This document shows positions 1 to 64,000 of a DNA stretch of 64,000 bases, in pieces. Below the pieces are notes generated by a model. It was not told the origin of the DNA and searched no databases. It saw only the letters and a list, made by a program, of their open reading frames with translations. This stretch comes from an uncultured Eubacteriales bacterium. GTDB lineage: Bacteria > Bacillota > Clostridia > Christensenellales > DTU072. How positions within the stretch are numbered: position 1 is the first letter of the stretch; the number at the start of each line of letters is the position of its first letter. The stretch covers positions 3,165 through 67,164 of the forward strand of contig CACXFJ010000047.1 of assembly GCA_902766965.1 (NCBI GenBank), in the 5' to 3' direction. A program made the translations under genes and the position numbers.

Positions 1-228
1 ATTTTCATATTTTACCGCCGTCGCCACCGACGCTAAATTTTCCTGCCGGACGGCATAGAGAGTACGCCTTGCCGAAATAATCAGAGGACCGCCGCGCGAA
101 CTTACTTTTTTAATATATATCGGACACCCTTCCGTTATACCGAGATTATCGAGCCTTGCGGAAAAATCGGAGTCGGGAATATTTTTTACGGCTAAGTATT
201 CGCCTTGAACAAAGTACGTTTTTTTCAC
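1..228 (-). CDS. feoA: FeoA-family small protein (ferrous iron transport protein A-like); 3' end runs off the window
   Basis: The minus-strand frame is open from GTG at 228 down to position 1 (76 codons, no stop). The translation is VKKTYFVQGEYLAVKNIPDSDFSARLDNLGITEGCPIYIKKVSSRGGPLIISARRTLYAVRQENLASVATAVKYEN. It shows the FeoA pattern RLxxLGIxxGxxI...GGPLIIxxxxxxxAVRxxxA. It is missing from the ORF track because it is truncated. The start choice (GTG, weak SD) is uncertain. Confidence 0.6.
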   Translation of the reverse strand, partial: MKKTYFVQGEYLAVKNIPDSDFSARLDNLGITEGCPIYIKKVSSRGGPLIISARRTLYAVRQENLASVATAVKYEN

Positions 229-230
229 GA

Positions 231-243
231 GATAATCATATTC
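231..243. promoter_or_regulatory. Fur-box-like half site (gataatcatattc) next to the feoA start
   Basis: It matches 11 of 13 positions of the 3' part of the classical Fur box GATAATGATAATCATTATC (GATAATCATTATC). It lies immediately upstream of the putative feoA start on the minus strand. This is a motif match by eye only. Confidence 0.3.
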
Positions 244-375
244 CGACGAAAAACAAATTGTGACGGCGGCAGCGTTTCCGATAAGTTTATCGGTAAGCTG
301 TTTTCGGCAAAATCCGATAAAAAACGACGGATAATTTTTCTTTCGTTTTTTCGCGAAACTGCCGATTTTCACATA

Positions 376-387
376 GGATAATTATCC
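376..387. promoter_or_regulatory. Perfect 12-bp palindrome GGATAATTATCC, a candidate operator
   Basis: The palindrome is read directly from the sequence. It is one of 8 GATAA/TTATC pentamers packed into 231..405 (others at 279-285, 287-292, 315-320, 329-334, 400-405). A second palindrome, CCGATAAgtTTATCGG, lies at 278..293. Confidence 0.35.
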
Positions 388-492
388 GATTTTTCGACGG
401 GATAAAAGGTTGCGGCGAGTAAATTTTTCCGTACTTCCGGTCACGCGTCGCTCACGCTTTATATATATTTATATAAATGATAAATTCGGCTA

Positions 493-521
493 TTGACACG
501 CAACGCGATACGCGTTATAAT
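493..521 (+). promoter_or_regulatory. Sigma-70 consensus promoter of the giant gene (TTGACA - 17 nt - TATAAT)
   Basis: TTGACA is at 493-498, followed by an exact 17-nt spacer, then TATAAT at 516-521. Both hexamers match the consensus perfectly. The spacer contains the inverted repeat ACGCGataCGCGT. The SD GGAG at 573-576 sits 8 nt before the ATG at 585. Confidence 0.7.
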
Positions 522-584
522 TAAACTGCGTAGAAAAAGGGTGAAGTACGCCCTTTAACAAAAAAGCCAAACGGAGAAAAGTAA

Positions 585-698
585 ATGAAACCGAAAAATC
601 AAGAATCCATATCGCGAAACGGAAGAAAGAAATCTTTCTTTGCGTATGCGTTGATGTTGTTGCTGGTACTGGCGTTGGTATTCAGCATCGCGGCGTGT
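585..698 (+). other. Signal peptidase II-type signal peptide with lipobox (Cys38) of the giant protein
   Basis: The n-region RNGRKK, the h-region FFAYALMLLLVLALVF and the lipobox SIAAC are followed by a Gly/Ser-rich tether (SQRPDDSGSGGGG). This is typical of Gram-positive lipoproteins. Confidence 0.8.
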
Positions 699-3600
699 TC
701 GCAAAGGCCCGACGACTCGGGTAGCGGCGGGGGCGGAGAAATCAAACCCGACGCAAACAAGGAACAAGTCGTCAATGTTGAAAACTTATCCGCTCGCGAA
801 TACATAAAGACTTCGGTTAAAAACCTCGGCGCTACCTACGCCGCCGATCCCAAATGGCTTAATATAGACTTCGGAATAACTTTCTCCTTCAATACCTACG
901 CTAAAGTCGACGAAAAGTACACCGACGATACGGTGACCGCCGTCGATTATAACATAGTGGTTAAAGCCGCTATAAACTTGGAAGACAACGCACAAAGTGC
1001 GTTGTTCGTAGAAGTGACCGATATAAGAAGCGACAAAGTCAAGGCGGGCTTCTATTATTACGACGCGACCACGTACGTCGATATAGGCGGCAAAAAGTAT
1101 TACGCCGAACAGCTCAATTTAAGTCAGTTGGGCGGAGCGTTGCTGAAAGTTCTCAAAGACAAAGAGCTCGATATAGTTCCCCTTGTCGGTAATCTTCTCG
1201 GAGCGTCGCTCAATATGAAAGGCGCGGAGCAAATAGCGGGACTTTTGCCTACGATTTGGACCATATTGTTCAGCGGCGACGCGAACATCGTTTACAGCGC
1301 GGAAAAAGACGGCGATATGCCGAAATATCAATACATAAATCAGTATTTGAACGCCAACATTATCTTCGATATGATTATGAAGAAGAAGATAGAAATCAAA
1401 CCGTTCTTCGCTCTCGACCTTACGTGGGAAGGCATAGCGGGACTTCTCGGTATGGACTTACCCAATCTCGATCCCCTTTTAAGAGCGTTTTTAGGGTTCG
1501 GACTTGAAGATATAGTAAATAAAAAATGGCCGTCCATGACGGTGGAAATCAAAGCCATTACCGAACTTGCCGACGTAAAACAAGCCGATAACACGACCAA
1601 AAAGGATTACAAGTTTACCGGACTTGCGATAGACGTTCGGAGCGAAACCAAGGAATACGACCTTAATCTTAAGATTAACCCGTTCAAATTAAACACGAGC
1701 GACAGCGACGAAGTCAAGATGAACCTCGCCGGTTACAACTTCGGCGCGTCGGGGAAAAACAGCACTTACGAAAAAGCGAGTTTCACCAATCTCGAACTCA
1801 ACCTTAATCTCGGCGTGGACGCGGAAAAGGACGAAGAACTTACTATAGACAGTCTTTTGGGCGGTTTCCTCGATTTGGGCGCGGTGGGAAGCATACCTTT
1901 GCGCATCTCGGGCAATTCGCATTACGACTTCGACGTAAAAATCGCCGCAAGTCTCGATTTGTTCAACAACGCCAACAACAAAGCCCAAGCTACGATTAAG
2001 TACTGCGGAGCGGAAGTGATATCGCTGTATCTCGTACCCGACCTGTCGTTGCAGGAAGGAAGCTCGGTAATGTTCAATACTTTGTATATCGACGCGAGCA
2101 ACCTTACGAGCAACGGCAAGGCTCTTATGCCGCAGCTGCGACTGCCCTCGCTGAATATTACGCAGATTCTTGCCGGTACGCCCGAAGTACCGGGTCTTCT
2201 CGGCAAAATAATGAAGTATTTCGATCCGTACTACGCGGGAACGACGAGCGGCACCCGTCCGAGTAACGCCGACGAAGAAGAGAAAGGCGGTCTGGACGTA
2301 ATGAAACTGTTGCAACTATTGTTGCAAACCGACGAACAAGGCAATCTTAAATGCTTTACTTTCCCCAATGACGAATCCAAAGTCTTCGGACTGAAATTCG
2401 ATAACGCGGGAATAAACACGCTCTTAGGTATGTTCAAGCCGGGCTTGAGCCTCGGCGTTTACGGCGTGGGATTATCTTTGGACCTCGCCGATATATTCAA
2501 TTCGATAAGGTTAAAACTCGACGTGACCGAGGACATGAACGTTCACGTCGGTTTCGGCAAGACCAATCAGGACGGAACTTATACCACGGGTATAAGCTAC
2601 TTCAAGGCTCCCGTGTTCGATATGGACGCTGTGGGCTGCGACAGCAACGGCGACGTGCCGAGCGACGGAGTGGAGAAAGCGGAAGCGTTGAGGGGCGAAT
2701 ACAGGTCCATGGCGGGCGCTCTCGAATACGGAGCTACCATTACCGGCGACTTTAAGATAGGCAGCAACGCCGATACGGAAATCGATTTGTCTGCGATCGT
2801 GGGGGCGTTTGTCAAGAACGTTCTCGTCGGACTCGGTATAGAAACCGGCAGCGAGCTTCATATAGGATACGAAATAAAAGCCGGCGTAAATCTTTTAAGA
2901 CTGTCCGAACTCGGTCTTATAATAGATTTGTATCTGTTGGACGACGAAGGGAAAAAAGTTTACGGATTCCCCTTCCTCACCCTTTATTATTCGGGTACGG
3001 ACGATACTCTGTACATAAACCCGAGAGTCGACGAAGAAGCCGATATGGTGACTCAGCTTCACGACAAACTCGGATTTACGAAGATAATCGACGGAAAAAT
3101 TCCCAAACTCTCCATTCCCGACATAGGACTTGCGAAGATACTCGGCAAGATTAAATTCGACTTCTCGAAGATAGGCTCCATAATCGGCGCCAACGCCGAC
3201 TTTAATTTGAGCCTTAACGCCGACGGAACCGTCGAATTCGGAAAAGGGCTCGACGAAGAAGATATGCAAAAGACCCTTCTTCACATGTTGGCGGACACCG
3301 TCGTCCTTAACGCCGACGGCAACGGCTCTGCCGGCGGCTCTTCTTTGGATATAATGGGTCTTATCGGTAAAGCGATAGAAGAGATATCCGTCAAAGACGG
3401 CAGGCTCGGCGTCATCGTAAACGCCGAAGTTCTGAGCGCGGTCGTAGCCCTCACCTCTCTCGACATAACGGGAGATTTACCGAAGGTAAACGGCAACCTT
3501 TTCCTCCATCTCGGCACGCAGATAGCGTACGACGCGAACGATAATCAGCTTTACGAATACACTTACTACAACGCCGAAGGCGTGAAAGAGAAAAAAGTGT

Positions 3601-6600
3601 TTTCTTATAGGTATAACGAAGACGGCAGACTCTTTATCTACGACGAAAACGGCAACCTTACCGACTGGAATATAGATATGAACAAGATAGTTCCGCACTT
3701 CGTGGACAAAAACTATCTCACCGCTTATATCGGAATAGTGGACAGCGACACGGGCAAGAAAGACGCTTTGTACGTCGGACTTAATCTCATAGAGGGAATC
3801 TCGATGAAGAAAGGTTCCGACCTCGAATTTATAGGCGGTCACAGCCCCGCTACCTATACCTCTCTGTCCGAATGGGTGAAAAACCTCGTTATTTCCGTAA
3901 ACGTCGAGTTGGAAATCAAATTCGCGGCGGGTTCGCCCGAACTTATCCCCGAAAAACTCAACGCGACCATAGGTAAAATGTTGAGAGAAATCATGGGTAC
4001 CGCGGAGAACAGCGAAGAATTCCTCGACGTACTCATTAAGAGCGTGGCTCTTAAAATCGACAACGATTACTTCTATAACACGGGACTTGACGTAGGTATC
4101 GCCATAAAGGGAAATATAAACATTAACAATATTTTCGAAAGTAACGTCGGCGTGGTACTCTTCGATAAATCGGCTCCCGACGCAAGCGGATACATCGCAA
4201 GCGACGGACGCGGATATACCGTAATAGCGGGCGTATACGTGGACGACAATAAAGGTTACGTCGATTTCAGTTACTTCGGCGTCAACAACATAGCGGTAAG
4301 CGACCTCGAAGGTACTTACGTAGGCGCGATAGCCTTGGTTTGGAACAGCACGTACAACAAGACGAGCGACACGAGAATAAAACCCGAAGACGCCTATAAC
4401 AGCAAACGTAATTTTATGGATTACGTCATGAAAGAAACCGTCCTTAACTACTTCTTCGACACCTTCTACGTAAGGCACGGTTATGCAAGCCGTTATCCGA
4501 CGAGTTCTTATAAATATCTCCTTAACGACGACGGATATATCTATCTGTACTTTGCCGACGCATTCGGAAACAACTTCGATTACACCGACAAGTCCTGCGA
4601 TATTTCGTTGAAAAACAGTACCAGAACTTACGAAATCGACAATAACGGAACCATCACTATAAGAAACGCGACGGGCGAAGTATACGCTTCGATTTCTCCG
4701 TACATAACCACCGACGGAACGCCGTTACGGATAAGCGTGGCGGAAGAAGAAGAAAAAATGCGTCTCGACCAGTGGGAAGCCGACGACAGAAATCAGGAGC
4801 CGAGGACCCGTTACGTCGACCTTAACGACTTGCTCGCAAGCAAGTCTAATTCCGCATATAAAAAGATGCTCGCAGACTACGCGGCGAAATACGACAGCGT
4901 CCGTAACAGAGAAGGAATAAGCGGTCAGCTCTATACCTTGTTGGAAACCGAGTACGCAAACACCGTAGCGGAAATCAAGAACTATTTGAGAGCGGTAATA
5001 AAGGTAGACAGTTACGTTACCATTCAGCGTCAGCAGGACGTTGCTCTTATAGACTTTTTGAAGACCGACGAAACCACCGACACGGGCAAAGGTAAGACCT
5101 ACGCCGAAATGTACGGCGGCAAGACCAATTCGCAGATAAGAGCTTCGGAAGACTACGTAAGACTTTTCCCCGAATGGGTGGAAAAAGCAGTCGAAAAACA
5201 GGTTGAAAGCGAATATACCGCCCGTAAAGTGACCGAAACCGAACTCAAAGCGGTCACCTGTTTCAGAATAAAGAACAATCTTCTTTTCCGTGCGGAACTC
5301 GACGCAATCAAAGAAGAACAGCAACCGAAGAGCGCGGACAGCAAAACCGTGGAAGAATTCAGAAAGTCGTTGACGCCCAACCTCAATTCCGACTTCCGCG
5401 TGCCTGCCGTCGGAGAAAACGCCGACGTAAGCAATCCGAACCGCGTCGCGTTACAGATACTGTTCAATTCCGGCAAAGTATCGGTAGAACTTTCCGCCGC
5501 TACTATTTCGGCGGTACTTACCATGCTGGGCTTTGAAAAAGTAAACGACTTCGTCACCCTCGACAACATAAAGCTCGGACTTAATCTGAACGACGGAATA
5601 GAGCTTGCGTTATCGGTAGCCTTCGGCGGAACTTACGAATTCGGTTTGGGTCTTACCAAGTTAAGAGCGAGCGTCGACCCCGACAAGCGCGAAGAATACT
5701 CCGTAAGCGTAAACACCGACAGATATAATCCCGAAAACACGACCGACGGCGTGCCGAACGCGGTACACGTTTCCGCGTCCGGGTCTATATATATTAAAAA
5801 TGATACGGGCAAAGCGGGATTGAGATTAAGCAACGATTACGATATCACCGACATGATAGGAACGTTGTTCAGCAATTCCGATTTCAAGAAGACCGACCTC
5901 GACGCTATCTACGCCGGAATAGTTGAAGAAAACAGCGGTACCGATATGACCGTCACCGCAATGAAAGCGGCTGCGTGGAGAAAACTCGACGGAACCGAAC
6001 TTTCCAAGAACCAAAGAGACGAAATGGCTACCCGTTACGCTTCTGCGGTTAAGGACATAAAAGCCAACAAAAACAACGTCGAAGAATGGAAGTCGTGGGT
6101 GGAAGGCGACGACAACTACTACGCCATGGCGTGGGATTATCTCGTAAAGAACTCGATTATAGTCGACCTTAACGACCTTGCGATGTCCATTATGGCGCAG
6201 TTTATGGGCGAAATGAACGACAGCCTCGAATTCAAAGTGGACGCCTGGTTGGAGTTCGCGAGCATATACAGCAGCATTCTTAAAATAGAACTTATCCGTC
6301 ACACCTATTCCGAAACCGACGGACAAATTCACGACGAAGCCGTACTTACCCTCTTCTACGACGGAAGTAAAGTTCCCGTAGGCGAAAGACAGTTCTCGGG
6401 CGACGTTTACGTCTCCACCAACATATTCAACATCGGCAACGTGGTTCTTAAAGACGTCACCGCGGTAATAAACGGAGTAATGGAGATATTCGATTCCTCC
6501 TTTATGTCCTCGCTTAACGACGCGATAGACAAGTTCCTCGGACTGAACAAGTCGGATAATTCCTCCTCTTCCGCTTCCTTTGCTTCCGACAGAGCTTCCG

Positions 6601-9600
6601 ACGCGGACGGAGCTTCCTACGCCGACGGAGAAAGCGGCGACGATTTAGCCACTTACCTTAATCTTATGTTCAGAGACGGCAGCTTAGGTATAGCCGTCAC
6701 CAAAGCCACGCTTATAAGCGTGATAAGAATATTCGGTATCGACCTTACCGAAGCCTTGTCGGAACTCGATTTCGGACTCGAAGTTCTTATAGGGTTCAAG
6801 GGAGCTCTCGACGTAAGCGCGAATATCTATCTCGACGCCGAAGGGAACGTGACCGAAAAAGGCAATCACGCCACCGAAATAGGCGTGACTATCGGTAATA
6901 TAAACGCAAGTTTCGAAGAGAACATAATTACCGACGAAGACAGGAACAAAACTTACGAAGAAGTAGAGAAGTTCACTACCGTAGGATTGCAATGGGGCGG
7001 TCTTACGTCCTTTGCGATGAGCGACGTGTACAGGAACTTTAATTTCGACTACGCCATTAAGATGTTCGCCAATTACTGGTTGGACGGACGCGACTGGGGC
7101 GTGGGCGGACAGATAGACATAGCCGACGGAGATATCTTCAAGCAGGCTACCTACTTCTCCATTAACGCCAACGTAAACCTTACCACCGTTAAGGACTTGA
7201 AGAACATAGAATTGTTCCTGAACCTTACTTCGGAAAAGAACTACAAACTTTACGAGAAGTTGGCTCCGAGAAGAAAGTCCCTCACCACTTTACTTAAAGC
7301 GTGCGGAGGAGAGAAGGACGCGGCGTGGCGTCAGCTCGTAAAAGATTTGCAGAATTCCGCTCCCGGAAGCGGATACGACCCGGACGGAAACCTTTATACC
7401 AAGGAAACGCAGGTTCTGGACGATTACTTGTGTTATCGTCTTATGCTCGATATTCAGACCGAAATACGTTCTTCGGGTAAATACCTTACCGAAACCGATC
7501 AGTTTATCGCGTGCTGGAACAAGCTGTACGGATTAAGCGGCGACTTCTATTTGGGCAACGCGCTCTCGTTCTACGTTACTCTCGACGCCGAAGGCGTAGC
7601 CGACGTTTATCTTAACCTCGGTTTCCTCGGAGTGGAAAGAATTAAGTTAAGCAACGTAAGTCAGATTCTCATAGCTTTAGCGAAAGGCTTCGGTTTCGAC
7701 TGGGGCAAAATAACCGGCAGAAGCGGCAACGCCGCCTCCAACGCCGCCTCCAACGCCCCCGGACAAGACCTTACGAGCGCGATAGCGAGAGAAATTCTCC
7801 TTACCATTAACACCGAACAAGGCAAAGACCTTCTCATGCTCAAAGTTACCGGCGGAGCTATATACGCTCTCGTGGCGGCTCTCGGCGTAGATATAGAAGG
7901 CTACTTCAATAAGTACACTCCCAACCTCTATCTGAGCGCGCTCGGCAAAGATTTAGTCGAATTGAATATAGAGTTGGAGAACTTGTTCAACTTATCCGTA
8001 GCAATAAATTATCCCAACTTTATGCTTACCGACGGTATGGAACTCGTAATAAACGAGGACGCATATACCGTAATCGATAAAGAATGGAACACCGACTTCA
8101 AGATATTCTTCGAAGGTTCGTTGGCGCTCGGAGCGAAAGGCGCAGACACGGCGACTTCCCCCGACGATATCACGTCGATAAACTTCGGCGATTTGTTGCG
8201 CGGACTGTTGAAAAACGAAAGTTTCGCAGTAGACGTAATATTGAAGGCTCTCGAAACGGTGGGCGCGGACTTATCGTTCTATCTCGAAGCGAAAGCGAAC
8301 ATCACGCAGCTTTATATGCTGATGACCTTGCTTACGGCGGACGAATCCACCCTTACCGACGCGCAGAAAGAAGCTAAAAAAGCTCTCTACGGAGAAAACG
8401 GCAAGATAGACGTACTTAAAGTATTGAGTTCTTCGGGCGTGGAAATGTTCCTCGAAATAGTAAATCGCCGCGCGGACAGCGTAAACGCGGGCTGCATAAA
8501 AGAAGACCTCGTTGTGGGTATTTACCTCATTAAAGAAACCTCTCCCGACGGTCTTAGCGAATACTTGTCCTTATACGTGGACATGTCCGCTTTCCACATG
8601 GGCAGAATTAAGGTAGCCGACTTCGAATCCACCGCCAACGCGCTCATCAAGAGAATAGGCGAATTGTTCGGCAAGTCCGATACCGACGGTGAGAAAACGG
8701 ATTCCGAAACCGGCAAAACGGGTTCCGAAACCGGCGATACCACCGCTAATGCGGACGTAAACGAAATAGACGCCGAATTCACGAAAGGCGCATTTGCGAA
8801 GGGTACCGAAATATACGACTTCGTAAGATACGTCGTATGGATGAAGTCCACCGCGGAAAACAGCAAAGGAAATCCGGATAAGATACCTTCCGACCTCTTC
8901 CTCACCGAGGCGAGAATGAACGAACTTCTCTCCGAAATCGGAAAAGAAAGGACCGACGGACCCGCCAACGCTCCCGCTTTATACGCCGACGGAGAACCGT
9001 TAAGCGACTTTATACACGGAATAGTCGGCAACACTTACGGTCTTACCGTATCCGCCGCGGCGAACGTTCTCGTAAAACTTCTTAACGAAGCCTTCAACGA
9101 CGAAAAGAGTCGTTTCTCGCGAAGCTTCCTAAGTTACGTCGACGACTTGTATAACGGAGACAAGGAAGAAGAAATTCTTGAAAGAAAGATGATTTTGTCG
9201 AGAATGAACGATATCCTTATCGCGAACGAATGGGTAGAGGGTGATACGAGCGACGAAAACAACAGAAGAAAAGCCAACGCCTGGGAAGCTCTTCTCGACA
9301 GCAACACTCTCGGCGAATACTACTCCGTCAAAGCGATGGAAATTTATAACGAGCTTGCCGCAAGCAATCCGTCCGACGCCGACGTTCGTCCCGCCGCATG
9401 GGATAAATTGACCGCGCTCGTTAAAGCCGATATAGAAGCCATACAGGCTACTCTCGACGACCTTTCGGCAAAAACCGCTTTCCGCGACGTAATCGCGAAA
9501 GAATACACCGATTACTACGTCTCGGGCATAGCTCTCGACAGCTACGTCAACGCTATGAACATAAAGCTCGACGCGTTAAGCACAGCTTACGAGCAAGCGG

Positions 9601-12600
9601 CGGAAGCCGTAGATAAGATGTCGGGCATATCCGAATCGGCAAAACAGGCTAATATCGAACGTTTTGCGTACGAATACTTCGTCGGAAGATTCAATTGGAG
9701 TACCGCCGAACGCGAAGCGTATATAGGTGTTTACAACGCGAAATTTACCGAAAGCGGCGGCAGCGTCCTTACGGCAAGTTCCGAAGCGTGGAAAGCTATC
9801 CGCGGCATGATAAACAACGAGTACGAGAATTTACTTTCCGCTCTGCGTTACGTCAACTCTTACGCATATAACGAGTTCGGCTTGAAGACCACGGGCAATC
9901 AGACTCTCAACGGTTCGGAAGAGGACTTTATAAGAGAAAACAACGTATTTATAATAGCCGACGGAAGATATAGCCGTTACGCAGAAGCGGTAAGCCATAC
10001 CTATAAGGCGATGGCGTGGAAGTATCTTGTGAGCAACAAGGCGATAGACGCCGAAGCCGCCGACGGATATTACACCGCCGCGGTAAATACTTACGTAAGG
10101 AACGCCAGAAACCTTCTTACCTTCCTCGAATACAGATACGCCGCCTGGAAGTATCTTAACGCCGACGCAAAGCGTATCCTCGCCACCACCGAAGACGGGA
10201 ACAAATTCGTGGTAAGAGCGACCACGGCGGAAGACGGTACGGTGACCTGGTACAAGACCGAAATTACCGAACAGTATCTCGTCACGTTAGAAGACTACTA
10301 CGACAAGTCGTATTCCGAAATACCGCAGCTTATCGTAGACGCGGCTAATAAGGAAGGCGTGCTTACGATAGGTTTCTTGTACGACGGTTCCATCGCGAAC
10401 GTCAGCGCGGAAATAGCCAACCTGTATCTTAAAGTAAACTTCGTCAAAGCGGGTATAAAGATAGCCGACAGCGACCTTTCGAGGACGAGACTTCATTACG
10501 TCTACAACGATTACGACGAAGTAACGGGACAGGAAGAAGTCACGGAAGCAGTCAACGACGAAAATCTCCGTAAGACCAACGGAGAATTCTCTCTTCTCGA
10601 CGAAAACTTCGGTTACGTCTACGCAAAACTCGACGTCGAATTCGGTCTTAATATGGAAGACGACGTACAGTACGACTTTACCGAACTCGTAAATTCGCTC
10701 CTTGCAAAACTCGGTCTTAACCTTAATATAAAAGGACAGACCTTGCAGATAGCGCCCGTACTCAGCATACTCAGCACGGTGGGCGACTATTTCAGAATTT
10801 CTCTCGAAGCGAGAGTAAATCTTTTCCGCCTCGTCAAAAAGGATTTAAGCGACACCGACATATCCCTTACCGTATATTCGCTCGACGCGAACGGAAAGGT
10901 TAAAGAAACGGTATTGCAACTGGTATTCGGAGCGGGACGCGAAGAAGACGGCACCGAATACGATTTCGTATACGTAGACGCCCACAGATTCAATATTCAG
11001 CGTCTGTATATAAAGAACGCGCTCGAACAGATTAAGAAACTGTTAGGCAACGCCAACGCCTCTTACGCCGTGTATCACGATATTCATAATGGCGGCTCGA
11101 TAGCCAAAGTCGTTATGGCAGCTATGATAGCCGACGTGCTTGCGGTAGACGACGGCGATTATTCCGACACCATATTCGGAGCATTCCCCTCTTACGCCGA
11201 CGGCAACGGCGGTAACAACCCCGAAGTCGACATAAATCTCGCTAAGTACGGAATGAGCGTTCAGCTCGCCGCAAACGCAATCTATACCTTACTCACCTTC
11301 TTGGGTATGGGCGACGTCAAGAGTATGATAAGCAAAGTCGGCTCGCCCGAAATAGCTCTCGACATATTCAGCGTGGCGAATTACGGCAAGGACGGCACCG
11401 TATTGAAGGATTACGACGACGGCGACAGAAACTTAATAGCCGTAAGACTTAACTTCGACAGCGTCAACGAAAACGGCGTCAGCACCGGAAGAGGAATAGG
11501 TCTCGAACTCGCCATAAGGAATATGGAATTGAGTTTCGCGCAGGATAAGAGAATAGACTTTAACGAAAACGAAGTATTAAAACGCGACGAAAACGGCGAT
11601 CCCGTCGACTTTGCCGAAGTGGACGGCATGTTGCCGAAGATTGCGTTAAAGACCACTATTCTTCTCGAAATCGACGCCGGCGTAACCAACGGAACCAACC
11701 TCTATCAGGAACCCGTCAACACGATAATGAAAAATTATCTCGGCGGACTCGTGATGGATATAGCTCTGTACATAGCCAACAAACAAAAAATAACCGTAGC
11801 CGTAGACATAGAAGCAAGTCTCGATTTAGGCAACGGCGAAGACAATAACTATCTCGCTCACCTCATATTCGGTTCTTCGCTCCGCGTAGCTCTCCGTATA
11901 TTCAGAGTGGGAGACAAGGTATCCACCGACCAAAAGAAAGAATGGGCGGTAATAACCTACTTCGGCGGCAATCTTTATATCGACCTGTCGGAACTTAACA
12001 GCGACAAGTTGTATCTTGCCGACGCGGGAAAACTCATTTTCGGCAACGGAAAGGACAAACAGTCGCAGGCGATGTTCGCCGCGTTCGACGCGCTTAACGC
12101 CGCAATAGGAGCGGTTAAGTTGGGCGTGGACGCCGAAATAAACTCTTCGGGATTATACCTTATCGTAAAGAAAGCCGCCATAGCGAGCATGCTGAAAGTA
12201 TTCGGTTTCGGCGGTTTCGATATGTTCCCCGACGCGGCTATTCAGCTCTACGTCAAAGGTATGAAAGTCGAAGACGGCGTAAACACTTTCGATATGGGGG
12301 TTAATCTCGCTCTCGGCGAAAATCTCGTCACGGGAAGTACCGAACTTAATCCGATATTAGGACTCGGTATGTCGATTAAGGGACTTTACGTAGGTTTCAG
12401 CGGACTCGATATTCAGGTATCCGACAGCGCGGAATATATCCGTATCGACCGTCTCGACACCGTCTACTTCTCCACCGAAATAATAATCAACGTTACCGAC
12501 GAAAAGGGTATCTACAAGTTGGGCGGACTGTTGCAGGTTCTTAAAGAGAACGGCTACTTCGACCTGGCGGCGACTCTCGGTATAGACACCGCGATAGATC

Positions 12601-15600
12601 CTATTATAGAGTTCCTCGAATCGCTCGACTCCAAACTTTACGTCAAGATTGACCTCACCGTAAACGTTAAGAAAATTATCGACGACTTACAGGCAAAAAT
12701 AAGTATCTATACCAAAGCTCCCGAAGAAAGAGCGGAGAACGAAAGCCCCGTGCTTAGCTTCGCTTACATAAGAGGAGACGTCTACGTAGACGCCGAAGGG
12801 ATAAGCAACAGCGACAACTTCTACTTAGGCAAAGTCAAGATATCCAACCTTATGGACATAATTAAGTCGCTTACCGGTTCGGGCGCGTCCGGCGACGCGA
12901 AGAACACGTACGAGAACATCAAAGCGTACGAACAACTCTTCTCGAAAGAATCTTCTTCTTTCGCCGACGTGAGCGATAAAGTCAGCGGAACCATAAATAT
13001 TATCGGCGACGTAGTGAAAGGTCTCACCGTAGAACTCGTCAACGGCGCTATATTCGGTATCCTCAAACAGCTCGTGGGCGTGGATATGAAAGAACTTATT
13101 ACCAACGTGGAAACGATGGTGAACAGCGTCATCGACCCCTATCTCGGAATTACGATTACTCCGAGTATGACCATTCGTATCACGATAGGTCTGCCGAGCA
13201 AAGCCTATAACGTGTCGGAAAGCGTTATTGCCGTACCCAAGAGTATGGAAAACGCGATAAACAACTGGTACTCCGACAGGAAAGATTCCCTTATCTACCC
13301 CGACGACGCGTGGAACAAACTTTTCGAAGGCAGTCTTTTGTACGATTTGTACAACGTTTCCGGTTCGGTCAAAGCCGACAAGGTAAAGGAATGGATTTCT
13401 CTCGGTCTTCCCGACATAAGCGCGGTTTACGCCGAGATGCGTTTGCGTTTCTCGAAGATGAGCGACAACCAAATCTATACTCTCACCTACGACTATATGA
13501 TAGGAGAGATTTACGGCAACGATTCTCTCGCCGCCGCGTACGGATACGATTTCGCTTCCGACAAAGTAATAGACAACGTGACTAAACGCAGCGAAAAACT
13601 CTACGCTTTCTATAACGATTACTTAAAAACCGTCGCTTTCGACAGCTTCTATGCCGCTGCCGACGATACGGTAAAGAGCGTGCTTGACAGTATGCTTACC
13701 ATCTATTCGGGCAGCAAAGTAGCCGTTTACGACGCGTACGTAGTAAGTACGGAAAGCGGAGCGGACGACTTAAGAAATCTTTACGAAAAAGACGTTCATA
13801 AAGAGAAGATAGACGAAATGAAATCTTCCGTAGGTCACGAAGCGGTCGTTTATATGAACCTTATTAAAGGTATCATGAACGCGACTTTCGCTATGGAAGA
13901 CGCCTGGATATCCTACGTATCCGATCAGATTAAGTACACTTCCGGCAGCGACAAGACGAAGATTTATCTCGCTAAATACGACGAACTGTACGCTGTTCAG
14001 CGCGCGTATGCGTGGGACGCGTTCATGGCGAAAGCTATTGAGGATAAGGACTACGTCAAGGTAGCGATGATGGAAAGCGCGTTTAACTACGCCGTAGGAA
14101 AATACAAGACCGCTACCGAACAGGAACTCAAAGCCTACGCTTACGACAAGTACAGAAAAGACCTTATAGAAGACTCTACTATTTACGAAAAAGCTCTCAT
14201 AGCCGACGACGAAAGCATATTGAAGACCGTCGTTATTAACGGTATGCGTCTCTATAAGTACCGTGCGGAAAGCGAAGACATAAGTTCCGTAGGCGTGACC
14301 AAGGACGATATTACCGACATGATAGCGATAATCGAAGCGATAATCTCGGGAATTCAGTCTTACAGCGTCAAGAATACCGTTATTCTTAACGAATATCAGG
14401 AAGCGGAACTCGCGTACGATATCATATTCTCTTCTTCCGACGCTCTTAACGCAATAAGCGAACTCTTCTCCGGCAATTCCACCGAAGTGTTGAGGACGAT
14501 AAGAGGTTACGCGATAGACGCGTTGAGAAAATCCGACGTCGAAAGAATAACCAACCAGATAGTCGCCTCCCCCGACGAAACGGAATCCGACAAGACGGAA
14601 CTTCTCTCCGCCCTTATAGGTCGTTACGCCGACAGGTTTGAAAAAATACGCGGTCGGTCCGCAGAGCAACTCGCAATAGAAGACTACGCCGACGGAAAAT
14701 CTTTCCGCGCGGACGCTTGGAACAACCTAATAAGTCTCGAATATAAGAGTATCCTCCCCGAAAACGCCGTTATTCTTTCGGTGGAAAACGGAGCGAAGAA
14801 CAGCGGATACGCAATTAGCGAAGAAAACAACGGTTACGAAGTCAACCCGTCGGTTTACTTTGCGAACAATTACAACGTAAATATCGAAAACGATATGCTT
14901 AAATTAAGTCTCGTCTACGCCGAACTCAAAGCGAGAGCGAACGATAAGACTAAGTTTATCGAAGCGGAAAATTACGCCGACGACTCCGACAATATCGGCA
15001 ACGTAATCAGTATCTGCGCTAATTCGGGCTACGGCAAAGACGGATATCTCGTCGAATTTTACAGGACGGCGAGAAGACTTGCCCGTTATCTCTACCTTAC
15101 GGGAGCCACCTTATCCGCCGAAGCCGTCGAAACGGTTAAAGCGGTAGGAGCAAATAATTACGGAGTAATATCCTGCGAAGCGTATTACGACGGTTTCGCT
15201 TCCTACAAGGGAGAAAGCGCGGCTCGCTACGGCGAAATAGCCACCGCTCTCGGTATCGTGAAAGATATGTACGATACCCTTAAAGAAGAAGAAGCCAAAC
15301 TTAATAAAAGCGTAAGAAAGGATATTAACGACTCCGTTAAGTCGATAATGCCCGCTCGCGAAATCACCACCGACAATCTCGCCGAAGCAAAAACCAACGG
15401 CGAAATAGTCGACGGCAAGGGTATGCCTTTGTATCAGACTTACCTTGCGCTCGTTATGTTCAAGACTAAGTACGCGGGCGACGCGTCGATAATCGCGGCG
15501 TTCGATTACGCGGAACAATACAGTTCTCTCGGACTCAACGAGTTCGTTGCGGCCATATACGGCAGATTCGTTAAGATTTGCGTATCCGAAAATCTTAAAA

Positions 15601-18600
15601 AAGAACTCGAACAGACGATTACCGCCTTTAACGGCGGAAACTATTCCGCCCTTACCGCCGAAGCGTGGAAAGCCTTTAATTTCGACGGCGACGTCTATGA
15701 CAACGATCGCAACGTGGTCGAAATCAAGGAAAGAGTGGCGTTTATAAGTAAGTTGTTCGATAGAATAACCGACGAAGAGTACGCTAAACGTTCGGCGTGG
15801 GGAGCGTGGTACAGACTGTCGTCCACCGCCGCGAGAATAGAGGAAATGGACAATATGCTCAGAGCGAAAGTGTTCGAAGAGCTTTATCCGTCCATAAAGA
15901 ACCTGCTTACCGAAATAATCGTCGGCAACGCAAATACCGTAATCAAAGACGGTATGAGCGTAATAGGAGTAAGCGCGAAGACTTACGAAACGGTCAACAT
16001 TATCTCCTATAACGAATACTTCGAAAACCTGAAACGCGAAACCGAAGCGCTGTACGCTACCCTTAAAAACTACGACAAGGAATTGACCGCCGCGTCTGTC
16101 GCCGCCGAAAACGAACTTACGATAGAATTCGAAAGTTCCGCTACCGACGTGCAGAAAGCGTCGATTATGAAGAAAGTTTACGACGAAATCGCCGCAAACT
16201 CTTCCGCATACGCCGCAAGCGTAGCGGTAACGTGGGCGGAAAGTTACGTTGAGGCGCGCAAAGCGTTAATAAACGTTGACAGACAGCAGTACAGCAATCT
16301 TATGTACGACAGACTGCCCGACGCCGACAAGAACAAATATATATCCGATATATTCGCCGTCTTTAACGCCGCGGTAGAGTTGACGATAAACAAGTACGCC
16401 AACGTGACGGAAACCGTTCTTCTCGGCGACGCGAAGACGAACTTCAATAGTCTTATAGAAGAATACGTCAGCGCTCATGTGTCCGACGTGGAGAGCGCAA
16501 GAAGTACTTACGAGTACGAAATAAACTATATCAAAGCGTGGAACAAGTACTTCGCCATTGCGGAAAACGCGGGCAAAACGAAGGAAGACTTCGAAAACGA
16601 TATGAGCGCGTTGGACGGCGGAATAGAAGAATATCTCGGTTCCGAATACACGAACGTACCTTATACCGTGCCTACCTATCCTGCCGACGCGTCGACAGCC
16701 ACCACGATAAAAGGCTTGAAGACGTTGTGGGACAGCGCGGTAGCCGCCGACAAACAGATAAGAAAAGACGCGTTGAAATTCAAGTACGACACTTACGCTT
16801 ATAATAATGACGCAGGAATTACCCTCGCCGAATACAACGCGGGTATAAAAGCCGTCGATAACGAGAACTATTCCGAAAGGAACTACGTCATGTACGCGTA
16901 TCTTAACAGATACGGCGATCTCGTGAGAAAACCGGGAGAAACGGAATACGGTTTCTACAACAGAAAGATAGTAGGTTTGAGAGTGTTGGAAAACGACGCC
17001 AAAATTAACGAGTCGTCGAGAACCGTCATTATAGAAAACTCCGGCGAATATCGCACGGCGGCGCTCGCGTGGGAAAACCTGTTCAAGGATAACGAGACCT
17101 CTATCGACAGAAAGACGCTTCTTACGGCGGTATATAATTTCTGTCTCGACGAATGGTACTCTTCCGACGCTACTCTCGTCGGGTACAGGAACGATATTTA
17201 CTCGGTATACTACGATACCGCGATTAAGGTGTTCGACGCTCTCTTCGCGGCAGGTCATATCACTTCGCTCTTCGGCGGAACCGACGCAAAAGTCGAATAC
17301 AACGACTATATGGCGAAGTTCGACGAATTGAAGGCGGCTGTTTCGGCGCTCGGCTCCTCTGCGGAGCAGACAGACAAAGACACCGTCGGTCTGTACGAAA
17401 AGAACAGGACGGATGTCTTGCTCACGCCCACTGCCAAGAATAAGGCTATCCTTATAGAGAAGATATACGAGTCCTACGTTGCGGGCAGACTTTCCGCAGG
17501 CGTGGTATCCGATTTCGACTCCGTGCTTACCGGATACGGAGCGGCGTTTGAAAATAAGGTTTACGAAACAGCTTACGAATACTTCACCGTACATATCTAT
17601 TCGGAACGTAACGGCGTAATTTACGACGAATTCAGGACGAAGATAGCGGCGTTGTACGACGAATACGTTACCGTAGCGATAGCGTTGCTCAAACAGATTT
17701 ACTTTGAAATCACCGGTTCGGAACTGAACGTAAACACGATTACCGCCGCGGCAAGCGCTTTCAGCGGGTTCGTAATCCCCGGCGAATATTCGAGGTTCGT
17801 CGCGTTCGTTAACGTGTTCGCAGACGAAACGGCTAAATTTACCGAGGGCGGAGTTTTGAGCAAAGACGGCAAGCTGAAGACGCTCGCCACCGTCGTTAAA
17901 GAAAACGGCGCTTTGTCGGGCAACGACGCCGTCGTGAACAAGATGACGGAGATAAGAAAAGCGTTCGTCACGTTCGTAAGAGACAATTACGTAAACTTCG
18001 GCGCGACCGAAAATATGTTCGTAACGCTCTCTAAGTATTACGAAAGTTTCGCTGCTCTTTCCAAAGAATATTCCGCTCTGTTCACCACTGCGGAAACCGC
18101 CGCTAAACGCGCCGAAACGAAGAACCTTATTGCAGGTTACGGATACGACGTAAGCGGAGCAAGCGACGCTTATATAGATATGCTCAGCGTAGTGTTTATG
18201 GCGGGCAGCGGCAATATAGGCGGCATTAACAGAATTTACAGACAGAAGTTCGACAGCTACGCCAAGGACGTGAACAGCGCGGTATACCTTACCATTACCG
18301 AAGTTGCTTTCAGAAACGCGCTCGCGGCAAACTACGACGACATAGCCGCCGCGATAAAGGCTAACGACCCGCTCCTTAAACCTTTCGTGGAAGGACAGGG
18401 AATAGACTCGACTTCTACCGCGCAGGAAAAAGCTCTCGCCCTTATCGCTCTCAGCGACGAAATAGAGAGTTATCTCGCGTCGGGCAAGACGTTAAGCGAA
18501 GTAACGTCGGCTAAGTACGCGGAAACGAGAAGCGCTGTATTAAGCCTTACCGAACCCGAAAAATACCTTACTTCCGCCATTTGGAACAAGTATTATTCCT

Positions 18601-21600
18601 TTAACGCAAGCGAAAAAATAAAGAACGCGCTTGCCCTTAAAGAAACTCTCGCCGCGGGCAGCGTCGGCGACGTCACCGATTACCTTACTTTCGTCGAAAT
18701 GAGCGATATACTTAAGGAATATCTTTCCTACAAGCAGTCGCAGGCGATAGTGGATCTCGTAGCGACGCTCGAAGACAGCTTCACCATAACGAAGAGTTTC
18801 GATCAGATATACAAGAACGCGTTGAAATCCGCCGAAGCGTTGGCTGACTTTACGTTGTCCTTAGGTATCTCGGGTAAGGATACGAGCATACTCTTCGACA
18901 TAAAGAGATATCAAGAAGACGAAACGGGCACGAGCGTATCCCTTATTAAAGACGTTCTTACCGACGAAGAAAAAGCGGAATACACCGAATACTCCGAGCT
19001 TACTTTGAGAGTAAACGTCAACGCTTCTCTCGGAATAAACTTCGACGAAGGTCGTCTCGACATCAACCCGCTCCTCAACCTCATCAACCTGCCCATTAAA
19101 CTTAGCGAACTCGATATAGACTTCCTTGCGGAACATACCCTGTACGCTACGATAGTAGGACAGCTCGGTATTAACTTCGAAGCGTTGCTTTCGGGCGACA
19201 AAGACAGAATTAACAGTTCCATAGTGGGAGAACTCGCTCTTACCTATTACCTCATCGACCACGACACCAACGGCGAAAATACGAGATTCGAGCAAGTTCT
19301 TATGCATATATGGCTCTACGGTCCGAATATCTACGCGCAGGTAGAACTCTTCGACAGCCACGTCAGCGCGAAGATACCTTTCGCTCTCGGCGAAAAGATT
19401 ATGAGTAAGGTAAAGCCGTCGAGCGGAGAAGAAGGGGGCGAAAACAACGGCAACGCCTCTTCCGCCGCCGTGATAAAGGCTTTGAACACGGCTGTGATGA
19501 GCGCTTATCACGGAGTGAGCCGTGAAGAAGCGGAAAATATGCTTAACCCCTTCGAACAGCTCTATTCCGTCGTCAACAACGCCGACAGCAGCCTTACGGA
19601 CGTACTCGAAGTATTGCTGAGAATAGGCACGAAAGAGACCGCGCTTCTCCTTACCGTCGATATTTTGGCGGAACTCGTCAAAGTCATCTTCAAGGAAGAA
19701 ACGTTGAGCAGCGACCTCGAAGACCTCGTCAATCTCGCCTTTACCGAAGGAAAACTCGCCATAGAATACGGCGACGACTTCGGTTTGAGTTTCAGCATAA
19801 GAAAGAACGCCGAAGAAGGCAGCGACAAGATAGGTTACGACGCGGAGCTCGCGTTGTTAAGGAACACCGTCGTAAGTCTCGACAGAGCCAAGTACGACAG
19901 TCTCTACGGCTCGATAGACGAACTTTACAAAAACGGTTTCTTCGAAGACTTCTTTGCCCTCGGACTTAACGTAGACACTTCCGCTACCCTTAACGAAATA
20001 CTCGCTTCGATAATCGGCGCGCGTACTACGGTAAGTTTCAGCATCTACCTTGAAAGCAACGTCCTTAAATCCATATTAGACTGGAGCGACTTGTTCAGCG
20101 TTCAGGAAATAGAAACCTTCTTCCAGCTCAAAATATTGAAGAACGCAAACGGAAGAATTCGTCTCGACATAGGTCTCGACATCGACCTTGAAAAGACGGC
20201 GTTCGACTTCTACATAAGCGGTTATAACGGCGACAACACCAACATATTCAATATCTACTTCGTCGGCGGACTTCTTAACCACGACGGAGAAGGCACGGGA
20301 ACTCTCGATCCGAAGATTTACGTCGACTGCGGAGACGGTTTGCACGACAAACTGTTACTTACTCCGCAAATGGGTTACAACCTGTTTAACATTAACCTCG
20401 TCAACATATTCTTCTATCTTATGAACAGCGATTCCCGCTATGAAATAGATATGAGTAACGCCGCCGATTTACGCAACGCGCCTTCCTTCGACGCCCTTAT
20501 AGACGATATGGACTGGAGCGACGTCATAGAAGGTCTTACTTTCGGTAAAGGCACGGTAGGTATAAGACTTGCTACCACGATAGTAAACGCATTCTTGCAG
20601 GCTCTGTTCGGATTCGAATTCGCAGAACTCGGCAACATCAAGCTGAAACTCGACAACGTAAACAATACGCTGTTCCTGACGATTCCGCTCGACGCGCCCG
20701 TCTACGACGAGAACGGCAACGTGGTCAACACGTCGAAAATTGACTTCGGATTCGGCTTGTCGGATATAAACGTAAGGCTCGGGCAGAGAGAAAACTTCTT
20801 CGGCGAAAACATTTCCGATAAATTCTCGACGGGATACGAACCTTTGGATAACTACGTTTGGGTTACCGAAGTCAACAGTTCGTTCCACATAAACGACGAT
20901 TTCAACACGGCTCTCGACCTTTCGGGACTTACCGCGTCGCTTATCAACGGTCTCGGGTTTAACATTAAGAGCGGCGACGCTCTCGACGTCGAGATACTGT
21001 TCGCGTTGCGTACCTACATAGACTTCTCGGATATAAGTAAATTAAGATTCGAGCTGGAAGTGTCTCACGGCGACGGAAACGGCTCCGTAGTTCAGAGAAT
21101 ACTCTCCGTAAAATACGTAGGCACGGAAGACGGCGGCACGGTCTACCTCGACTTGTCGGGACTCGGTTTGCCGAAGATTTCGTTAAGCAACGTAAACTTA
21201 GGAAAACTCGTAAAGGATATTCTTAAAAAGATAGAAACGGGATTGAGTAACGACGAAAAGGAGATCACGCCCAAACAGGCAGACGGCACCGTCGGCAACG
21301 ATATTACCGACGCGGAAAAACGCGCGCAGAGATACCGCGATATAGCGGATATGGAATTCGGTCAGAATATGCTTATGCTTATCTACTCCGACGAGGAAGC
21401 GAGCATAGCAATAACCGGCGCGTTACTCCTTACTTTGGTAGGAAACCTTAACGACGTTCTCGGCGGAATTCTTCCCGACGTATTGCTCAATATACCTACG
21501 TTCAGCTACGTCAAGATAGGTCGCGACGACGCCGATAAGGTAAACGGTATTCAATTAGTGCTGGACGAGAACAAACAGTTCTCCATTCGTTACAACTTCG

Positions 21601-24600
21601 ATAAGAGTTACTCTCACTTGAAGCCGAGGGCGAAACTCGACGAAGTGACCGATATGACTATCGTCAGCGACGCAGACAAGGACGAATACACTTCGATAGA
21701 TAAGTTAAAGAATATGCATATAGGTCTTAATCTCGACCTCACCTTGCAGACCAAGAATCCGGGTTCGGGCGAAAAGAGCGACGTTATTTCCGGGTTCGAA
21801 GATATGCTCGAAAAGATACTCGGACTCCAAGCCGACACCATACTGTTCGACTTGCAGGATACCACGATGACGTTCAGCATAGGACTCGATTTAGGCATCG
21901 ACCTTACCGATTTCGCCAAGTCGGTATTGAAGTTGGAAATAACCTATAACGACGAAGTCATGATAGGTCTTTATTACATCGACGGAGTGGTTTACGCCGA
22001 CTTAGGCACGCTCGGACTATTCAGAGCAAGCATAAGCGGTATCGACCTTGCGGCGATGATTATGAGCATGCTTTCGGGGACCGATTTCGAAGCGATGATT
22101 ACCACCGACGGAATAGACGTCGCGGGACTCGTCGGCGGAATACTCGACGCGGAAAAACTCAACGAGGGCGTCAAGGGCAGTACCGTCAAGTCGAGCACCT
22201 TTATAAAACCCGAAACGAAAGGTTCGGCTTTGACCGATTTCGATTCCGCTATGCAGAAAGTGGCTTCCGGCACTCTTAACAGCGGATATACGACTAAACA
22301 AATAGGCGTAATAGCCGGCGCTATGACCGACAATAAGATTAAGACTTTGTCGGGGCTTACGGCGGAACAGAACAGGGCTCTGTACGATTATGTTTTGGGC
22401 GGAAAGAGCATTGCGGAATTTATAATAAGCTCCGCCGCCACCGACTATCTCTACTACGGAGAAAAGACGAGAGTAGCCAATGCGATAAGCGCGCTTATCA
22501 CCTCCGCGCAGAGTACCCTTAAGGGTATGACCTCGGCGCAGGTATCCGACGCCATAGCCGACAGCACGGCTTCGGGCAAGACCTATAAAGGTTTCGGCGT
22601 AAAACAATTGAAGTTTATTTACGACGTTCTCGAAGAAGAAAAACTTGCGAGCGTCGACAAGATGAGCGCTTCTCTCAAATCGAAGATAGCTTCCGACTAC
22701 GCAGAGAAGAAAGCCGACGTGATAAACGAAGTTCTGTTCGCCACCGAAAAAGATATGGTAAAAGCGGTGGAAGACTTTGTCGCGAACATGGTCAAGTCTT
22801 TCGAGGGAGCCACCTCCGACATACTCAAAGCCGTCGCGAGCGGAATGACGGCTTCGGGACTCGACTTCCTCGAAATGAAAGGAAGTCACTACGACGCCGA
22901 GGGCAATTCCGAATCCAACGTGACCGCAAGGAAGAGAGCTTTCGTCGAAAAGACGGTAGATTCCTACTCCGCCGACTACGTCAACGTGAAGTACGGTATC
23001 ACCGATTCCGAAAAAGAACAGTTGAAGGCAAAGACTCTCGCGCATTTCGGTATCTATAATAAGAGCGGCTCGTCCGTAAGCGGCACCACCGGCAACAACG
23101 TGGTCGGAAAACCCGTCGTGAACCTCATTCTCACCAACACCGAAATAAAGATAAATCCGAACGCGGCTACCCTCGGACTGATAGTCGGTATGCTTATGCC
23201 CGGAAAGAACCTTTCCGTACCCGACTTTAAGCGTATGGAACTCGTTCTTAACACCTACGACGGATTGAGCAATATCAACTTCAATTTAGCGTTAGACTCG
23301 TACGGTAACAAGGTAGCCTTATCCGTACCTACGGGCGGACTTACCTTTGCCTTTAACGAAGGCGTGGGAGAACTCGCCGGCGGCAAGGACAAACCCTTTA
23401 CCGAAATGTTCGACTTGCCCGACGTATCCTCTTACGGCGGATTGACGGGCGTAAGCCTTAACGGCGGCGGACTTAATCTTAATACCACCGCTCTCGTAAA
23501 CAGTCTCTTGGACGGTATATTCATAGACGACCTTACTATCTATCTCGAACACAGAACCGATTACTGGTCGAGAAAAGATTTGTTCGCGAAATACCCGAAA
23601 GTAGACGCGACCGGTCCGTTCACCTACGCCGATAACGACGACGGATATTTGGGTAACGACGCCGCCGCTTTGAGCGGAATAATGAAAGTTCTCAATGTCA
23701 TCAATAAGATTTACAATCTCATCAACGTCAAGAAGTGGTATCAGTACTTTACCGGCGGAAAAGGATTGTTCGACGCCGTCACCAACACGAAGAACAAACC
23801 CGTATTCACCCGTAACCAGTACGCGAGAGGAAAACTTTTGGCGTACAAGTCGGTCACGAACGTAATCAACGCCGATATATCCACCCCGTCTTACAAACAG
23901 GGCAACATAAGCGCGCATATCGACCATCATCAGATTTTCGTGTCGATAGGTATGTCGCTTACCATTAAGATTTATATAACCCTCGATTTGAGTTCTTTCC
24001 TTAACGGAAGTAACGAGGGCGTGGAAAGTAAGGGTCTTAACCTGTCCAACATTATGGGTATGGTACTCTTCCCCGACAGTATGTTCGCGTCGGAGAACGC
24101 CGCTAACGGCACCGGCAGATTCTACGGCAGAGTCACCGACACCGACGGCAACCCCGTAAAAGAAGCCACCGTAACGATAAGTAACGGCACCGGCGATTAC
24201 CAGACCAGAACCACCGACGCCGACGGATATTATTACTTCTTAAATCTCCCCGTCACCGAGCATATTTACGGCGAGTACAATATCTACAAACTGGAAAAAT
24301 GGCTCAAAGAAAACGGATTCTATAACGAGAGTACCAAGACGTACACGAAAGAAGAAATAAACTACGACGGCAAGGATTATCGCCTTATCGACGGCGTGTA
24401 CTATAATCTCGGCGACAGAACCGCTATAAGCGTGTCGAAAGACGGCTGTTCTGCCTTCTACGAAAGAGATATCTTCGTCCTGCCGAAAGAAACCAACACC
24501 GCGATAAAACGCGACGTGGTACTCGTAGACGCGGCAAAGACGGGCGAAGTACCCAAGGACGTGACCTTCAAAGGCAAGTCTTATTACAAAGACGGAGAAA

Positions 24601-27600
24601 ACTTAGTACCCTTCGGCGGAGCGAGCCTTGTCTATAACGGCGGCAACGGTCTTACCGTATCCAGCGTTCTTTCCGACGGCAACGGAATAGGTTCTTACGA
24701 AATGACCGTAAAGGTTTACGACTCGATAAGACAGTATTACGAAGATAATCACCTGTCCACTCTCGCGCATAACATCACCGCTAATATGTCGGGTTACAAC
24801 TTAGTCGGATACAGACTTTCGGGCGACGATACGATAATTACCGCCGACGGACTCAATTCGACCCTCAACGACGTTATAAGACGCGGCAACAGCGGTATGA
24901 ATATCGGGCTCGATATGATATTCGAACGCACCGATATCGTCACCACCACGATAGTGGGTAAGATACTCGTGCCGAAAGAAAGAGGAAGCTCCGAAATGGT
25001 AGTTCCCGAACCCGGAACCTATCAGCTCTGGGTGAGCGTGGGCGGACGCACTTCCGGCGTAATAGACTATTACGACCTTGCACCCGACGACTTCTCGGTG
25101 GCGGTAGACCGTGACGGTAACTTCTCGTTCACGGGAAAAGAACTCGCTCTCGAAAATATCGGAGCAAGCTCGTATATAATCAAATTCCGTAGCAAAATTT
25201 ATCAGAACCTCAATCTCGTAGCCGACGCTAACGGTAACGCTACCGATACCTTCGGCAATATGAAAGTTCTCGACACCTTCAACGGCAAGGTGGCAAGCTA
25301 CTACGTCACGTTAAGTCCCATATACAGAGAAAAGCACTGGTCGGAAGAAGTGACGGGCATAAGCGAAGGAGAGAACATATCGAGCATAGGACAGCTCCTC
25401 AGCCGCGTAAGAATAAGACTCGGCGCGGACAAGCTCGACGGCGAAGTGCACGGCGACGGCGACAACGGGGTTCAGGACCACGACCACAGCTATCAGGACG
25501 ACGTCAGCAACCTTATTTACGAAGGTAGCAACGCTACCGACAGATACAACACTTACACTTATATCGAAGCGTGGCTCAATTCCGGCAAGATTAACGACAT
25601 TCTCGCCGGAGTGGAAAGTATCATTCTCGGTATGATGGGCGTGACGGGCATAGCTCCCGGACAGACTCTGAGCGCGCAGGATATTTCGCGCGGCGGCACT
25701 ACTACCGACGCCGACTTCCGTCTCGATCAGTACAGCGAATTCGATATCATAAACAAGGGCGAAGCCGAGTTGAAGAAAGGGTTCGTAAAACGTTACAAAG
25801 GTCGTTATAACGAAAACGATATCCGTATCTTCGATAAGATTTACGTAGACAAGGGCGCGTACTATCAGGCAATGCACAGCGCGCTTGCCAAGATGAGCGC
25901 GGGACTCGTTCACTTCGTTCTTACTATGGTGTTCGACTCCACGGGGCTTGCGACTATGGAAGCTCTCGGAGTTCACCTTACCGACCTTATAGCCTTCGCT
26001 ATTCTCGACCCGACGGCGTTCGAAGCGCTTAACGCTATCAAGATGCTCGGCGCAATCCCCGGCGTAGGCATAGTCTTTACCATACTCGGTACGGTGGCGG
26101 GCGCGCTCGGTTCTATTCTCAGTACGATAGGCACGCAGCTCGGAGCCATTATAGGAGAACTCGCCACGATATTCTCCTGCTTACTGCCGATACAGTTAGG
26201 GTACAATATGTTCGACACGGTCGATCTTGCCGACAGCCCGCTGCAAGCGGCGGGATTCACGCCGGATTACTTCACCGACAAGACCTATTCCACGCCTGTA
26301 GACGTGGGCGGTCAGTACGTCACTATGTACAGAGACGCAAGGACGTACGACATGTCGACTTACGCGAAGATTACCTTAAACCAAGGTAACAACGGCGGCT
26401 ATCTCGACCGTATCTCCTTGTTCATAAATTCCGCAAGCTACAACGCCGCAAGCGAAATATCGGATAACGTCGACAGCGGCAACCGTATGGGCGAATACAC
26501 CGCTATGCAACAGGGCGACTGGAAATACGAATACTGGAAGAACAACGGCAGAGTCGGTAACTACTATCACGAAGTGGTAAATTACGTCAAAGAGGAAATT
26601 TATACCAAGATAGAGGACAAGAATTATAGCGGCGAATATTACTATCACGATTTGGATAACAACAAGTACGTAATAAGCTCTTCCGCCACCGAAGACGGGA
26701 ACTACGAACTCGACGGCGACACGGGCGAAAAAGTCAAGTACAGCCGCGAAGTAATAGACACTACCGAAGTGGAATCGAGAGAAGTGACTTACGCTACCGA
26801 CCCGAGCGCGAAGTACGGAATTAAGAGCGTGGACGTCAAGTCGATGCAGGTAGTGAAAAACGGCGTCACCGACGAAGCGAACGAAAGATTCATGAACGAC
26901 TGGATTAAGCGTACCAACGTGAATTCCTACGCGGTAGTGGACGACTATTATATCGACCCCGCCACCAACAAGAGAGTCGTTTACAACAGAGTCTTTATCT
27001 ACGACGACGAACAGAACGTCAAAGAAGACATGTATCAGGAAATCGAGATAAAGAACAACGGTATAGACATTCGTCAGGTAAAAGACGCATTTACGGGTAC
27101 CTTCAAGAACGTTTCTTACGATAAGGTCACCAAGTTGTGGACGGACGAAGTAGTCGCTCCGCCTACGAAGATTACTTTCTGGGATCCTTTCGATTTGACC
27201 GACTTCACTATGGAAGGCGGCACGTGGGCGAACTCCGCCGGATATCAGGGCGTGAGAAGAAACACCGACCCGTCGATAACCGTGGACAAAGTCTTGCCCA
27301 ACAGGTATATGGCTTCGTTTGCCGACGGCAACAGCTCCGGTACGAACGGTATGAATATTTACTGGGACGTAAGCGCGTTGAACCTTACCGCCGCGGGCGT
27401 TGAGAAAGATTACCTTAAAGGTTACGTCGGCAACGGCACCTACGCGAAAATAAAGGTCGAAGTCAAACCGTTCACCGTGGATATAGTCAGCGCGAAAGCA
27501 CAGATAATAAAACAGGTCTCCGACAATCTCGTCATCGACCCGTATACCTTCAACGCGGAAGAATTCGTAGCGGGACTGCCCAGTTTCTTCTACTATGATT

Positions 27601-30600
27601 ACGAAAGCGGAACGGGTACGGAGACCCGCAGAAAGACTTATCTCTTCAACGAACTGAAATGGTCGCTCGACTATACCGTAAAAGACGGAATAAAGAAGTA
27701 CGATTCTCTCGATTACGTCACCGAAGACTTCGAGTCGTACATTAACCTTACTTTCAGAGCGTACGAAGCGGTTCGCGACGCCGACAACGAGGACAAGTGG
27801 ACCGACGCCGAGGGCAACACCCCGTACACCACCGTCAAGATACCGCTTAAAGTCAAAAACAACGAAGTCAAATACGTCGAAAGCGCCGTAAATAACAGTA
27901 TCGGCGGAATAGTATCGGTAGGTATGCCGAGCGGATATAACGGTATGATTACCTTCAACCCGTTAAATAACCGCGACCCGTACTCCTCCCTCTACTACCT
28001 CGAAAGTTTCGACGCGGCGGTAAAGAAAGACGGTTCCGTAATAAAAGACTGGGCGATTATCCCCAACAGTTTCGAGTCGATTACCCAAAACGGTAAGAAC
28101 TTAGCAAACTACGACAACAGCTTCTCGAGAGAACAGTCCTACGCGGTAAGTTACAAGATTACCGACGGAACGGGTTACGTCCAGACGATGTATATCTACG
28201 TCAAGATTTTGTCCAGCAACATTCTTGCGGGACAGAGCTACTACCTTAAAGGCAGCGACAAGGTATTCATCGAAAATAATCGCAACCTCTATCCGTACGC
28301 CGCTACGGAAAGTTACGACGGCGAAATAGCGAACAGCTACGCAAGCGGAGACGTTCTCGCAAGACTGTATCTGTCCGATAACATTAACGTAGTCTACGAA
28401 AGCGGATACGAAGAAAGAGTGGCTTTGGGCGAAACCAAAGAAACGAAGAAACAAATCTACGTTGTTTACGACGAAGAAAGCGGCAAGTTCGTTGCGAAAG
28501 GCGCGACGGTAGTCTCCGGAAGAGATTTCAGCTACCGTATCCCGTACCTTAACTACGCCGACGGCGGAAAGAAGACCGTCGAAGCGGTAATAGGACAGCA
28601 CGGATACGCTCGGTGGGAACTCGACGACGTATTTACCGATATCGTCCTCGGACGTCTTGACGTAAGCTACACCCTCAATAAAGCCAAAGCGATAGCGTAC
28701 GATACGTTGTACGCCGGTCTTAACCGTTACGACAAGCTGTCCTTATCGAGAATACTCGTCGCCGAAAACAACAACAAGGCGAAAGCGTGGGACGTCTGGT
28801 ACAATAACTACGCCGACAAGACGAAAGACACTTACAGCGTAAACGACGTGCTTAAATTAGACGTTATGCTCACCGACGCGAAACTGTCGTTCGTCACAAT
28901 TAGCTACGCCACGGCGCAGAGCCTTGCATACGAAAGACTTCTCGTTGACAATACTTCCGCTTCCACAGACAGCAACAAGATAAGCGTGACGGAACTTCGT
29001 GAAATGTTCGCCGAAGTAAAAGCGAACAACATAAACAAGTCCACCGTCGAGCAACAAGCCCTTACCTTCGCCAAGTGGTATAAAGAACGCACCAGACACG
29101 AACTTTCCATTGAAAGAACGGTTATGGAAAGAAGCGCCGAAGCCACCGGCAGCGTAAACGTAAGCCCCGATAAGGAAGTCACCGAAGATAACGTGTTAGA
29201 CTTCATTCCTTCGGGCGTAAGCATAGGATACAAGGGCGTGACGAGCGACGACGGCGAATACAAGATGATCACCACCGACGTCACCTGGATAGTCGACAAA
29301 AAAGAACTTGTCGAAAAGATGAGTTATAACGGCGCTATTATAAGCGCGGAAGCCTTGCTTAAAGACGAACTGTTTGGCAATCAGGTACTCCGCAGCGTGG
29401 GTATGAGAATAAATCAGCTCAAAGTTTCGGGCATCGTGAGTATGTTCGAAGAAGGCGACTTGCCTGACGTAAGCGCGTACGACGAAAAGACCATCGACTC
29501 GTTCCTGTCTACGTATTACAGCGCGGACACCCTCGGAGTGAGAGCATACGCGTTCGCTATCTCCATAGAAGGAGCCGACAAGATAGTAAGAATAAACACC
29601 GAAAGCGGTATGGATAACGCCGTTTGGGAACTCGCTACGAGCGACTCTTACTACGAAGGCACGACCAACAGAAAGATATTGTGGCAATACGCCGAAGACA
29701 CCGACGGCGACGGCAACTACGATAACGACGGTATAAGTTACAATCCTCGTAAGGGCGCGCACAAGATAAGAGTCTGGGTACAGAGTAAGAACTACAATAG
29801 CGTCAACGTGACGGGCGGCAAGTGGCAATATGCGGTGGAAATAGACTTCACCGACATAAAACACGCTTTCCAAGGCTCGGACGACGTGGCAAGTCTCGTA
29901 TCCTTCTCGAAGCTTGTCGACGAAACCGTGACCGATATAGTTAAGGTAAGAGTAGACGGCGACGAAACGAAAGCGAGCGTCAAGTACAACGCGAATACCG
30001 GCAGATACGCTATCGCGTTCAACCCGTCGCAAGTCAAGATAGACGAAAGTTCTTTAGTGGAATTCGACGTCGACCTCGGCGGAACGAAATACGACGCAAA
30101 CGGCAAGAGAGTAAGCAACTGGATGCCCGCTACGATAGGGCTCGACGACAACGACGAGTTCTACAAACTCAAAAAGTTCGACACGACGGCTACTTTCGGA
30201 ACGAGAACGAACAACGTTCAGAACGTAAACGTAACCCTTATAAACAAAGCCGAATACGTATTCGACGAAGTGGCGGAAGTGGTTTATAAACGCGACGGCA
30301 AAGTCGTCGACTTCGATAAGCAGATAGCCACCTCTCTCGACGACCTTGCGGCGATACTCCCGAATACCGCTTCGGTATCCGGTACTATGGACGGCGTTTA
30401 CGAACAGGTTGAACTCCCCGTAAGCTGGTCTTCGATAGAAGAATACGGACTTAACGGTCGTACTTCCGACGGAAAATATCCGACGGCGAGAGCTTTGATA
30501 GGCGACAGAACCTTCGGTTATATCCCCGACAGAACGGTGCAACTTAAATTAGGAGCCGAAAGCGAAATCGTGGTAAGCGGTATTCCCGACGTCATTAACG

Positions 30601-33600
30601 TCGATCCGTACGGCAACGAGGACCTCGAATGGATGCGGAAAGAATACTCCGTAGCCACCGTCACCTCTCGCGTCCGCGACGTGGACGGCACGGAAAGGAA
30701 AGTCACCAAGACCGTTGACGTCAAGATAGCGATGGAAGACGTGGATTTGGTCGATTACAGAGAAAACAACTTCGTAAGAAGCGAGTATTCGGTTAGATTT
30801 GCGTTAGGTCACACCGTGACTTCGGCAAGAACCGACAGCGGTAAGTTCGACGTAAGATACGAAGTAAGGAAGACGGTAATCCTCCGCGACAGAAGCATCA
30901 CCGATATGTACATTGCGAAGTTCAACGGTATTGCGGACGGCAAAGCGGTTTGGTCGGAGATAGAATATATCACCGCCGACGTATTCGAAAGAGTCGGAAC
31001 CAACGATTTTGCGTACGAAATAAGAGTGAACCCCGCCGAAAGTACGATAGACGCCGTCAGAGCAAAACTCGGCGACAAGTACAACGGTCTTACCACCGTA
31101 TACGCTTACGACGAAAGCATTAAGTCGGGCGTAGAGTACGAGATTAAAGAACCTAAGTACGGTTGCTTCATAGTCTACGGCAGCGGTACCGAAGCCACCT
31201 ACGTATCCGACGTGACCTTCGAAGGCGTCGAAGATATAGTTTATACCGCGAACGGCGGTTTCTACACCGACGTAGTTAAGGCGGTAATAGGCAAAGGCGA
31301 ATTGAAACAGACCGTTCCCGTCACCGTCAACGTAAAACGCGCTCTCGTCACGGGAATAAAACTTCTTCCCTACGAATACTCCGCCGGAGAAGAATATTCG
31401 CCCGCAGGAACGAACGGCGGTACTTACGTTCCCGTTCAGACCGATTCGGACGGCAAAGTAACAAGACTTGTGATAGAGCCTTTCCTCGGGTTCTCCAACC
31501 TGCCTGCGAAGGTAATCGCGGTAGTCGATATCGGCGGCGGCGAGATAGCGTACAGGACAGTATCCGCGGAATGGGACGGCAGTCTCGTCACCGCAAACAT
31601 GAGCATAAAGGGCGGCGAATTCAACGTAGGAAGCACGGCTAACGTGGCTTACGTCACCGTATACGCCGGTTCCGACGGAGAAAGAGCGGGCGAGCAGACG
31701 ATAGAACTTTCCGTCACCGTACCCGACAGAACGGTATTTTACTATGAAGTAAGCTACGACGGCGAGAACTACAAGCCCCTTAACGACTTAGTCTACGGAA
31801 AGAAAGCAAACGCAGCTAACTACACCAACGAATTGCTCCTCAATCCGTACGATATGCGTAACGCGCTTCTCGACGCGTACGCCGAAAGGAAAGGGCTTGA
31901 CAAGTCGATAAACGACGTCTACAACTCCTCTTCCAAGGTCTACGACACCGAGTTCTGCAAGACCGACGCCGCCGGCAACACGGTCGACAACGCCGACTTC
32001 ACGTTCTTCCGCTACGTCAGAATAGTATGCGAAGACGGTTACGTCAGAGAATACAAGCTCGACGCAAAGAACTATGTCGCGTTCTCGAAAGCAAACGTAA
32101 AAGACTTCTATTCGGGCGGACGTTCGGTCAAGATTGACTTACGCGTGGGCGAGAAATATTCTTCCGACAATAACGGAACTTACGCTCCCGACGCGGCGGT
32201 CCTTAACGTCGCTCCCAACAAGGAAACGGAAGGCGGCGAATTCGAAGAGTTCCTTAGCGTAAGAGTTCTCGACATGACCTACGGTTCGGGACTCGAAAAG
32301 GATATCTATTATATCGACCCGTACGGAGTCCTCGGAGCTACCGGCAAGAGCGGTATCACCTTCGAAAGCAAGGTAGTATATCCCGAAGACACCGTCCGTA
32401 ACGTGAAGATAGTCGGTAAAGACAGCGACAAATACTTCATCGACGACGGCGCGAGAACCGATATAGCGACGTACGTATTCGAAGAAGTCAACTACGACGG
32501 AAGCGCGATAAACTACAAGTGGTTCGATATAGTAAGCATAGACCCCGCGACCGGCAAGTTCACGCTGAAAGAACGTAAGCGTAACGACGGCAGAATCAAG
32601 TACGGCAGCGGCGTAGGAAAACTCGCCGTGACCTTCGGAAGCGACCGCGATAATTCGTTTGCGGGTACGCAGGTATTCAATATCCCCGTTGTCTACGTTG
32701 ACAGAACGGTAGAAAGTCTCGGATTTAACGGAGAAAACGCTCCTTACTTCAAGACTCTCACGTTAAGCAACGGCACCGTGGAGCAGGGCTTCGAGTTCGA
32801 CCCGTTCGTCACCTACAACGCAAGCGTAAACGGTTTTGGCGATAGCGAACAAGGCTTCCTTAAACACGGTCAGTACGGTACGAAACTTACCTTCAAGAAC
32901 AACGATATCGACAGGATATTCGGCGGAAGACAAGGTTCTACGTTCGAATACGACCTTACTATGGACCAAGGCAACGATATCCGTATCGGCGTTACGTTCG
33001 AAGACAAGGAATTGAAGTGGAGATACACGGGCGGCGAGTTCGATATCAAGGCGCGGTTAGGCAGCGGAGACAACTATCAGGAAATCCCCGTCACCGTAAA
33101 ACTTCTCTCCCGTAGAGTAGACGCAAAACGCGCGGGTACGATAAACGGTTTCAGCAGCGACATCTTCAAGTCCGGCGTAGACCTCACCACGAAAGTTAAA
33201 GCCTACGACTATATAGGGTACAGCAACGTGGAAGCCAAACTTATAAGCGATTACTTCGTCAACGGACACGTTACCTTCAAAGTTTACTTCGAAGACTTCG
33301 ACGAGCCTATCGAATACACTATGAACACGGTGGCGGCAAGCGACGGCAAGTACGTTCTTACCGACAGCGAACTCAACTACGTCGAAAACGAGACCGTCTA
33401 CAACAACGGCGTAAGAATGGCGTTTACGATGGATACGACCGAGACCATAAGTTACCGTGGCGGCAAACTCACGTTTGCGATGACTATTCCCGGTTACGGA
33501 ATGGGCAAGAATGGTCAGCAGCAAGCCACCGTATCCATAGAGATGGAAGAACAGTACGTGATTTACGCTAATCCCGCCGACGAAAACTCGGGAGAAGAAA

Positions 33601-35609
33601 TAACTTACGACGCGTTCTATAAAGACGCTTTCGACGCCGACGCGATGGAATACGATACGTCAAGCCACAGTATGTTCGTCACCAACCCGTACTACTTCAT
33701 ACAGCAGGGCGGCGTCAAGATGCCCGACACCGTGTACGCTTACGTCACGACCAAAGCTCTGTTCGAAGAGTACAAAGAAATGACTAAATCGGTCAAGAAC
33801 GAGATTACCGGCAAGTACGATCCCGCGCACAGCGAAGAAGAGATAACCGCGTGGAAGGTAGCCAACGCCGGCAATATAAGAGCCTATAAAGTGGACGCTA
33901 ACTGGACCGGCGGCAGCAAGAACAGACTTAACGTAAACTTCTACGACGAAAGCATAAGCGGCGCGATGACCATGCCGATAGACGATCAGGTTTACAGAAC
34001 GAGCATGAGAGTTCAGCCGTGGTTGTTTAAGAACACCACCGACGCCATCACAGCGTTTGAAGACTCCACTCCGTACGGACCCGACGACATTATCCTGTTG
34101 CCGACTAAGTCGTATCTGACGTCCACGCTCGACCCCGACTTCTACGTCGAAGTAAGATATGCCGAAGAAGACGGACATCCCGTCTACGACGCGAACTACA
34201 CCTATATCGTTCACTTCAAAGTAAACGGAGAAGAGAAACAGGTCGAAATCAAGAACGTGGACGGCGGCGGAACCTACCGCGACAACTATAATAAGTGGTA
34301 CTTCGGAGCGGTTAAGTTCGGCGAAAGCGATCAATACGCTACGTTCAAACTCGGCGGAAAGGGCGGTCAGACGTTCAGATGGAGATTCAGCAGAACCTCG
34401 CAGAGAAAGTGGATTAACAGCAACATTCAGGACGTAATGGCGTTACGCGTGGGAGCCGACGGCGTAAATCTCGAAAAATCGTTGGTTCAGTACTTTGTCA
34501 ACGGCAACTCGACCAACCTTGAAAGTTCCGCACCGGCGTATATCCCCGTAGAATACACCAACTTGCGTAAGCCTGTGAACGACGACAGATACTCCACCGC
34601 AATAACAGGCGATCTTTCCGCAAAGGTAGTCAGCGCCGAACGCTCCACGCCCGCGACGGTACAGAGCCTCGACTTCGGCACCGAAAAAGACAAAGACGAC
34701 AACGACGTTCAGATAGTCAACAATTATCAGATAGCGTTGCTCGACTGGGCGGTGACGGGACGCCGCGCATATCCCTCTTCCAACGTGAAGATAGGCGGTA
34801 CGATAATCCTCAGCGGTTACGGCGCGGTTATGCCCAACTACGTCTACTCCTTGAAGACGAACAACGGATTCGGCGACATATTAGGAAATCTGTTCAAGAA
34901 CGAATCCAACGTCGGCTTTAACAGGTTCTTCGTGTCCGACCAGGGCGGCAATAACAAGCACGCCTTACTCGCGCCCAACACCGAAGAAATGGATCCGACC
35001 GACACCTTACCGTTATCTTACATCAACTCCAACGTGACGCTTGACGCAGGATATCAGTACGACGACAATATGTTGAGATCCATAAGCGCGGGACAGTATT
35101 ACGTCACCGAAGGATTGCACGAAGTAAGTTTAAGCACGGTACCTACCTTGTATATAAAGAAAGGCACCAAGTTCGCGGTTCATAACTTGCCGCTGTTCCA
35201 AGTAAATATGGCTTTCGCGGTAGAGACGAAGATACAGCTCCCGGGCGGTATAGGCGGAATTACCTTCAAGACCGAATACACCAAAGACAGCACCTACGCT
35301 TCGATGTTCATTCCGTGGTACAAAGCCAAAGTATATCAGGTGACGGGCAGCGACTTGAAGATTAACGGCAATACGGTCACCGCAAGCGGCGGCGTAAAAG
35401 AAGTGGAGCAGGGCGTAGCCGGCATTAACACCAACGTCAGCAACAAGATAAGATACGTCCTTTGCGCTCAGGTTTCGTTCAGAATGTCGACGATGAGCGA
35501 CGCGGAGAAGATTTATAAGAACAGACCTTCCACCGACGACGCGTATCCGCCCGACGGAGCGTACGACGACTTCACCTTCTACGTCTATACGATACTCCGC
35601 ATCAACTAA
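585..35609 (+). CDS. Giant cell-surface lipoprotein (11,674 aa), function unknown; modular beta-rich/helical N-terminal two thirds and an Ig-like adhesin-type C-terminal third
   Basis: A single ORF of 35,025 nt with no stop codon. It has a consensus promoter, an SD, an ATG start, a TAA stop at 35607-35609 and a terminator 9 nt downstream. The N-terminus MKPKNQESISRNGRKKSFFAYALMLLLVLALVFSIAAC has a basic n-region, a hydrophobic core and the lipobox I-A-A-C (Cys38). Codon usage looks uniform along its length and similar to the neighbouring genes. Confidence 0.97.
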   Translation: MKPKNQESISRNGRKKSFFAYALMLLLVLALVFSIAACSQRPDDSGSGGGGEIKPDANKEQVVNVENLSAREYIKTSVKNLGATYAADPKWLNIDFGITFSFNTYAKVDEKYTDDTVTAVDYNIVVKAAINLEDNAQSALFVEVTDIRSDKVKAGFYYYDATTYVDIGGKKYYAEQLNLSQLGGALLKVLKDKELDIVPLVGNLLGASLNMKGAEQIAGLLPTIWTILFSGDANIVYSAEKDGDMPKYQYINQYLNANIIFDMIMKKKIEIKPFFALDLTWEGIAGLLGMDLPNLDPLLRAFLGFGLEDIVNKKWPSMTVEIKAITELADVKQADNTTKKDYKFTGLAIDVRSETKEYDLNLKINPFKLNTSDSDEVKMNLAGYNFGASGKNSTYEKASFTNLELNLNLGVDAEKDEELTIDSLLGGFLDLGAVGSIPLRISGNSHYDFDVKIAASLDLFNNANNKAQATIKYCGAEVISLYLVPDLSLQEGSSVMFNTLYIDASNLTSNGKALMPQLRLPSLNITQILAGTPEVPGLLGKIMKYFDPYYAGTTSGTRPSNADEEEKGGLDVMKLLQLLLQTDEQGNLKCFTFPNDESKVFGLKFDNAGINTLLGMFKPGLSLGVYGVGLSLDLADIFNSIRLKLDVTEDMNVHVGFGKTNQDGTYTTGISYFKAPVFDMDAVGCDSNGDVPSDGVEKAEALRGEYRSMAGALEYGATITGDFKIGSNADTEIDLSAIVGAFVKNVLVGLGIETGSELHIGYEIKAGVNLLRLSELGLIIDLYLLDDEGKKVYGFPFLTLYYSGTDDTLYINPRVDEEADMVTQLHDKLGFTKIIDGKIPKLSIPDIGLAKILGKIKFDFSKIGSIIGANADFNLSLNADGTVEFGKGLDEEDMQKTLLHMLADTVVLNADGNGSAGGSSLDIMGLIGKAIEEISVKDGRLGVIVNAEVLSAVVALTSLDITGDLPKVNGNLFLHLGTQIAYDANDNQLYEYTYYNAEGVKEKKVFSYRYNEDGRLFIYDENGNLTDWNIDMNKIVPHFVDKNYLTAYIGIVDSDTGKKDALYVGLNLIEGISMKKGSDLEFIGGHSPATYTSLSEWVKNLVISVNVELEIKFAAGSPELIPEKLNATIGKMLREIMGTAENSEEFLDVLIKSVALKIDNDYFYNTGLDVGIAIKGNININNIFESNVGVVLFDKSAPDASGYIASDGRGYTVIAGVYVDDNKGYVDFSYFGVNNIAVSDLEGTYVGAIALVWNSTYNKTSDTRIKPEDAYNSKRNFMDYVMKETVLNYFFDTFYVRHGYASRYPTSSYKYLLNDDGYIYLYFADAFGNNFDYTDKSCDISLKNSTRTYEIDNNGTITIRNATGEVYASISPYITTDGTPLRISVAEEEEKMRLDQWEADDRNQEPRTRYVDLNDLLASKSNSAYKKMLADYAAKYDSVRNREGISGQLYTLLETEYANTVAEIKNYLRAVIKVDSYVTIQRQQDVALIDFLKTDETTDTGKGKTYAEMYGGKTNSQIRASEDYVRLFPEWVEKAVEKQVESEYTARKVTETELKAVTCFRIKNNLLFRAELDAIKEEQQPKSADSKTVEEFRKSLTPNLNSDFRVPAVGENADVSNPNRVALQILFNSGKVSVELSAATISAVLTMLGFEKVNDFVTLDNIKLGLNLNDGIELALSVAFGGTYEFGLGLTKLRASVDPDKREEYSVSVNTDRYNPENTTDGVPNAVHVSASGSIYIKNDTGKAGLRLSNDYDITDMIGTLFSNSDFKKTDLDAIYAGIVEENSGTDMTVTAMKAAAWRKLDGTELSKNQRDEMATRYASAVKDIKANKNNVEEWKSWVEGDDNYYAMAWDYLVKNSIIVDLNDLAMSIMAQFMGEMNDSLEFKVDAWLEFASIYSSILKIELIRHTYSETDGQIHDEAVLTLFYDGSKVPVGERQFSGDVYVSTNIFNIGNVVLKDVTAVINGVMEIFDSSFMSSLNDAIDKFLGLNKSDNSSSSASFASDRASDADGASYADGESGDDLATYLNLMFRDGSLGIAVTKATLISVIRIFGIDLTEALSELDFGLEVLIGFKGALDVSANIYLDAEGNVTEKGNHATEIGVTIGNINASFEENIITDEDRNKTYEEVEKFTTVGLQWGGLTSFAMSDVYRNFNFDYAIKMFANYWLDGRDWGVGGQIDIADGDIFKQATYFSINANVNLTTVKDLKNIELFLNLTSEKNYKLYEKLAPRRKSLTTLLKACGGEKDAAWRQLVKDLQNSAPGSGYDPDGNLYTKETQVLDDYLCYRLMLDIQTEIRSSGKYLTETDQFIACWNKLYGLSGDFYLGNALSFYVTLDAEGVADVYLNLGFLGVERIKLSNVSQILIALAKGFGFDWGKITGRSGNAASNAASNAPGQDLTSAIAREILLTINTEQGKDLLMLKVTGGAIYALVAALGVDIEGYFNKYTPNLYLSALGKDLVELNIELENLFNLSVAINYPNFMLTDGMELVINEDAYTVIDKEWNTDFKIFFEGSLALGAKGADTATSPDDITSINFGDLLRGLLKNESFAVDVILKALETVGADLSFYLEAKANITQLYMLMTLLTADESTLTDAQKEAKKALYGENGKIDVLKVLSSSGVEMFLEIVNRRADSVNAGCIKEDLVVGIYLIKETSPDGLSEYLSLYVDMSAFHMGRIKVADFESTANALIKRIGELFGKSDTDGEKTDSETGKTGSETGDTTANADVNEIDAEFTKGAFAKGTEIYDFVRYVVWMKSTAENSKGNPDKIPSDLFLTEARMNELLSEIGKERTDGPANAPALYADGEPLSDFIHGIVGNTYGLTVSAAANVLVKLLNEAFNDEKSRFSRSFLSYVDDLYNGDKEEEILERKMILSRMNDILIANEWVEGDTSDENNRRKANAWEALLDSNTLGEYYSVKAMEIYNELAASNPSDADVRPAAWDKLTALVKADIEAIQATLDDLSAKTAFRDVIAKEYTDYYVSGIALDSYVNAMNIKLDALSTAYEQAAEAVDKMSGISESAKQANIERFAYEYFVGRFNWSTAEREAYIGVYNAKFTESGGSVLTASSEAWKAIRGMINNEYENLLSALRYVNSYAYNEFGLKTTGNQTLNGSEEDFIRENNVFIIADGRYSRYAEAVSHTYKAMAWKYLVSNKAIDAEAADGYYTAAVNTYVRNARNLLTFLEYRYAAWKYLNADAKRILATTEDGNKFVVRATTAEDGTVTWYKTEITEQYLVTLEDYYDKSYSEIPQLIVDAANKEGVLTIGFLYDGSIANVSAEIANLYLKVNFVKAGIKIADSDLSRTRLHYVYNDYDEVTGQEEVTEAVNDENLRKTNGEFSLLDENFGYVYAKLDVEFGLNMEDDVQYDFTELVNSLLAKLGLNLNIKGQTLQIAPVLSILSTVGDYFRISLEARVNLFRLVKKDLSDTDISLTVYSLDANGKVKETVLQLVFGAGREEDGTEYDFVYVDAHRFNIQRLYIKNALEQIKKLLGNANASYAVYHDIHNGGSIAKVVMAAMIADVLAVDDGDYSDTIFGAFPSYADGNGGNNPEVDINLAKYGMSVQLAANAIYTLLTFLGMGDVKSMISKVGSPEIALDIFSVANYGKDGTVLKDYDDGDRNLIAVRLNFDSVNENGVSTGRGIGLELAIRNMELSFAQDKRIDFNENEVLKRDENGDPVDFAEVDGMLPKIALKTTILLEIDAGVTNGTNLYQEPVNTIMKNYLGGLVMDIALYIANKQKITVAVDIEASLDLGNGEDNNYLAHLIFGSSLRVALRIFRVGDKVSTDQKKEWAVITYFGGNLYIDLSELNSDKLYLADAGKLIFGNGKDKQSQAMFAAFDALNAAIGAVKLGVDAEINSSGLYLIVKKAAIASMLKVFGFGGFDMFPDAAIQLYVKGMKVEDGVNTFDMGVNLALGENLVTGSTELNPILGLGMSIKGLYVGFSGLDIQVSDSAEYIRIDRLDTVYFSTEIIINVTDEKGIYKLGGLLQVLKENGYFDLAATLGIDTAIDPIIEFLESLDSKLYVKIDLTVNVKKIIDDLQAKISIYTKAPEERAENESPVLSFAYIRGDVYVDAEGISNSDNFYLGKVKISNLMDIIKSLTGSGASGDAKNTYENIKAYEQLFSKESSSFADVSDKVSGTINIIGDVVKGLTVELVNGAIFGILKQLVGVDMKELITNVETMVNSVIDPYLGITITPSMTIRITIGLPSKAYNVSESVIAVPKSMENAINNWYSDRKDSLIYPDDAWNKLFEGSLLYDLYNVSGSVKADKVKEWISLGLPDISAVYAEMRLRFSKMSDNQIYTLTYDYMIGEIYGNDSLAAAYGYDFASDKVIDNVTKRSEKLYAFYNDYLKTVAFDSFYAAADDTVKSVLDSMLTIYSGSKVAVYDAYVVSTESGADDLRNLYEKDVHKEKIDEMKSSVGHEAVVYMNLIKGIMNATFAMEDAWISYVSDQIKYTSGSDKTKIYLAKYDELYAVQRAYAWDAFMAKAIEDKDYVKVAMMESAFNYAVGKYKTATEQELKAYAYDKYRKDLIEDSTIYEKALIADDESILKTVVINGMRLYKYRAESEDISSVGVTKDDITDMIAIIEAIISGIQSYSVKNTVILNEYQEAELAYDIIFSSSDALNAISELFSGNSTEVLRTIRGYAIDALRKSDVERITNQIVASPDETESDKTELLSALIGRYADRFEKIRGRSAEQLAIEDYADGKSFRADAWNNLISLEYKSILPENAVILSVENGAKNSGYAISEENNGYEVNPSVYFANNYNVNIENDMLKLSLVYAELKARANDKTKFIEAENYADDSDNIGNVISICANSGYGKDGYLVEFYRTARRLARYLYLTGATLSAEAVETVKAVGANNYGVISCEAYYDGFASYKGESAARYGEIATALGIVKDMYDTLKEEEAKLNKSVRKDINDSVKSIMPAREITTDNLAEAKTNGEIVDGKGMPLYQTYLALVMFKTKYAGDASIIAAFDYAEQYSSLGLNEFVAAIYGRFVKICVSENLKKELEQTITAFNGGNYSALTAEAWKAFNFDGDVYDNDRNVVEIKERVAFISKLFDRITDEEYAKRSAWGAWYRLSSTAARIEEMDNMLRAKVFEELYPSIKNLLTEIIVGNANTVIKDGMSVIGVSAKTYETVNIISYNEYFENLKRETEALYATLKNYDKELTAASVAAENELTIEFESSATDVQKASIMKKVYDEIAANSSAYAASVAVTWAESYVEARKALINVDRQQYSNLMYDRLPDADKNKYISDIFAVFNAAVELTINKYANVTETVLLGDAKTNFNSLIEEYVSAHVSDVESARSTYEYEINYIKAWNKYFAIAENAGKTKEDFENDMSALDGGIEEYLGSEYTNVPYTVPTYPADASTATTIKGLKTLWDSAVAADKQIRKDALKFKYDTYAYNNDAGITLAEYNAGIKAVDNENYSERNYVMYAYLNRYGDLVRKPGETEYGFYNRKIVGLRVLENDAKINESSRTVIIENSGEYRTAALAWENLFKDNETSIDRKTLLTAVYNFCLDEWYSSDATLVGYRNDIYSVYYDTAIKVFDALFAAGHITSLFGGTDAKVEYNDYMAKFDELKAAVSALGSSAEQTDKDTVGLYEKNRTDVLLTPTAKNKAILIEKIYESYVAGRLSAGVVSDFDSVLTGYGAAFENKVYETAYEYFTVHIYSERNGVIYDEFRTKIAALYDEYVTVAIALLKQIYFEITGSELNVNTITAAASAFSGFVIPGEYSRFVAFVNVFADETAKFTEGGVLSKDGKLKTLATVVKENGALSGNDAVVNKMTEIRKAFVTFVRDNYVNFGATENMFVTLSKYYESFAALSKEYSALFTTAETAAKRAETKNLIAGYGYDVSGASDAYIDMLSVVFMAGSGNIGGINRIYRQKFDSYAKDVNSAVYLTITEVAFRNALAANYDDIAAAIKANDPLLKPFVEGQGIDSTSTAQEKALALIALSDEIESYLASGKTLSEVTSAKYAETRSAVLSLTEPEKYLTSAIWNKYYSFNASEKIKNALALKETLAAGSVGDVTDYLTFVEMSDILKEYLSYKQSQAIVDLVATLEDSFTITKSFDQIYKNALKSAEALADFTLSLGISGKDTSILFDIKRYQEDETGTSVSLIKDVLTDEEKAEYTEYSELTLRVNVNASLGINFDEGRLDINPLLNLINLPIKLSELDIDFLAEHTLYATIVGQLGINFEALLSGDKDRINSSIVGELALTYYLIDHDTNGENTRFEQVLMHIWLYGPNIYAQVELFDSHVSAKIPFALGEKIMSKVKPSSGEEGGENNGNASSAAVIKALNTAVMSAYHGVSREEAENMLNPFEQLYSVVNNADSSLTDVLEVLLRIGTKETALLLTVDILAELVKVIFKEETLSSDLEDLVNLAFTEGKLAIEYGDDFGLSFSIRKNAEEGSDKIGYDAELALLRNTVVSLDRAKYDSLYGSIDELYKNGFFEDFFALGLNVDTSATLNEILASIIGARTTVSFSIYLESNVLKSILDWSDLFSVQEIETFFQLKILKNANGRIRLDIGLDIDLEKTAFDFYISGYNGDNTNIFNIYFVGGLLNHDGEGTGTLDPKIYVDCGDGLHDKLLLTPQMGYNLFNINLVNIFFYLMNSDSRYEIDMSNAADLRNAPSFDALIDDMDWSDVIEGLTFGKGTVGIRLATTIVNAFLQALFGFEFAELGNIKLKLDNVNNTLFLTIPLDAPVYDENGNVVNTSKIDFGFGLSDINVRLGQRENFFGENISDKFSTGYEPLDNYVWVTEVNSSFHINDDFNTALDLSGLTASLINGLGFNIKSGDALDVEILFALRTYIDFSDISKLRFELEVSHGDGNGSVVQRILSVKYVGTEDGGTVYLDLSGLGLPKISLSNVNLGKLVKDILKKIETGLSNDEKEITPKQADGTVGNDITDAEKRAQRYRDIADMEFGQNMLMLIYSDEEASIAITGALLLTLVGNLNDVLGGILPDVLLNIPTFSYVKIGRDDADKVNGIQLVLDENKQFSIRYNFDKSYSHLKPRAKLDEVTDMTIVSDADKDEYTSIDKLKNMHIGLNLDLTLQTKNPGSGEKSDVISGFEDMLEKILGLQADTILFDLQDTTMTFSIGLDLGIDLTDFAKSVLKLEITYNDEVMIGLYYIDGVVYADLGTLGLFRASISGIDLAAMIMSMLSGTDFEAMITTDGIDVAGLVGGILDAEKLNEGVKGSTVKSSTFIKPETKGSALTDFDSAMQKVASGTLNSGYTTKQIGVIAGAMTDNKIKTLSGLTAEQNRALYDYVLGGKSIAEFIISSAATDYLYYGEKTRVANAISALITSAQSTLKGMTSAQVSDAIADSTASGKTYKGFGVKQLKFIYDVLEEEKLASVDKMSASLKSKIASDYAEKKADVINEVLFATEKDMVKAVEDFVANMVKSFEGATSDILKAVASGMTASGLDFLEMKGSHYDAEGNSESNVTARKRAFVEKTVDSYSADYVNVKYGITDSEKEQLKAKTLAHFGIYNKSGSSVSGTTGNNVVGKPVVNLILTNTEIKINPNAATLGLIVGMLMPGKNLSVPDFKRMELVLNTYDGLSNINFNLALDSYGNKVALSVPTGGLTFAFNEGVGELAGGKDKPFTEMFDLPDVSSYGGLTGVSLNGGGLNLNTTALVNSLLDGIFIDDLTIYLEHRTDYWSRKDLFAKYPKVDATGPFTYADNDDGYLGNDAAALSGIMKVLNVINKIYNLINVKKWYQYFTGGKGLFDAVTNTKNKPVFTRNQYARGKLLAYKSVTNVINADISTPSYKQGNISAHIDHHQIFVSIGMSLTIKIYITLDLSSFLNGSNEGVESKGLNLSNIMGMVLFPDSMFASENAANGTGRFYGRVTDTDGNPVKEATVTISNGTGDYQTRTTDADGYYYFLNLPVTEHIYGEYNIYKLEKWLKENGFYNESTKTYTKEEINYDGKDYRLIDGVYYNLGDRTAISVSKDGCSAFYERDIFVLPKETNTAIKRDVVLVDAAKTGEVPKDVTFKGKSYYKDGENLVPFGGASLVYNGGNGLTVSSVLSDGNGIGSYEMTVKVYDSIRQYYEDNHLSTLAHNITANMSGYNLVGYRLSGDDTIITADGLNSTLNDVIRRGNSGMNIGLDMIFERTDIVTTTIVGKILVPKERGSSEMVVPEPGTYQLWVSVGGRTSGVIDYYDLAPDDFSVAVDRDGNFSFTGKELALENIGASSYIIKFRSKIYQNLNLVADANGNATDTFGNMKVLDTFNGKVASYYVTLSPIYREKHWSEEVTGISEGENISSIGQLLSRVRIRLGADKLDGEVHGDGDNGVQDHDHSYQDDVSNLIYEGSNATDRYNTYTYIEAWLNSGKINDILAGVESIILGMMGVTGIAPGQTLSAQDISRGGTTTDADFRLDQYSEFDIINKGEAELKKGFVKRYKGRYNENDIRIFDKIYVDKGAYYQAMHSALAKMSAGLVHFVLTMVFDSTGLATMEALGVHLTDLIAFAILDPTAFEALNAIKMLGAIPGVGIVFTILGTVAGALGSILSTIGTQLGAIIGELATIFSCLLPIQLGYNMFDTVDLADSPLQAAGFTPDYFTDKTYSTPVDVGGQYVTMYRDARTYDMSTYAKITLNQGNNGGYLDRISLFINSASYNAASEISDNVDSGNRMGEYTAMQQGDWKYEYWKNNGRVGNYYHEVVNYVKEEIYTKIEDKNYSGEYYYHDLDNNKYVISSSATEDGNYELDGDTGEKVKYSREVIDTTEVESREVTYATDPSAKYGIKSVDVKSMQVVKNGVTDEANERFMNDWIKRTNVNSYAVVDDYYIDPATNKRVVYNRVFIYDDEQNVKEDMYQEIEIKNNGIDIRQVKDAFTGTFKNVSYDKVTKLWTDEVVAPPTKITFWDPFDLTDFTMEGGTWANSAGYQGVRRNTDPSITVDKVLPNRYMASFADGNSSGTNGMNIYWDVSALNLTAAGVEKDYLKGYVGNGTYAKIKVEVKPFTVDIVSAKAQIIKQVSDNLVIDPYTFNAEEFVAGLPSFFYYDYESGTGTETRRKTYLFNELKWSLDYTVKDGIKKYDSLDYVTEDFESYINLTFRAYEAVRDADNEDKWTDAEGNTPYTTVKIPLKVKNNEVKYVESAVNNSIGGIVSVGMPSGYNGMITFNPLNNRDPYSSLYYLESFDAAVKKDGSVIKDWAIIPNSFESITQNGKNLANYDNSFSREQSYAVSYKITDGTGYVQTMYIYVKILSSNILAGQSYYLKGSDKVFIENNRNLYPYAATESYDGEIANSYASGDVLARLYLSDNINVVYESGYEERVALGETKETKKQIYVVYDEESGKFVAKGATVVSGRDFSYRIPYLNYADGGKKTVEAVIGQHGYARWELDDVFTDIVLGRLDVSYTLNKAKAIAYDTLYAGLNRYDKLSLSRILVAENNNKAKAWDVWYNNYADKTKDTYSVNDVLKLDVMLTDAKLSFVTISYATAQSLAYERLLVDNTSASTDSNKISVTELREMFAEVKANNINKSTVEQQALTFAKWYKERTRHELSIERTVMERSAEATGSVNVSPDKEVTEDNVLDFIPSGVSIGYKGVTSDDGEYKMITTDVTWIVDKKELVEKMSYNGAIISAEALLKDELFGNQVLRSVGMRINQLKVSGIVSMFEEGDLPDVSAYDEKTIDSFLSTYYSADTLGVRAYAFAISIEGADKIVRINTESGMDNAVWELATSDSYYEGTTNRKILWQYAEDTDGDGNYDNDGISYNPRKGAHKIRVWVQSKNYNSVNVTGGKWQYAVEIDFTDIKHAFQGSDDVASLVSFSKLVDETVTDIVKVRVDGDETKASVKYNANTGRYAIAFNPSQVKIDESSLVEFDVDLGGTKYDANGKRVSNWMPATIGLDDNDEFYKLKKFDTTATFGTRTNNVQNVNVTLINKAEYVFDEVAEVVYKRDGKVVDFDKQIATSLDDLAAILPNTASVSGTMDGVYEQVELPVSWSSIEEYGLNGRTSDGKYPTARALIGDRTFGYIPDRTVQLKLGAESEIVVSGIPDVINVDPYGNEDLEWMRKEYSVATVTSRVRDVDGTERKVTKTVDVKIAMEDVDLVDYRENNFVRSEYSVRFALGHTVTSARTDSGKFDVRYEVRKTVILRDRSITDMYIAKFNGIADGKAVWSEIEYITADVFERVGTNDFAYEIRVNPAESTIDAVRAKLGDKYNGLTTVYAYDESIKSGVEYEIKEPKYGCFIVYGSGTEATYVSDVTFEGVEDIVYTANGGFYTDVVKAVIGKGELKQTVPVTVNVKRALVTGIKLLPYEYSAGEEYSPAGTNGGTYVPVQTDSDGKVTRLVIEPFLGFSNLPAKVIAVVDIGGGEIAYRTVSAEWDGSLVTANMSIKGGEFNVGSTANVAYVTVYAGSDGERAGEQTIELSVTVPDRTVFYYEVSYDGENYKPLNDLVYGKKANAANYTNELLLNPYDMRNALLDAYAERKGLDKSINDVYNSSSKVYDTEFCKTDAAGNTVDNADFTFFRYVRIVCEDGYVREYKLDAKNYVAFSKANVKDFYSGGRSVKIDLRVGEKYSSDNNGTYAPDAAVLNVAPNKETEGGEFEEFLSVRVLDMTYGSGLEKDIYYIDPYGVLGATGKSGITFESKVVYPEDTVRNVKIVGKDSDKYFIDDGARTDIATYVFEEVNYDGSAINYKWFDIVSIDPATGKFTLKERKRNDGRIKYGSGVGKLAVTFGSDRDNSFAGTQVFNIPVVYVDRTVESLGFNGENAPYFKTLTLSNGTVEQGFEFDPFVTYNASVNGFGDSEQGFLKHGQYGTKLTFKNNDIDRIFGGRQGSTFEYDLTMDQGNDIRIGVTFEDKELKWRYTGGEFDIKARLGSGDNYQEIPVTVKLLSRRVDAKRAGTINGFSSDIFKSGVDLTTKVKAYDYIGYSNVEAKLISDYFVNGHVTFKVYFEDFDEPIEYTMNTVAASDGKYVLTDSELNYVENETVYNNGVRMAFTMDTTETISYRGGKLTFAMTIPGYGMGKNGQQQATVSIEMEEQYVIYANPADENSGEEITYDAFYKDAFDADAMEYDTSSHSMFVTNPYYFIQQGGVKMPDTVYAYVTTKALFEEYKEMTKSVKNEITGKYDPAHSEEEITAWKVANAGNIRAYKVDANWTGGSKNRLNVNFYDESISGAMTMPIDDQVYRTSMRVQPWLFKNTTDAITAFEDSTPYGPDDIILLPTKSYLTSTLDPDFYVEVRYAEEDGHPVYDANYTYIVHFKVNGEEKQVEIKNVDGGGTYRDNYNKWYFGAVKFGESDQYATFKLGGKGGQTFRWRFSRTSQRKWINSNIQDVMALRVGADGVNLEKSLVQYFVNGNSTNLESSAPAYIPVEYTNLRKPVNDDRYSTAITGDLSAKVVSAERSTPATVQSLDFGTEKDKDDNDVQIVNNYQIALLDWAVTGRRAYPSSNVKIGGTIILSGYGAVMPNYVYSLKTNNGFGDILGNLFKNESNVGFNRFFVSDQGGNNKHALLAPNTEEMDPTDTLPLSYINSNVTLDAGYQYDDNMLRSISAGQYYVTEGLHEVSLSTVPTLYIKKGTKFAVHNLPLFQVNMAFAVETKIQLPGGIGGITFKTEYTKDSTYASMFIPWYKAKVYQVTGSDLKINGNTVTASGGVKEVEQGVAGINTNVSNKIRYVLCAQVSFRMSTMSDAEKIYKNRPSTDDAYPPDGAYDDFTFYVYTILRIN
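7728..7759 (+). repeat. In-frame 12-nt tandem repeat (aacgccgcctcc x2.7) encoding NAAS-NAAS-NA
   Basis: Read directly: 7728-7739 and 7740-7751 are identical, and a partial third copy lies at 7752-7759. Confidence 0.9.
8697..8738 (+). repeat. In-frame 21-nt tandem repeat (2 copies, 18/21 identical) encoding TDSETGK-TGSETGD
   Basis: acggattccgaaaccggcaaa followed by acgggttccgaaaccggcgat, read directly from the sequence. Confidence 0.85.
13260..18850 (+). other. Ala/Tyr/Trp/Glu/Lys-rich, probably alpha-helical insertion of about 1,860 aa within one module of the giant protein
   Basis: The region lies between the helix motif at about 13023 and the next module anchor at about 19322. The beta-type alternating hydrophobic pattern disappears here. 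It is replaced by a helical-looking sequence with recurrent AWxx[LFY] and AYxxY motifs (AWNKLF, AWDAFMAK, AWNNLISL, AWKAFNF, AWYRLS, AWNKYF, AWENLF, IWNKYY). Secondary structure was not computed. Confidence 0.5.
24114..25140 (+). other. Three Cna-B / carboxypeptidase-regulatory-like beta-sandwich modules in the giant protein
   Basis: GRFYGRVTDTDGNPVKEATVTISNGTGDYQTRTTDADGYYYFLNLPV is the classic G-x-V-x-D-x-x-G-x-P-V-x-x-A-x-V ... T-D-x-x-G-x-Y pattern. Weaker copies are VTFKGKSYYKDGENLVPFGGASLVYNGG...SDGNGIGSYEMTV and IVGKILVPKERGSS...GTYQLWVSVGG...DRDGNFSFTG. Confidence 0.55.
25890..26210 (+). other. Hydrophobic glycine-zipper segment (candidate membrane-inserting helical hairpin) inside the giant protein
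   Basis: GLVHFVLTMVF...LIAFAILDP...GAIPGVGIVFTILGTVAGALGSILSTIGTQLGAIIGELATIFSCLLPIQLG. This is the only long uncharged hydrophobic stretch after the signal peptide, and its Gly residues are spaced 3-4 or 7 residues apart. Confidence 0.5.
27160..35400 (+). other. C-terminal array of diverged Ig-like/beta-sandwich modules (adhesin-like) of the giant protein
   Basis: Modules of about 90-130 aa recur. Each has an early conserved Trp and ends in alternating strands. Examples are IYWDVSALNLTAAG...AKIKVEVKPFTV, VTWIVDKKELVEKMSYNG...VGMRINQLKV, VSWSSIEEYGLNG...RTVQLKLG, AEWDGSLVTANMSIKGG...QTIELSVTVPDRTV and LKWRYTGGEFDIKARLG...IPVTVKLL. The fold assignment is inference. Confidence 0.5.
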
Positions 35610-35617
35610 CTTAAAAT

Positions 35618-35650
35618 AAAAACGGCGCTCTTCGGAACGCCGTTTTTATT
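35618..35650. terminator. Bidirectional rho-independent terminator between the convergent giant gene and the glycosylase gene
   Basis: The stem AAAAACGGCG (35618-35627) pairs with CGCCGTTTTT (35638-35647) around a 10-nt loop. An A-tract lies upstream and a T-tract downstream. It sits 9 nt after the giant-gene stop and 30 nt after the minus-strand stop. Confidence 0.8.
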
Positions 35651-35677
35651 TATTGATATTAAAAATGAAAATTACGA

Positions 35678-36142
35678 TTATTTCAAAGCCTCTTCCCACG
35701 CGTCGAAACTAAATCTCGGGTTCGCGGGACTTGTGGAAGGAAGACAAACAGTCATATTAAGGTATTCGGGGAAATTGTCGGTCAAAAATTTGTGAGCGGT
35801 TTTGCCGTTGGTTATTATTTTCCTTATTTTCGGGTGGGTTTCGATAAGTCCTTTTATATCGGCTGCGACGGCGTTTTTTATCGACGCGTCCATCGAGCCT
35901 TCTATATCGCAAGCGACGACCATATCCCACAGAGCGATTCTAAGGCGTTTTAAGAGAAGTTTCTTATCGTCGTTGGTATTCGGACGGTCGGCGGAGAAAA
36001 CTCGGCTCAAAACCGTCCAGAAGCGGTTTCTGTCGTTGCCGTAGTAGAAAGAAGTTTCTCTGCTTTTCACGCTCGGAAAACTTCCGAGTATGAGAATTTC
36101 GCTGTCGTCGTCTATAAACGGCGGAAAACCCACGCAACGCAT
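35678..36142 (-). CDS. Uracil-DNA glycosylase superfamily protein (DNA-deoxyinosine/hypoxanthine glycosylase-like)
   Basis: Translation from the internal ATG at 36142 is MRCVGFPPFIDDDSEILILGSFPSVKSRETSFYYGNDRNRFWTVLSRVF...CLPSTSPANP. The GSFPSxxS ... YYxxxxNRFW ... PSTSPAN pattern is typical of UDG-fold family members. The longer track ORF (to 36391) would overlap the aminotransferase by 250 nt, so I chose the ATG that overlaps the upstream TGA stop (TGATG). Confidence 0.75.
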   Translation of the reverse strand: MRCVGFPPFIDDDSEILILGSFPSVKSRETSFYYGNDRNRFWTVLSRVFSADRPNTNDDKKLLLKRLRIALWDMVVACDIEGSMDASIKNAVAADIKGLIETHPKIRKIITNGKTAHKFLTDNFPEYLNMTVCLPSTSPANPRFSFDAWEEALK

Positions 36143-37329
36143 CAGTCGTCGAAAAGGGAGCGTAAGGTTACGAAGGCTTTTTCCGAACGGATAATCATAT
36201 CTTTCGACACGCAGTACGCCGCGCGGACGTATCCCGTCACGCCGAAACTGTCGGAGGGTACCAAAAGCAGACCGAGTTCTTTGGCTTTTTCGCTGAATAT
36301 ATTCGCGTCGGGGACGGGGGATTTTATGAAAAGATAAAACGCGCCGTCGGGGTTTACGTATTCGAAACCCGCTTTTTTTACGATTTCGCAAAGCAAATCG
36401 CGGTTTTCCTTATACGCGTCGATTTCGGTTTTCGCGTCGATACAGCGGGCAATCACCGCTTGCATAAGGGAGGGGGCGCAGACGTAGCCTAAGGCTCTTC
36501 CGGCTCCGCACACGGACAGGTACAGGCGTTTTGCCTCGGCGGCGTTCGGGTTTACCGCGACGTATCCTATTCTTTCGCCGGGTAGACTTAACGATTTACT
36601 GAAAGAGTAGCAGACTACCGAGTCGGCGTAGTAATTCATTATGAACGGAACTACTTTTCCGTCGTAGACTATTTCTCTGTACGGTTCGTCGGATATTAAC
36701 GCTATTTTTCTGCCGAATTCTTCGCTCTTTTCGGTAAGAATACCGCACAAAGTTTTTATTGTTTTTTCGTCGTAAACCGCTCCCGACGGGTTGTTGGGAG
36801 AGTTTATTATCACCGCTCTCGTCTTCTCGGTTATTTTTTTGCGTAGATCGTCGAAATCGGGGCGGAAATTTTCATCGGGGCAGACGGCTACGGGAATAGC
36901 TCCGCCCGCTTTGATGAACACGTTGTATTCCGGAAAATACGGCGCGAAAATTATTACTTCGTCGTCTGGTCTTTCGGTCACCGCTTTAAGGGTTATGGTA
37001 AGCGAAGCCGCCGCTCCGCAGGTGATATAAATGTCGTCGGGGGATAATTCGGTCGAAAACCGCCGGTTAAGGTTGTCGGAAATTGCCGTTCTCGTACGCT
37101 TGTCGCCCTGCGCGGACGTGTACCCATGTACTTCTACCGACGGCACGGTGTCGAGAATATCCTTAATAGCATCGTTCACGCAGCCGGGGGCGGGGATACT
37201 CGGATTACCTAACGAGAAGTCGAATAAAGAGTCTTTCCCGTGAGTTTCCGCATAAGTTTTGCCGTATTCGAACAGTTCTCGAATGACCGAACGCACGTTG
37301 CCTAAATTAAATGATTCCGAATTGTACAT
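36142..37329 (-). CDS. Pyridoxal-phosphate-dependent aminotransferase, class I/II (AspC-like)
   Basis: 395 aa. The class I pattern is present: FSLGNP, SPNNPSGAVY, and the PLP-lysine context YSFSKSLSLPGERIGY, with ...RAAY near the C-terminus. Confidence 0.9.
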   Translation of the reverse strand: MYNSESFNLGNVRSVIRELFEYGKTYAETHGKDSLFDFSLGNPSIPAPGCVNDAIKDILDTVPSVEVHGYTSAQGDKRTRTAISDNLNRRFSTELSPDDIYITCGAAASLTITLKAVTERPDDEVIIFAPYFPEYNVFIKAGGAIPVAVCPDENFRPDFDDLRKKITEKTRAVIINSPNNPSGAVYDEKTIKTLCGILTEKSEEFGRKIALISDEPYREIVYDGKVVPFIMNYYADSVVCYSFSKSLSLPGERIGYVAVNPNAAEAKRLYLSVCGAGRALGYVCAPSLMQAVIARCIDAKTEIDAYKENRDLLCEIVKKAGFEYVNPDGAFYLFIKSPVPDANIFSEKAKELGLLLVPSDSFGVTGYVRAAYCVSKDMIIRSEKAFVTLRSLFDD

Positions 37330-37463
37330 ATTTCACCTCGCTGACGATATAAAAAATAGTAACAAAAAAACAAATACAAGTCAAACCCCGACGTCAAAAT
37401 GTTGCTTTTTTCATTTTCAGCGTATAAAATAACCGTGATAACGAAAAAACGGAGAAAGACAGA

Positions 37464-37868
37464 ATGATTACCGAAGAAGAATTAAGGAAAGCCTTTACGA
37501 AGGATAGATACGCAATAAAAAACGGAATAGAAATAGTCTGCGTGGACGAGAACGGTTCGGAAATAAGAGCGGAAATAAACGACAGTCATCTTAACGGCAA
37601 AGATATGGTTCACGGAGGAATGTTGTTTACCGTGGCAGACTTCGCTTTCGGCGTCGCCGCCAACTTTCGGCACCCCGATACGGTGACTTCGGGAGCCTCA
37701 ATTACATATTTAGCTCCTTGTTTCGATACAAAATACATAATCGCGAGAGGTAAAGAATTGTCGGCGCATAAGCACACTTGCGTGTACGAGGTAGTTATTA
37801 CCGACGACAAAGACAGAGTGGTGTGCCTCGCGCAACTTAACGGATTTATTAAAGAGGCGTTGTCGTAA
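37464..37868 (+). CDS. PaaI-family hotdog-fold thioesterase
   Basis: 134 aa. NGKDMVHGGMLFTVADFAFGVA shows the HGG...D motif of PaaI/YbdB-type thioesterases. The SD GGAGAAAG lies upstream of the ATG. Confidence 0.8.
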   Translation: MITEEELRKAFTKDRYAIKNGIEIVCVDENGSEIRAEINDSHLNGKDMVHGGMLFTVADFAFGVAANFRHPDTVTSGASITYLAPCFDTKYIIARGKELSAHKHTCVYEVVITDDKDRVVCLAQLNGFIKEALS

Positions 37869-37922
37869 ATCGGACGTTTCCGATAAAACAACGTTATCGT
37901 TTATAATAAATGAAGAAAAAAG

Positions 37923-37951
37923 TTGCAAAAATATAATAGCTGTGCTAAAAT
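37923..37951 (+). promoter_or_regulatory. Putative promoter of tRNA-Pro (TTGCAA - 17 nt - TGcTAAAAT, extended -10)
   Basis: TTGCAA is at 37923-37928 and TAAAAT at 37946-37951, preceded by TGc. The -10 element ends 13 nt before the tRNA 5' end. Confidence 0.5.
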
Positions 37952-37964
37952 AGCATACGAAAAG

Positions 37965-38041
37965 CGAGGAGTAGCGCAGTTTGGTAGCGCGCTTGGTTCG
38001 GGACCAAGAGGCCGTGGGTTCGAATCCCGTCTCCTCGACCA
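37965..38041 (+). tRNA. tRNA-Pro (anticodon CGG), CCA encoded
   Basis: Manual cloverleaf: acceptor CGAGGAG/CTCCTCG, D-arm GCGC-agtttggta-GCGC, anticodon arm CTTGG-ttCGGga-CCAAG, variable loop aggcc, T-arm GTGGG-TTCGAAT-CCCGT, discriminator A, then CCA. The total is 77 nt. Confidence 0.9.
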
Positions 38042-38078
38042 TACAAAAAAGGTAGGCGTTTTGCCTACCTTTTTTGTA
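38042..38078 (+). terminator. Rho-independent terminator after tRNA-Pro
   Basis: Perfect extended palindrome tacAAAAAAGGTAGGC-gtttt-GCCTACCTTTTTTgta, with the core stem at 38051-38057/38063-38069 and T6 at 38070-38075. Confidence 0.85.
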
Positions 38079-38730
38079 TGCTATCGGTGATAAGGACACG
38101 CCTTTTGGGGACGAACCAAGCGCAAAGAGGGGTCCCCGAAAATTGTAAATTTTTGGGGAAAAGGAGATACGGAGAGAAAAGTGCGACTGCCCGCAAGGGA
38201 GGTCGCAGAAAAGCGACAGTATCGACGCGGTTCGGGACCAAGAGGCCGTGGGTTCGCAAATTTCGCAGAATTGCGAAATCTGACGAGCGAGAAAACACGT
38301 ATTCTAAAAGTACGCAAAACGTGACCGTATTAAACTTAAAAAAGGACAAAAGCGAATACGAGTGATCCCGTCTCCGATTTGCCTACCTTTTTTGTATGCT
38401 CTCGGTGACGGGTAAAGAACGGCTCTTTGGTATAAAAAGGGTAACCCTGAAAATCGCAGATTTTTAGGGAAAAGGAGATACGGAGAGAGAAGTGCCACCG
38501 CCTATAATGACGGTGGCAGAAAAGCGACAGTATCGACGCGGGTTCGCAAATTTCGCAGAATTGCGAAATCTGACGAGCGAGAAAACACTTGTTCTGAAAG
38601 TACGCAAAACGTGGCCGTATTAAACTTAAAAAAGGACAAAAGCAAATACGAGTGATCCCGTCTCCGATTTTTCCTGTCCTTTTTGTATGCTCTCGGTGAC
38701 GGGTAAAGAACGGCTCTTTGGCATAAAATT
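38063..38730 (+). repeat. Tandem array of about 318/291-bp units (2 full copies plus a partial third) with tRNA-like features
   Basis: The anchor gcctaccttttttgtatgct lies at 38063 and 38381. A degenerate third copy (tcctgtcctttttgtatgct) ends at 38691. The 3' halves of units 1 and 2 are nearly identical apart from a 21-nt indel. The 5' halves differ in sequence but keep three hairpins. See the findings. Confidence 0.85.
38229..38256 (+). pseudogene. 28-nt fragment identical to tRNA-Pro positions 37995-38022 (anticodon arm to T-loop), embedded in repeat unit 1
   Basis: ggttcgggaccaagaggccgtgggttcg is identical in both places. The tRNA 3' piece atcccgtctcc recurs at 38365-38375 and 38655-38665 (identical to 38024-38034). 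Confidence 0.85.
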
Positions 38731-38753
38731 GACTGTATAAATTTTGCAAAAAG

Positions 38754-38780
38754 AAACGGTAGGCGTTGTGCCTACCGTTT
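38754..38780. terminator. Hairpin closing the repeat array; probable terminator of the minus-strand operon
   Basis: AAACGGTAGGC-gttgt-GCCTACCGTTT. The core ggtaggcgttgtgcctacc differs by 1 nt from the tRNA terminator core. On the minus strand it is followed by cttttt. Confidence 0.55.
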
Positions 38781-38883
38781 GCAAGTATTTTTGCCGATAA
38801 AAATAAAGTACTATTTTTAGCCGTGGTTATGAAATTTAATATAAAATCTACGAGTTTTGATAGTTTTATCCTATTTTTTACGG

Positions 38884-39432
38884 TTAGTTTTTGCGATTTT
38901 GTTCCGAGGCGGTTTTCGTGTCGGCTATGCGTTTGGCGCGGAGGGCTTTCTCCATCTCGAACAAATCGGTTTTCTGTTGGGGGGTGAGGACGGAATAGGG
39001 GACGTAGTATTCCTTGCCGTTTGTCGTGCTGAATTCTGCCACACGCTTTTTTAAGTTTATCAAACTAAGGACGCCGCTTTCGGCAAATGGTTTTTCTTTT
39101 TTGAAAGAGGAAACGGAGTAGTACCACTCGCCGTCGGCGCGTTTTTCCGCGGAAAGATTGATTTTGCCTCGAAGTCCTCTGTTGTAGCCTTTGAAAACGC
39201 CGATAAAAGGCGCGGCAATCAGGACGATTTCGCCGATTAGTATGACGATTATTCCGATAACGCGGACGAGAGGAGTTACGATTCGGAAATAGGTATAGAA
39301 CGCGGTATACAACCCTATGATAATAACGAATATCGCGAACGCGACGGAGAAAACGAACGCGGAAAATTTTCCGATTATCAAGTCGATGCGTTTGCCTTTA
39401 TAGTTACTGTCGAATTCTACGTTGAAGTTCAT
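38884..39432 (-). CDS. Hypothetical membrane protein (2 predicted TM helices plus a soluble C-terminal domain)
   Basis: 182 aa. The hydrophobic stretches are FSAFVFSVAFAIFVIIIGLYTAFY and VIGIIVILIGEIVLIAAPFIGVF. An AAGGA SD lies 7 nt upstream. It is the last gene of the minus-strand operon. No family was recognised with confidence. Confidence 0.65.
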   Translation of the reverse strand: MNFNVEFDSNYKGKRIDLIIGKFSAFVFSVAFAIFVIIIGLYTAFYTYFRIVTPLVRVIGIIVILIGEIVLIAAPFIGVFKGYNRGLRGKINLSAEKRADGEWYYSVSSFKKEKPFAESGVLSLINLKKRVAEFSTTNGKEYYVPYSVLTPQQKTDLFEMEKALRAKRIADTKTASEQNRKN

Positions 39433-39455
39433 AGTGTTCCTTTAAGAGAGGGTTT

Positions 39456-39716
39456 TTATTTAAGCCAAAAATAGATAAGCAGAGCCGCTAAGCTGAACCC
39501 TGCGAGAACGAGGCAAAGGCGAGGGAGCATGACCGAAAAGAAAGCTCTTATCATAGCGCGCTGTTCTTTTTTAGTGTACTCCGTCTTTACTTTGCCGCTC
39601 TTTTGCTTTTTTTCGCGGTTCATATACGCCGCGCGACGGTATGCGGGAAGTTCGTCTCCCGTCATGGGGGCGATAGTCATTCCGTTGTCCCAATCGTCGT
39701 TTTTCTTTCTTGTCAT
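39456..39716 (-). CDS. Hypothetical small tail-anchored membrane protein (86 aa)
   Basis: Basic N-terminal half with a single C-terminal hydrophobic helix LCLVLAGFSLAALLIYFWL. It lies between two same-strand genes with short gaps (59 and 23 nt). Confidence 0.55.
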   Translation of the reverse strand: MTRKKNDDWDNGMTIAPMTGDELPAYRRAAYMNREKKQKSGKVKTEYTKKEQRAMIRAFFSVMLPRLCLVLAGFSLAALLIYFWLK

Positions 39717-39775
39717 ATCGTTTTTATTAAGTCCGCCGTCGCGTAAATTGCGGCGGCGGAAGTGGGTGGTTTCGG

Positions 39776-42700
39776 TTAAGCTTCGGCTCCGCTTTCGGCT
39801 TGTCTGGATAAAGGTACGTACGCAACACCGTATTTTGAAGAGGCGTCGTCGTAAGTAAGTATAATCTGGTCGTCGCCGTAAGTGCCGACTTCGAGTTCGT
39901 ACTCAACGTCGTTTATATAGAACACGTAATATCCCGTTCCTTCGGGACTGAGTCCGACGTAAAGAACGTTTACGTATTCGCTGTCGCCCGCAAGTTTAAC
40001 TTTGAATTCGTCTGCGGCGGCGATTATTTCGACGGTTCCGGCGGAGTTTTTCCACGTTCCGAAGTATTTTGCGGGGAGATGAACTTCCGCTACCTGAGAA
40101 AGGTTTACGTTAACGTCGGCGTCTACGCTGTAAAGGTTGACGAACCTGCCGCTTGCGTTTTCGGAAAGGATAATAAAGTAAGCCGCGTCGTTGTGGACGA
40201 ATTTAAGTTCTTTTCTGGTCTTGTCGTAAGTTGCGTTATCTACCGCTAAGGTGTAACCGCGACCGAGTTTTACTTCGGCGGTTCCGTCGGCGGCGAGTTT
40301 AGCTTCATACACCTTATTATCCGCGTCTACGTAGCGCCACGTTCCCACGTATTCTTTGGGTATTACCTGTAATTCGGCTTTTTGCAGGTTGACGAGCAGT
40401 CCGTTGTTGTCGTACATAATCATCATCGGGTTGCCGTAGGAGTTAATCCAGTACATAATGTAGGTCTTGTATTCGCTGCCTTCGAGGTCGAACGCATATC
40501 CGTAATCGGACAAGGTGAAGGGAACGACTCTGTCTTCGTAGCTGTAAAGGTCGCTGTAAACGGGGTTGCCGTCGGCGTCTTTGCCGGTCTGAATATAGTA
40601 ACTTGCCGTAAGGGTAATAGACGTGTCGGTGATTACGAAACGGAAACTGTAAGGCTTCTGCCCTTCGCCGAAGTCGGTCACGACAGATTCCCAAATGCCG
40701 ACGTAGTTGTTGATTACGCTGTCCACGAGTTTTACGATATAATTTTGCGACATCGTGCCTATCTGTAAAGAAGTGCCGTCCTGACGGAGAACTATCATAT
40801 AGTTTTCGGTGACGCCGAGCGTACCGACAAAGCCTTCGGTTTCGGAATAGCTCGTCGGGACGAAAGTCATACCGTTAATCGTAATCTTGCCGTATGATAT
40901 GTTGACTTTTTGTTTGCCGTCGTCGGAAACGTACAGCCCTACGTATTTTTTCGGTATTTCTATGCCGACGTCGTCGGAAACGTAATCGACGTAGAAACGG
41001 ACGTATTCCGCATTGTCGCGGAGTTCGATTACCATTAAGAATTTATTTCCGGCGTCGTCTACTCCGGGAACGAGGTTATAGGTAGTGTTGCCCACGAGGA
41101 CGACGAGACCTTCTCTGTCGCCGCTCGAAAGGAGGGTGGCTTCGGTATCGTTGCACCACATTACGTAGGATTGAATTACGAACTTAAAATGCAAGTCCTC
41201 TGCGGCGTTATCGATAGACCATACCCCTCTGTACTCTTCCGGTATCTCGAACACTTCGGTAATTACGTTGGTCAAGGTGATATTAAGGGTATAATCTTCG
41301 CTTTGGATAAGGAGCTGTTTGGAACTTAACTTCATTATCGTTATCGACTTATCGTTCCACTTTCCCGTGAAGAAATCGGGTTCGTTTGCGGAAGAGCTCG
41401 AAGAATAGCGCAGGTTTTCTACGACGATGCCGTTAAGAATAAATCCGGCGTCGTCGCACTGACAGAAGTTGCCGTAGTCGTCCTTGTACTGTCCTTTGAA
41501 GGGGTCGAGTACGCTTGTGCGTTCGGCGTGGGCAAAGTCGAGTTCGTTTATAATATCGCTGAAATCGGTCTCAAAGTCGTAAGTTAAGGTAACTTCTTCG
41601 GTGATTCCGTAAGTGGCGTAGGTAAATTTAACTCTGTAAAGAGTGTCGTTTTTTATTTCTACGGTGAAGTCGGTGGCGTATTGGAAATAGGACTTTTCGT
41701 CCGCGCCCTCGCCGAAACAAGGAGCGATTATTCCCGCGTAGTCGCGGCTCCGTAAAACGAAAGTTTTTACGCCGTCTTTTTCGCCGGTGAACTTCATGAG
41801 TTCGGGTTTGAAGCTTTCGAAATCGGAAGTAATTTCCGCAATGTTGCTTACTGCGACGGGGTCTTTAAGAGTAATCGCTTTCTTGTCGTCCACTACCTGA
41901 ACGAAGAAAGGATATACGAGAATTCCGTCTCCCTTATGCAGAGCTTTGAAGCCGGTTTCTTCGTTGGGGAAGGCGCTGTAAATTACGTCGTCGCGTCTGA
42001 TATACTTCTTGTAATCGGTGTCCTTGTAATAAGGATCGTCGGCGTGGTCTTCGTCCACGTTGAGTTCGTGTCCCTGATGTCTTATCGAATAGGCGGTGGT
42101 CTTGTTGGCTTTTTTCAACGCCGCCGCAAGAACAGCGTGTTCCGCCGTGGTGGGATAAGGACTGTATCTTTCGGCGGGGACGGTTGCCGTCCCGACGTCG
42201 CCGATGGCGAAATCGTAGGTGGACACATACTCGGCATCGCCTCTTTTTATAAGAGCGGTTTTGATATGCAAACCTACGGGAATATCGTCGGAATTTACGC
42301 TTATTTCGAATTCAGCGATGGTTTCGGTGTATCCGGTGATGGGTTGTGCGACGTTCTTTCCGTTCTCGGAAACGTTATCGAGAGCGTATTTGCCGTCGGA
42401 AAGATAAAGTATATCGTCGGCTTTCAGAAGAAGGAAGGGATTATAATAATTGTCGAACAGCGCGTCCGAAATCAATTCGACAATCGTGTTGTCGGCGGTG
42501 TGACGGATCGAGGTAAGGTTGCGCTTGTTTTTACCGTAAACGTAGTCGTAGTAAACTTCTCCCGTTTCCGCGTCGGTTTCGATTTGCGAAATCATGTCTT
42601 TTGCGAAAATGGTCTCTACGATAAACGATTTGTTCCATTCGGGGTGATTGACGACGTCGTAAGAGTATCTTCCGTCGATACGCATATATTTTTGCAGGTT

Positions 42701-43279
42701 GGCGAAAGCGGCGGCGGTCATCGTTCTGACGAAAACCGGTTCTACTTTTGCGTTAAGGGAATAAAGGAAAGAGGCTTTTCCGTTGGCGAAAGAGATTAGT
42801 TCGCCGTTTACTTTAATTCCCGTCACTTTATATCCGTCTTTCGCCGCCGCAGACACGGATACGGTTTCTCCGTCCGCGTAGGCGTCACCGTTGGCGGGCG
42901 CGCCGACTATTAAATCGCAGGCTTCGGTTTCCGCTATTTCCAAAGTGGGTTTTCCGAAATCTACTTTGACGGAAAGGTCGCTTTTAACGGTGATTTTCAA
43001 GGTGTATTTGCCGTTTTCGTTCTCGAGAGAGGAAGTGACGTCTTCGTCGTTTACCGTGACGGAAGAAAGGTAAAATCCCGTCTTCGGCGTAATCTCCAAA
43101 GCTATCTCCGATCCGTCGGTAAGCTTGGTCGAATCGACTTCGCCGACGAAGGATACCGAGCCTTTTTCGGCGTCGAACTCTAACTTTGCCGAATAGGTGT
43201 TGTTCTCGCAGGCAAACGCCGTAACCGCAACGCAAACTACGACTATCGCCAACAATATCACGTTAATTCTCTTTTGCAT
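39776..43279 (-). CDS. Large surface lipoprotein (1,167 aa) with N-terminal InlB-B-repeat-like modules and C-terminal tandem GxW beta modules
   Basis: The signal peptide MQKRINVILLAIVVVCVAVTAFAC has the lipobox T-A-F-A-C. N-terminal modules include ALEITPKTGFYLSSVTVNDEDV and VSVSAAAKDGYKVTGIKVNGEL. Five to seven C-terminal modules open with [IL]PxxY[VF]GxW (IPEEYRGVW, IPKKYVGLY, INNYVGIW, IPKEYVGTW, LPAKYFGTW). Confidence 0.9.
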   Translation of the reverse strand: MQKRINVILLAIVVVCVAVTAFACENNTYSAKLEFDAEKGSVSFVGEVDSTKLTDGSEIALEITPKTGFYLSSVTVNDEDVTSSLENENGKYTLKITVKSDLSVKVDFGKPTLEIAETEACDLIVGAPANGDAYADGETVSVSAAAKDGYKVTGIKVNGELISFANGKASFLYSLNAKVEPVFVRTMTAAAFANLQKYMRIDGRYSYDVVNHPEWNKSFIVETIFAKDMISQIETDAETGEVYYDYVYGKNKRNLTSIRHTADNTIVELISDALFDNYYNPFLLLKADDILYLSDGKYALDNVSENGKNVAQPITGYTETIAEFEISVNSDDIPVGLHIKTALIKRGDAEYVSTYDFAIGDVGTATVPAERYSPYPTTAEHAVLAAALKKANKTTAYSIRHQGHELNVDEDHADDPYYKDTDYKKYIRRDDVIYSAFPNEETGFKALHKGDGILVYPFFVQVVDDKKAITLKDPVAVSNIAEITSDFESFKPELMKFTGEKDGVKTFVLRSRDYAGIIAPCFGEGADEKSYFQYATDFTVEIKNDTLYRVKFTYATYGITEEVTLTYDFETDFSDIINELDFAHAERTSVLDPFKGQYKDDYGNFCQCDDAGFILNGIVVENLRYSSSSSANEPDFFTGKWNDKSITIMKLSSKQLLIQSEDYTLNITLTNVITEVFEIPEEYRGVWSIDNAAEDLHFKFVIQSYVMWCNDTEATLLSSGDREGLVVLVGNTTYNLVPGVDDAGNKFLMVIELRDNAEYVRFYVDYVSDDVGIEIPKKYVGLYVSDDGKQKVNISYGKITINGMTFVPTSYSETEGFVGTLGVTENYMIVLRQDGTSLQIGTMSQNYIVKLVDSVINNYVGIWESVVTDFGEGQKPYSFRFVITDTSITLTASYYIQTGKDADGNPVYSDLYSYEDRVVPFTLSDYGYAFDLEGSEYKTYIMYWINSYGNPMMIMYDNNGLLVNLQKAELQVIPKEYVGTWRYVDADNKVYEAKLAADGTAEVKLGRGYTLAVDNATYDKTRKELKFVHNDAAYFIILSENASGRFVNLYSVDADVNVNLSQVAEVHLPAKYFGTWKNSAGTVEIIAAADEFKVKLAGDSEYVNVLYVGLSPEGTGYYVFYINDVEYELEVGTYGDDQIILTYDDASSKYGVAYVPLSRQAESGAEA

Positions 43280-43356
43280 AATTCTCTCCTTATCATGACT
43301 TTCAAGTCAAAGTTCAATAATATCGCGCGTGGGCATATTATATAAAACGTCTAATA

Positions 43357-43385
43357 ATTATATAATCAAAGGCACGGCGTGTCAA
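43357..43385 (-). promoter_or_regulatory. Sigma-70 consensus promoter of the 1,167-aa lipoprotein operon (TTGACA - 17 nt - TATAAT on the minus strand)
   Basis: The reverse complement reads TTGACAcgccgtgcctttgattaTATAAT. The -35 is at 43385-43380 and the -10 at 43362-43357, giving a 5' UTR of about 70 nt to the ATG at 43279. Confidence 0.65.
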
Positions 43386-43745
43386 CAAAACCATATACAA
43401 CGCTATGTAAAAGAAAAGTAAAAACGTGGTAAAATTTGCAAAAAATAATATACAAAACGCAATGAATTTTATTACGCTAATTCGATAAATTTTAGGGTAA
43501 AACTTTCTTTTAACGCCCAAAAAAGATAGCGTCTGATTTATCGCCGCAAGAGAGTTTTTGACGATATTTACCGTAAATTTTAATAATTTACCGTAAAAAT
43601 CTCAAAAATTATCCATGAGACGCCTTATCGAAAAACGAAGCGAATCCCGTATTTTCGTGAGGATAAATTTATGCAAAAACAGCGGCGATTTTGTAAAAAA
43701 AATTTTTATGCAGTATAGAGGCAAAAATATTCACGACGAAAACGA

Positions 43746-43774
43746 TTGCGGACGTATATTTTTTTTGCTATAAT
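43746..43774 (+). promoter_or_regulatory. Putative promoter of the S8 protease operon (TTGCGG - 17 nt - TGcTATAAT, extended -10)
   Basis: TATAAT at 43769-43774 is preceded by TGc. A weak -35 lies at 43746-43751. The element is about 110 nt upstream of the ATG at 43884. Confidence 0.45.
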
Positions 43775-43883
43775 GTCTCACGCCGAATAGTTCTCTTTAT
43801 ATTTTATATAAAAATCAATAACGAAATCGGCGAATGAAAACAGTCGACGGACGACGTCCGTTGCAAGGAACCTTAGGGGGGTT

Positions 43884-46800
43884 TTGATGAACAGTTACAG
43901 AAGAAAATACGGCGCGTGGCTCGTATCGATAATCATCGTTCTGACGGCGTTCGTTGCGTTTAACGTTTTGTGCGTAAGTAACTTTTACGCCAATGCTGTT
44001 AAGACGGGGGACGTAGTGCCGACCGCAAACAGATTCTTTACCGTGGACGGTATCGAAGGGCTTTCCGAATTGAAAAAGGCTTACTTTAACGGTAACGTGA
44101 CTTCGGCGAACGATTATAAGACGGCTTCTTACGAAGGAGACCGTTGGATAATAGTCGAGTTCGACGGCGACACCCTTTACGACGCCTTCGAAAAGAGCGG
44201 ATACGCGAGTTTTTCCGAATACTGCGCCACCGACGCCGCCGACAAACTTAAAAACGACATCGACGAAAAGCACGCCGAATTCCTTTCGGAGTTGGACGAG
44301 AACGAAATAGAATACCGTTTCAAATATTCCTACTCCACGTTCAATAACGGCGTGGCGGTGAAAGTTAATTCCGGCGCGTATAACGTAATAAGAAAAATGA
44401 GCGGCGTCAAGAACGCGTACTTTTCCGAAAGATACGCTCAGCCGAAAGTCGCTACCGTAAACGACGCCAACGTTTATACCACCGGTATTTACGACTCCTC
44501 CGACCTCGATTATAAGGGCGAAGGAATGGTAGTAGCGATACTCGATACCGGTCTCGATTATTCCCACGAGGCTTTCCGTAACATGCCCGCCGACGCAAGT
44601 AAATGCTGGTCTAAAGAAGACGTCGCGAGAAAAATGGCGGCAAGCACTCGTTTTAACGCGAAAGCTACCGCGGACGAAGTTTATTACAACCTTAAAGTTC
44701 CGTTCGCGTACGACTACGCCGACGACGATCCCGACGTTTATCCGTCTTATTCCACCCACGGCACCCACGTCGCGGGTATAGTAGGAGGTAAGAGCGACTA
44801 CGTCGTAAACGAAGCCACCGGCGAAAAGTTCATCGGCGTGGCTCCCGAAGCGCAGCTCGTAATCTGTAAGGTATTTACCGACAATTTGGACAGCGACTCG
44901 TTAGGCGGAGCCGACACCACCGATATTCTCGCGGCTGTAAGCGACTGCGCGGAGCTCGGAGTAGATGTAATCAACATGAGCTTAGGTTCTTCGGCAGGGT
45001 TCGCCGACGAAAAGAGCAACACCGTTCTTAACGAAATCTACGCGAGAGTGAAACAGGCGGGAATAAGTCTCGTCGTCGCGGCAAGCAACGATTACTCTTC
45101 CGGTTTCGGCGGCGGCAACGGAACCAACCTCGCCACCAACCCGGACAGCGCGACGGTAGGTTCTCCGTCCACTTACGACGCGGCTTTGTCGGTAGCTTCC
45201 ATCAACGGACAAAAAGCTACCTATATTCAGGCTAACAACGATGAAAATCAGGTTGCGTTCATCACCACTTCTTCCGACGAAAACGGAAACGAATATAAAT
45301 TTACCGAACTTCTCTACAGAGTAGCGGGTAAAGATTACGCCACCTACGAAGGCAACCTCAACTTTAAGTACGTGGTAATCGGCGGCGTGGGACGCGCCAC
45401 CAACTACAACGCGGCTATAAAGAGAGAAATAAACAACAAAGAGGGTTACGACGGCGTAATAGCTCTCGTAAAGCGCGGAGATACGACTTTTGCGGAAAAG
45501 GTTCAGACCGCCATGAACAACGGAGTCGACGCCTGTATTATTTACAACAACGTATCCGGTACGATAAGAATGTCCTTAGGCGAAGTCGAAGACCCCGTGC
45601 CGACCTGTTCTATCAGCATGGACGCGGGCAAAATTTTCGTCGATAACGCGGTAAGAAACGTAGGAACTATTCAGATTAACAAGAACTTTATGGCAGGTCC
45701 GTTCATGTCCGAATTCTCGAGCTGGGGCCCTCTGCCCGATTTGCAGTTAAAACCCGAAATCACCGCTCACGGCGGCGAAATCACGAGCGCGGTACCCGGC
45801 GGATACGATATTTACAGCGGTACCAGTATGGCGTCTCCGAATATGGCGGGCGCGGTATCTTTGCTTCGTCAATACCTCAAAGAAAGCAACCCCGGACTTA
45901 CCGGTACGGAACTCACCGCGAGAGTAAATCAGGTTCTTATGAGCACCGCTACCATCGCGAACAACGAAGAAGGCAATCCTTATTCGCCCCGTAAACAGGG
46001 CGCAGGACTTGCCGGTATCTACAACGCGATACACACGGAAAGTTATATTACCGTCCTCGACGCCGAAGGGAAGGAGAGAGATAAGACGAAGATAGAACTT
46101 TTCGACGACAAGAAGAAGACCGGCGAATACGTTCTTGACTTCGTCATCAACAACATTTCCGGAAAGACGGAATATTACGACCCGAAAACCTACGTTATGA
46201 CGGAAACTTTGGCTTCCGATAACAAGACCGTCGCCGAAAAAGCTCATATGCTCGACGACAGCGACATTACCTATTACGTCAACGGAACGGCGCACAGCGG
46301 CAAGATAGAAGTCCCCGCCAACGCGAAACTCTCCGTAAAGATAGTGATAAAATTGAGCGCGGCGGCTAAACAGTATATAGAGACCGGCTTTACTAACGGT
46401 ATGTACGTAGAAGGTTTCGTATCTTTGGCAGCCGACGGAGCCGCCGGCACGAAAGTCACGATAGGTCTTCCGTACCTTGCTTTCTACGGCGACTGGAACG
46501 ACGGACCTTTGTTCGACTACGACGCGTACGAACTCGCCGAAAGTCAGAAGGATACCGGCGTACCCGAAGAGGACAAACTCAAAGCCAGCGCGGCGGAAAC
46601 CAGACCGCTCGGAAGATACTTCGACGATCAATATATAATCGCTCTCGGTTCTTATCTCTACAGTATGGACGAAAGCGAAGTTCAGATTTATCCCGAAAGA
46701 GATAAAGCGGCAGTATCCATGTTCGATACCAAGGGACAAAGAACCATTTACGAAATGTATATGGTATACGCCGGACTGTTGCGTAACGCGGCTTATATGA

Positions 46801-49800
46801 CCGTCACCGTCACCGACGCCGCCACGGGTAACGTGGTTTATAGCGAAAGGCAGGAAAACGTAAGTAAGTCTTACGCTGCCGGCGGCGGAAATCGCGGCGC
46901 TATAATAATGATGGAGATGAAGCCGAGTACCTGGGGCCTTGCAAACAACAACACGTATTTAGTCTCCTTAAAGGGAGAACTCGAGGGAGTTTACGGACAG
47001 GAGAGAGACGAGAAAGTAACCAATCCCGAAAGGGGAACGTTCGACTTCCGGTTCACCGTGGACTACGAAGCTCCGCAGGTTCTCGATTATCGTATCCGTT
47101 TCGATTCCTATAAGGACGAAAACAAGCAGATAAAGTATAAAATTTATATGGACGTGGACGTCTTCGATAACCAATACGTCATGGACGTAATGCCCTGCTA
47201 TATAAAACAGGACAAGGGCGGCAAAAACGTGCTTACGCTCGCCACGAAGTATCCCGTTCCCGTATACGGCGGAAAGGGAGAGACGTCCACCGTTTCTTTC
47301 GAAATCACCGATATTTACGAAGATTACGTCAAGACCGGTAAGTTGTATCTTGCGGTGGACGACTATGCGATGAATCAGACGACCTACGCCGTTTCCGCTC
47401 CCGCGGCTATCGATTATCCCGACGAAGTAATACTCGCCACCGACGAAAAACTCGTCGACACCGGCAAAACGGGAAAGAACACGTCGGGCGACGGCGCGGA
47501 ATATAGAATTTACGAACTTTCCTTAGCTCCGAACGAAGTGTACAAGCCGTCCGTTGCGGTCACTCCCGCGAGCGTTGCTTCCAGAAGTTTGTCTTATTAC
47601 GTCAAGAGCGGCAGCTCCTACGTTAAAGCCAACGAAGAAGAAATATTCGGCTCCAAGAACGGTATCGCCACCGTATATCTCTGCGACGTCGAAGATTCCG
47701 CTTCGCAGACTATTTACGCACGCATAGACGTGACTGTGGAGGGACAGGCGAAACAGCTCCCGAGACTTAACAAAATCACGTTAGAACCCGTCGTGAACGG
47801 AAAAGACTATGTGGTTAATTTCGACGGAACTTTGCCGTCGTTCGAAATGTATCCGAATCAGACCATTCAGTTCAAGGTCAAAGCCGACCCGTGGTATTTA
47901 AGCAATATATCCTACGAATGGAAGTCGGCTAACCCGTCGGTAGCAAGCGTGGATAAGATAGGCAATATCACTTCGCATAAGAAAGGCACCGCGATGATTA
48001 CCGTTTCCGTCGTCGGCAACGCCACCGCAAGTAAGAGCGTAAGCGTCACCGTAGGCGACGAATACAGAATAATAAACTACACCCTTTACGACTATTACGG
48101 AGGAGAAAACGTAGAAATACCCGAAAGCAAGAACATTATGTATCTTGACGAAGAGTGTTTCCAATACAACACCACCGTTAAGAGAATAGTGTTCCCGTCG
48201 ACTCTCACCGAAATACCGAAAGAAGCCTTCAAAGGCTGTACCAACCTCGAAGAAATCGTAGTTCCCGGACAATGTATCGTCATTCATAAAGAGGCGTTCA
48301 AGGACTGCGCAAAACTTAATAAAATCACTTTCGGTAAGTTTGTGGATAAAGATAAAGTAGAACACCCCGAATATACCGCCGCGATTACGATAGGCGATTA
48401 CGCCTTCAGCGGTTGTACTTCGCTTGCAACAATCGAAAACTCCAAGCGTCTTACCACCGTAGGTAACGGAGCTTTCGAAAAGTGTACTTCTCTCGAAACC
48501 ATCGACATCAGCGAACTCAGAGTCACCGGCAAGGGAGTGTTCAAAGGCTGTACCAAGTTAAGTAACGTAATTACCGACGAGAACACGAATATCGGCGAAG
48601 ATATGTTCAGCGGATGCTCCGCTTTGAGAACTTTCGATTTTTCGGGAGCTTATATAAGCGCGGGCGCTTTCGGAGGAACCGGACTTACCGAATTCAACTT
48701 CACCGATAAATCGCAACTTACCGGAATAGGACAACAAGCTTTTGCCTCTACCCTTAATCTCATTTCGATTACTCTTCCCGCGGGAAGTTACGCAATAGAA
48801 AGCGGAGCCTTCTCGGGCAGCGGCTTACAGACCGTCGTTCTCGACGATAACGCAGACATAAAGTTCGGCACAAGCACTCCGTTTACGAGTTGCGACAGGT
48901 TAGGTAAATTCATAGTTGCCGACGGTAGCGTCAACTACTCCGCGGGCGACGGCTCGACCGTGAGCGATTTAGGCGTGTTATATAATAAGGATAAGACCGA
49001 GCTTATCGCCGTACCGACCGGGAAGACCGTCGTTAAGGTTCTTGACTCGGTGACGAAGATAAGAAGCGGAGCGTTGAGCGGTTTAAGCGGACTTACCGCG
49101 TTCGACGCAAGCGGCGCGACCGAGATAGGCAATTACGCTTTCGCGGGCAGCAGCGTGACCGAAGTTACTCTTTCCGAAGAATTGACGTCGCTTCCCGAAG
49201 GCGTGTTCAGCGGCTGTTACAACCTTACGAAAGTAAGCGGAGTAAAGAACGTGACCGTCGTCGGCAGCAACGCCTTTAAGGACTGCGGCAGACTGACTTC
49301 CGTCGATATGCCCAAAGTAGAAGAAGCGGGCGATTACGCTTTCGCAAACTGCGGAATAAGAGCTTTCGTCGCTCCTCATCTTAAAAAAGCGGGCAATTCC
49401 GCTTTCAGAGAAAGTAAGATTACCGAAGCGAACTTCCCCGAGCTTACGGCTATGGGCGAAAGAGCATTCTCGAATATTTCCGCTCTTACGAGCGTAACCT
49501 TCGGCGGCGTGACCGAAATGGGCGATTACGCTTTCTATAACAGCAACAATATCGTCGACGCTACGTTCGGCGACGGAACGACTAAAATAGGCGATTACGC
49601 TTTCGCTTCCGCGACGAAGAGAGAGACCCTCACCGACGTGACGTTACCCGACGGCGTGACTTATATAGGAACGGCTGCGTTTATGCACGCAAGCAACCTT
49701 ACTTCGATAAATTTGAGCGGAGTCAAGACCGTCGAAGCGTTCGCGTTCAGATACGCCGCTAAGTTATCTTCCGCTAGGTTAAGCGGAATAGAGCATATAG

Positions 49801-51479
49801 GAGCTCGCGCGTTCGAAAGCACCGCGTTCACAGCGGCAGACCTTGCGGCGGCGAAATACGTAGGCGAATACGCGTTCCTGTCCGTACCTTTGACGAGCGT
49901 TACGTTTAATAGCCTTAAAGTAGTAGGCATAGGCGCGTTCGTCGATACCAAACTCACTACGGTAACGCTCCCCGCAAGTTTCAACGACAGAAACTACGTT
50001 TATAGCTGGGACAAGCTCGACGAAAAGGGCAGAGTGGAAGAAACGAGATACAGAAACGAACCTTCCTACGGAGCAGGCGCTTTCAGCTATATCGACACCC
50101 TTAAAGAAATACGCGTAGCGGAAGGCAACGAGGGCTTTAAGTCGATAGACGGCGTACTTTACTCGGTGGTTAAGGTTACCGAAAACGGACAAACGGTCGA
50201 AAAAGGACTTGTACTCGAACAATATCCCACCGCAAAGGAAGGACAAAGCTACGTCGTCGCCGACAATACGTTGGAAATCGGCGCGTACTCGTTCGAAGGG
50301 GTATCGACGTTGGAAAAAATAACCTTCCCGTATACCGTTAAGTCCATAGGAAGCTACGCTTTCTTCGACAGCACCGTAAACGATTATACCTTCAACAGCG
50401 TTCAGGCTCCCGCCCTTAAAGCGGAATACGTGGACGCGAGCGTGTACAAAAACGCCACTTTGCAGAGCGAATACTTCCTCTATCAGATATTCGGCACCGA
50501 CAGCGGCGTATGCATCGGCGGAACCGTTTATTACGCAAACTTCTACGATTACGTCGGAAGAAGATTGTACGCGGACAGTTTCGCAAGTTACGAAGCTCCG
50601 AGTTTCGGACTTAAAGTCACCTATCCGAAGAACGGAAAGGGATACGACACGGTAATCTGGAAAAACTTCTTCGAGACCGTAACCGTGACCGACGAAATAC
50701 TCCCCGAAGATACCACGCACGAAGCTATCGCGGCTATCGACAAAATTTCTTCCGTCATGAGCAACGACGCTATCGCGGCGGCTCCCGATATGGCTTCGCT
50801 TAACGAGATAATCGAAGCGGTAAAACAGGCAAGACTTGCTTACAATAAAATAACCTCTACCGAACAGCTCGCTCTCGTTGCCGACAAGAACGGAGTTTTG
50901 CTCGCCGCAGAAAAGGCGTTGAGAGACAAGAAAGCCGCTTTGGGCTATCCCGTAAACGTGGACAGAATAGAGTTAGCTCAAATACCGACCAAAATTCAGT
51001 ACACCGCAGGCGAAAGTTTCGACCCGACGGGTATGGCGATTAAGGTAATCTATCAAGACAGCTCCGAAGTTCTCGTTTCCGCGACGGAAACCGTTATCGA
51101 CAAGACGGTTCTTGCGGAAGGAGACGAATACGTCACCGTAACCTATACCGAACGCGGACAAAGTTACAGCGTGCAGGTATTCGTAAACGTGGTAGCGGGA
51201 CAGGAAGAAAAACCCGTTGATCCCGACGATAAAGGCGGAAAAGACGGCTTGTCCACCGGAGCTATCGTCGGAATAAGCGTAGGATGCGGATTAGCGGTTC
51301 TTGCAGGCGTAGCCGTGGCGGTAATCCTTATTCTTCGCAAGAAAAAGATAGGAATTTTCGGCAAGGTAAAGACCGAAGATATAGTTCTCCCCGAAGAGGA
51401 AATTCCGGCGAACGAAAATACCGAAGAAACCCTTTCCGAAACGGAAAATAAAGACAACGATACCAACGAAGAAAAATAA
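43884..51479 (+). CDS. Cell-envelope subtilisin-like serine protease (peptidase S8 with PA-domain insert), fused to Big_2-like, BspA-type LRR and Big_3-like domains, with a C-terminal TM anchor
   Basis: The triad appears in subtilase order: Asp in VAILDTGLD (codon 44544-44546), His in HGTHVAG (44757-44759) and Ser in GTSMASP (45825-45827). A PA-like insert GVIALVKRGDTTFAEKVQTAMNNGVDACIIYNN lies between His and Ser. A Big_2-like module is at about 47850-48055. About 30 BspA-type LRRs (IPxxAFxGCxxLxxIxxP) span about 48060-50400. A Big_3-like module is at about 50968-51195. The TM helix GAIVGISVGCGLAVLAGVAVAVILIL plus RKKK is at about 51247-51347. An N-terminal signal/anchor is present, and a GGGGGG SD lies upstream. 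Confidence 0.93.
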   Translation: MMNSYRRKYGAWLVSIIIVLTAFVAFNVLCVSNFYANAVKTGDVVPTANRFFTVDGIEGLSELKKAYFNGNVTSANDYKTASYEGDRWIIVEFDGDTLYDAFEKSGYASFSEYCATDAADKLKNDIDEKHAEFLSELDENEIEYRFKYSYSTFNNGVAVKVNSGAYNVIRKMSGVKNAYFSERYAQPKVATVNDANVYTTGIYDSSDLDYKGEGMVVAILDTGLDYSHEAFRNMPADASKCWSKEDVARKMAASTRFNAKATADEVYYNLKVPFAYDYADDDPDVYPSYSTHGTHVAGIVGGKSDYVVNEATGEKFIGVAPEAQLVICKVFTDNLDSDSLGGADTTDILAAVSDCAELGVDVINMSLGSSAGFADEKSNTVLNEIYARVKQAGISLVVAASNDYSSGFGGGNGTNLATNPDSATVGSPSTYDAALSVASINGQKATYIQANNDENQVAFITTSSDENGNEYKFTELLYRVAGKDYATYEGNLNFKYVVIGGVGRATNYNAAIKREINNKEGYDGVIALVKRGDTTFAEKVQTAMNNGVDACIIYNNVSGTIRMSLGEVEDPVPTCSISMDAGKIFVDNAVRNVGTIQINKNFMAGPFMSEFSSWGPLPDLQLKPEITAHGGEITSAVPGGYDIYSGTSMASPNMAGAVSLLRQYLKESNPGLTGTELTARVNQVLMSTATIANNEEGNPYSPRKQGAGLAGIYNAIHTESYITVLDAEGKERDKTKIELFDDKKKTGEYVLDFVINNISGKTEYYDPKTYVMTETLASDNKTVAEKAHMLDDSDITYYVNGTAHSGKIEVPANAKLSVKIVIKLSAAAKQYIETGFTNGMYVEGFVSLAADGAAGTKVTIGLPYLAFYGDWNDGPLFDYDAYELAESQKDTGVPEEDKLKASAAETRPLGRYFDDQYIIALGSYLYSMDESEVQIYPERDKAAVSMFDTKGQRTIYEMYMVYAGLLRNAAYMTVTVTDAATGNVVYSERQENVSKSYAAGGGNRGAIIMMEMKPSTWGLANNNTYLVSLKGELEGVYGQERDEKVTNPERGTFDFRFTVDYEAPQVLDYRIRFDSYKDENKQIKYKIYMDVDVFDNQYVMDVMPCYIKQDKGGKNVLTLATKYPVPVYGGKGETSTVSFEITDIYEDYVKTGKLYLAVDDYAMNQTTYAVSAPAAIDYPDEVILATDEKLVDTGKTGKNTSGDGAEYRIYELSLAPNEVYKPSVAVTPASVASRSLSYYVKSGSSYVKANEEEIFGSKNGIATVYLCDVEDSASQTIYARIDVTVEGQAKQLPRLNKITLEPVVNGKDYVVNFDGTLPSFEMYPNQTIQFKVKADPWYLSNISYEWKSANPSVASVDKIGNITSHKKGTAMITVSVVGNATASKSVSVTVGDEYRIINYTLYDYYGGENVEIPESKNIMYLDEECFQYNTTVKRIVFPSTLTEIPKEAFKGCTNLEEIVVPGQCIVIHKEAFKDCAKLNKITFGKFVDKDKVEHPEYTAAITIGDYAFSGCTSLATIENSKRLTTVGNGAFEKCTSLETIDISELRVTGKGVFKGCTKLSNVITDENTNIGEDMFSGCSALRTFDFSGAYISAGAFGGTGLTEFNFTDKSQLTGIGQQAFASTLNLISITLPAGSYAIESGAFSGSGLQTVVLDDNADIKFGTSTPFTSCDRLGKFIVADGSVNYSAGDGSTVSDLGVLYNKDKTELIAVPTGKTVVKVLDSVTKIRSGALSGLSGLTAFDASGATEIGNYAFAGSSVTEVTLSEELTSLPEGVFSGCYNLTKVSGVKNVTVVGSNAFKDCGRLTSVDMPKVEEAGDYAFANCGIRAFVAPHLKKAGNSAFRESKITEANFPELTAMGERAFSNISALTSVTFGGVTEMGDYAFYNSNNIVDATFGDGTTKIGDYAFASATKRETLTDVTLPDGVTYIGTAAFMHASNLTSINLSGVKTVEAFAFRYAAKLSSARLSGIEHIGARAFESTAFTAADLAAAKYVGEYAFLSVPLTSVTFNSLKVVGIGAFVDTKLTTVTLPASFNDRNYVYSWDKLDEKGRVEETRYRNEPSYGAGAFSYIDTLKEIRVAEGNEGFKSIDGVLYSVVKVTENGQTVEKGLVLEQYPTAKEGQSYVVADNTLEIGAYSFEGVSTLEKITFPYTVKSIGSYAFFDSTVNDYTFNSVQAPALKAEYVDASVYKNATLQSEYFLYQIFGTDSGVCIGGTVYYANFYDYVGRRLYADSFASYEAPSFGLKVTYPKNGKGYDTVIWKNFFETVTVTDEILPEDTTHEAIAAIDKISSVMSNDAIAAAPDMASLNEIIEAVKQARLAYNKITSTEQLALVADKNGVLLAAEKALRDKKAALGYPVNVDRIELAQIPTKIQYTAGESFDPTGMAIKVIYQDSSEVLVSATETVIDKTVLAEGDEYVTVTYTERGQSYSVQVFVNVVAGQEEKPVDPDDKGGKDGLSTGAIVGISVGCGLAVLAGVAVAVILILRKKKIGIFGKVKTEDIVLPEEEIPANENTEETLSETENKDNDTNEEK

Positions 51480-51494
51480 TCGACAGGTGATAAG

Positions 51495-52646
51495 GTGAAA
51501 ACAAAAGTAAGAAAAACAATCGTTTTGGCAGTACTCGTACTGACTGCGGCTATGGCGCTTTCGGCGTGTTCCGACGGCGGAAGCCAGGCTTTGTACGACT
51601 GTCTCGTCACGTTTAATTACAACACGGGCAATATGTCCACCGTGGCGAAGGATCAGTATCTCGGAGTAAAGAAAGGCGGAAGAGTAATAATCCAACCCGG
51701 TTATTCCAACGATTTTACGCTTTACGAAATATCGGGATATTACGTAGAGGGCTGGTACCTTGCGGAGACTGACGCCGACGGCAACGTGCTCGACGAAGAC
51801 GGCAACGTTTTCGACGCGAACGCGGAAATCGAAAGCAGAAAGAAAGTTAAACTCGCCGCGAAGTGGAACTTCGACGCCGACACGGTGGAAAAGAGCGTCA
51901 CTCTTTACGCAAACCTCGTCAAGAGTCCTTCCGTTATTTACAAGGACGGACTTACCGGCGAAGTAGTCAAGACCGACTCTTCCCGTGTGGGCGAAGCGAA
52001 ATCGAGACCGAGCAGCGTCGTCGCTCCGAAAAAAGAGGGATACACCCTGTACGATTACTATTCGGACGAAGCGATGACGGAAAAGGTCGACTGGACGTCG
52101 TTCGTTATGACGGCGGAAGACGTGACCGTTTACGTCAAGTTCATCGAAGGCAACTGGACCGTCGTAAACAACGAAAGAGCCTTCAATTCCGCTCTCGCGA
52201 ACAACGGCAAGATTTATCTCGACGCCGATTTGGACTTCTCCGGTTCTACGAAGTGGGTAGCGAGAAGTTTTAACGGAACCATCAACGGCAACGGACATAA
52301 ACTTACGGGAATAAGCGTTTCGTTTGACGGAACGAAGACCGACGATAGCGGTTTCGGGCTGTTTACTACGTTAAGAAGCGACGCGGATATCTACGACCTT
52401 ACGATAGAAAACGCGGAAATCAAGTTTACCGCGCAGTTTAACGGCACGTATAAAGTAGGGTTTATGGCATACGAAGCGGAAGCGGGAGCGAAGTTCAATA
52501 ACGTGACCGTCGGCGGAAAAATAACCTACGACGGCAGAAAATCCCTTTCGACCGAAGTCAATACCTGGATAGCTATCGACAATACCAATTCCGAAGACGT
52601 GACCGATACGGATTATTCCGCAGTCACCGCCGAGGAACTTAACTAA
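51495..52646 (+). CDS. Surface lipoprotein with InlB B-repeat (Listeria-Bacteroides repeat) and GLUG-type modules
   Basis: GTG start with an AGGTGA SD. The signal peptide MKTKVRKTIVLAVLVLTAAMALSAC has the lipobox L-S-A-C. Flg_new-like motifs (GYYVEGWYL, KKEGYTLYDYYSDEAMTEKVDW) are present. FNGTINGNGHKLTGISV...GFGLFTTL is typical of the region preceding GLUG motifs. Confidence 0.85.
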   Translation: MKTKVRKTIVLAVLVLTAAMALSACSDGGSQALYDCLVTFNYNTGNMSTVAKDQYLGVKKGGRVIIQPGYSNDFTLYEISGYYVEGWYLAETDADGNVLDEDGNVFDANAEIESRKKVKLAAKWNFDADTVEKSVTLYANLVKSPSVIYKDGLTGEVVKTDSSRVGEAKSRPSSVVAPKKEGYTLYDYYSDEAMTEKVDWTSFVMTAEDVTVYVKFIEGNWTVVNNERAFNSALANNGKIYLDADLDFSGSTKWVARSFNGTINGNGHKLTGISVSFDGTKTDDSGFGLFTTLRSDADIYDLTIENAEIKFTAQFNGTYKVGFMAYEAEAGAKFNNVTVGGKITYDGRKSLSTEVNTWIAIDNTNSEDVTDTDYSAVTAEELN

Positions 52647-52677
52647 ATAACTTTATGAGGAAAATAAAGGAGGCATT

Positions 52678-55266
52678 ATGAAAAAGACCAGAAAGATTAT
52701 CGGAATCGCGTTTGTTTTCGCAATGGTCGCGATGCTCGCCTGCATGCTTGCGGGCTGCAAAAAGAACAAGCAGAATTACGATACGGAAACCCGCGCCTTT
52801 TCTATGAGTATTTCTACTCCCGACGGCGTGTTCAACCCGTATTTTTCGAGTTCCGCTTACGACTCTTCGATAGTCGGGCAGACTCAGATAGGTATGCTCA
52901 GCACCGATTCCAAGGGCAACATCGTAGCCGGTGAGAACGAACCGTGCGTAGCGAAAGATTATTCCGTGACCGAAGCCGCGGACAAGACAATCACCACGTA
53001 CGAATTCCTTATCAAAAACGGAATTAAGTTCTCCGACGGACACGACCTTACGATAAAGGACGTATTATTCAACCTTTACGTATATCTCGACCCCGCTTAT
53101 ACCGGTAACGCGACTATCTATTCTACCGACATAGTAGGACTTAAAAATTACAGAATGCAGCAGACGGGAGAAACTTCCGACTCTTCCGCTTTCGAAGAAA
53201 CTTTCGTAGCGAAAGCGTACGCCCGCGTTTTGGACAACGTAGACTACGTAAAGATGGTAGGTTTGGGAATTAAGAGCGAAGACAGACCCTCCGACAGATG
53301 GAACGACGAAGAAAAAGCTCAGCTCAGAAAAGACTACGCTACCGTAGCCGCTACCTTTAAGGAAGAACTTAACACCGACTGGAACAACGCCAGCGTGGAA
53401 AGCTACGAGGACTGGGGATTCACCGCTAAATGGCAGGTATTCCTTATGAACGACGGCGGTTACAGCGATCTTCTCGCCCGCGACGCTTCCAATAAGTTAA
53501 TAAAAGACGAAAACGGCAACTATAAGCTCGACGAAGCCGAAGCCAACAGGGTATACCACGACCAAATTATGGTCGGTATCAACGACGAACCCGAAAAATA
53601 TGCGGGACTGTCCGACGAAGACAAGATTAAAAAGTATTGCATAGACTCGGTTTACGATTCTTACTTCCCCGCAGGCGGAATAGAAAAGACCGATTGCACG
53701 CAGTTCGAGACCGTAATCAAGTTCTGGGCGACGGCTACTACCATTATCGATAAGTTCACCGCCGAAGCAAAGAGCGATTACTTCTCCGGCACCGATAAGG
53801 TAGTACCCAACATTTCCGGTATCACCACCAGAAAGACTAACGAATTCAAGGGTGCGGCTCTCGACGCCGAGTACGATGTACTCACCATAAAGATAAACAA
53901 CGTAGACCCGAAAGCTATCTACAACTTCGCTTTCACCGTGTCTCCTTTGCATTACTATTCCACCAACAACTGGAACGGTAAAGACTATATAGCGGCGTTC
54001 AACGGAACCACCGAATTCGGTCTCGAATTCGGTAGCATCGAATTTATGAACAACGTTATTAACTCGTCCGAAAAAGTAGGTTTGCCTTTGGGCGCAGGTC
54101 CGTACAAAGCCAGCAACGAAAGCGGCAGCGGAACGGTGACCGCCTCAAACTTCTTCAACAACAACATGGTTTACTACGAACGCAACGAATACTTCAATAC
54201 CGTAGGTAAAGAATTGAGCAATGCGAAGATTAAGTATCTCAGATACAAAGTAGTAGAATCCGACCAGATAATAAACGCTCTCGCGAACAAGGATATCGAC
54301 TTCGGCGATCCGTCCGCTACGCAGGAAAATATCGCCGCCGTCAGGAACGCGGGGCTCGGCGACGTCGAAATAGACACCAGCGGTTACGGCTACGTCGGTA
54401 TCAACCCGAGATTCGTTCCGAACATTACCGTAAGAAGAGTAATAATGAAAGCCATGAACACCGCTCTCATTACGCAAAACTATTACAAGGGCGGTCTTGC
54501 TACTCTTATTACCCGTCCTATGTCCAAGACGAGCTGGGCTTATCCGAGCGACGCTACCGCTTACGTCGACGAAGCAAGCGGAGTAAGCTACGCTTACGAC
54601 TCGACGGGATACTATATCGACGCCATGCTTCAAGCCGAAGGATATCAGAAGAACTCCGACGGTATCTACTATAAAGACATCAAAGGTTACGGCACCACGG
54701 ACACTCTTACCGGTACCAACTACACCATGACGATAGCGGGCGGTTCTACCGACCACCCGGCATACGCTATGTTCCTTAAAGCGAAAGAAATTCTTAACGC
54801 GCACGGCGTCGACGTAAGAGTAGTCACTTCCACCACCGCGTTGAGCGACCTCAGCAACGGCAAGCTCGCTATATGGGCGGCGGCGTGGTCTTCCACCATC
54901 GACCCCGATATGTATCAGGTATACCATATCGACTCGCAGGCAAGCTCCACCAGCAACTGGGGATACAAGCAAATCAAAGCCGGTAAGAACACCGAAGCCT
55001 ACTCGCAGGAATACGGAATAATCACCGAACTGTCCGAACTTATCGACGCAGGCAGAGCTACCACCGTTCAGTCCGAAAGAAAGGAAATCTACGCTCAGGC
55101 TCTCGACAAGATTATGGAACTCGCCGTAGAAATGCCCACCTATCAGAGAAAAGATATGTCGGCGTACAATAAGGACGTAATCGACGAAAGCACTCTTACG
55201 CCCGAAAGCGAACGTTCTCCCTACAACGGACTCCTTTCCAGAATTTGGGAACTCAATTACAGATAA
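52678..55266 (+). CDS. ABC transporter substrate-binding lipoprotein, family 5 (peptide/Opp-Dpp type), unusually large (862 aa)
   Basis: AAGGAGG SD. The signal peptide ends in MLAGC (lipobox). SBP_bac_5-like blocks (IKFSDGHDLTIKDVLFNL, GAGPYK, YERNEYF, DIDFGDPS, GYVGINPRF) are present. The gene is followed by two permeases and two ATPases. Confidence 0.85.
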   Translation: MKKTRKIIGIAFVFAMVAMLACMLAGCKKNKQNYDTETRAFSMSISTPDGVFNPYFSSSAYDSSIVGQTQIGMLSTDSKGNIVAGENEPCVAKDYSVTEAADKTITTYEFLIKNGIKFSDGHDLTIKDVLFNLYVYLDPAYTGNATIYSTDIVGLKNYRMQQTGETSDSSAFEETFVAKAYARVLDNVDYVKMVGLGIKSEDRPSDRWNDEEKAQLRKDYATVAATFKEELNTDWNNASVESYEDWGFTAKWQVFLMNDGGYSDLLARDASNKLIKDENGNYKLDEAEANRVYHDQIMVGINDEPEKYAGLSDEDKIKKYCIDSVYDSYFPAGGIEKTDCTQFETVIKFWATATTIIDKFTAEAKSDYFSGTDKVVPNISGITTRKTNEFKGAALDAEYDVLTIKINNVDPKAIYNFAFTVSPLHYYSTNNWNGKDYIAAFNGTTEFGLEFGSIEFMNNVINSSEKVGLPLGAGPYKASNESGSGTVTASNFFNNNMVYYERNEYFNTVGKELSNAKIKYLRYKVVESDQIINALANKDIDFGDPSATQENIAAVRNAGLGDVEIDTSGYGYVGINPRFVPNITVRRVIMKAMNTALITQNYYKGGLATLITRPMSKTSWAYPSDATAYVDEASGVSYAYDSTGYYIDAMLQAEGYQKNSDGIYYKDIKGYGTTDTLTGTNYTMTIAGGSTDHPAYAMFLKAKEILNAHGVDVRVVTSTTALSDLSNGKLAIWAAAWSSTIDPDMYQVYHIDSQASSTSNWGYKQIKAGKNTEAYSQEYGIITELSELIDAGRATTVQSERKEIYAQALDKIMELAVEMPTYQRKDMSAYNKDVIDESTLTPESERSPYNGLLSRIWELNYR

Positions 55267-55327
55267 GGTAAGGCGGCGAAGATAAAAATCTTCGAAAACA
55301 CACGAATTTAACAAAAAACACGTTGCG

Positions 55328-55352
55328 CCCTGCGGGATAATATCCCGTAGGG
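55328..55352 (+). promoter_or_regulatory. Intra-operon stem-loop between the SBP and permease genes (possible attenuator or mRNA-stability element)
   Basis: CCCTGCGGGA-taata-TCCCGTAGGG forms 10 bp with one G-U pair. A T5 run begins 9 nt later, so this is not a canonical terminator. Confidence 0.3.
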
Positions 55353-55481
55353 TTCGACGGTTTTTAAGAGAAGACCTTAAAAAATAAAGGTCGTACGAAA
55401 GAAAAAACGCACCCGTAAAGGGTATGATACACACCCGATACTTCGTCTTACGGACGGAGCCAGAGAAGGCAGGATATAATT

Positions 55482-57014
55482 ATGGATATGATAAAATACA
55501 TCGTAAAAAGATTGCTGCTGTCGATACTTATTTTGTTCGGCGTGTCGGTTATTATCTATTCTCTCGCGAGAATGATGCCTACCGACTACGTTGACCAACA
55601 ATACTCCTCGGCGGTCGCGCAAGGTACGATGCGACAGGAAGACGTCGACCGTATTAAGGAATTGTACGGTCTCGCGATGCCCGACGCTTACCTCACCGTT
55701 AAGGTAGGAGAGGGAAGCAATTTTGCGGACAAGAGTTTTACCAAAAACACCAAAGAACAAAACCGCGAAGATATTCGTTTGTACGAAAACGAGATAGCGA
55801 GAATACAGAAAGAACTCGCAAGCGAGGGAATAACCGATGAAAATAAGGAAACCGAATTAAAAAACCTTTCCGAAGCTCTCGCCGAAGCGAAAAAGAAGTA
55901 TAAAGAATGGTACGTCGGTTCTTACGACGGAGACCATAGCACTCGTCTGTATCTTAACGAAGACGGAACTTACAGAATAGGTACCGTCAAGGCGAAAGGT
56001 GCTTCTACTTCCGCCGCGGAAGGTTCGGAAGACAACGTTGAAGGCACGATTATTACGATAGACGAAGTGTTTATTCCCGAAGAAAGCGGCACTTTCGAAA
56101 TTGTCTATAACGAAAACGACTTGCAGACGGTAAGAGCGTTGAAGTTATATAAAGACGGCGTCGAAGTGGGAGGCAGCTCCATAAGCTACAAAGTGGCTAC
56201 CGGTTGGAACAAGTTCGTCGCGATAATAAAGGGTTATTTCGGCTGGCTCGGCAATATGCTTAAAGGCGATTTAGGTATGTCGTTCAAGTACAAAAAGCCC
56301 GTTGCCGACGTCATCACCCAGAATATGGGCATATCCTTTGCGATAGCGTTTATCGCTACCATTTTGCAGTTTGCGATAGCAATTCCGCTCGGAATAAAAG
56401 CCGCGACAAATCAATACGGCGTAATCGACTATACCGTCACGGTATTCGCAATGATAGGTATATCCTTACCTACGTTCTTCCTTGCGGCGTTGTTTATAAG
56501 ACTTTTCGCCGTTCAGTTGGGATGGTTCGAAGTAGGAGGTATAGCGTCCACTTCGCTACCGGTAGGGGCGGCGTGGTACGTCCGTCTCGGCGACAAACTG
56601 TGGCACATGGTTCTTCCCATGACGGTACTCGTCATTCTTTCGATAGGTTCTCTTATGCGTTATACGAGAACGAACACTCTTGAAGCGCTTAACGCCGACT
56701 ACGTCCGTACCGCGAGAGCGAAGGGGCTGAGCGAAAGAACGGTAATTTATAAGCACGCTTTCCGCAACACCATGATACCGCTCGTAACCATGATGGCGGG
56801 TATTCTTCCGAGCCTTTTCGGCGGAGCTATGATTACGGAAACGGTATTCAGTATCCCCGGTATAGGAAAACTCGCTTACGACGCTTTGGTAGTAGCCGAT
56901 ATACCTTTTATTATGGGATACAACATGTTTATCGCCATACTTACGGTAATAGGCACGCTGCTCAGCGACCTTATGTACGCGGTAGTCGACCCGCGAGTCA
57001 AAATCGGTAAATAA
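55482..57014 (+). CDS. ABC transporter permease (OppB/DppB-like) with an insertion of about 170 aa in the first extracytoplasmic loop
   Basis: The binding-protein-dependent transport signature RTARAKGLSERTVIYKHAFRNTMIPLVT is present. The protein is 510 aa, against roughly 310-340 aa usual for this family. The extra segment is at about nt 55695-56210. Confidence 0.9.
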   Translation: MDMIKYIVKRLLLSILILFGVSVIIYSLARMMPTDYVDQQYSSAVAQGTMRQEDVDRIKELYGLAMPDAYLTVKVGEGSNFADKSFTKNTKEQNREDIRLYENEIARIQKELASEGITDENKETELKNLSEALAEAKKKYKEWYVGSYDGDHSTRLYLNEDGTYRIGTVKAKGASTSAAEGSEDNVEGTIITIDEVFIPEESGTFEIVYNENDLQTVRALKLYKDGVEVGGSSISYKVATGWNKFVAIIKGYFGWLGNMLKGDLGMSFKYKKPVADVITQNMGISFAIAFIATILQFAIAIPLGIKAATNQYGVIDYTVTVFAMIGISLPTFFLAALFIRLFAVQLGWFEVGGIASTSLPVGAAWYVRLGDKLWHMVLPMTVLVILSIGSLMRYTRTNTLEALNADYVRTARAKGLSERTVIYKHAFRNTMIPLVTMMAGILPSLFGGAMITETVFSIPGIGKLAYDALVVADIPFIMGYNMFIAILTVIGTLLSDLMYAVVDPRVKIGK

Positions 57015-57027
57015 GGAGGCGTAAACA

Positions 57028-58161
57028 ATGGAAAAAGACGAAAAAATATTGCAAGAAACTTCGATTAACGCCACCGAAACCGTAAAGACCGACGAAGTCA
57101 ACCTCGTAGAGGACGCTATCGAAGACATACAAGAAGAAGTGCTTAACGGCGAAGAAGAAAACGTCGTCGAAGAAGAAAGCATAGAAGAAATAACCGGCAG
57201 AACGTTGAGCCCCGGCAGAATAGTCCTTAAAAGATTCTTCCGCTCGAAACTTTCCATGACCGGACTTATCATTCTCGTAATACTGTTCCTGTTCTCGTTT
57301 ATAGGACCGCTGTTCGATTTCTTCCCGTTTATCTGGGGCGAAAGAGTATCCGACGAGAGTGTGACCGTTACCGAAGAATACGGCAAAGAAGTCACTATCG
57401 GCGACGAAACCGTCTATATAGTAACTTTTGCCCAACCGAGCAACTATCTCGCGCCGTCCGGCACCCACCTTCTCGGCACCGACGATAAAGGTTTCGACGT
57501 GTTCTCCCGTCTTATGTACGGCGGAAGAGTATCCCTTACGTTAGGTTTCGTAGTTATTATATTAGAAACGATAATCGGCGTATTTTTAGGCGGACTTGCC
57601 GGCTACTTCGGAAAATGGGTAGATCAGATAATAATGAGAATAGTGGATATTTTCAACTGCGTTCCTACCTTGCCTATGCTTATGATAGTGGGCGTGTCGC
57701 TTAACGCGAAAGGAATAACGGGACCCGCAAAACTATACATAATGATGGCTATGATGACCTTGTTCGGCTGGGCGGGCACGGCGCGTCTCGTCCGCGGACA
57801 GATTCTTTCTTTGAGAGAGCAGGACTTTATGTTGAGCGCGGAAGCGAGCGGACTTCCGGTAGGGCGTAAGATATTCAAGCACCTTATCCCGAACGTTATG
57901 CCGCAGCTTATCGTATCCATGACGCTCGGTCTCGGCGGAATTATTCTTACCGAAGCCACGTTAGGGTATTTAGGGATAGGTCTTCCCGCCGAATACGCCA
58001 CCTGGGGCAATATGATTAACGCTGCCGCCAACAACACTGCGTTGAGACTGTACCCCAACCTTTGGATTTCGCCCGGCGTATGCATAGTTCTGGCGGTACT
58101 CGCCTTTAACTTCGTAGGCGACGGATTGCGCGACGCATTCGACCCGAAAGCAAGGAGGTAA
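57028..58161 (+). CDS. ABC transporter permease (OppC/DppC-like) with an acidic N-terminal extension
   Basis: FMLSAEASGLPVGRKIFKHLIPNVMPQLIV is the OppC-type EAA loop. About 60 extra acidic residues precede TM1. Confidence 0.9.
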   Translation: MEKDEKILQETSINATETVKTDEVNLVEDAIEDIQEEVLNGEEENVVEEESIEEITGRTLSPGRIVLKRFFRSKLSMTGLIILVILFLFSFIGPLFDFFPFIWGERVSDESVTVTEEYGKEVTIGDETVYIVTFAQPSNYLAPSGTHLLGTDDKGFDVFSRLMYGGRVSLTLGFVVIILETIIGVFLGGLAGYFGKWVDQIIMRIVDIFNCVPTLPMLMIVGVSLNAKGITGPAKLYIMMAMMTLFGWAGTARLVRGQILSLREQDFMLSAEASGLPVGRKIFKHLIPNVMPQLIVSMTLGLGGIILTEATLGYLGIGLPAEYATWGNMINAAANNTALRLYPNLWISPGVCIVLAVLAFNFVGDGLRDAFDPKARR

Positions 58162-58166
58162 CGGCA

Positions 58167-59462
58167 GTGACGGCTAAAAATAACGAAAAGAACAAGCATT
58201 ATATCTCGTCTAAAGAATCGAGAAATATAGCTAAAGAAAATATAAGGACGATAAAAGCTCTCCAAAAGAAGAGAGCCTCCTATAAGAAAGAAGATTACGT
58301 AACCGCTATGCGCGATGAACGCAACGTAGTCGAATTCGATAATCTTCACACCTACTTCTACACCGACAACGGAACCGTGAAAGCGGTCAACGGCGTTTCG
58401 TTCGACATTCCGCAGGGTTCTACCGTGGGCGTCGTGGGCGAATCGGGTTGCGGCAAGAGCGTGACGAGCCTTTCGCTTATGCAACTCGTGCAAGGTCCTA
58501 TGGGGCAGATAGTGGAGGGCAGCATAAGATTCCGCTCCACCGTAAGGACTCCCGTCGGCACCGAACCCATTATGAAAGAAAAAGTCGATGACGACGGCAA
58601 CGCGGTTCTCGACGAGAACGGGCAGCCCGTTATGGTTCAGGCTCTCAATAAACACGGAAAACCCCGTTACAAAAAAGTGTTTGAAGAACACGAAGAAGTC
58701 TACGACGTAGCGAAGATGCCGATAAGCGCGATGAGTTCCATAAGAGGAAGAGAGATAGCTATGATTTTCCAGGAACCTATGACCAGCCTCAACCCGGTCT
58801 TCACTATCGGCAATCAGCTTGACGAAGTGACTCTTCTTCACGTCGACGGAGCGGATAAAGAAACCGCGAAAGAACGCAGTATAGAGATGCTTAAACTTGT
58901 CGGTATAGCTATGCCCGAACACGTCTATAAGTCCTATCCGCACCAACTTTCCGGCGGTATGCGTCAGCGCGTAATGATAGCTATGGCTCTCTGCTGTAAT
59001 CCAAAACTTATTATAGCCGACGAACCTACTACGGCGTTGGACGTTACTATTCAGGCGCAGATACTCGACCTTTTACGTTCCGTTAAGGACAAAATAAGCG
59101 GAAGCATTATGCTTATTACTCACGACCTTGGCGTCATTGCCGAAATGGTGGATTACGTCGTGGTAATGTACGCGGGCAGAGTAGTAGAGAAAGGCACCGT
59201 GCAGGAGATATTCAAAAACCCGATGCACCCTTACACGATAGGTTTGCAGAAGAGTAAACCGGTAGTGGGGAAGGAAGTGGACAGACTGTACAGTATCCCC
59301 GGCAACGTCCCCAACCCTATCAATATGCCTTCGACTTGCTACTTCAAGGACAGATGTAATATGAAGTGCGATTGTTGCAACGCGGACTACCCCGAAATGA
59401 TACAGGTAAGTCCCACCCATTTCGTAGCGTGTCACCTCTACGATAAAGGAGGTAACGAATAA
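58167..59462 (+). CDS. ABC transporter ATP-binding protein (OppD/DppD-like) with an N-terminal extension and an internal insertion
   Basis: GTG start with an AAGGAGG SD. Walker A is GESGCGKS, the signature is LSGGMRQRVMIA and Walker B is LIIADEPTTALD. An Opp-type C-terminal domain is present. An extra stretch of about 55 aa (nt about 58543-58700) lies between Walker A and the Q-loop. Confidence 0.92.
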   Translation: MTAKNNEKNKHYISSKESRNIAKENIRTIKALQKKRASYKKEDYVTAMRDERNVVEFDNLHTYFYTDNGTVKAVNGVSFDIPQGSTVGVVGESGCGKSVTSLSLMQLVQGPMGQIVEGSIRFRSTVRTPVGTEPIMKEKVDDDGNAVLDENGQPVMVQALNKHGKPRYKKVFEEHEEVYDVAKMPISAMSSIRGREIAMIFQEPMTSLNPVFTIGNQLDEVTLLHVDGADKETAKERSIEMLKLVGIAMPEHVYKSYPHQLSGGMRQRVMIAMALCCNPKLIIADEPTTALDVTIQAQILDLLRSVKDKISGSIMLITHDLGVIAEMVDYVVVMYAGRVVEKGTVQEIFKNPMHPYTIGLQKSKPVVGKEVDRLYSIPGNVPNPINMPSTCYFKDRCNMKCDCCNADYPEMIQVSPTHFVACHLYDKGGNE

Positions 59463-60514
59463 TGGAAGAAAAGTTAGTATTTGAAAGAATAACCGAAATA
59501 TCAGTCACGGAAAGTTTCCGTTTCGTGGAAGAAGACGACCACAAGAACCTGCTCGAAGTAAACAATCTTAAAATGTACTTCCCGATATCGAAGTCGGTCA
59601 ATAAAGAAAAGAGCGTTTACCTCAAAGCCGTCGACGGCGTCAATTTGAGACTGAAACAGGGCAAAACCGTCGGTATAGTCGGCGAATCGGGTTGCGGCAA
59701 GACCACGTTAGGGCGTACCATACTCCGTTTGTACGAACCGACCGACGGAGAAATAATCTTCGACGGCATGCACATAGAGAAGCTGAAAGGGGAAGCGTTG
59801 AGAAAACTCCGCCCCAACTTCCAGATGATATTCCAGGATCCGTATTCTTCCCTTTCTCCCCGTCTTACGGTGGGCGAAATAGTGGGCGAAGCGGTAAAAG
59901 TTCATAAGGTGGTTCCTCCCGCCGATTATAAGGACTACGTCGTAGACATTATGATTAAGTGCGGATTGCAACCGCATTACTTCGAAAGATACCCGCACGA
60001 ATTTTCGGGCGGACAAAGACAGCGTATCTGTATAGCGAAGGCTCTCGCGCTTAAACCGAAACTCGTTATTTGCGACGAACCGGTTTCCGCGCTCGACGTT
60101 TCCATACAGGCGCAGGTAATAAACCTTTTTAAGGACTTGCAGGACGCCGACAACCTTGCCTACATATTCATATCGCACGACTTGTCGGTAGTGGAACACA
60201 TTTCCGACGAAGTAGGGGTAATGTATCTCGGCAATATGGTGGAATACGGCGAAAAGAAAGACCTTTTCGCAAATCCTATGCACCCGTATACGCAGGCGCT
60301 TTTCTCGGCGGTACCGATACCCGATCCCGACACGAAAATAAAGAGAATAATTCTCGAAGGGGATATTCCTTCTCCGGCGAATCCGCCTAAGGGCTGTAAG
60401 TTCCATACCCGTTGCAACAAGTGTATGGAAATATGTAAAGAAGTCGAGCCGAAGTTTATCGACTACGGCAACGGACATTGCGTGGCGTGCCACCTGTATT
60501 CGCAGGAAGATTAG
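59462..60514 (+). CDS. ABC transporter ATP-binding protein (OppF/DppF-like)
   Basis: The start overlaps the upstream stop (TAATG). Walker A is GESGCGKT, the signature is FSGGQRQRICIA and Walker B is LVICDEPVSALD. An Opp-type C-terminal domain is present. Confidence 0.92.
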   Translation: MEEKLVFERITEISVTESFRFVEEDDHKNLLEVNNLKMYFPISKSVNKEKSVYLKAVDGVNLRLKQGKTVGIVGESGCGKTTLGRTILRLYEPTDGEIIFDGMHIEKLKGEALRKLRPNFQMIFQDPYSSLSPRLTVGEIVGEAVKVHKVVPPADYKDYVVDIMIKCGLQPHYFERYPHEFSGGQRQRICIAKALALKPKLVICDEPVSALDVSIQAQVINLFKDLQDADNLAYIFISHDLSVVEHISDEVGVMYLGNMVEYGEKKDLFANPMHPYTQALFSAVPIPDPDTKIKRIILEGDIPSPANPPKGCKFHTRCNKCMEICKEVEPKFIDYGNGHCVACHLYSQED

Positions 60515-60588
60515 TAAAAAAGATAAGAGGGGAAACTATATAATAGTAGCCTTGGACGAAATTGCGGTTCGTCCTCAAAGGAGCAAAA

Positions 60589-63500
60589 ATGACAAAAAAC
60601 AAAAGAAACAGTCTGATAATCATCGTAGCGGTAGCTTTGCTTATAGTCTGCGCGACGACGCTCGTCGCCTGCAAGGACAAAGAGCCGACTAATTTTACGG
60701 TGACGTACGTTTATAACAACGGTCAGGAAAATTTCGTAGCGGAAGTATTAGCCGGCAATACGGTCGTTGAACCCGTTTCTCCGGTAAGAGAAGGATACGA
60801 TTTCGTACGTTGGGTAAAACAGGGCGAAACCGAACCGTACGATTTTTCCGCCGCCGTCAACGCCGACCTTACGTTGGAGGCTATATGGCAGGAACACGAA
60901 GAAGAACCGCCCGTAGTCGTTCAGGACGCGAGAATAAATTGGAGAACCGACGAAAGCGCGAAGTTCTCTTACGAAGGGAGCGTTCCCCGTTTGGTTAAAC
61001 CCGGCACGACGGTAAAATTCGGCGTAATCGTTTCTCCGTACTATAAGGGAGAACCCGTCGTGACCGTCGACGGCAAAGCCGTTACCGCGGGAGCGGACGG
61101 CAACTACTCTTTCGTAGCGGGCAACGTCACCTCCGTGACGGTAAGCATATCCGGCTTACAGCGCGACGATATGAAAGTCAAAGGCGCGGGAACGAGCAAA
61201 AATCCTTACCTTATCGAAAACGCGTCGCAACTGCGTCTTGTCACCGACTCGATAAATAACGGCGATTCCACGTATAAGAAGTCCTTTATAGAACTCCGTT
61301 CCGATATAGATATGAAAGGTTTTGAACTGGAACCTATCGGAACTATCTCCAATCAGTTTATGGGAACCTTCGACGGAAAAAATCACACCGTATCGAACTA
61401 CACCGTGAACACCGACGGCGGTTTGGCGGGATTATTCGGTTGTATCGCCAACGGCGTCGTCAAGAACGTCAATCTTAAAGCCGATATCGAAGTGGAAACC
61501 ACCGAAAGTCTTAACTATATAGTAGGCGGCGTGGCGGCGTACTGCATAAGCGGCGATATAATAAATTGCAGCTTCGACGGCAGTATTAAAGTAATCAACA
61601 CCCTTAACCCGGACGACTATATCGTTTATCTCGGCGGTATATGCGGTTTCGTACAGGGTTACGAGACAGATTACACCGGAACCATTACTTATTGCAGCGT
61701 GAACGCAACTCTTTCGAGCGAAGGGGAAGAGACCGTCTACACCACGGGCGGTATAGCGGGCGCTACGCACGGCAGCAGCGAAAACACTCCCGCATACGTT
61801 TATAACTGCGTATTCGACGGAGAAATAAGCGGCAAGAGCATAACAAGCGGCGGTATCGTAGGGTATCTCCGTGACAGAAGCTCGATAGCAAATTGCTTTA
61901 CCAAGGGCAAAATTCACGCGCAGAGCGCTGCCGATTACGCCGCGGCGGGAGCTATCGTAGGCTTAGCCGATAACGAAACCGTAGTGACTTATTGCGCCTC
62001 CACCGCCGTATGCGAAGCGATAGGCAGCGACCATAATTACGAAACGAGCGATATTATAGGAATAATATTCGCCGACGGAAACAACACCGTAGACTCCCGT
62101 AAGGCGTCTTGCATAGGTTCTTACTACAACGAAAACGGAACGGTAACGAAAGGTAATACTACCTATAATCTCAATACCCTTACCGAACTCGCGGCTTTGC
62201 TTAAATGGAACGCCGCCGAATGGAAAACCGTCGACGGGAAGATACTTCCCGACGTTACGGGAGAGGATACCGAAAAGGAAATTCACGTTACGTTCGATTT
62301 CGGCAGGGAGATTACCCGCGAAGATAACGACGGCAACGACCTTACCCTTACCGCCGACGACGTTCTGATGACGGGTTACGGTCCGGTATACTGGATTTAC
62401 GACGGCAACGGAATGAACAACTTCGTCGCCGACGACGGAACGATTTCTTACGGATACTTTTTCGATGAAGAGTTGACGAAGAGGGTTCCTTCCGCGTTGG
62501 TCGTGACGCAGGATATGACTATTTACGTAGGATTTTACGATTATTCTTCCGTAGCCGGCGAATATCATACCGTAATCGGCGATAACGAGATTACGCTTAC
62601 TTTCGACGACAACGGCAAGATGACTATGCGCGACGGCGCGATGATAGCGAATTACGTTTACGTTTACGACGGAAAACATATCCTTATAAGAGACGGATAT
62701 TTCGCTTATTTCGACAAGACCTATGCGAACGCCGCAAGAAAGGTAAACTTAATTACCGACTACTACGCCGAAAAGACGAGCGACGGACTTATCATTTACG
62801 ATAACGTTTACTTTACGAAAGGCACCGCCGCCGTTCTTAACACGGAAATAAAAGCCACCGCAAGAAATAACGCGATGGGCGAATGGTACGACTCTTCGAA
62901 AGTAATCTATACCTTCCTCTCCGACGGCACGGGCAAAACTTCCGACGGAAGACACTTTACTTACAGCTGCGTAGGTAACAGCGTCACGCTTTCTATCGGG
63001 AATCAGACGATAAGAGCTACGATTACGGGCGACGTCATCACCGACAACGCTTCTTTCCGCGTCGGCAAAGTGGACGAATTCGGCGGAACGTGGGAGACGA
63101 GATTCAATACCGTCAGAAAAATAACCTTCGACGGAATAAATACCGTAACTTACGGCGGAAACGAATATACATATACGGTAACCGACGGCGTGGCGTCGTT
63201 CAACGGTTATACCGCTAAATTCAATACCGACGGACTTCTCGAAATAAGCGAAGGCGGAGTATCCGCCGTTTACGGCAGAGAGGGAAGTTTTATGGGTATC
63301 TGGAAAGAAACCTATTATAATTACTGGTTCAGATTAGACGGAATAACAAAAGACGGCTACGGCACCGGCTACGACAGCAACGGGATAGAATTTACTTATG
63401 CGGCGGATGAAAGCGAAGGTATATTGGTCGTGACTATGTATTACAGAACGACTATGTACGGCTATTTCAATCTCGTGGTTTCGGAAAAAGACGAATACAA

Positions 63501-64000
63501 GGGTATGGAAATGCTTTACCTCGCGGTATATACTCCCGACACTGGGTTCATCACCGACAACTATAATATGTGCTATTCCGACCCGTTCAACGGCGAATGG
63601 AACGCTGCCGACGGCACCGCGTTTAAGTTTAACGGTTTCGGAGCGTACGACATATCTTACAGCGGAAAGGAAGGCGACTGGATAGTGGAAGGATACGTCG
63701 ACGTAATCGAAGCCGACGGAAAGACCGCGAAAGTAAGATACTATTACAACAAGGCGGAAAGCAAAGCTACGTTCGTCTATAACGGCGTAAACTACACCGC
63801 TACGATTACGGGCGACGATATAACCATAGACGGCAAGGTTTGTAAGACCCCCGACTCGGTATACGGATTTAAGTATCAGGCGGCAGGACTCGTTCTGGAA
63901 TTCAACGGTAAGTCCAACGTCGGTATAGGTAAAGCCACCATAGACAAAAACGGAACGGTTACCGAATACGATTACGTCCTCGACGAAACCGAAAATCTTA
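60589..64000 (+). CDS. Large surface lipoprotein (more than 1,137 aa, 3' end outside the window) with an InlB B-repeat, a GLUG-motif region and tandem GxW beta modules
   Basis: It is missing from the ORF track because no stop occurs before the window end. I translated the first ~850 nt codon by codon from ATG 60589 (SD AAAGGAG) and read the rest of the frame by eye; I saw no stop before the window end. The signal peptide MTKNKRNSLIIIVAVALLIVCATTLVAC has the lipobox L-V-A-C. A Flg_new-like module reads FTVTYVYNNG...REGYDFVRWV. Six GLUG-like repeats are present (GGLAGLFGCIANGVVKNV, VGGVAAYCISGDIINCSF, TGGIAGATHG, SGGIVGYLRDRSSIANCF ...). GxW modules start at about 62551. Confidence 0.85.
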   Translation, partial: MTKNKRNSLIIIVAVALLIVCATTLVACKDKEPTNFTVTYVYNNGQENFVAEVLAGNTVVEPVSPVREGYDFVRWVKQGETEPYDFSAAVNADLTLEAIWQEHEEEPPVVVQDARINWRTDESAKFSYEGSVPRLVKPGTTVKFGVIVSPYYKGEPVVTVDGKAVTAGADGNYSFVAGNVTSVTVSISGLQRDDMKVKGAGTSKNPYLIENASQLRLVTDSINNGDSTYKKSFIELRSDIDMKGFELEPIGTISNQFMGTFDGKNHTVSNYTVNTDGGLAGLFGCIANGVVKNVNLKADIEVETTESLNYIVGGVAAYCISGDIINCSFDGSIKVINTLNPDDYIVYLGGICGFVQGYETDYTGTITYCSVNATLSSEGEETVYTTGGIAGATHGSSENTPAYVYNCVFDGEISGKSITSGGIVGYLRDRSSIANCFTKGKIHAQSAADYAAAGAIVGLADNETVVTYCASTAVCEAIGSDHNYETSDIIGIIFADGNNTVDSRKASCIGSYYNENGTVTKGNTTYNLNTLTELAALLKWNAAEWKTVDGKILPDVTGEDTEKEIHVTFDFGREITREDNDGNDLTLTADDVLMTGYGPVYWIYDGNGMNNFVADDGTISYGYFFDEELTKRVPSALVVTQDMTIYVGFYDYSSVAGEYHTVIGDNEITLTFDDNGKMTMRDGAMIANYVYVYDGKHILIRDGYFAYFDKTYANAARKVNLITDYYAEKTSDGLIIYDNVYFTKGTAAVLNTEIKATARNNAMGEWYDSSKVIYTFLSDGTGKTSDGRHFTYSCVGNSVTLSIGNQTIRATITGDVITDNASFRVGKVDEFGGTWETRFNTVRKITFDGINTVTYGGNEYTYTVTDGVASFNGYTAKFNTDGLLEISEGGVSAVYGREGSFMGIWKETYYNYWFRLDGITKDGYGTGYDSNGIEFTYAADESEGILVVTMYYRTTMYGYFNLVVSEKDEYKGMEMLYLAVYTPDTGFITDNYNMCYSDPFNGEWNAADGTAFKFNGFGAYDISYSGKEGDWIVEGYVDVIEADGKTAKVRYYYNKAESKATFVYNGVNYTATITGDDITIDGKVCKTPDSVYGFKYQAAGLVLEFNGKSNVGIGKATIDKNGTVTEYDYVLDETENL

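Follow-up and report, generated by a model that had tools for sequence, protein, structure and literature searches.

A conserved Asn-Ala motif in the linkers of a giant predicted surface lipoprotein and its putative role at the start of a repeated module

In this study, we found that the linkers between the repeated modules of a giant bacterial protein carry a short motif with an Asn-Ala (N-A) core, which is conserved at the protein level, precedes the amphipathic helix of the module start, and has flanks whose composition fits a helix N-terminus. The protein is encoded in a 64,000-nt stretch of DNA from an uncultured Eubacteriales bacterium (GCA_902766965.1 CACXFJ010000047.1:3165-67164), referred to at its full length as the 64-kb window. 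A putative capping or turn role is the most likely one, and we tentatively read the motif as punctuating the repeated module structurally, by a helix-cap or turn at the module start within a flexible loop. Such a structural start mark is more likely than a cutting site.

Results

The giant protein begins with a lipoprotein signal; repeated beta/alpha modules that carry helical inserts then occupy about 7,600 aa, and a beta-sandwich-type C-terminal region takes up about 3,900 aa. Its features are as follows.

585..35609, + strand: giant ORF, 11,674 aa, predicted surface lipoprotein of an unannotated family
585..698, + strand: signal peptide with lipobox LVFSIAA-C38, read from the sequence
843..22370, + strand: 12 detectable module copies (jackhmmer seeded with aa 3800-4200)
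2292..23288, + strand: 13 copies of motif B, the module start (located with an HMM trained on the copies themselves)

The lipobox (...LVFSIAA-C38) agrees with the pattern [LVI][ASTVI][GAS]C, predicting a lipoprotein, and an '...A-C-S' lipobox is common to about nine relatives, including P0003, P0007, P0010, P0013-15, P0017 and P0019. The family is rare, with 19 relatives among 1.84 billion representative proteins, which come from Christensenellaceae, Clostridia and Bacillota MAGs. A Pfam scan gave a CarboxypepD_reg match at about aa 7847, no match within aa 1-7500 at a cut-off of 0.01 and, over a set of 43 module copies, no match that recurs at E ≤ 1. NCBIfam had no match to the first ~7,500 residues (nt 585-23084); with the module, a profile search of the PDB returned nothing at E ≤ 1, and Foldseek against the PDB nothing at E ≤ 0.001.

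The module spans about 300 residues (detectable copies, about 275-400 aa), and the same jackhmmer seed detected 118 copies across the family. Those of the giant protein lie at aa 87-290, 295-656, 654-980, 1027-1290, 1839-2085, 2079-2451, 2447-2864, 3265-3588, 3586-3805, 3800-4200, 6684-6979 and 6971-7262. Motif B comprises an amphipathic helix, a strand and a helix ('A..h..hL..LG.D') and occurs at least 13 times in the first 7,600 residues, with starts at aa 570, 927, 1617, 2019, 2400, 2806, 3543, 3843, 4131, 6335, 6645, 6925 and 7508. The linkers that precede it are rich in Ala, Ser, Asp and Gly, with an AF2 pLDDT of 30-45, and their loops are probably flexible; that the motif sits in low-complexity linkers shortly before an amphipathic helix, as proposed by the initial annotation, is borne out. 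All peptides listed there are present where they had been placed.

Two patterns stand out when each linker window is shuffled within itself, which keeps its composition. [NYF]A[AD] occurs in 11 of the 13 linker windows of the giant protein (~40-50 residues before motif B), against a shuffle mean of 1.96, and none of 5000 shuffles reached this count; the narrower [YFN]AD[GEV] occurs in 7 of 13 (shuffle mean 0.15) and in none of 32 linkers of distant relatives. N-A, by comparison, is found in 26 of the 32 linker windows of these relatives (shuffle mean 12.0). Overall, no other dipeptide is as enriched (52 N-A observed versus 19.7 expected, z = 7.3), the reverse dipeptide A-N shows no enrichment in linker windows, and a hold-out set carries N-A in 6/6 linker windows (P = 0.003). 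Unsupervised Gibbs sampling recovers the same core, with N in 38/45 and A in 37/45 windows, at a log-likelihood of 317 versus 241-252 for shuffled windows. Family-wide, the motif is roughly [PVA]-[SLQ]-N-A-[ASDP]-G. The conserved linker signal is thus real and stronger than claimed, but it had been defined too narrowly.

Alignment points the same way. In MAFFT alignments of module copies (53 and 43 copies, 10-12% mean identity), N-A is among the very few majority-consensus positions and thus belongs to the repeat itself; it is also in the consensus of two linkers whose orthologs were aligned across 14 family members. Relatives at 25-37% identity carry the motif again, and Y-A-D-G of the giant protein aligns with N-A-A-G in orthologs. 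Aligning the linkers across homologs, a check that the initial annotation had proposed, finds the N-A core conserved but not Y-A-D-G. Per-site conservation of the motif residues is just modestly above that of the rest of the linker, with identities of 18/24 versus 158/246 in close orthologs and 11/24 versus 69/246 in L003. The N-A codons differ in L003 and L006. The five copies of YADG had been counted correctly, against 0.35 expected from composition, but the excess is not significant over all tetrapeptides: its Poisson p of 3.1e-5 compares with a median best tetrapeptide p of 4.2e-5 in 200 protein shuffles, GLNL is more extreme, and two of the five copies (aa 4701 and 9324) lie outside the linkers.

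The individual instances in the giant protein are the following.

2259..2279, + strand: linker 1, PSNADEE (N561-A562)
3303..3323, + strand: linker 2, VLNADGN (N909)
5412..5432, + strand: linker 3, GENADVS (N1612); ANAAIP at the aligned place in L003
6612..6632, + strand: linker 4, ASYADGE (Y2012, Tyr variant)
7722..7766, + strand: linker 5, triple motif GNAASNAASNAPG (N2382, N2386, N2390)
8961..8996, + strand: linker 6, PANAPAL and ALYADGE (N2795, Y2800)
11187..11207, + strand: linker 7, PSYADGN (Y3537, Tyr variant)
12090..12110, + strand: linker 8, ALNAAIG (N3838); KNAFG in L003, KNAAG in L006
12954..12974, + strand: linker 9, SSFADVS (F4126, Phe variant); SSVYDD in L003
19572..19592, + strand: linker 10, VNNADSS (N6332)
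20451..20489, + strand: linker 11, MSNAADL and LRNAPSF (N6625, N6631)

Most copies have Asn, whereas four sites (aa 2012, 2800, 3537 and 4126) have Tyr or Phe in its place; the motif-B copies at aa 6925 and 7508 have no N-A-type motif upstream. Among relatives, the linker 1 motif aligns with SNA, NNA, RNA and SNA in P0003, L003, L006 and ten more relatives, and that of linker 2 corresponds to LNAAEDG, FNADGDG, YNADGDD, ANADAEN and QYAEGDE. Linker 4 reads KNAAV, LNAAQ, LNAAD or SNASS in orthologs and FNAAAL in P0001 (62% identical); the double N-A of linker 5 is retained in L003 (KNAAMNAPG), L006 and P0003 (SNAPSNASG); LYADGE of linker 6 corresponds to SNAE in L001 and RNAAG in L003; and the linker 7 motif aligns with QNAAG (L003) and KNASAAG (L006) and is deleted in the close ortholog L002. 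Three peptides put forward as conserved elements fared otherwise: NANASYAVYHD is not conserved in L003, an ortholog of 37% identity, the stretch with TTANADVNEID is deleted there, and at APSFDALIDD it is two N-A dipeptides slightly upstream (SNAAD, RNAPS) that are conserved.

The surroundings of the motif resemble a helix N-cap, at which N, S, T or D is the cap and acidic residues are enriched and basic ones depleted in the first turn. At the motif, acidic residues reach an enriched 25% at +3 and +4, and basic ones amount to 0% at +2 to +4 and ~2% at +5; a small residue (A, S) or Pro occupies +2, and a hydrophobic residue or Pro occupies -2. The distance from the last N-A to the motif-B model start is 9-40 residues (median 16, mode 9-12); because this start itself lies ~5 residues inside the helix, the helix begins at the motif in many copies, for example in KNAAVQSVARAYIQFML, LNAEDEEVIQYISIFL, NNADSSLTDVLEVLL and QNAADAFMAQFRAI. 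In AF2 model 2, a helix starts at A4127 of SSF-ADV (low confidence). pLDDT is below 50 at the motifs in both AF2 models, so no structural role is actually visible in them.

Discussion

From these findings we propose, tentatively, how the motif may work. Each module of about 300 residues would close with a helix followed by an acidic, Gly/Ser/Ala-rich flexible loop, after which an amphipathic helix would open the next module. Located at the N-terminus of this opening helix or slightly ahead of it, [PVA]-[SLQ]-N-A-[ASDP]-[G/D] would form a helix N-cap or tight turn: the Asn side chain would cap free backbone NH groups, a small residue would come next, and the turn after it would favour acidic and exclude basic residues. 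The cap would fix the module start, and the low-complexity spacer would supply inter-module flexibility, the 'hinge' part of the earlier idea; in several modules, a Gly/acidic spacer would be inserted between cap and helix, and in the lineage of the giant protein Asn would have given way to Tyr or Phe at four sites. That the motif is confined to the family's linkers fits an intrinsic role over a general trans-acting system.

Helix N-capping boxes and Asx-turn motifs punctuate repeat proteins, an example being the T-P-L-H start of ankyrin-repeat helices. Like these, the giant protein has a polar-plus-small signature of two to four residues per repeat at a helix start, with acidic residues favoured and basic ones excluded in the next turn; unlike them, its N-A cap is often spaced from the helix by a Gly/acidic stretch, occurs in tandem or is replaced by Tyr/Phe, and neither AF2 model shows the cap with confidence. 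Several observations speak against a cap. Capping statistics do not predict a strict Ala after the cap, Pro, Glu and Asp being equally good, and Gly, which disfavours a helix, is common at +3. Tyr or Phe, as at the four variant sites, cannot cap. Single copies can be lost, as in linker 7 of L002 and in the last two modules of the giant protein, and the per-site identity of the motif residues exceeds that of their linkers just modestly. It is common for a linker to hold two or three copies in tandem (SNAASNAASNAPG, SNAPSNAEEGEE, VNAPANAPMNADDE); with the varying distance to the helix, this rather resembles a short linear motif that another factor recognises. In overall design the protein may be compared with Ebh of Staphylococcus aureus, a giant repeat-built surface adhesin of Gram-positive bacteria. 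It shares with adhesins of this type a megadalton scale, a membrane or wall anchor, tens of repeated modules and a beta-sandwich region, and differs in its predicted N-terminal lipid anchor and in a module without Pfam, NCBIfam or PDB match.

An unlikely alternative to the structural mark is that the bond after Asn (or after [NYF]) is cut by a trans-acting surface protease, turning the lipoprotein into associated module-sized fragments. The motif has the information content of a cleavage site, with two adjacent conserved residues, weak P3/P2 and P2'/P3' preferences and a place in exposed low-complexity inter-module loops, and such processing would tolerate tandem redundant copies and variable spacing; a large S8 protease is also encoded 8.3 kb downstream of the giant gene. 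Against this, once cut, the protein would keep its lipid anchor only up to the first linker, other surface proteins encoded in the 64-kb window show no enrichment of the motif, Pfam finds no protease domain of any family in the 11,674 aa, and one copy is deleted in L002. The proposed cleavage of a polyprotein-like precursor is not supported. P1 Asn is unusual for subtilases. Genes on the opposite strand lie between the giant gene and the S8 gene (encoding S8+PA+LRR), after which comes a complete Opp operon for peptide uptake. This operon would be enough to account for the protease, and together with the PA insert it would point to nutritional proteolysis. The upstream 4-10 kb of the giant gene in L002, L003, L008 and L009 hold no S8 gene, and the readable flanks of relatives no conserved protease neighbour. 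In the 64-kb window, no link between the S8 protease and the giant gene is apparent.

There are precedents for large surface or secreted proteins of bacteria being cut in disordered segments between their domains (PMC3322551, PMC2900308). S/T-X-F↓X-D/E is the endoproteolytic motif of the Mycoplasma hyopneumoniae P97/P102 surface adhesins, found in predicted disordered stretches (PMC3322551). SSFADV (aa 4124-4129) literally fits this motif, SSF-AD being an exact match and S-Y-A-D similar, and here too a short motif lies in predicted disordered stretches of a large surface protein. The strict motif, however, fits only 1 of 13 linkers: at every site but SSFADV, P3 is P or A, P1 is Y or N, or both. 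The family-wide core is Asn-Ala rather than Phe, which would place Asn at P1 (38/45), and the giant protein has no sequence relationship to P97/P102. MARTX and clostridial glucosylating toxins are cut after a P1 Leu in unstructured segments by their own cysteine protease domain (PMC2900308). The giant protein resembles these toxins in its size and modular build and in having a minimal conserved site within unstructured inter-module segments, but its modules are repeats of one kind and not different effectors; autoprocessing of the MARTX/CGT type was rejected, with no cysteine protease domain found by Pfam in the 11,674 aa and Asn, not Leu, at P1.

That the motif is recognised by a binding partner or for post-translational modification, with Asn or a neighbouring Ser as a possible target once per module, is distinctly unlikely. 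Such recognition would account for the behaviour as a short linear motif in disordered loops, with several copies per linker and variable spacing, and N-A-S or N-A-T make up a noticeable minority (S at the third position in 8/45). In most copies, though, A, D, E or P fills the third position, so the motif is not an N-x-S/T sequon, and Tyr or Phe replaces Asn at the four sites. No glycosyltransferase or other modifying enzyme adjoins the giant gene in the 64-kb window. In L003 a protein with a transglutaminase-like core is encoded directly upstream on the same strand, but this neighbour is not conserved, the upstream genes in L002 being FeoB and FTHFS.

That the motif has no function, and merely reflects low-complexity composition, slippage during replication or a signal at the DNA level, is very unlikely and already largely refuted. 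The linkers are indeed rich in N, A, D, G and S, slippage-like duplications exist (SNAASNAAS), conservation per site is raised just modestly, and the 9-mer ACGCCGACG occurs 20 times in the 64-kb window versus 2.3 expected. The recurrence of this 9-mer, however, results from codon and codon-pair bias, GCC making up 77% of Ala codons before Asp in the whole gene, and the differing N-A codons of L003 and L006 argue against a DNA-level signal. The motif lies far above composition-keeping shuffles without enrichment of A-N, the count of windows carrying it (26/32 versus 12.0) is insensitive to tandem duplication, and it returns both in distant relatives and in held-out sequence.

Self-cleavage in the manner of an asparagine peptide lyase, with Asn cyclising to a succinimide and the N-A bond breaking with help from nearby acidic residues, is the least probable reading and barely credible: Asn-Ala is the autolytic bond of the nodavirus coat protein (PMC3207474) and acidic residues are enriched at -3 and +3/+4, but known lyases, whose mechanism needs Asp or Glu brought close to Asn (PMC3207474), have single sites inside folded domains with a folded active site, whereas the giant protein has at least 11 sites in low-confidence loops, unexpected tandem copies, and Tyr/Phe variants and N-A-P copies unable or unlikely to work so. 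Membership of MEROPS N1-N11 was rejected, with no Pfam or PDB sequence match to any known family and the motif in low-confidence coil.

In conclusion, we tentatively regard the conserved Asn-Ala motif as a structural mark of the module start. Were its sites genuine scissile bonds after all, cut by a surface protease or by Asn-cyclisation, which on the sequence we consider quite improbable, the 1.3-MDa lipoprotein would be a bacterial surface 'polyprotein' yielding about 20 non-covalently associated module-sized pieces, a processing logic undescribed for giant surface proteins of Gram-positive bacteria.

Results

The giant lipoprotein and its relatives

The repeat-built protein under study begins with a signal peptide that closes with the lipobox LVFSIAA-C38, and it is therefore predicted to be lipid-anchored at the surface of its host, a Christensenella-like organism. 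Its gene lies as follows.

585-35609, + strand, giant open reading frame, 11,674 aa

Across the first ~7,500 residues Pfam gave no match, nor did NCBIfam, which was run on that part only. Pfam matches the protein only once, to a CarboxypepD_reg-like beta-sandwich near aa 7847, and the C-terminal ~3,900 residues otherwise lacking a match (aa ~7800-11674, window 23900-35606) have a composition resembling a long series of beta-sandwich domains. Closest among genomes is Christensenella sp. UBA6420 (L001), at 90% identity; next come an uncultured Christensenella MAG (L002, 86%) and a 'Clostridiales bacterium' MAG (L003) whose homolog is 37% identical. Among metagenome contigs, two are identical to the window and another (L006) is 33% identical. 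Contigs from relatives include WQYD01000002.1, ERZ16268175 scaffold_537, JAAYOD010000027.1 and DJPE01000068.1. When aa 480-1679 were compared exhaustively by phmmer with 1.84 billion representative proteins, only 19 relatives came up, all of them unannotated 'hypothetical proteins' of Christensenellaceae, Clostridia or Bacillota MAGs, and those with the N-terminus present have the same lipobox. Homologs of equal length exist elsewhere (locus L008, 1,834 + at least 6,732 aa; locus L007, 3,629 + at least 4,850 aa) and terminate in the same CarboxypepD_reg region. A homolog search with a 901-aa query recovered one fragment, one with a 14-row alignment as query gave no match, and a literature search on the family returned nothing relevant. 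The family is rare and entirely unannotated.

At L007 and L008 gene calling divides the homolog into two or three consecutive ORFs, those of L008 overlapping by 19 nt, and the breaks look like frameshifts within beta regions, not clean splits at linkers. A Christensenellaceae MAG (L009:13412-13432, the locus of relative protein P0011) has an in-frame TGA within a linker, 10 codons ahead of PSNAE, beyond which the frame stays open for 2,323 aa or more. The interruption could come from a sequencing error, mark a pseudogene or be read through. Genes split naturally at linkers would have hinted at separable modules, but since only this one TGA falls in a linker and the other splits lie in beta regions or are frameshift-like, fission gives that idea no support.

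Redefinition of the linker motif

The initial annotation had described a recurring [YFN]AD[GEV], including YADG, in the linkers, and all of the peptides it listed are found where it placed them. It had also taken YADG to be over-represented, which is correct as a count (5 against 0.35 expected, Poisson p 3e-5) but carries no evidential weight, because the median best tetrapeptide in 200 shuffles of the protein is equally extreme (p 4e-5) and only three of the five copies fall in linkers. To locate the repeat objectively, we used an HMM of motif B, the element that opens each module (amphipathic helix, strand, helix with A..h..hL..LG.D), which identified 13 copies in the giant protein. The 40 residues upstream of each, which are rich in Ala, Ser, Asp and Gly, were taken as linker windows and shuffled window by window with composition kept. 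[NYF]A[AD] occurs in 11 of the 13 windows (shuffle mean 1.96; 11 reached in 0 of 5000 shuffles) and [YFN]AD[GEV] in seven (shuffle mean 0.15). An excess over within-window shuffles indicates a real, position-specific motif beyond low-complexity composition. The original observation is genuine but in need of redefinition, its core being Asn-Ala.

Comparison with relatives bears this out. In the 37% identical ortholog of L003, [YFN]AD[GEV] is found in none of seven windows and N-A-A in six, and in four-way orthologous alignments the Y-A-D-G sites of the window line up with N-A-A-G or N-A-S-A.

Orthologous linkers aligned with Y-A-D-G sites of the window
Linker 4: SYADGE in the window; KNAAV, LNAAQ and LNAAD in relatives
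Linker 6: LYADGE in the window; SNAE in L001
Linker 7: PSYADGN in the window; QNAAG and KNASAAG in relatives

On these alignments Y-A-D-G reads as a lineage variant of the Asn-Ala core. Distant, non-redundant relatives carry N-A in 26 of their 32 pre-motif-B windows (against a shuffle mean of 12.0), and it is the top enriched dipeptide overall (52 against 19.7 expected, z = 7.3), with no enrichment of the reverse dipeptide A-N in the same windows (11 against 14.7 expected). Conservation in homologs thus holds for the N-A core but not for [YFN]AD[GEV] itself, which appears in none of the 32. Unsupervised Gibbs sampling of 45 windows converged on x-[PVA]-[SLQ]-N-A-[A/S/D/P]-[G], with N in 38 and A in 37 of the 45 and a log-likelihood of 317 against 241-252 for shuffled windows, and held-out sequence (the tails of relative proteins P0029 and P0022 and the second ORF of L008) carried N-A in all six new windows (P = 0.003). 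The initial proposal of a conserved element in flexible linkers holds, and N-A is also part of the repeat: jackhmmer from aa 3800-4200 collected 118 module copies family-wide, 12 of them in the window's protein, and when 53 or 43 copies, averaging 10-12% identity, were aligned with MAFFT, 'NA' was one of the very few positions in the entire module to reach a majority consensus. Both orthologous linkers compared across 14 family members have N-A in their consensus ('SNAxxxxExxGLDVM' and 'NAxGDxxxxGGxDI').

A DNA-level motif was considered as well. The 9-mer ACGCCGACG has 20 copies in the window against 2.3 expected (about 9-fold; for example at 2266, 3217, 6619, 40114- and 44716), 19 of them on the coding strand of the host gene, and all 14 checked copies in the giant gene are in the frame xAC-GCC-GAC-G. 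Codon-pair bias accounts for it, GCC encoding 77% of the Ala residues that precede Asp along the whole giant gene, and relatives vary in their N-A codons, with four to five different codon pairs in L003 and L006. Judged by codon usage, the signal acts at the protein and not the DNA level.

Anatomy and structural context of the N-A site

Counting from Asn, acidic residues are over-represented at -3; a hydrophobic residue, Ala or Pro occupies -2, one of S, L, Q or K/R occupies -1, and A, S or P occupies +2, with G, D, S, N or E at +3/+4. Basic residues are absent from +2 to +4 and make up only ~2% at +5. Between the last N-A and the motif-B model start, itself a few residues into the amphipathic helix, there are 9-40 residues (median 16, mode 9-12); the distance from N-A back to the hYhD element of motif A is not constant (10-116 residues). 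Two or three N-A in tandem per linker are frequent (SNAASNAASNAPG, SNAPSNAEEGEE, VNAPANAPMNADDE, APSNAPSAPSNADG). Individual copies can be lost, linker 7 of L002 and the window's last two modules being without any, and per-site identity of the motif residues is only modestly higher than that of other linker residues.

A second recurring motif, A-W-[DKNRE]-x-[LFY] (such as AAWRKL, AAWDKL, MAWKYL, DAWNKL, EAWKAF), was noted within window 5970-17070 (aa 1797-5495), where it falls in helical inserts and in a helical middle region of ~1,900 aa (about aa 4200-6100); the AW dipeptide occurs 21 times against 7.4 expected.

The AF2 model of aa 500-1000 from 14 orthologous rows was unusable (pLDDT 51, pTM 0.29), both of its N-A-D sites falling in coil of pLDDT 30-40, ~10 residues ahead of helices. 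That of aa 3800-4200 from 43 module copies (overall pLDDT 61, pTM 0.52) has a beta core at residues 160-300 with pLDDT 76-92 and linkers below 50, with a helix drawn from A4127 of SSF-ADV. Foldseek of the latter against the PDB gave no match at E <= 0.001, a profile search of PDB sequences with the module gave none, and Pfam over the 43 copies no recurrent family. A structural role of the motif is neither visible in these models nor excluded by them.

Discussion

In this analysis, we relate a short linker motif to the architecture of a giant lipoprotein. The most likely reading, if a tentative one, is a structural helix cap or turn at the start of the module, in which the surrounding acidic and Gly-rich spacer would provide flexibility between modules. 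We prefer it because N-A belongs to the repeat's own consensus, often stands exactly at the start of the amphipathic helix, has flanks with the charge pattern of helix N-termini, and is family-specific, not common to other surface proteins. Its weaknesses are real: the strict Ala, the frequent Gly at +3, the Tyr/Phe variants, the tandem copies and the variable spacing keep short-linear-motif readings alive.

Of these, a protease site is unlikely, though cutting in disordered inter-domain segments has precedents: Mycoplasma hyopneumoniae adhesins are cut at S/T-X-F↓X-D/E (PMC3322551) and MARTX toxins at P1-Leu sites between effectors (PMC2900308). The defining features of each such family, including the nodavirus coat protein with its Asn↓Ala autolysis (PMC3207474), fail or are not demonstrable in the giant protein. 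The initial annotation had named a nearby S8 protease as possible processing enzyme.

43884-51479, S8 subtilase, 2,531 aa, with catalytic domain at residues about 212-708, PA insert, Big_2 and BspA-type LRRs

This link finds no support: opposite-strand genes lie between the two genes, a Listeria-Bacteroides-repeat protein and a complete Opp-type peptide ABC operon come after the S8 gene (the whole stretch from S8 onward being window 43884-60514), and no S8 gene is present in the readable flanks of relatives' giant genes. The region looks like a cell-envelope protease and peptide-uptake unit, and the PA insert together with the adjacent operon suggests nutritional proteolysis. The Opp components are unusually long (OppA 862 aa, OppB 510 aa, OppD 431 aa).

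Immediately upstream of the L003 homolog and on the same strand (L003:196-3150, +) is a protein of 984 aa that contains Big_2 and a transglutaminase-like core domain; upstream of the L002 gene are FeoB and formate-tetrahydrofolate ligase, with no such protein. In several genomes, BspA-type LRR_5 and/or Listeria-Bacteroides-repeat (Flg_new) surface proteins adjoin the giant gene.

BspA-type LRR_5 and/or Flg_new neighbours
L008:7500-9452, - strand
L009:1-3552, - strand
Window 39776-43279, - strand
Window 51495-52646, + strand

A modification or binding site is somewhat less probable still. Two specific candidates were set aside: the N-x-S/T glycosylation sequon, with S at the third position in only 8 of 45 windows, and Ca-binding of the DxDxDG/EF-hand kind for N-A-D-G-[DN]-G, which by eye suits only a small number of copies and none of the family-wide forms NAAG, NAPG and NASG. 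Asn self-cleavage, for all the nodavirus parallel, is very improbable, and a cleavage or polyprotein reading of the N-A sites is currently unsupported.

Giant repeat-built surface proteins are common; the present family, its CarboxypepD_reg-like domain aside, is without annotated relatives and matches no curated domain or solved structure. In relatives only 25-37% identical, a two-residue signature persists in otherwise free-drifting loops, offering a concrete handle on module delimitation and precise sites for mutation or proteomic search. Its importance is moderate, and only proof of processing or modification would make it high. If the sites are caps, they would tell structural studies of a new fold where the modules begin and end; if they are cut or modified, they would represent a new maturation route by which Clostridia of gut and digester (Christensenellaceae) produce a surface protein of megadalton size.

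Follow-up and report, generated by a model that had tools for sequence, protein, structure and literature searches.

Glycine zippers have been described as transmembrane elements (Kim et al. 2005, as cited in PMC10434224 and PMC5380434) and are found in VacA, TelE, Tse4 and CdzC/CdzD (PMC10434224, PMC5380434). TelE needs such motifs to damage membranes (PMC10434224, PMC5380434), and in CdzC/CdzD they drive aggregation at the cell surface (PMC5380434). Soluble bundles in which Ala and Gly mediate antiparallel packing, such as those of the 'Alacoil' type and the YG zipper of SMN (PMC8287954), provide a second point of comparison. In the colicin pore domain, the diphtheria toxin T domain and the Bcl-2 family, which bury a hydrophobic helical hairpin inside a soluble pore-forming domain, amphipathic helices flank an unusually apolar helix-turn-helix, as they do in the protein discussed here. 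Diphtheria toxin is, moreover, exported through Sec, as is this protein. Finally, the Pfam families Gly-zipper_Omp, Gly-zipper_YMGG and Rick_17kDa_Anti (outer-membrane lipoproteins) and Bacteriocin_IIc (class II bacteriocins) share with it a lipoprotein carrier with Gly-rich hydrophobic helices.

Here, we analyse a glycine-rich hydrophobic segment in a window of 64,000 nucleotides (the whole stretch of DNA under study). The segment, encoded by nt 25890-26210, lies in the frame of a giant open reading frame and corresponds to aa 8436-8542 of its 11,674-aa product; the peptide quoted in the original prediction is exactly what these nucleotides encode. It carries the literal motif of transmembrane glycine zippers (GTVAGALGS, GTQLGAIIG, GAIIGELAT) and also shares with them small residues on one face, aliphatics between them and 29 residues free of charge. 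It differs in that its Gly face has a largely polar or charged counterpart in relatives, that the motif is missing from nine of these and that there is no pore or toxin context. We consider it somewhat better than an even chance (a probability of roughly 55%) that the segment lies at the heart of a conserved helical module, poor in charge and situated in the protein's extracellular part, where it would form a helix-turn-helix finger packed inside the module rather than spanning a membrane. The features discussed below are collected in Table 1.

Table 1. Features of the giant protein and of the module that contains the glycine-rich segment (nucleotide positions refer to the window).
Feature	Residues (aa)	Position (nt)	Strand	Basis and remarks
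Giant ORF, carrier of the segment	1-11674	585..35609	+	ORF list, translation
Predicted lipoprotein signal peptide		585..698	+	RNGRKK n-region, 20-residue hydrophobic core, lipobox SIAAC, Cys38; read from sequence
Conserved module	8270-8640	25392..26504	+	Alignments of 10 to 17 relatives, 21-92% identity
His/Asp-rich loop HGDGDNGVQDHDHSYQDD, variable site A	8289-8306	25449..25502	+	Coordinates computed
Helix H1 KINDILAGVESIILGMMGVTGIA, hydrophobic, conserved	8335-8357	25587..25655	+	..ND.L..V....L.M.G in all relatives; KD19 1.83
Helix H2 AYYQAMHSALAKMSAGLVHFVLTMVFD, conserved family-wide	8425-8451	25857..25937	+	Alignments
Ascending arm LTDLIAFAILDPTAFEALNAIKMLGA	8465-8490	25977..26054	+	Base DLIAF conserved, distal part lineage-specific
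Hairpin tip IPGVG	8491-8495	26055..26069	+	Family motif IP[GY][VI]G
Descending arm, one 38-residue helix IVFTILGTVAGALGSILSTIGTQLGAIIGELATIFSCL	8496-8533	26070..26183	+	Helical wheel, periodicity, comparison with relatives
Helix end and next motif LLPIQLGYNMFDTVDLADSPL, conserved family-wide	8533-8553	26181..26243	+	Pro and Tyr invariant, SPL nearly invariant in all relatives
Insertion relative to nine distant relatives, roughly 43-45 aa	8476-8518	26010..26138	+	MAFFT alignments

The carrier was originally predicted to be an exported lipoprotein, and its N-terminus bears this out. RNGRKK is followed by FFAYALMLLLVLALVFSIAAC and Cys38, and by pattern inspection this arrangement has the features of a signal peptidase II substrate (basic n-region, hydrophobic core, lipobox [LVI][ASTVI][GAS]C). 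The same arrangement occurs in the full-length relatives P0005 (FIIAAC) and P0006 (ALIGC). Internal repeats were not detectable by self-BLAST, which returned only a few weak internal matches. The sole Pfam match in the giant protein is an unrelated CarboxypepD_reg domain upstream of the segment (aa 7847-7891); a Pfam scan of the last 3,674 aa (aa 8001-11674) returned nothing, Ig-like and helical pore-former domains included. Searches of NCBIfam, PHROGs and PDB gave no match for the carrier family. The neighbouring genes encode an aminotransferase, surface proteins and an Opp transporter, with no toxin, immunity or secretion genes nearby. The remark that nothing else toxin-like is visible thus holds for the neighbours, Pfam and PDB.

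The carrier belongs to a rare family: a 1,200-aa stretch of it, searched exhaustively against 1.84 billion representative proteins, recovered only 12 relatives. Relatives collinear with the giant protein measure 6,720-7,267 aa. A word-index protein search gave zero matches with the single sequence, and only one fragment (P0013) with the family profile, though in both cases the same collection contains relatives. For the module itself, we compared 17 relatives with 21-92% identity.

Within the mature protein, the part that most resembles a membrane segment lies here. No other run without charge in the protein is as long as aa 8487-8524 (38 aa), and the top Kyte-Doolittle 19-mer after the signal peptide (KD19 2.11) also falls here, in line with the uncharged hydrophobic stretch first noticed. 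In addition, a crude Hessa-scale sum for aa 8494-8512 gives +0.36 kcal/mol, near the membrane-insertion threshold and second only to the signal peptide (-3.6); the corresponding segments in relatives give +3.9 kcal/mol or higher. For a protein of such length, the hydrophobicity of the segment is nevertheless within chance: among 500 shuffles of the mature sequence, a KD19 of at least 2.11 arose in 400 and a charge-free run of at least 38 in 30. The glycine spacing of 3-4 residues that drew attention to the segment is likewise present, and the zipper patterns that we scored (GxxxGxxxG, (G/A/S)xxxGxxxG and GxxxGxxx(G/S/T)) match at 8502, 8516 and 8520. Protein-wide, however, there are 28 such matches vs 25 +/- 5 in shuffles, so the zipper pattern alone is weak evidence.

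Two or three helices had been proposed for this region, but the zipper part, aa 8496-8533, behaves as one continuous helix. Its bulky-versus-small moment peaks only at 100 degrees, with a value of 0.56 (permutations 0.15 +/- 0.08, 0/5000 as high). The helical phase, 105 degrees over the first half and 109 degrees over the second, shows no break across 8510-8518; this equality on either side of the supposed turn means that we are dealing with one 38-residue helix and not two. Both AlphaFold runs also place one helix here, starting at 8494, at low confidence. What had been taken as the first helix is the C-terminal half of H2, and the second putative transmembrane helix, LGAIIGELATIFSCLLPIQ, is an amphipathic helix conserved family-wide, with an acidic residue and usually a His. 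On a helical wheel, the 38-residue helix has bulky aliphatics at heptad positions a/d/e and Gly/Ser/Thr/Ala at b/c/f. It contains the most amphipathic 25-mer in the protein. Amphipathic 25-mers with at most one charge are confined to this helix and the adjacent H2, which is amphipathic at about 95-100 degrees and has a single charge per 25-mer; the others carry 2-10 per 25. The non-bulky face of the long helix is covered by something unusual.

The helix belongs to a module that is present as a single copy in the giant protein (its profile was searched against the protein). Its elements run in the order RIRLGAD, YTYIEAWL, helix H1, YNE.D, helix H2, hairpin, LLP...YNMFDT, YAKITLN and LFINSASY, and it has no match in Pfam, PHROGs or PDB. 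The His/Asp-rich stretch said to precede the segment is indeed there, about 130 aa upstream, as a variable loop (site A) that is 30-50 aa long in the window's clade. In six distant relatives this loop is replaced by a glycine-rich hydrophobic insert of 94-127 aa. A reading of HGDGDNG as a DxDxDG-type calcium loop was dropped, since its spacing is off the canonical pattern. A role of the stretch as a pH sensor was rejected because its His are not conserved at 53% identity: two of the three are gone in P0001, where DHDH becomes EYDY.

Comparison with relatives separates the fixed parts of the module from the variable ones. The insert that carries the glycines is absent in 9/17 relatives and 23 aa shorter in two (P0001, P0003), and the length between fixed anchors is 94 aa in the window protein vs 43-56 aa in the nine distant relatives. 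From these alignments, the glycine-rich part appears to be a lineage-specific extension. Wherever the insert exists (8/8 relatives), its tip reads IPGVG, IPGIG, IPYVG, IPYIG or IPIVG. The arms on either side of this turn vary in length: in successive clades the ascending/descending lengths, read from the sequences, pass from 8/18 through 15/23 to 24-27/34-37. Differences of 3, 11 and 14 residues between the descending arms correspond to whole helical turns. The ascending arm bears charges (D8467, D8476, E8481, K8486) and is drawn by AlphaFold, at low confidence, as helix-kink-helix. Region B as a whole is poor in charge (5-16% in 16/17 relatives and 21% in L010, vs about 24% protein-wide), and this property, shared by most of the family, points to a structural hydrophobic core.

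Conservation is specific to one face of the long helix. When P0002, L006, L007, P0001 and P0003 are aligned by the invariant Pro, the bulky sectors prove conserved, while the G/S/T sectors are filled for the most part by N, Q, K, R, D, H and S, and in some places by small or hydrophobic residues. The helices of these five relatives are also significantly amphipathic at 100 degrees. The zipper glycines are invariant only within Christensenella, and their places in P0002, L006 and L007 are taken mainly by N, Q, K, R, D, S or H. Conservation of the glycine spacing was thus not borne out beyond the genus, the glycine-rich part being either absent or unconserved, an outcome that the original prediction had named as speaking against it. 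At the codon level, omega of the segment is 0.03 and 0.12 vs 0.11-0.13 gene-wide, values that show purifying selection typical of the gene. Replacements in the segment are limited to I/V/L, A to T and C to S, and the Gly codons vary only synonymously.

Searches for structural counterparts gave little to compare. AlphaFold2 without an alignment reached a mean pLDDT of 34 over aa 8240-8739. With an 8-sequence alignment, the mean rose to 46.7, with values of 29-43 over aa 8435-8534 and no tertiary contacts readable. Foldseek with the latter model, itself unreliable, found nothing in PDB below E = 0.1. Searching PDB by sequence returned no pore-former domain and, by profile, one chance-level match to a mechanosensitive channel (E = 2.3). 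Profile or structural similarity to helical pore-forming toxin domains (colicin, diphtheria T, the TcdA/TcdB pore region, ClyA-like) was not found. Compared with the hairpins of colicin, diphtheria T and Bcl-2, there is no sequence or profile similarity and only one arm is apolar here; moreover, the hairpin is dispensable for the fold because relatives lack it. Unlike members of the Gly-zipper Pfam families and Bacteriocin_IIc (PF13488, PF13441, PF05433 and PF10439 included), neither the 119-aa segment nor the 371-aa module matched any family by hmmscan even at E <= 10. Bacteriocin_IIc gave a sub-threshold match (E = 0.1) only to the site A insert of a distant relative.

Topology limits what the long helix can do. 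P0005 and P0006 share the lipoprotein signal with the giant protein and are collinear with it in their N- and C-terminal parts, but have no insert and no other TM-like segment, and therefore both flanks must be extracellular. Since the 38-residue helix is internal to an exported protein of 11,674 aa, spanning the bilayer is topologically implausible. In sequence terms, the segment does not look like a bilayer-spanning zipper: it is one helix, and a single span would leave the C-terminal part of the protein in the cytoplasm, although that part is collinear with relatives in which no such segment exists. The long helix is probably not membrane-spanning. Instead, it shows the 3.6-residue periodicity, the conserved apolar face and the variable polar face of an amphipathic heptad helix in a soluble bundle. 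As in 'Alacoil'-type packing, its register spans five heptads, which have L/L/I/I/I at a and aliphatics at d/e. Also similar, going by the sequence, is the antiparallel course of the helix against an Ala-rich ascending arm over a tight Pro-Gly turn, with arms that vary by whole turns. The likeness has its limits: the small residues here occupy b/c/f, which are normally exposed, and not core positions.

Taken as a packed finger, the segment would work as follows. The giant protein would be lipid-anchored at its N-terminus, with the module outside the cell. The finger would consist of the ascending arm, the IPGVG tip and the descending helix, and would have been lengthened stepwise in the Christensenella branch of the family. 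Its bulky a/d/e face (L/V/I) would pack on the hydrophobic helices H1 and H2 and on the ascending arm. The Gly/Ser/Thr/Ala face would most likely fit closely, through its small residues, against the ascending arm, which is rich in alanine, or against a neighbouring chain; in relatives, where b/c/f is largely polar or charged, this face is presumably exposed to solvent. We infer from these features both that protein, and not lipid, buries the helix and which elements it packs against. Of the options originally offered, a buried element is the best fit, given the conserved bulky face and the opposite face that is largely polar or charged in relatives; burial itself is not seen in the models, which are unreliable. 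A two-helix finger alone cannot bury all its bulky residues, which counts against packing of this kind, as do the near lack of charge on so amphipathic a helix, its Hessa sum close to the insertion threshold and the other glycine-rich inserts of distant relatives. On balance, the segment is more likely an ordinary structural element, though an unusually charge-free one.

A possible but doubtful alternative is that the hydrophobic finger protrudes from the module as a peripheral membrane or self-association element, with its bulky face in the outer leaflet of the producer's cytoplasmic membrane or linking neighbouring copies, and the Gly/Ser/Thr face at the interface or in helix-helix contact. 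The membrane version would provide a second monotopic tether about 72% along the chain and, because both flanks stay outside, would create no topological conflict. This reading draws on the fact that, besides the adjacent H2, the helix is the only amphipathic one with at most one charge in 11,674 aa. A bulky face opposite a Ser/Thr/Gly face resembles helices of the lipid-packing-sensor type. For self-association, there is a precedent in the zipper-driven surface aggregation of CdzC/CdzD (PMC5380434). On the other hand, the polar face in relatives has no consistent net positive charge (-1, +2, 0), unlike typical bacterial membrane-binding helices, interfacial Trp/Tyr are absent, and a protein core explains the conserved bulky face equally well. 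The distribution of inserts cuts both ways. Glycine-rich hydrophobic inserts occur at site B only in eight relatives, at site A only in six, in neither in three and never at both, and the distant clade has a further glycine-rich, charge-free insert about 640 aa upstream of the module. Their recurrence in distant relatives hints at a recurring function beyond a purely structural one. However, no more than two or three evolutionary events lie behind the pattern, and any such function would be dispensable because three relatives have neither insert.

It is improbable, though conceivable, that the family as a whole carries interchangeable glycine-rich, charge-free fingers as functional contact elements (site B in Christensenella and nearer relatives, site A or upstream in the distant clade), which would insert into a lipid surface or zip chains into a surface lattice. 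Such a lipid surface could belong to the cell itself, to a partner cell, for example a methanogen, or to vesicles derived from the host.

Very unlikely, in our judgement, is a transmembrane (re-entrant) hairpin of two helices by which the fibre, while being exported through Sec, would be anchored a second time in the producer membrane. Its appeal lies in the 38 + 18 uncharged residues, interrupted only by E8525 (KD19 2.11 and 1.64), in the best 19-mer at +0.36 kcal/mol, and in a topology that keeps the C-terminal 3,100 aa outside. Yet the helical phase runs on through the proposed turn, SILSTIGTQ, and the turn that evolution has conserved is IPGVG, with a charged arm before it. The second arm has a Hessa sum of about +5 kcal/mol and is the family-wide amphipathic helix with its conserved D/E and His; the higher sums in relatives and the nine relatives without an insert also weigh against such a hairpin. 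Least likely of all is a pore-forming or toxin-like zipper inserted into a target cell's membrane: the GxxxGxxxG and related patterns at 8502-8528, with a bulky face to lipid and a small face to helix-helix contact, recall the classical arrangement of homo-oligomer channels, but a single internal 38-residue helix crossing a bilayer would leave the flanks astride it and must take about 3,100 or 8,400 residues with it to the other side. Outside the genus the glycines have not kept their places, the neighbouring genes have no role in toxicity, immunity or secretion, and Pfam and PDB show no similarity to pore formers. A single-pass transmembrane helix, already thought implausible, is rejected, as the flanks are collinear with relatives lacking the segment.

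Christensenella is a gut genus that is heritable and associated with health. To our knowledge, almost nothing is known about its cell-surface biology, and a literature search found no giant protein described from it. If the segment were a membrane hairpin after all, ideas on the export and tethering of an 11,674-residue surface protein would change. Contact fingers, if real, would attach or organise a cell-surface protein of >1 MDa in a manner that is new. With the hairpin reading failing, the value of the locus lies in the carrier itself, a family of non-repetitive, almost domainless giant lipoproteins in Christensenella and other Clostridia, and in the module holding the helix, which offers a clean, well-delimited target for a first structure.

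The peptide at nt 25890-26210, described in the original prediction as a glycine-zipper hydrophobic hairpin, is exact and in frame as aa 8436-8542 of a giant open reading frame, and the His/Asp stretch noted upstream of it was located at nt 25449-25502. Within the segment, aa 8487-8524 form the longest charge-free run of the giant protein (38 aa), with the highest Kyte-Doolittle 19-mer value (2.11) after the signal peptide. By a crude sum on the Hessa scale, aa 8494-8512 (+0.36 kcal/mol) are again second to the signal peptide (-3.6). In so long a chain, hydrophobic peaks of this kind are explicable by composition alone: the shuffled mature protein reached a 19-mer value of at least 2.11 in 400 of 500 cases and a charge-free run of at least 38 in 30 of 500. 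Glycine-zipper patterns number 28 in the giant protein against 25 ± 5 expected. The segment's internal residue order, unlike its hydrophobicity, is far from chance.

The bulky-versus-small moment of aa 8496-8533 is 0.56 at 100 degrees and at most 0.17 at every other angle tested; permutations gave 0.15 ± 0.08, with none of 5000 reaching the observed value. On a helical wheel, the bulky face comprises four sectors (L8501, L8508, L8519, L8526; V8497, V8504, I8515, I8522, L8533; A8505, L8512, I8523, F8530; and I8500, I8511, Q8518, I8529), and the other face is Gly, Ser, Thr and Ala. Read as heptads, position a is L/L/I/I/I, d/e are aliphatic, and Gly/Ser/Thr fall at b/c/f. No other 25-mer of the giant protein is as amphipathic as this helix and, among amphipathic 25-mers, only it and the adjacent helix H2 (aa 8425-8451) carry at most one charge. 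A hairpin of two transmembrane helices needs a turn at SILSTIGTQ, and hence a phase break. None is seen, the phase being 105 degrees in the N-terminal 19 residues and 109 degrees in the C-terminal 19, so the glycine-rich part is one helix and not the 'two or three' first proposed. Both AlphaFold runs likewise drew a single helix from residue 8494, at pLDDT below 50 (29-43 over the helix region), and a fold search with this model, of poor confidence over the region, returned nothing meaningful. The sole confident part of the 646-aa AlphaFold run (pLDDT 77-92) lies at nt 26577-26756 (aa about 8665-8724), where long beta-hairpins are predicted in a Tyr/Glu/Asp-rich insert found in Christensenella and the relatives' proteins P0001 and P0003 only, and missing from other relatives.

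A pattern scan of a single genome from each species gave two close relatives, L001 (91% identity) and L002 (84%), both from Christensenella metagenome-assembled genomes; the segment hardly varies in them. When aa 7900-9099 were searched exhaustively with HMMER against 1.84 billion representative proteins, only 12 proteins came back, all from Clostridia or Bacillota genomes and with no names other than 'hypothetical protein' and 'carboxypeptidase-like regulatory domain-containing protein'. Three of these (6,720, 7,125 and 7,267 aa) are collinear with the window protein over most of its length, and both with a complete N-terminus have lipoprotein signal peptides. A metagenome scan gave ten more usable loci. 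Two of these, L003 (Ga0256404_1001117) and L004 (Ga0256869_1000028), show 100% identity to the window across the matched module, and thus represent the same strain or species, sampled independently. Selection on the whole gene is purifying (omega 0.11-0.13); the segment itself (0.03 against L001, 0.12 against L002) shows ordinary to good conservation. Replacements within the long helix are all I/V/L exchanges, A8505T or C8532S, and its Gly codons show synonymous changes only.

The segment belongs to a module present once in the giant protein: RIRLGAD, YTYIEAWL, helix H1 (aa 8335-8357), YNE.D, helix H2 (SALAKMSAGLVHF), a variable region B holding the glycine-rich helix, then LL..L..LISHLLP...Y(S/N)MFDT.DL..SPL, YAKITLN and LFINGASY. 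Of the helices originally described, the first is the end of H2 and the last (LGAIIGELATIFSCLLPIQLGY) is conserved family-wide, its acidic residue included and, in most cases, a His. Conservation among homologues does not extend to the glycine-rich middle, as region lengths in 17 relatives show. Region B, measured between fixed anchors, is 94 aa in the window, L001 and L002, where region A (RIRLGAD to YIEAW, a variable loop holding the His/Asp stretch) is 42 aa. Region B is 102, 97, 97, 88 and 74 aa in L007, P0002, L006, P0003 and P0001 (region A 39-50 aa), 43-44 aa in P0005, L009 and P0006 (region A 30-44 aa), and 48-56 aa in L008, L010, L011, L012, P0007 and P0009. In these last six, region A is long (94-127 aa) and rich in glycine, and its charge-free runs reach 34 aa; regions A and B are never both long in one sequence. 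Glycine-rich, charge-free hydrophobic inserts thus occupy site B in eight relatives, site A in six, neither in three and both in none, an either-or pattern that represents two or three independent lineages only. Several have a similar turn, [ILF]P[GY][VIL]G. Charged residues make up 5-16% of region B in 16 of 17 relatives; L010, at 21%, is the other one, and the overall figure is about 24%.

About 640 aa upstream of the module, the distant clade has one more hydrophobic element of the helix-PG-helix type (in L011 at about aa 225-290 of the translated ORF; present too in L012, L010, L008 and P0007, which is L013), as in ISGAINSILGAIINAILNAAFPGVGGIIGSAVSSIITPILSDWLAGVIGDATGYGNPL, with 41 charge-free residues; the window protein has no counterpart. 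The His of G(L/I)(V/I)HF in H2 (aa 8443, nt 25911-25913) is kept in the nearer clade, and that of LISHLLP (aa 8532, nt 26178-26180) in most relatives, being Cys in the window protein and Ser in L002. To judge from the sequences, these polar residues inside hydrophobic helices could form a buried polar or metal contact.

Coordinates of the giant gene, its module and neighbouring features
Feature	Position	Strand	Remarks
Giant ORF, 11,674 codons	nt 585-35609	+	ORF list
Module	aa 8270-8640		aligned in 17 sequences, 21-92% identity
Site A	nt 25431-25556		
Site B	nt 26010-26138		
tRNA-Pro (CGG)	nt 37965-38041	+	ARAGORN, Rfam
1,167-aa surface protein	nt 39776-43279	-	Listeria-Bacteroides-type repeat / divergent InlB B-repeat
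2,531-aa subtilase	nt 43884-51479	+	PA, Big_2, nine BspA-type LRR stretches
383-aa Listeria-Bacteroides repeat protein	nt 51495-52646	+	
Opp-type ABC transporter operon	nt 52678-60514		after 383-aa repeat protein

With the invariant Pro of LLP as anchor, P0002, L006, L007, P0001 and P0003 keep the bulky sectors. Where the window has its Gly/Ser/Thr sectors, these proteins mostly have N, Q, K, R, D, H and S, and the corresponding helices are significantly amphipathic at 100 degrees. The family has a conserved turn, IP[GY][VI]G (IPGVG, aa 8491-8495, in the window protein). The arm ahead of it contains D8467, D8476, E8481 and K8486 and therefore cannot be a first transmembrane helix. In the distant clade the arms before and after the tip measure 8/18 residues; P0001 and P0003 have 15/23, and the window protein and the P0002 group 24-27/34-37. 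As read from the sequences, descending-arm length varies in steps of 3, 11 and 14 residues, each a whole number of helical turns. An antiparallel helix-turn-helix finger, lengthened stepwise, would look like this.

We favour, at a probability of roughly 0.55, a structural role for the helix, with its conserved bulky face buried in the protein. The descending arm (aa 8496-8533) would pack this face into the module's charge-poor, helical core within an extracellular module. The estimate goes no higher because the helix is so amphipathic and nearly charge-free, its non-bulky face probably being covered by something too; because a finger of only two helices is unable by itself to shield every aliphatic residue it has; and because the distant clade has analogous glycine-rich, charge-free helix-PG-helix elements elsewhere. 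The low pLDDT over the region limits it further. The first three observations speak for peripheral membrane contact or a chain-chain zipper, which we consider unlikely. Three features speak against a re-entrant hairpin of two transmembrane helices: the unbroken helical phase, the charges in the ascending arm and the amphipathic character conserved in the last helix. For target-membrane insertion, also proposed originally, neither conservation nor gene context gives support, and this option shares the topological problem of a single-pass helix; the latter, dismissed from the outset, is excluded, since the flanks are collinear with relatives lacking both the segment and any other transmembrane-like stretch. 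The membrane-hairpin interpretation is thus not supported, though the observed sequence is real.

Transmembrane glycine zippers have been discussed for VacA, TelE and CdzC/D (PMC10434224, PMC5380434). The segment matches the motif literally but departs from these cases in context and conservation. It matches no Pfam glycine-zipper or bacteriocin family even at E <= 10, no pore-forming toxin domain (Pfam; profile search of PDB) and no PHROG family. What it works most like is an amphipathic heptad helix of a soluble bundle with small-residue packing.

The carrier begins with a signal peptide of the lipoprotein type (RNGRKK, then a hydrophobic core of 20 residues, lipobox SIAAC, Cys38). No internal repeats were detected in it, an unusual trait among bacterial giant proteins; its sole Pfam match is CarboxypepD_reg at aa 7847-7891, and an NCBIfam search gave none. 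A pair of short strands and then a hydrophobic helix with LG[IVF] at its end recurs at about aa 733, 941, 1632, 2034, 2415, 6351, 6941 and 8339 (e.g. '...ILFNSGK VSVELSAATISAVLTMLGF' and '...RDGS LGIAVTKATLISVIRIFGI'), and P0005 and P0006 have similar helices. The recurrence points to numerous structural units that have diverged too far for BLAST to detect. The gene's neighbours are an aminotransferase, the 1,167-aa protein, the subtilase and the Opp-type transporter. Large proteins of surface type (the 1,167-aa protein, the subtilase and the 383-aa repeat protein) cluster beside it. The aminotransferase and the 1,167-aa protein bound the gene-poor stretch that holds the tRNA gene. No description of the module or the carrier family was found in the literature, and both are undescribed. 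The segment itself is of modest interest; the more interesting lead is this family of giant lipoproteins with its variable hydrophobic inserts.

Follow-up and report, generated by a model that had tools for sequence, protein, structure and literature searches.

The RtT repeats at the tyrT locus of E. coli have been known since the 1970s. They make up the Rfam family RF00391, occur at tyrT and tyrV as tandem units of roughly 180-300 bp directly 3' of a tRNA gene, and vary in copy number among strains, with a range of one to nine units per genome in a set of 4726. An RtT unit comprises antisense tRNA-Tyr sequence running from position 77 to 56, a sense copy of 54-70 that ends in GGTTCGA, a 67-nt insert that is not derived from the tRNA, and an exact copy of the tRNA 3' end (AATCC...CCACCA; AATCCTTCCCCCACCACCA). 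The unit is closed by pairing between its antisense and sense copies, as in the Rfam consensus. The associated RNA, RttR, is reported to have been detected and to be stable (PMC3318445, citing Bosl and Kersten 1991). Displaced fragments of tRNA genes (attR) are also left by tRNA-targeting integrases, and cis-mobilizable elements can accrete in tandem at such sites (PMC9897764, PMC4383910).

We analyzed a window of 64,000 nt, the whole stretch of DNA considered here, from an uncultured Eubacteriales bacterium. A tandem array of units of about 200-300 bp, variable among strains, lies directly 3' of a tRNA-Pro(CGG) gene (37965..38041, + strand). We consider it likely that these foldback units descend from the tRNA gene beside them and form an RtT-like tRNA-linked repeat in a distant lineage of gut Clostridia. 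The original prediction had left the region outside any known RNA family; the RtT repeats have the same architecture, although the units do not score as members of the RtT family. Its second suggestion, a decayed tandem tRNA array that kept its structure, came close: the units are built from both sense and antisense fragments of tRNA-Pro, and their number and type vary among strains. Their composition indicates that the units are patchworks of the neighboring tRNA-Pro(CGG) gene and not a novel class of tRNA-like RNA.

The tRNA gene has a sigma-70-type promoter at 37923..37951 (+ strand; TTGCAA and TAAAAT separated by a 17-nt spacer, with TG). In a scan of positions 37800-39000 this was the only promoter-like site, and none was found inside the array. 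ARAGORN and the Rfam tRNA model (RF00005) recognized a cloverleaf at 37965-38041 only, the source of every tRNA-like piece downstream, and did not detect the units as tRNAs or pseudo-tRNAs. A repeat search and reading of the sequence place a perfect 18-bp palindrome, CATACAAAAAAGGTAGGC gtttt GCCTACCTTTTTTGTATG (38040..38080, unstranded), immediately 3' of the tRNA as a bidirectional intrinsic terminator. The distal boundary of the array is the intrinsic terminator of a convergent minus-strand operon with genes for proteins of 182 aa and 86 aa (38754..38780, - strand), and terminators face the array from both sides. Two long units (38063-38380 and 38381-38671) and a partial third (38672-38730) lie between them, recovered in repeat analysis as a three-copy family with starts at 38060, 38378, and 38669. 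The 3' halves of the two long units (38247-38380 and 38537-38670) are 96% identical over 134 nt, in line with the near-identity reported originally, and 38134-38230 matches 38445-38541 with 85% identity. A 28-nt unit core occurs twice, with zero occurrences expected from 100 shuffles, and is found nowhere else in the window; the repetition of units is not due to chance. Tandem Repeats Finder did not report the period of about 300 bp because the 5' halves of the units are too divergent.

The order of parts in a unit is an antisense copy of the tRNA 3' part, a sense copy from the anticodon stem to TTCG, an insert of about 108 nt, an exact copy of the tRNA 3' end, and the 3' half of the terminator. 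Two hairpins (H2 and H3), a purine-rich linker, and an apparent decayed tRNA 5' half are additional features of long units. At the start of unit 1, the tRNA 3' part is present as a decayed antisense copy (38063..38123, - strand) that aligns to the reverse complement of 37989-38078, includes an inverted match 83% complementary to 37989-38012, and holds the 5' strand of a further predicted hairpin, H1. Hairpin H2 (38134..38158, + strand) has 11 bp, one of them a G-U pair that is allowed on the + strand only. It is followed by the linker AAAGGAGATACGGAGAGAAAAG (38160..38181, + strand), whose core AAGGAGATACGGAGAG is identical across all long units seen while two to three flanking positions differ among copies; by eye, the linker appears to resemble the tRNA 5' leader ATACGAAAAG. 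Hairpin H3 (38182..38207, + strand) is followed by GAAAAGCGACAGTATCGACGC (38208..38228, + strand), in which a local alignment reaches GTAGCGCGC and a 9-nt match, GAAAAGCGA, to 37959-37967 can be read; this segment is probably the decayed tRNA leader, acceptor start, and D-arm of a sense tRNA copy. Next, 38229..38256 (+ strand) repeats tRNA positions 37995-38022 exactly and in sense orientation, a 28-nt copy that reaches from the anticodon stem to the TTCG of the T-loop. Both this copy and the decayed antisense copy that opens each unit had escaped the original prediction. The T-loop copy is split by the 108-nt non-tRNA insert (38257..38364, + strand), which consists of CAAAT, a perfect 8-bp hairpin, ATTTCGCAgaatTGCGAAAT (38260-38279, repeated at 38550-38569), CTGACGAG, an A/G-rich middle, and a terminal TACGAGTG. 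Unit 1 resumes the tRNA with ATCCCGTCTCC (38365..38375, + strand), an exact copy of 38024-38034 that comprises the end of the T-loop, the 3' strand of the T-stem, and the start of the acceptor 3' strand.

Unit 2 starts (38378..38412, unstranded) with the 3' half of the terminator and an antisense tRNA 3' end, GCCTACCTTTTTTGTATGCTCTCGGTGACGGG, that is 88% complementary to 38026-38057. Compared with unit 1, its H2 (38445..38469, + strand) has two double compensatory changes and its 8-bp H3 (38493..38518, + strand) has one. Of the sense tRNA copy, GGGTTCG alone stands before the insert copy (38547..38654, + strand), as unit 2 lacks the 21 nt that separate two GGTTCG repeats. The insert copy is followed by the third exact copy of ATCCCGTCTCC (38655..38665, + strand). 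Partial unit 3 (38668..38730, unstranded) combines the 3' half of a second type of terminator, TTTTTCCTGTCCTTTTTGT, with a fragment of the antisense tRNA 3' end. It is present in every same-species variant that reaches this point (L002, L003, L004, L011, L020, and L038), and is missing from L001 and L023, both of which break off inside a unit.

The units of this array and of E. coli RtT thus share their plan: tandem copies directly 3' of a tRNA gene, an antisense copy of the T-arm and acceptor 3' strand, a sense copy that stops after the first half of the T-loop (at GGTTCGA in E. coli and at GGGTTCG in the array), an insert of non-tRNA sequence (67 nt and 108 nt, respectively), an exact repeat of the tRNA 3' end (ATCCCGTCTCC at 38365 and 38655 in the array), a closing stem formed by antisense and sense copies, strain-variable copy number, and a short basic open reading frame (ORF) overlapping the unit. 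They differ in several respects. The tRNA is Pro rather than Tyr and the host belongs to a different phylum; between the tRNA and unit 1 stands a strong intrinsic terminator, half of which recurs in each unit, whereas no terminator-like palindrome lies between tyrV and the first RtT unit; and the long units have H2, H3, and a decayed 5' half in addition. The RtT covariance model did not match the whole window at the gathering threshold, nor did it match 37800-39000, the simple unit of L038, or the related loci L029 and L030 even at E<=10; the family threshold is 45 bits, and E. coli units used as a positive control scored 133-137 bits. Local alignment of the insert to the RtT insert gave scores of 14-17 against shuffle means of 13.5-15.7, with 116-281 of 500 shuffles scoring as well, and homology by way of two apparently shared blocks, AGCGAGAAAAC and CGAGU.AUCC, was rejected as being at chance level in the shuffle test. 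Because the similarity of the inserts is no better than that of shuffled sequence, the alignments indicate that the likeness is architectural and not demonstrable homology.

The original prediction had drawn an analogy to tmRNA and YrlA, which close with an acceptor/T-arm mimic. An RNA made from an array unit would likewise end in a helix that includes the tRNA T-stem/acceptor 3' strand. However, the analogy is not supported: the T-loop copy is interrupted after TTCG so that no intact T-loop is present, and the tRNA-like part is a literal fragment of the neighboring gene rather than an independently evolved mimic. Neither tmRNA nor YrlA was matched in Rfam even at E<=10, a level at which 37800-39000, the simple unit of L038, L029, and L030 gave, besides tRNA, only chance-level matches to terminator-like sRNAs; at the gathering threshold the tRNA was the sole match. 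A hammerhead ribozyme, suggested by CUGACGAG beside the insert hairpin, was also rejected, as helix II is missing, CAA stands in place of an NUH triplet before the hairpin, and no Rfam match was obtained at E<=10. By eye, the integron attC site fits in its AAC...GTT alone and not in its R''/R' consensus.

Since its antisense and sense tRNA copies face each other, each unit folds into a multi-hairpin structure, whether as RNA or as single-stranded DNA. In minimum-free-energy folds of units from the window and its relatives, with z-scores of -5.0 to -6.3, the antisense copy pairs with the sense copy in a closing stem whose 3' strand is the tRNA T-stem/acceptor strand. On re-reading, all strings and positions of the original prediction were exact, including those of H2, H3, the insert hairpin, and the terminator cores at 38051 and 38758, but two of its pairings were not borne out by these folds. 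Hairpin H1 (38107-38137 in unit 1, 38438-38448 in unit 2) does not form, as its strands belong to the remnant of an antisense anticodon arm that is paired with the sense copy. Similarly, TCTCCG (38371-38376 and 38661-38666) had been proposed to close each unit by pairing with CGGAGA (38170-38175 and 38481-38486), but it pairs instead with the antisense copy at the unit start.

The array is fluid among close relatives. Strains whose neighboring thioesterase protein is identical (100%) carry between one and roughly two and a half units, which fall into three types. Two long units and a partial one are found in the window, L011, and L020; L002 has a simple unit and a long unit; in L003, a simple unit follows a long one that includes a complete tRNA 3' part and a terminator; a single unit is present in L004 and in L038; and L006 has simple units in tandem. 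Simple units, which lack H2, H3, and the linker, are the sole units in some strains (L038 and L006). The differences between strains amount to whole units bounded by repeats of 60-130 nt and to deletions between GTTCG or GGTTCG microhomologies, and comparison of the assemblies shows that close strains gain, lose, and recombine units. Most copies keep 11 nt of the tRNA 3' end and lack the CCA, which is present in L003, L001, and L021. Short-read assemblies break at the tRNA and at about position 38692.

A search for homologs, which had been proposed as a check on the original prediction, recovered the same architecture in other strains, in other species, and in distant lineages. The same locus is found in two other species labelled Christensenella sp. 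(L021 and L022) and in more distant Clostridia MAGs (L029 and L030/L031), in which the thioesterase is 61% and 54% identical. In L030, CAAAT, a hairpin, and CTGACGAG open the insert and TACGAGTG closes it, at precisely the same point of the T-loop; the 5' block of this insert aligns with a score of 28 against 18.9 +/- 3.2 for shuffles, 9 of 500 of which did as well. Synteny with the tRNA is lost next to the thioesterase homologs P0015, P0017, and P0011, and the contigs of P0003, P0005, and P0008 stop at the tRNA. Among 185,579 species representatives searched, the unit core was found at one locus in each of two, and the two metagenome records that contain it are both this locus. Tests of three unit-specific blocks (core and 3' end of the 108-nt insert, and start of the linker/H3) likewise placed them at this one locus only. 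A MITE or other dispersed repeat was therefore rejected, given the single locus per genome.

These comparisons bear on whether the units are instead independent genes for a structured, tRNA-mimicking ncRNA. Selection on RNA structure would then maintain H2, H3, the closing stem, and the hairpin of the insert, and the RNA would work by means of its tRNA-like 3' helix, perhaps as a decoy or substrate for factors that process or bind tRNA. Conservation argues for such a role: between species the units are 87-96% identical, as high as flanking coding DNA (73-90%) or higher and clearly above other intergenic DNA, which is 65-72% identical or unalignable. Purely neutral repeat dynamics do not explain this. 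Within the clade of the window, the first ~47 nt and last ~22 nt of the insert are invariant in all copies, the hairpin loop excepted, and in other lineages the pairing of the insert hairpin is retained with different sequences (ATTTCGCA/TGCGAAAT, ATTCGCC/GGCGAAT, and TTCGTAC/GTACGAA). L029 and L030 also have H2-like hairpins with stems of unrelated sequence, and the G-U pairs in H2 and in the hairpins of the L038 and L021 simple units are tolerated on the + strand only. A formal count confirmed the two double compensatory changes reported originally for H2 as well as the one in H3; 97.2% of cells are paired, three pairs are changed on both sides, and the covariation score was reached in 2 of 500 shuffles. 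Hairpin covariation exists, but two or three events lie behind it in what are effectively three sequence types, and template switching between the arms of a palindrome can also give covariation without selection. By our reading of the alignment, variants do not agree on any pairing in the middle of the insert. Simple units, which some strains carry alone, lack H2, H3, and the linker, and these parts are therefore dispensable. In addition, the array has no internal promoter and is faced by terminators, and no Rfam family matches it. The E. coli analogue does yield a stable RNA, annotated as RttR (PMC3318445). The structured ncRNA family of the original prediction has cross-species conservation and a slight covariation in its favor, but the lack of a promoter, the terminators, and the simple units count against it, and we regard independent ncRNA genes as possible but rather unlikely.

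Less probable still is an origin as scars of integrative elements that target tRNA-Pro, with attR-like 3' fragments and the conserved arm sequences of deleted elements left as tiny tandem cis-mobilizable remnants. As with att fragments, direct-orientation copies of the tRNA 3' part lie 3' of an intact gene at a strain-variable locus; the copy in the window is identical to the gene over 28 nt, and in L003, L001, and L023 the long unit ends with the complete tRNA 3' part (anticodon stem to CCA) and the terminator, the classic form of a displaced fragment. In L021, a 2.2-kb restriction cassette with its own terminator, encoding a DpnD/PcfM-like protein, DpnI, and a truncated methylase, is inserted exactly between the CCA end of a pseudo-tRNA and the terminator; in L030, genes for XRE-type regulators and a large SNF2-type helicase lie beyond the array; and gene content just past the array depends on the strain (L001, L004, and L038). 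However, no integrase or recombinase family was annotated among called genes within 6-10 kb of the array (L001-L004, L011, L030, and L038), there is no island between the tRNA and the fragments, which are only ~190 bp apart in the window, and no other tRNA-Pro fragment occurs elsewhere in the 64 kb. Blastn searches for a phage, plasmid, or viral origin found nothing in plasmids and, in phages, nothing beyond trivial matches to tRNA-Pro genes, and three unit blocks had no match in the viral contigs searched. Antisense tRNA copies and a split T-loop are not left by site-specific integration, units differ at microhomologies and not at one fixed crossover point, and E. coli RtT has the same architecture without an island.

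Finally, it is very improbable that the array encodes small, very basic peptides like the 'protamine-like' tpr annotated inside the RtT unit of E. coli, where it overlaps RttR: a K/R-rich frame of 95 aa is open at 38078-38365, related ORFs are called as genes in public assemblies (P0018-P0023), and the 21-nt difference between units leaves a frame open, but the ORF start, end, and length shift with every structural variant, the CTGACGAG block of L030 lies in a different frame and its translation is unrelated after four residues, the basic composition follows from purine-rich DNA, and the database relatives are the same locus in close relatives only, so we rejected a protein-coding reading as its frames are not conserved.

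The preferred reading, a foldback array derived from tRNA-Pro, suggests how the units may have formed. The first units would have been produced when the tRNA gene was duplicated, in direct and inverted orientation, around its palindromic terminator, and unequal homologous recombination together with slippage or template switching would have reshaped them; by the same processes, a change in one arm of a hairpin can be transferred to the opposite arm. Given the terminator at 38040-38080 and the lack of a promoter-like site inside the array, co-transcription with the tRNA is doubtful. If polymerase does read into the array, the analogy with RtT/RttR of E. coli, and that analogy only, suggests that each unit may leave a compact RNA by-product with a tRNA-like 3' helix; a product processed in the RtT manner would be ~200-300 nt long, come from the + strand, and end in ...CCCGTCTCC.

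The array has practical consequences for work on these gut bacteria. It accounts for the breaks of short-read assemblies at the tRNA and for the spurious basic 'proteins' that gene callers emit here, and its tRNA-like fragments should not be taken as novel tRNA mimics. More broadly, the locus is a second system, of unrelated sequence, with the architecture of RtT, next to another tRNA, in a distant phylum, and across several species-level lineages. This suggests either a general mutational route by which tRNA genes with palindromic terminators turn into foldback arrays, or a shared function. A bolder proposal, which we find improbable, is that RtT-type units, with antisense and sense tRNA 3' fragments on either side of a T-loop-splitting insert, are a recurrent functional class in bacteria, either independently evolved or very old at different tRNA genes of Proteobacteria and Clostridia, in which an acceptor/T-helix mimic would be selected as a decoy or regulator in tRNA processing or sensing, or as a decoy attachment site that shields the tRNA gene. 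The array in any case gives a comparative handle on the origin and role of RtT.

The tRNA-like pieces of the tandem array located directly 3' of tRNA-Pro are literal fragments of the adjacent tRNA gene. This gene, tRNA-Pro(CGG) at 37965-38041, is the sole tRNA that ARAGORN and Rfam identified in the 64-kb window. All strings and coordinates of the original prediction were exact upon re-reading of the region. A repeat search recovered a 134-nt repeat (38247-38380 versus 38537-38670, 96% identical), a 97-nt repeat (38134-38230 versus 38445-38541, 85% identical), and a three-copy family with unit starts at 38060, 38378, and 38669. As a 28-nt unit core also occurs twice in the window against zero occurrences expected by chance, the tandem units that had been claimed are real. 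The tRNA segment from the anticodon stem to the TTCG of the T-loop (37995-38022) is present as an exact sense copy at 38229-38256, and ATCCCGTCTCC (38024-38034 in the tRNA) has exact copies at 38365 and 38655. The terminator palindrome (38040-38080, 18 perfect pairs) is directly followed by a decayed antisense copy of the 3' part of the tRNA (38063-38123). Antisense copies of the 3' end are better preserved at the starts of unit 2 (38381-38412, 88% complementary to 38026-38057) and of the partial unit 3. The tRNA likeness that had been noted in the units is therefore present, but as inheritance from the neighboring gene rather than as mimicry. Likewise, the strands of hairpin H1 had been read exactly, but they form part of an antisense anticodon-arm remnant. 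Judging from a local alignment and a 9-nt match read from the sequence, GAAAAGCGACAGTATCGACGC, 5' of the sense copy, appears to be a degraded leader plus D-arm. The non-tRNA content of the units consists of only four items, namely hairpins H2 and H3, a purine-rich linker, and an insert of 108 nt (38257-38364 and 38547-38654) interrupting the T-loop copy between TTCG and AT. A K/R-rich ORF of 95 aa that runs across unit 1 (38078-38365, plus strand) and is listed in public collections as a predicted protein (P0018-P0023) almost certainly reflects spurious gene calling in purine-rich repeat DNA.

In minimum-free-energy folds of the units, the antisense and sense tRNA copies pair together. A pairing of the 3' CCCGUCUCCG with CGGAGA had been proposed, but in these folds the partner of this strand is instead the antisense copy that opens the unit. 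Folding of both strands is much stronger than that of shuffled sequences (z of -5.0 to -6.3), as expected of inverted repeats. The compensatory hairpin changes reported between copies were recovered in a formal count over six unit copies (paired cells, 97.2%), with changes on both sides in three pairs, two in H2 and one in H3, and a covariation score reached by 2 of 500 shuffles. This covariation derives from two or three events in what are effectively three sequence types, and arm-to-arm template switching in palindromes would give same-looking changes; for these reasons, the statistics cannot establish selection on RNA structure. An array representing a selected family of ncRNA genes would account for the hairpins and for the conservation of the units, which are 87-96% identical between the window species and either of two loci from other lineages (L021 and L022). 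In the same comparisons, the thioesterase, 182-aa, and aminotransferase genes nearby are 78-81%, 73%, and 89-90% identical, respectively, and intergenic DNA elsewhere is either 65-72% identical or cannot be aligned. Within the window clade, the two ends of the insert (its initial ~47 nt and final ~22 nt) vary in the hairpin loop alone; the middle is polymorphic, with no consistent pairing seen. However, the absence of a promoter for the array makes an ncRNA family less convincing, as do strains having simple units alone, in which H2 and H3 are dispensable. Apart from the tRNA promoter, 37800-39000 contains no promoter-like site, and the array is bracketed by the bidirectional terminator of the tRNA on one side and the terminator of a convergent minus-strand operon on the other. 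A TGGTATAAA string in unit 2 resembles an extended -10 by eye, and is conserved neither in L022 nor in unit 1.

No Rfam family matched the array at the gathering threshold. Nothing relevant appeared at E<=10 either, with tmRNA, a Y-RNA-like family, ROOL/GOLLD, and ribozymes all without a match, and the suggested analogy to tmRNA or Y-RNA-like RNAs finds no counterpart there. Among known systems, the RtT repeat (RF00391) of the E. coli tyrT-tyrV operon, a locus that we fetched and analyzed, comes closest. This locus contains four RF00391 matches (133-137 bits), three downstream of tyrV at 178-bp spacing and a fourth between tyrT and tyrV. The E. coli unit combines an antisense copy of tRNA-Tyr 77->56 with a sense copy (54-70) that ends in GGTTCGA, followed by a 67-nt non-tRNA insert and then an exact AATCCTTCCCCCACCACCA; the closing stem of the Rfam consensus structure is exactly this antisense:sense pairing. 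The unit is annotated as the small RNA RttR, overlaps the “protamine-like” tpr ORF, and varies from 1 to 9 copies across 4726 genomes. Two papers that cite Bosl and Kersten 1991 (PMC3318445; bioRxiv 10.1101/2024.07.17.603846) describe rtT RNA as a product of the tyrT-operon repeat unit that may modulate the stringent response. The tRNA-Pro units match the RtT architecture point for point, although in the window, unlike in RtT, a strong terminator separates the first unit from the tRNA. Membership in the RtT family itself fails: the RtT model has no match in the window, a simple unit, or the distant loci L029 and L030, and the tRNA-Pro and RtT inserts are no more similar than shuffled sequence.

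To compare strains, we fetched contigs encoding identical flanking proteins. Two (L011, L020) have the same arrangement after the tRNA as the window. A simple unit, lacking H2, linker, and H3, replaces unit 1 in L002; L003, L001, and L023 have a long unit with a complete tRNA 3' part (GGTTCGGG...CTCCTCGACCA) and terminator at its end, and then a simple unit; L004 and L038 have a single unit; and L006 has simple units of ~190 bp each in tandem. Simple units show a perfect hairpin where antisense meets sense (AACGGCTCTTT atcc AAAGAGCCGTT), then CG and the insert. Relative to the L003 form, window unit 1 shows a difference of ~100 bp with a GTTCG sequence at each boundary, and unit 2 lacks the 21 nt between two GGTTCG repeats. 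These variants show that the locus has been reshaped by gain and loss of whole units and by microhomology deletions, without one fixed crossover point. In L001 (~6990-8115) and L023, a unit breaks off inside the insert, after AACTTAAAA, and joins a gene that is 5'-truncated and frameshifted and resembles the repeat proteins. Next come an AAA_14/DUF4143 ATPase and a P-type ATPase; the downstream region is unlike that of the window, in a strain with the same thioesterase protein. L038 (10314-12307) and L004 (7058-8688) carry an additional operon beyond the array, encoding a 145-aa protein, a Band_7/SPFH protein, and a 69-aa protein. This operon, which the window lacks, separates the array from the 182-aa gene, and its breakpoint is directly past the distal terminator (window ~38808). 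Many short-read contigs stop at the tRNA or near window 38692, as repeats would cause. Logan contigs of several species (L007-L010, L013-L016, L025-L028, L036, L037) end inside tRNA-Pro or at the ~38692 equivalent; assemblies at this locus are systematically broken by tRNA-derived repeats.

The window also encodes very large proteins. One plus-strand ORF (585-35609) of 11,674 aa, conserved in related contigs at 11,636-11,674 aa, has a lipoprotein-like N-terminus and almost no Pfam matches, and may encode a giant protein of the cell surface. Two further proteins, which flank the array region, also appear to be large surface proteins: one of 2531 aa with subtilase (Peptidase_S8), PA, Big_2, and LRR_5 domains (43884-51479, plus strand), and a 1167-aa repeat protein (39776-43279, minus strand).

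The array is conserved at one locus over several Clostridia lineages. The insert core was found in only 2 of 185,579 species representatives (L021 and L022, both titled Christensenella sp.) and in two metagenome records, each time at the same thioesterase-tRNA-Pro locus; in viral contigs, phage records, and plasmids, the array sequence gave only trivial phage tRNA-Pro matches. The single unit of L022 and L024 is a mosaic of window unit-2 H2 and unit-1 H3. More distant loci, found via thioesterase homologues (L029, 61% thioesterase identity; L030 and L031, 54%), have tRNA-Pro(CGG) followed by units of the same plan. Unit 2 of L030 is a nearly full tRNA copy (segments of 28 nt and 23 nt are exact), with an H2-like hairpin (CCCCAAAAACGC aa GCGTTTTTGGGG) in place of the 5' side of the anticodon arm. 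The L030 T-loop insert, at a position identical to that in the window, has CAAAT, a hairpin, and CTGACGAG at its start and TACGAGTG at its end; the 5' block scored 28 versus 18.9 +/- 3.2 in shuffles, 9 of 500 of which were as good. For inserts at the same site to have 5 start and 8 end bases in common is far beyond chance. The L029 insert is shorter and is likewise a TTCG...CGAA hairpin. In the window, L021, L022, L029, and L030, the 77-nt tRNA-Pro(CGG) is 100% identical, with thioesterase proteins only 54-80% identical, and always lies directly 3' of the PaaI/4HBT thioesterase gene. Upstream of the functional tRNA, L030 has an internally deleted tRNA copy (5453-5486; a 33-nt exact 5'-half copy plus CGACCA) that is missing from the otherwise identical L031.

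Integrase att scars would fit three things: the complete tRNA 3' fragment in L003, a 2.2-kb cassette in L021 exactly between the pseudo-tRNA CCA end and the terminator, and the variability of downstream genes between strains, all in agreement with general knowledge (PMC9897764, PMC4383910). This cassette, at 4106-5936 on the minus strand of the locus, is a methyl-dependent restriction system of the DpnI type, with genes for a DpnD/PcfM-like protein, DpnI with DpnI_C, and a truncated N6/N4 methylase. Copies of the insert's first ~57 nt lie on either side of it. However, no integrase is among the listed genes near any locus, integration does not produce antisense copies or a split T-loop, and E. 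coli RtT has the same plan without an island. Genes for small basic peptides are unlikely because reading frames are not conserved, the L030 sequence included. The function of the array can at best be surmised, and it may be an RtT-like by-product RNA or a role at the DNA level. The repeat dynamics are established, and the array is a real, strain-variable foldback repeat that derives from tRNA-Pro and is RtT-like in architecture.

Follow-up and report, generated by a model that had tools for sequence, protein, structure and literature searches.

In our study, the tRNA-Pro(CGG) gene of the window (the whole 64-kb stretch of DNA that was analysed) was found to be followed by tandem repeat units that contain split copies of the tRNA 3' half. 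The element is real, structured and evolutionarily maintained, and it is a divergent variant of the poorly understood RtT kind of repeat. We hold with middling confidence that the split copy, which a preliminary description had treated as a tRNA-derived sequence with an acquired insertion, is part of a tandem, gene-less RtT-type repeat of a tRNA operon that probably yields a processed structured RNA. The anatomy of the units, their conservation, the covariation, the allelic differences among strains and the parallel with the tyrT locus of E. coli were observed directly. Each unit contained, in order, an antisense tRNA copy, a loop or module A, a sense GGTTCG, an insert of ~108 nt and a tRNA 3' piece. 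In the preferred reading, transcription of the + strand would follow that of the tRNA, pairing between the antisense and sense arms would form a closing helix resembling an acceptor/T-arm with the insert branching off, and the enzymes that process tRNA ends would free a stable structured RNA of ~170-300 nt, as for rtT RNA. The array would grow, shrink and swap modules by recombination between the repeated tRNA-derived segments.

The tRNA-Pro(CGG) gene (37965-38041, + strand) was intact with an encoded CCA, scored 66.9 bits with the Rfam tRNA model, and was the sole tRNA gene that ARAGORN and this model found in the 64-kb window. It was preceded by a sigma-70-like promoter, TTGCAA-17-TAAAAT with TG (37923-37951, + strand). 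From 37400 to 39300 the + strand contained no other site resembling a promoter, and none inside the repeat units. The gene was followed by a terminator hairpin with perfect 18-bp arms and T-runs on both sides (38040-38080), and the array was closed by a bidirectional terminator (38754-38780). Transcription of the units on the + strand may be low because an 18-bp intrinsic terminator follows the tRNA and no internal promoter-like site is present.

The window contained 2.1 tandem units, and an exact search of the window located ATCCCGTCTCC at 38024, 38365 and 38655. All of the unit features given here are on the + strand. Unit 1 started with a decayed antisense piece, TCGGTGA (38084-38090), which pairs with TCTCCGA at 38371-38377, followed by an antisense copy of the tRNA anticodon arm (38100-38123; tRNA positions 22-47, with GGA staying sense) that is 83% complementary and that pairs, in the minimum free energy (MFE) fold, with the 28-nt tRNA piece of the same unit. 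Module A (38134-38228) contained hairpin P (38134-38158), a purine-rich AAAAGGAGATACGGAGAGA, hairpin Q (38183-38206) and GCGACAGTATCGACGCG. It was followed by the 28-nt piece itself (38229-38256), a direct repeat of tRNA-Pro positions 30-57 from the anticodon stem to the TTCG of the T-loop. The first copy of the insert module, here called module C, extended over 115 nt from GTTCG to CGAGTGAT (38252-38366), and its extended hairpin (38252-38288) contained a covarying distal stem on an invariant base. The tRNA-Pro 3' piece (38365-38375, positions 59-69) came next as a direct repeat, with GA in place of TCGACCA after it, and then the terminator right arm with its T-run, also a direct repeat, from which the left arm was missing (38378-38399).

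Unit 2 contained the antisense piece TCGGTGACGGG (38402-38412), pairing at 10 of 11 positions with CCCGTCTCCGA at 38367-38377 or 38657-38667, then AAAGAAC and module A' (38414-38541) with hairpins at 38445-38469 and 38494-38517, the second copy of module C (38542-38656) and the directly repeated tRNA-Pro 3' piece (38655-38665). The stretch 38668-38728 comprised a second allele of the terminator right arm, another antisense piece, the third (38693-38703), and the beginning of a shortened third unit. The units of the window lacked CCA and the top three acceptor pairs.

Much of the preliminary description was confirmed by these observations. The 28/28 identity between 38229-38256 and tRNA-Pro 37995-38022 was borne out, and by our own arithmetic a repeated 28-mer is expected by chance ~3e-8 times in 64 kb. 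A stretch of 108 nt (38257-38364) does lie between the two tRNA pieces of unit 1, the tRNA resuming at 38365 and the T-loop A 38023 of tRNA-Pro having no counterpart. Unit 2 contained the same insert (96% identity) without exactly 21 nt of the anticodon-arm copy, GTTCGGGACCAAGAGGCCGTG, and the unit ends matched the tRNA 3' end plus the terminator right arm, with 25 nt replaced by GA. The views that the units are made of tRNA-Pro 3' material and terminator, and that the tRNA similarity is broken in the T-loop, were both supported. The possibility of an assembly artefact had been raised; unit 1 was present identically in an independent ENA assembly (L005) and is not such an artefact.

The insert had been regarded as a local acquisition, and this did not hold. 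When aligned across loci, it is a conserved module of ~112-116 nt that is not private to this locus. Module C was recovered, by scans for its pattern and by walks along syntenic regions, behind five or more different tRNA genes of related bacteria, namely tRNA-Pro, tRNA-Arg, tRNA-Glu and two further tRNAs in related Clostridia MAGs and metagenome contigs. The carriers included the "Christensenella sp." MAGs L033 and L035, a Clostridia MAG (L046/L047) in which the flanking thioesterase is only 54% identical, the metagenome contigs L051 and L054 with tRNA-Arg(CCG), L057 with 5.3 near-identical tandem units of 184 nt behind tRNA-Glu(CTC), and L052 and L055/L059 with the two further tRNA 3' ends. 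In every case module C was on the strand of the tRNA and was followed by the 3' piece of the local tRNA, starting from T-loop position 59.

Every copy of module C began with GTTCGCAAAT, the hairpin and (A)ATCTGACGAG, and every full copy ended with (T/A)(T/A/C)CGAGT(G/T) followed by T-loop positions 59-60. The length from GTTCG to GAT was 112-116 nt in 6 of 6 lineages, with a purine-rich middle of variable sequence. The module consisted of a covarying hairpin on the invariant base GUUCGCA/UGACGAG, a purine-rich spacer of fixed length and the CGAGUGAU end, and truncated copies retained the hairpin end. In single-copy units the tRNA piece reached NCCA and was followed by an intrinsic terminator, as in a tRNA gene; the tRNA-derived 3' piece extended to CCA in L033, L051, L052, L054 and L055. 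The size of the units ranged from 184 to 318 nt, and they carried no genes. A small protein was considered and rejected: a GTG frame stays open across the 21-nt indel, but by eye the length change of the hairpin shifts the frame and a TAA is present in L046. A 95-aa ORF at 38078-38365 had no counterpart in unit 2.

A covariance model built from eight units (R1) found exactly two copies in the 64-kb window, 38229-38377 (113.9 bits) and 38506-38667 (111.3 bits). The rest of the 64 kb contained none. No module C was found away from tRNA genes by the pattern scans, and it was absent from 2.9 million viral contigs, in which two relaxed scans gave chance matches or none. Among 15 matches of a 17-mer in viral contigs, 13 belonged to one unrelated phage protein gene family (KLTSEKT) and 2 were otherwise unrelated. 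An 18-mer scan of genome contigs gave 14 matches that were real only in L033 and L035, and in a BLAST search against a phage collection only the tRNA-Pro piece matched.

The distribution of the insert bears on the explanation that the units are a tRNA-Pro pseudogene carrying a mobile or self-cleaving insertion, such as a ribozyme or an intron, at T-loop position 57/58. We consider this highly improbable. The insert was not found away from tRNA genes in those scans, and in most units its 5' flank was not tRNA-derived beyond GTTCG; real tRNA sequence directly preceded it in unit 1 of the window, L004, L005, L033 and the second copy of L046, as the explanation would have it, and the T-loop position of the insert was the same in all copies. 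ARAGORN and the Rfam tRNA model detected only 37965-38041 and no tRNA or pseudo-tRNA cloverleaf in the units, and likewise in the related loci. At 108 nt the insert is too short for a group I/II intron, and its removal leaves a T-loop of 6 nt. In Rfam no ribozyme or intron family matched at E<=10. The string CTGACGAG is not a hammerhead core. CUGACGAG does resemble a hammerhead box and follows the hairpin as CUGANGA follows stem I, but the core is incomplete: the CUGANGA box is the only part present, CAA and not UH stands before the hairpin, and reading of the sequence found no U-H cleavage site 5' of the hairpin and no GAAA/stem III.

The hairpin of module C was found to be formed by GUUCGCA-A-AUUUCGCA, the loop GAAU and UGCGAAAU-C-UG-A-CGAG. 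In the alignment 118 of 118 cells were paired (100%), six pairs were changed on both sides, and the covariation score was reached by 0 of 500 shuffles; none of the slid registers came near it. The few wobble (G-U) pairs were located on the + strand, which is compatible with that strand folding as RNA or as single-stranded DNA. Compensatory changes kept the pairing of the module A hairpins P and Q intact in unit 2: relative to unit 1, one of them shows one C-G to U-A exchange, and the sequence of the other was replaced wholesale. By eye, CUGA and GUGAU could not be fitted to a pairing of the box C/D or K-turn kind.

The MFE folds of most of the ten units contained a closing helix in which the first ~12 nt of the unit pair with the 3' piece derived from the tRNA, together with a hairpin closed by GAAC...GUUC; L051 and L054 folded differently, and L047 recovered the closing helix only partly. 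The GUUC was paired with an upstream GAAC, or UUCG with a downstream CGAG, instead of forming a T-stem, so GTTCG is a stem strand and not a T-loop. The 5-bp T-stem GCGGG/CCCGT, which had been proposed for unit 2, was not conserved, the corresponding sequences being GTTGTTCG in L035 and GCCGTTCG in L002. The closing helix of unit 2 (10 of 11 positions paired, -18.5 kcal/mol) was equalled by 2 of 500 shuffles; that of unit 1 was weak, 21 of 500 shuffles being as good. Three lineages keep a pyrimidine opposite one U of this helix.

The first 45 nt of each unit were aligned to the reverse complement of positions 49-73 of the local tRNA. The 5' part of L047, L035, L051, L054, L055 and L057 was found to be antisense to local tRNA positions ~49-72 (0-9 of 1000 shuffles as good), and the match of E. 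coli RtT with the antisense of tRNA-Tyr was equalled by 0 of 1000 shuffles. Most units outside the window's species contained a clear antisense copy of the T-arm and the acceptor 3' strand. Only two to four central T-loop bases were altered in the antisense copies (TTC to GA, AG or AAA), and these sit opposite the insert point of the sense copy. The antisense copy has decayed in the window's species (GGTGACGGG...GAAC) and is not above chance alone there (shuffles as good: 105 of 1000 for unit 2 and 749 of 1000 for unit 1 of L002). As read from these alignments, the order of tRNA, terminator and unit is sense, antisense and sense-with-insert. The preliminary description had overlooked that the units start with an antisense copy of the 3' third of the tRNA.

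An order of sense, antisense and sense is also expected from two template switches at palindromes. The units might then be functionless debris: template switching at the palindromes of the terminator and the T-arm would have duplicated the tRNA 3' end in fold-back or tandem fashion, and the copies would drift neutrally. The allelic differences among strains and the decayed arms in the window's species would agree with such an origin, which is very unlikely in our judgement. The insert, with its invariant ends, covarying hairpin and fixed length, is kept across lineages whose thioesterases are 54% identical and across five tRNA types, and independent duplications would not share one insert.

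The RtT kind has its prototype in the 178-bp repeats that follow E. coli tyrT/tyrV, each with the tRNA-Tyr 3' end and one of them the source of the rtT RNA (rttR). The repeats of the tyrT locus were first sequenced in the late 1970s, and the rtT RNA was reportedly described in 1991. RtT RNAs are released from tRNA-operon transcripts and are found beside several different tRNAs, in Actinobacillus those for Asn and Lys (PMC4986893); rttR is a single repeat unit of the tyrT operon (PMC3318445), and the mode of action of rtT RNA was still called unknown in a 2024 preprint (bioRxiv 10.1101/2024.07.17.603846). In our study, the four units of E. coli K-12 tyrT were found to contain GGGGAAGGAT (antisense), GAGAAsC...AAGGTTCGA, a 68-nt insert and ATCCTTCCCCCACCACCA. 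They scored 133-138 bits with the RtT family model RF00391, whose consensus structure includes the antisense:sense closing helix and the UUCG:CGAA pairing.

The units of the window resemble RtT in that they lie directly 3' of a tRNA gene, on the same strand and in tandem (2.1 units here, 5.3 in L057), and in that each ends in a tRNA 3' copy beginning in the T-loop (positions 59-69 in the window, 59-76 in E. coli). In both, an insert separates GGTTCG(A) from ATCC, and the 3' piece derived from the tRNA is matched by a complementary strand on the 5' side (10 of 11 positions in unit 2). Units of both kinds also start with an antisense copy of the T-arm/acceptor, with GA in place of the central T-loop bases, and contain the UUCG:CGAR pairing and the motifs GAGAAC and GAGU(A/G)AUCC. 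There are also differences. With 108 nt the insert is longer here than in E. coli (68 nt), its interior here is a covarying 8-bp hairpin plus a purine-rich spacer, the window units contain the extra module A, an intrinsic terminator separates them from the tRNA, and the tandem copies lack CCA. The hosts are Clostridia (Christensenellales-like MAGs) instead of Gammaproteobacteria, and the tRNAs are Pro, Arg and Glu instead of Tyr.

The model scores were likewise below the cut-off or absent. RF00391 aligned end-to-end with the C-unit of L052 at 28 bits (cut-off 45; E = 0.0018 in 411 nt), covering the closing helix, GAUGAGAAC, CGAGUUAUCC and CCA. It gave no match at E<=10 on the window's units in a 291-nt search, and likewise on L002 and the other units tested; conversely, R1 had no match at E<=10 on the E. 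coli RtT units (L070). Since R1 misses the E. coli repeats, the link to RtT rests on the architecture and on one sub-threshold bridge (L052), and since the T-arm is universal, the shared shell could be convergent, at least in part. The units are therefore filed here as built like, and probably working like, RtT, without being counted among the demonstrated members of RF00391. That a second and deeply divergent lineage follows the RtT plan, in gut Clostridia and at several tRNAs, suggests that the plan is either selected or repeatedly generated. It also provides comparative leverage on the features that matter, namely the closing helix, the place of the insert in the T-loop and its fixed length.

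Assemblies of the same species were reached through the upstream thioesterase gene, and their flanks were 98-99% identical. Behind the tRNA-Pro gene these strains, the window's own included, contained about six layouts, differing in the number of units and in module content. In L001 and L003, module A was followed by an uninterrupted tRNA 3' half (positions 30-76) with the complete terminator, then by a short hairpin linker and by the insert. In L002 the version with the linker preceded the one with module A', and L004 contained a single unit. L001 broke off within the insert and continued as unrelated DNA, and the DNA 3' of the array was wholly different from strain to strain. The 28-nt piece of the window is best read as a probable remnant of the 47-nt 3' half seen in L001 and L003. 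The preliminary description had ascribed this piece to gene conversion with the live tRNA; exchange with tRNA-derived copies does appear to be ongoing, as L001 and L003 indicate, but a fresh gene conversion is unnecessary, because a loss of ~100 nt between two GGTTCG repeats would leave the 28-nt piece. The breakpoints suggest that the strain differences arise by recombination among the repeated tRNA-derived segments (GGTTCG, the 3' piece and the terminator arms).

Four Logan (short-read) contigs ended inside the tRNA, within the repeated 28-mer, as is expected of a repeat. This indicates that the repeat is real and that it itself causes assembly breaks. The units thus account both for assembly breaks at tRNA genes and for structural variation at the strain level. 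They also mark unstable tRNA loci at which islands (R-M systems and integrative elements) accumulate.

The borders of such islands are relevant to another explanation, namely that the array is one of recombination sites. The units would be miniature non-autonomous integrative elements or the fused ends of deleted ones (CIME-like), with the tRNA 3' piece as the att direct repeat and module C as a conserved arm beside attR; in a variant, the arms would fold in single-stranded DNA into a duplex tRNA-gene end (CTXphi attP(+)/attC-like) and the enzyme would act in trans. Partial tRNA copies of three kinds were found (from the anticodon loop, from the T-loop and at the CCA end), and such copies and truncated units, the latter with a preserved hairpin end, occurred at the borders of strain-specific DNA. 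In L033 the CCA of the pseudo 3' end was the exact point behind which an R-M island had been inserted. L051 and L054 diverged right after CCA, and the array of L055 was abutted by a 12-kb element that carries both a tyrosine integrase and a Rep-like protein. The inverted copy of the core inside the element, which only the folded single-strand model requires, and the near-identical tandem copies of L057 also agree with this explanation. Truncated copies at the borders of strain-specific islands point to a DNA-level role.

Several observations are difficult to reconcile with recombination sites. No integrase, transposase or Rep was present among the proteins checked in the 64-kb window, the units are short and gene-less, and module C was missing from the viral contigs. 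A single enzyme would have to recognise five tRNA ends, and the compensatory changes in the module A hairpins are unexpected in scars. Moreover, the E. coli tyrT repeats of the same design are a stable chromosomal feature that yields RNA. A recombination-site role is less likely than the RtT-like reading but is a serious alternative to it, and it keeps this standing because of the preceding terminator and lack of a promoter, the loss of CCA and the copies at island borders.

Compared with known att repeats and CIMEs, the array is similar in its partial tRNA 3' copies 3' of the intact gene, its tandem accretion and the strain-specific islands nearby. It differs in that the units are gene-less and have no recombinase nearby, in that each contains an antisense copy of the target, and in that one conserved module is common to units at five tRNAs. 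For an element bounded by tRNA att repeats, the direct repeat of the tRNA 3' end is present in the window; no recombinase and cargo were found between the tRNA repeats, and the units have no conserved ORF. The similarity to CTXphi attP(+) and integron attC lies in imperfect hairpins with a distal stem conserved in structure and not in sequence, in single arm mismatches and in arrays of short units. The array differs from attC in lacking the R'/R'' core (GTTRRRY/RYYYAAC) and a nearby integron integrase. An integron attC was rejected, as GTTCGCA/TGCGAAC does not fit the core RYYYAAC...GTTRRRY, and the Rfam search, whose families presumably include attC, gave no attC match at E<=10.

A broader proposal is that the units of both phyla belong to one class of gene-less RtT-like elements, rebuilt from the sense and antisense 3' third of the host tRNA around a conserved cargo. 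Elements of this class would travel from one tRNA operon to another in the form of folded single strands, or else they would mimic tRNA ends, modulating how the adjacent tRNA matures and drawing in genomic islands. We regard this proposal as speculative and unlikely.

Two further identities were rejected. A miniature element of the IS200/IS605 type (PATE) does not fit, as the single conserved hairpin is at the left end only and not at both ends. In the case of a filamentous-phage satellite, the Rep-like protein of L055 matched PF23343 only weakly (E = 3e-4, below the cut-off) and nothing in PHROGs; the L055 element was found to contain an ordinary tyrosine integrase at the end opposite to the Rep-like protein.

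The contig L057, from a metagenome, contained 5.3 tandem units of 184 nucleotides each behind tRNA-Glu (CTC), on the minus strand (nucleotides 10586-11585). The units were nearly identical, and the final copy stopped within the conserved hairpin. This contig and L053, a strain of the species of the window, were found to originate from a common metagenome.

A second type of module, GGGCGG...CCGCCC with nested hairpins, was present in L044 (6533-6790) and on the reverse strand of the metagenome contig L052 (~6545-6700). It followed the same sense/antisense logic of tRNA ends as the units with the conserved insert (C module), and in L044 its T-loop carried a short hairpin insert of 23 nucleotides. 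This module was detected neither by Rfam nor by R1, the covariance model made from eight C-module units. In the Clostridia genome L046 (4450-5090), the intact tRNA-Pro gene was interleaved with two 5' copies of itself, both truncated. One copy comprised positions 1-32; the other comprised positions 1-26, a 44-nucleotide hairpin in place of the anticodon arm and positions 37-57, followed by a C module.

L033 (Christensenella sp.) contained a small restriction-modification island (4106-5936, minus strand) with an HTH protein, a DpnI-like ORF and a methylase fragment; its insertion point lay exactly after the CCA of a pseudo-tRNA 3' end, before the following copy of the terminator. The metagenome contig L055 contained an integrated element of ~12 kb (51-11990). 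A tyrosine integrase lay at one of its ends, and the element also encoded a methyltransferase, an Xre regulator and a Rep-like protein, the last with a weak match to PF23343. The end of this element was a tRNA 3' copy that began in the anticodon loop, immediately 5' of a C unit.

The 17-mer CTGACGAGCGAGAAAAC was also present in L011-L025 (IMG/VR), where it encoded the residues KLTSEKT in a phage protein that was small and conserved and ended in ...DPNSRINKSLRAW.C. These viral contigs were rejected as relatives of the repeat, the match being a chance one in phage coding sequence. Two plus-strand frames were examined at 38176-38365 in the window: a GTG-started frame (38182) was open through both units and also across the 21-nucleotide indel, and a 95-aa ATG ORF spanned unit 1. 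Neither frame was conserved in other lineages.

The DNA 3' of the repeat array in the window was strain-specific and was missing from strains L001 and L004. It encoded an InlB B-repeat protein of 1,167 aa (39776-43279, minus strand) and a subtilase (S8) of 2,531 aa that carried PA, Ig-like and LRR domains (43884-51479, plus strand). Upstream of the array, a single ORF of 11,674 aa (585-35609, plus strand) with no Pfam family on record was found. It was conserved, with lengths of 11,636-11,674 aa, across related MAGs, including species in which the neighbouring genes were just ~60-70% identical.
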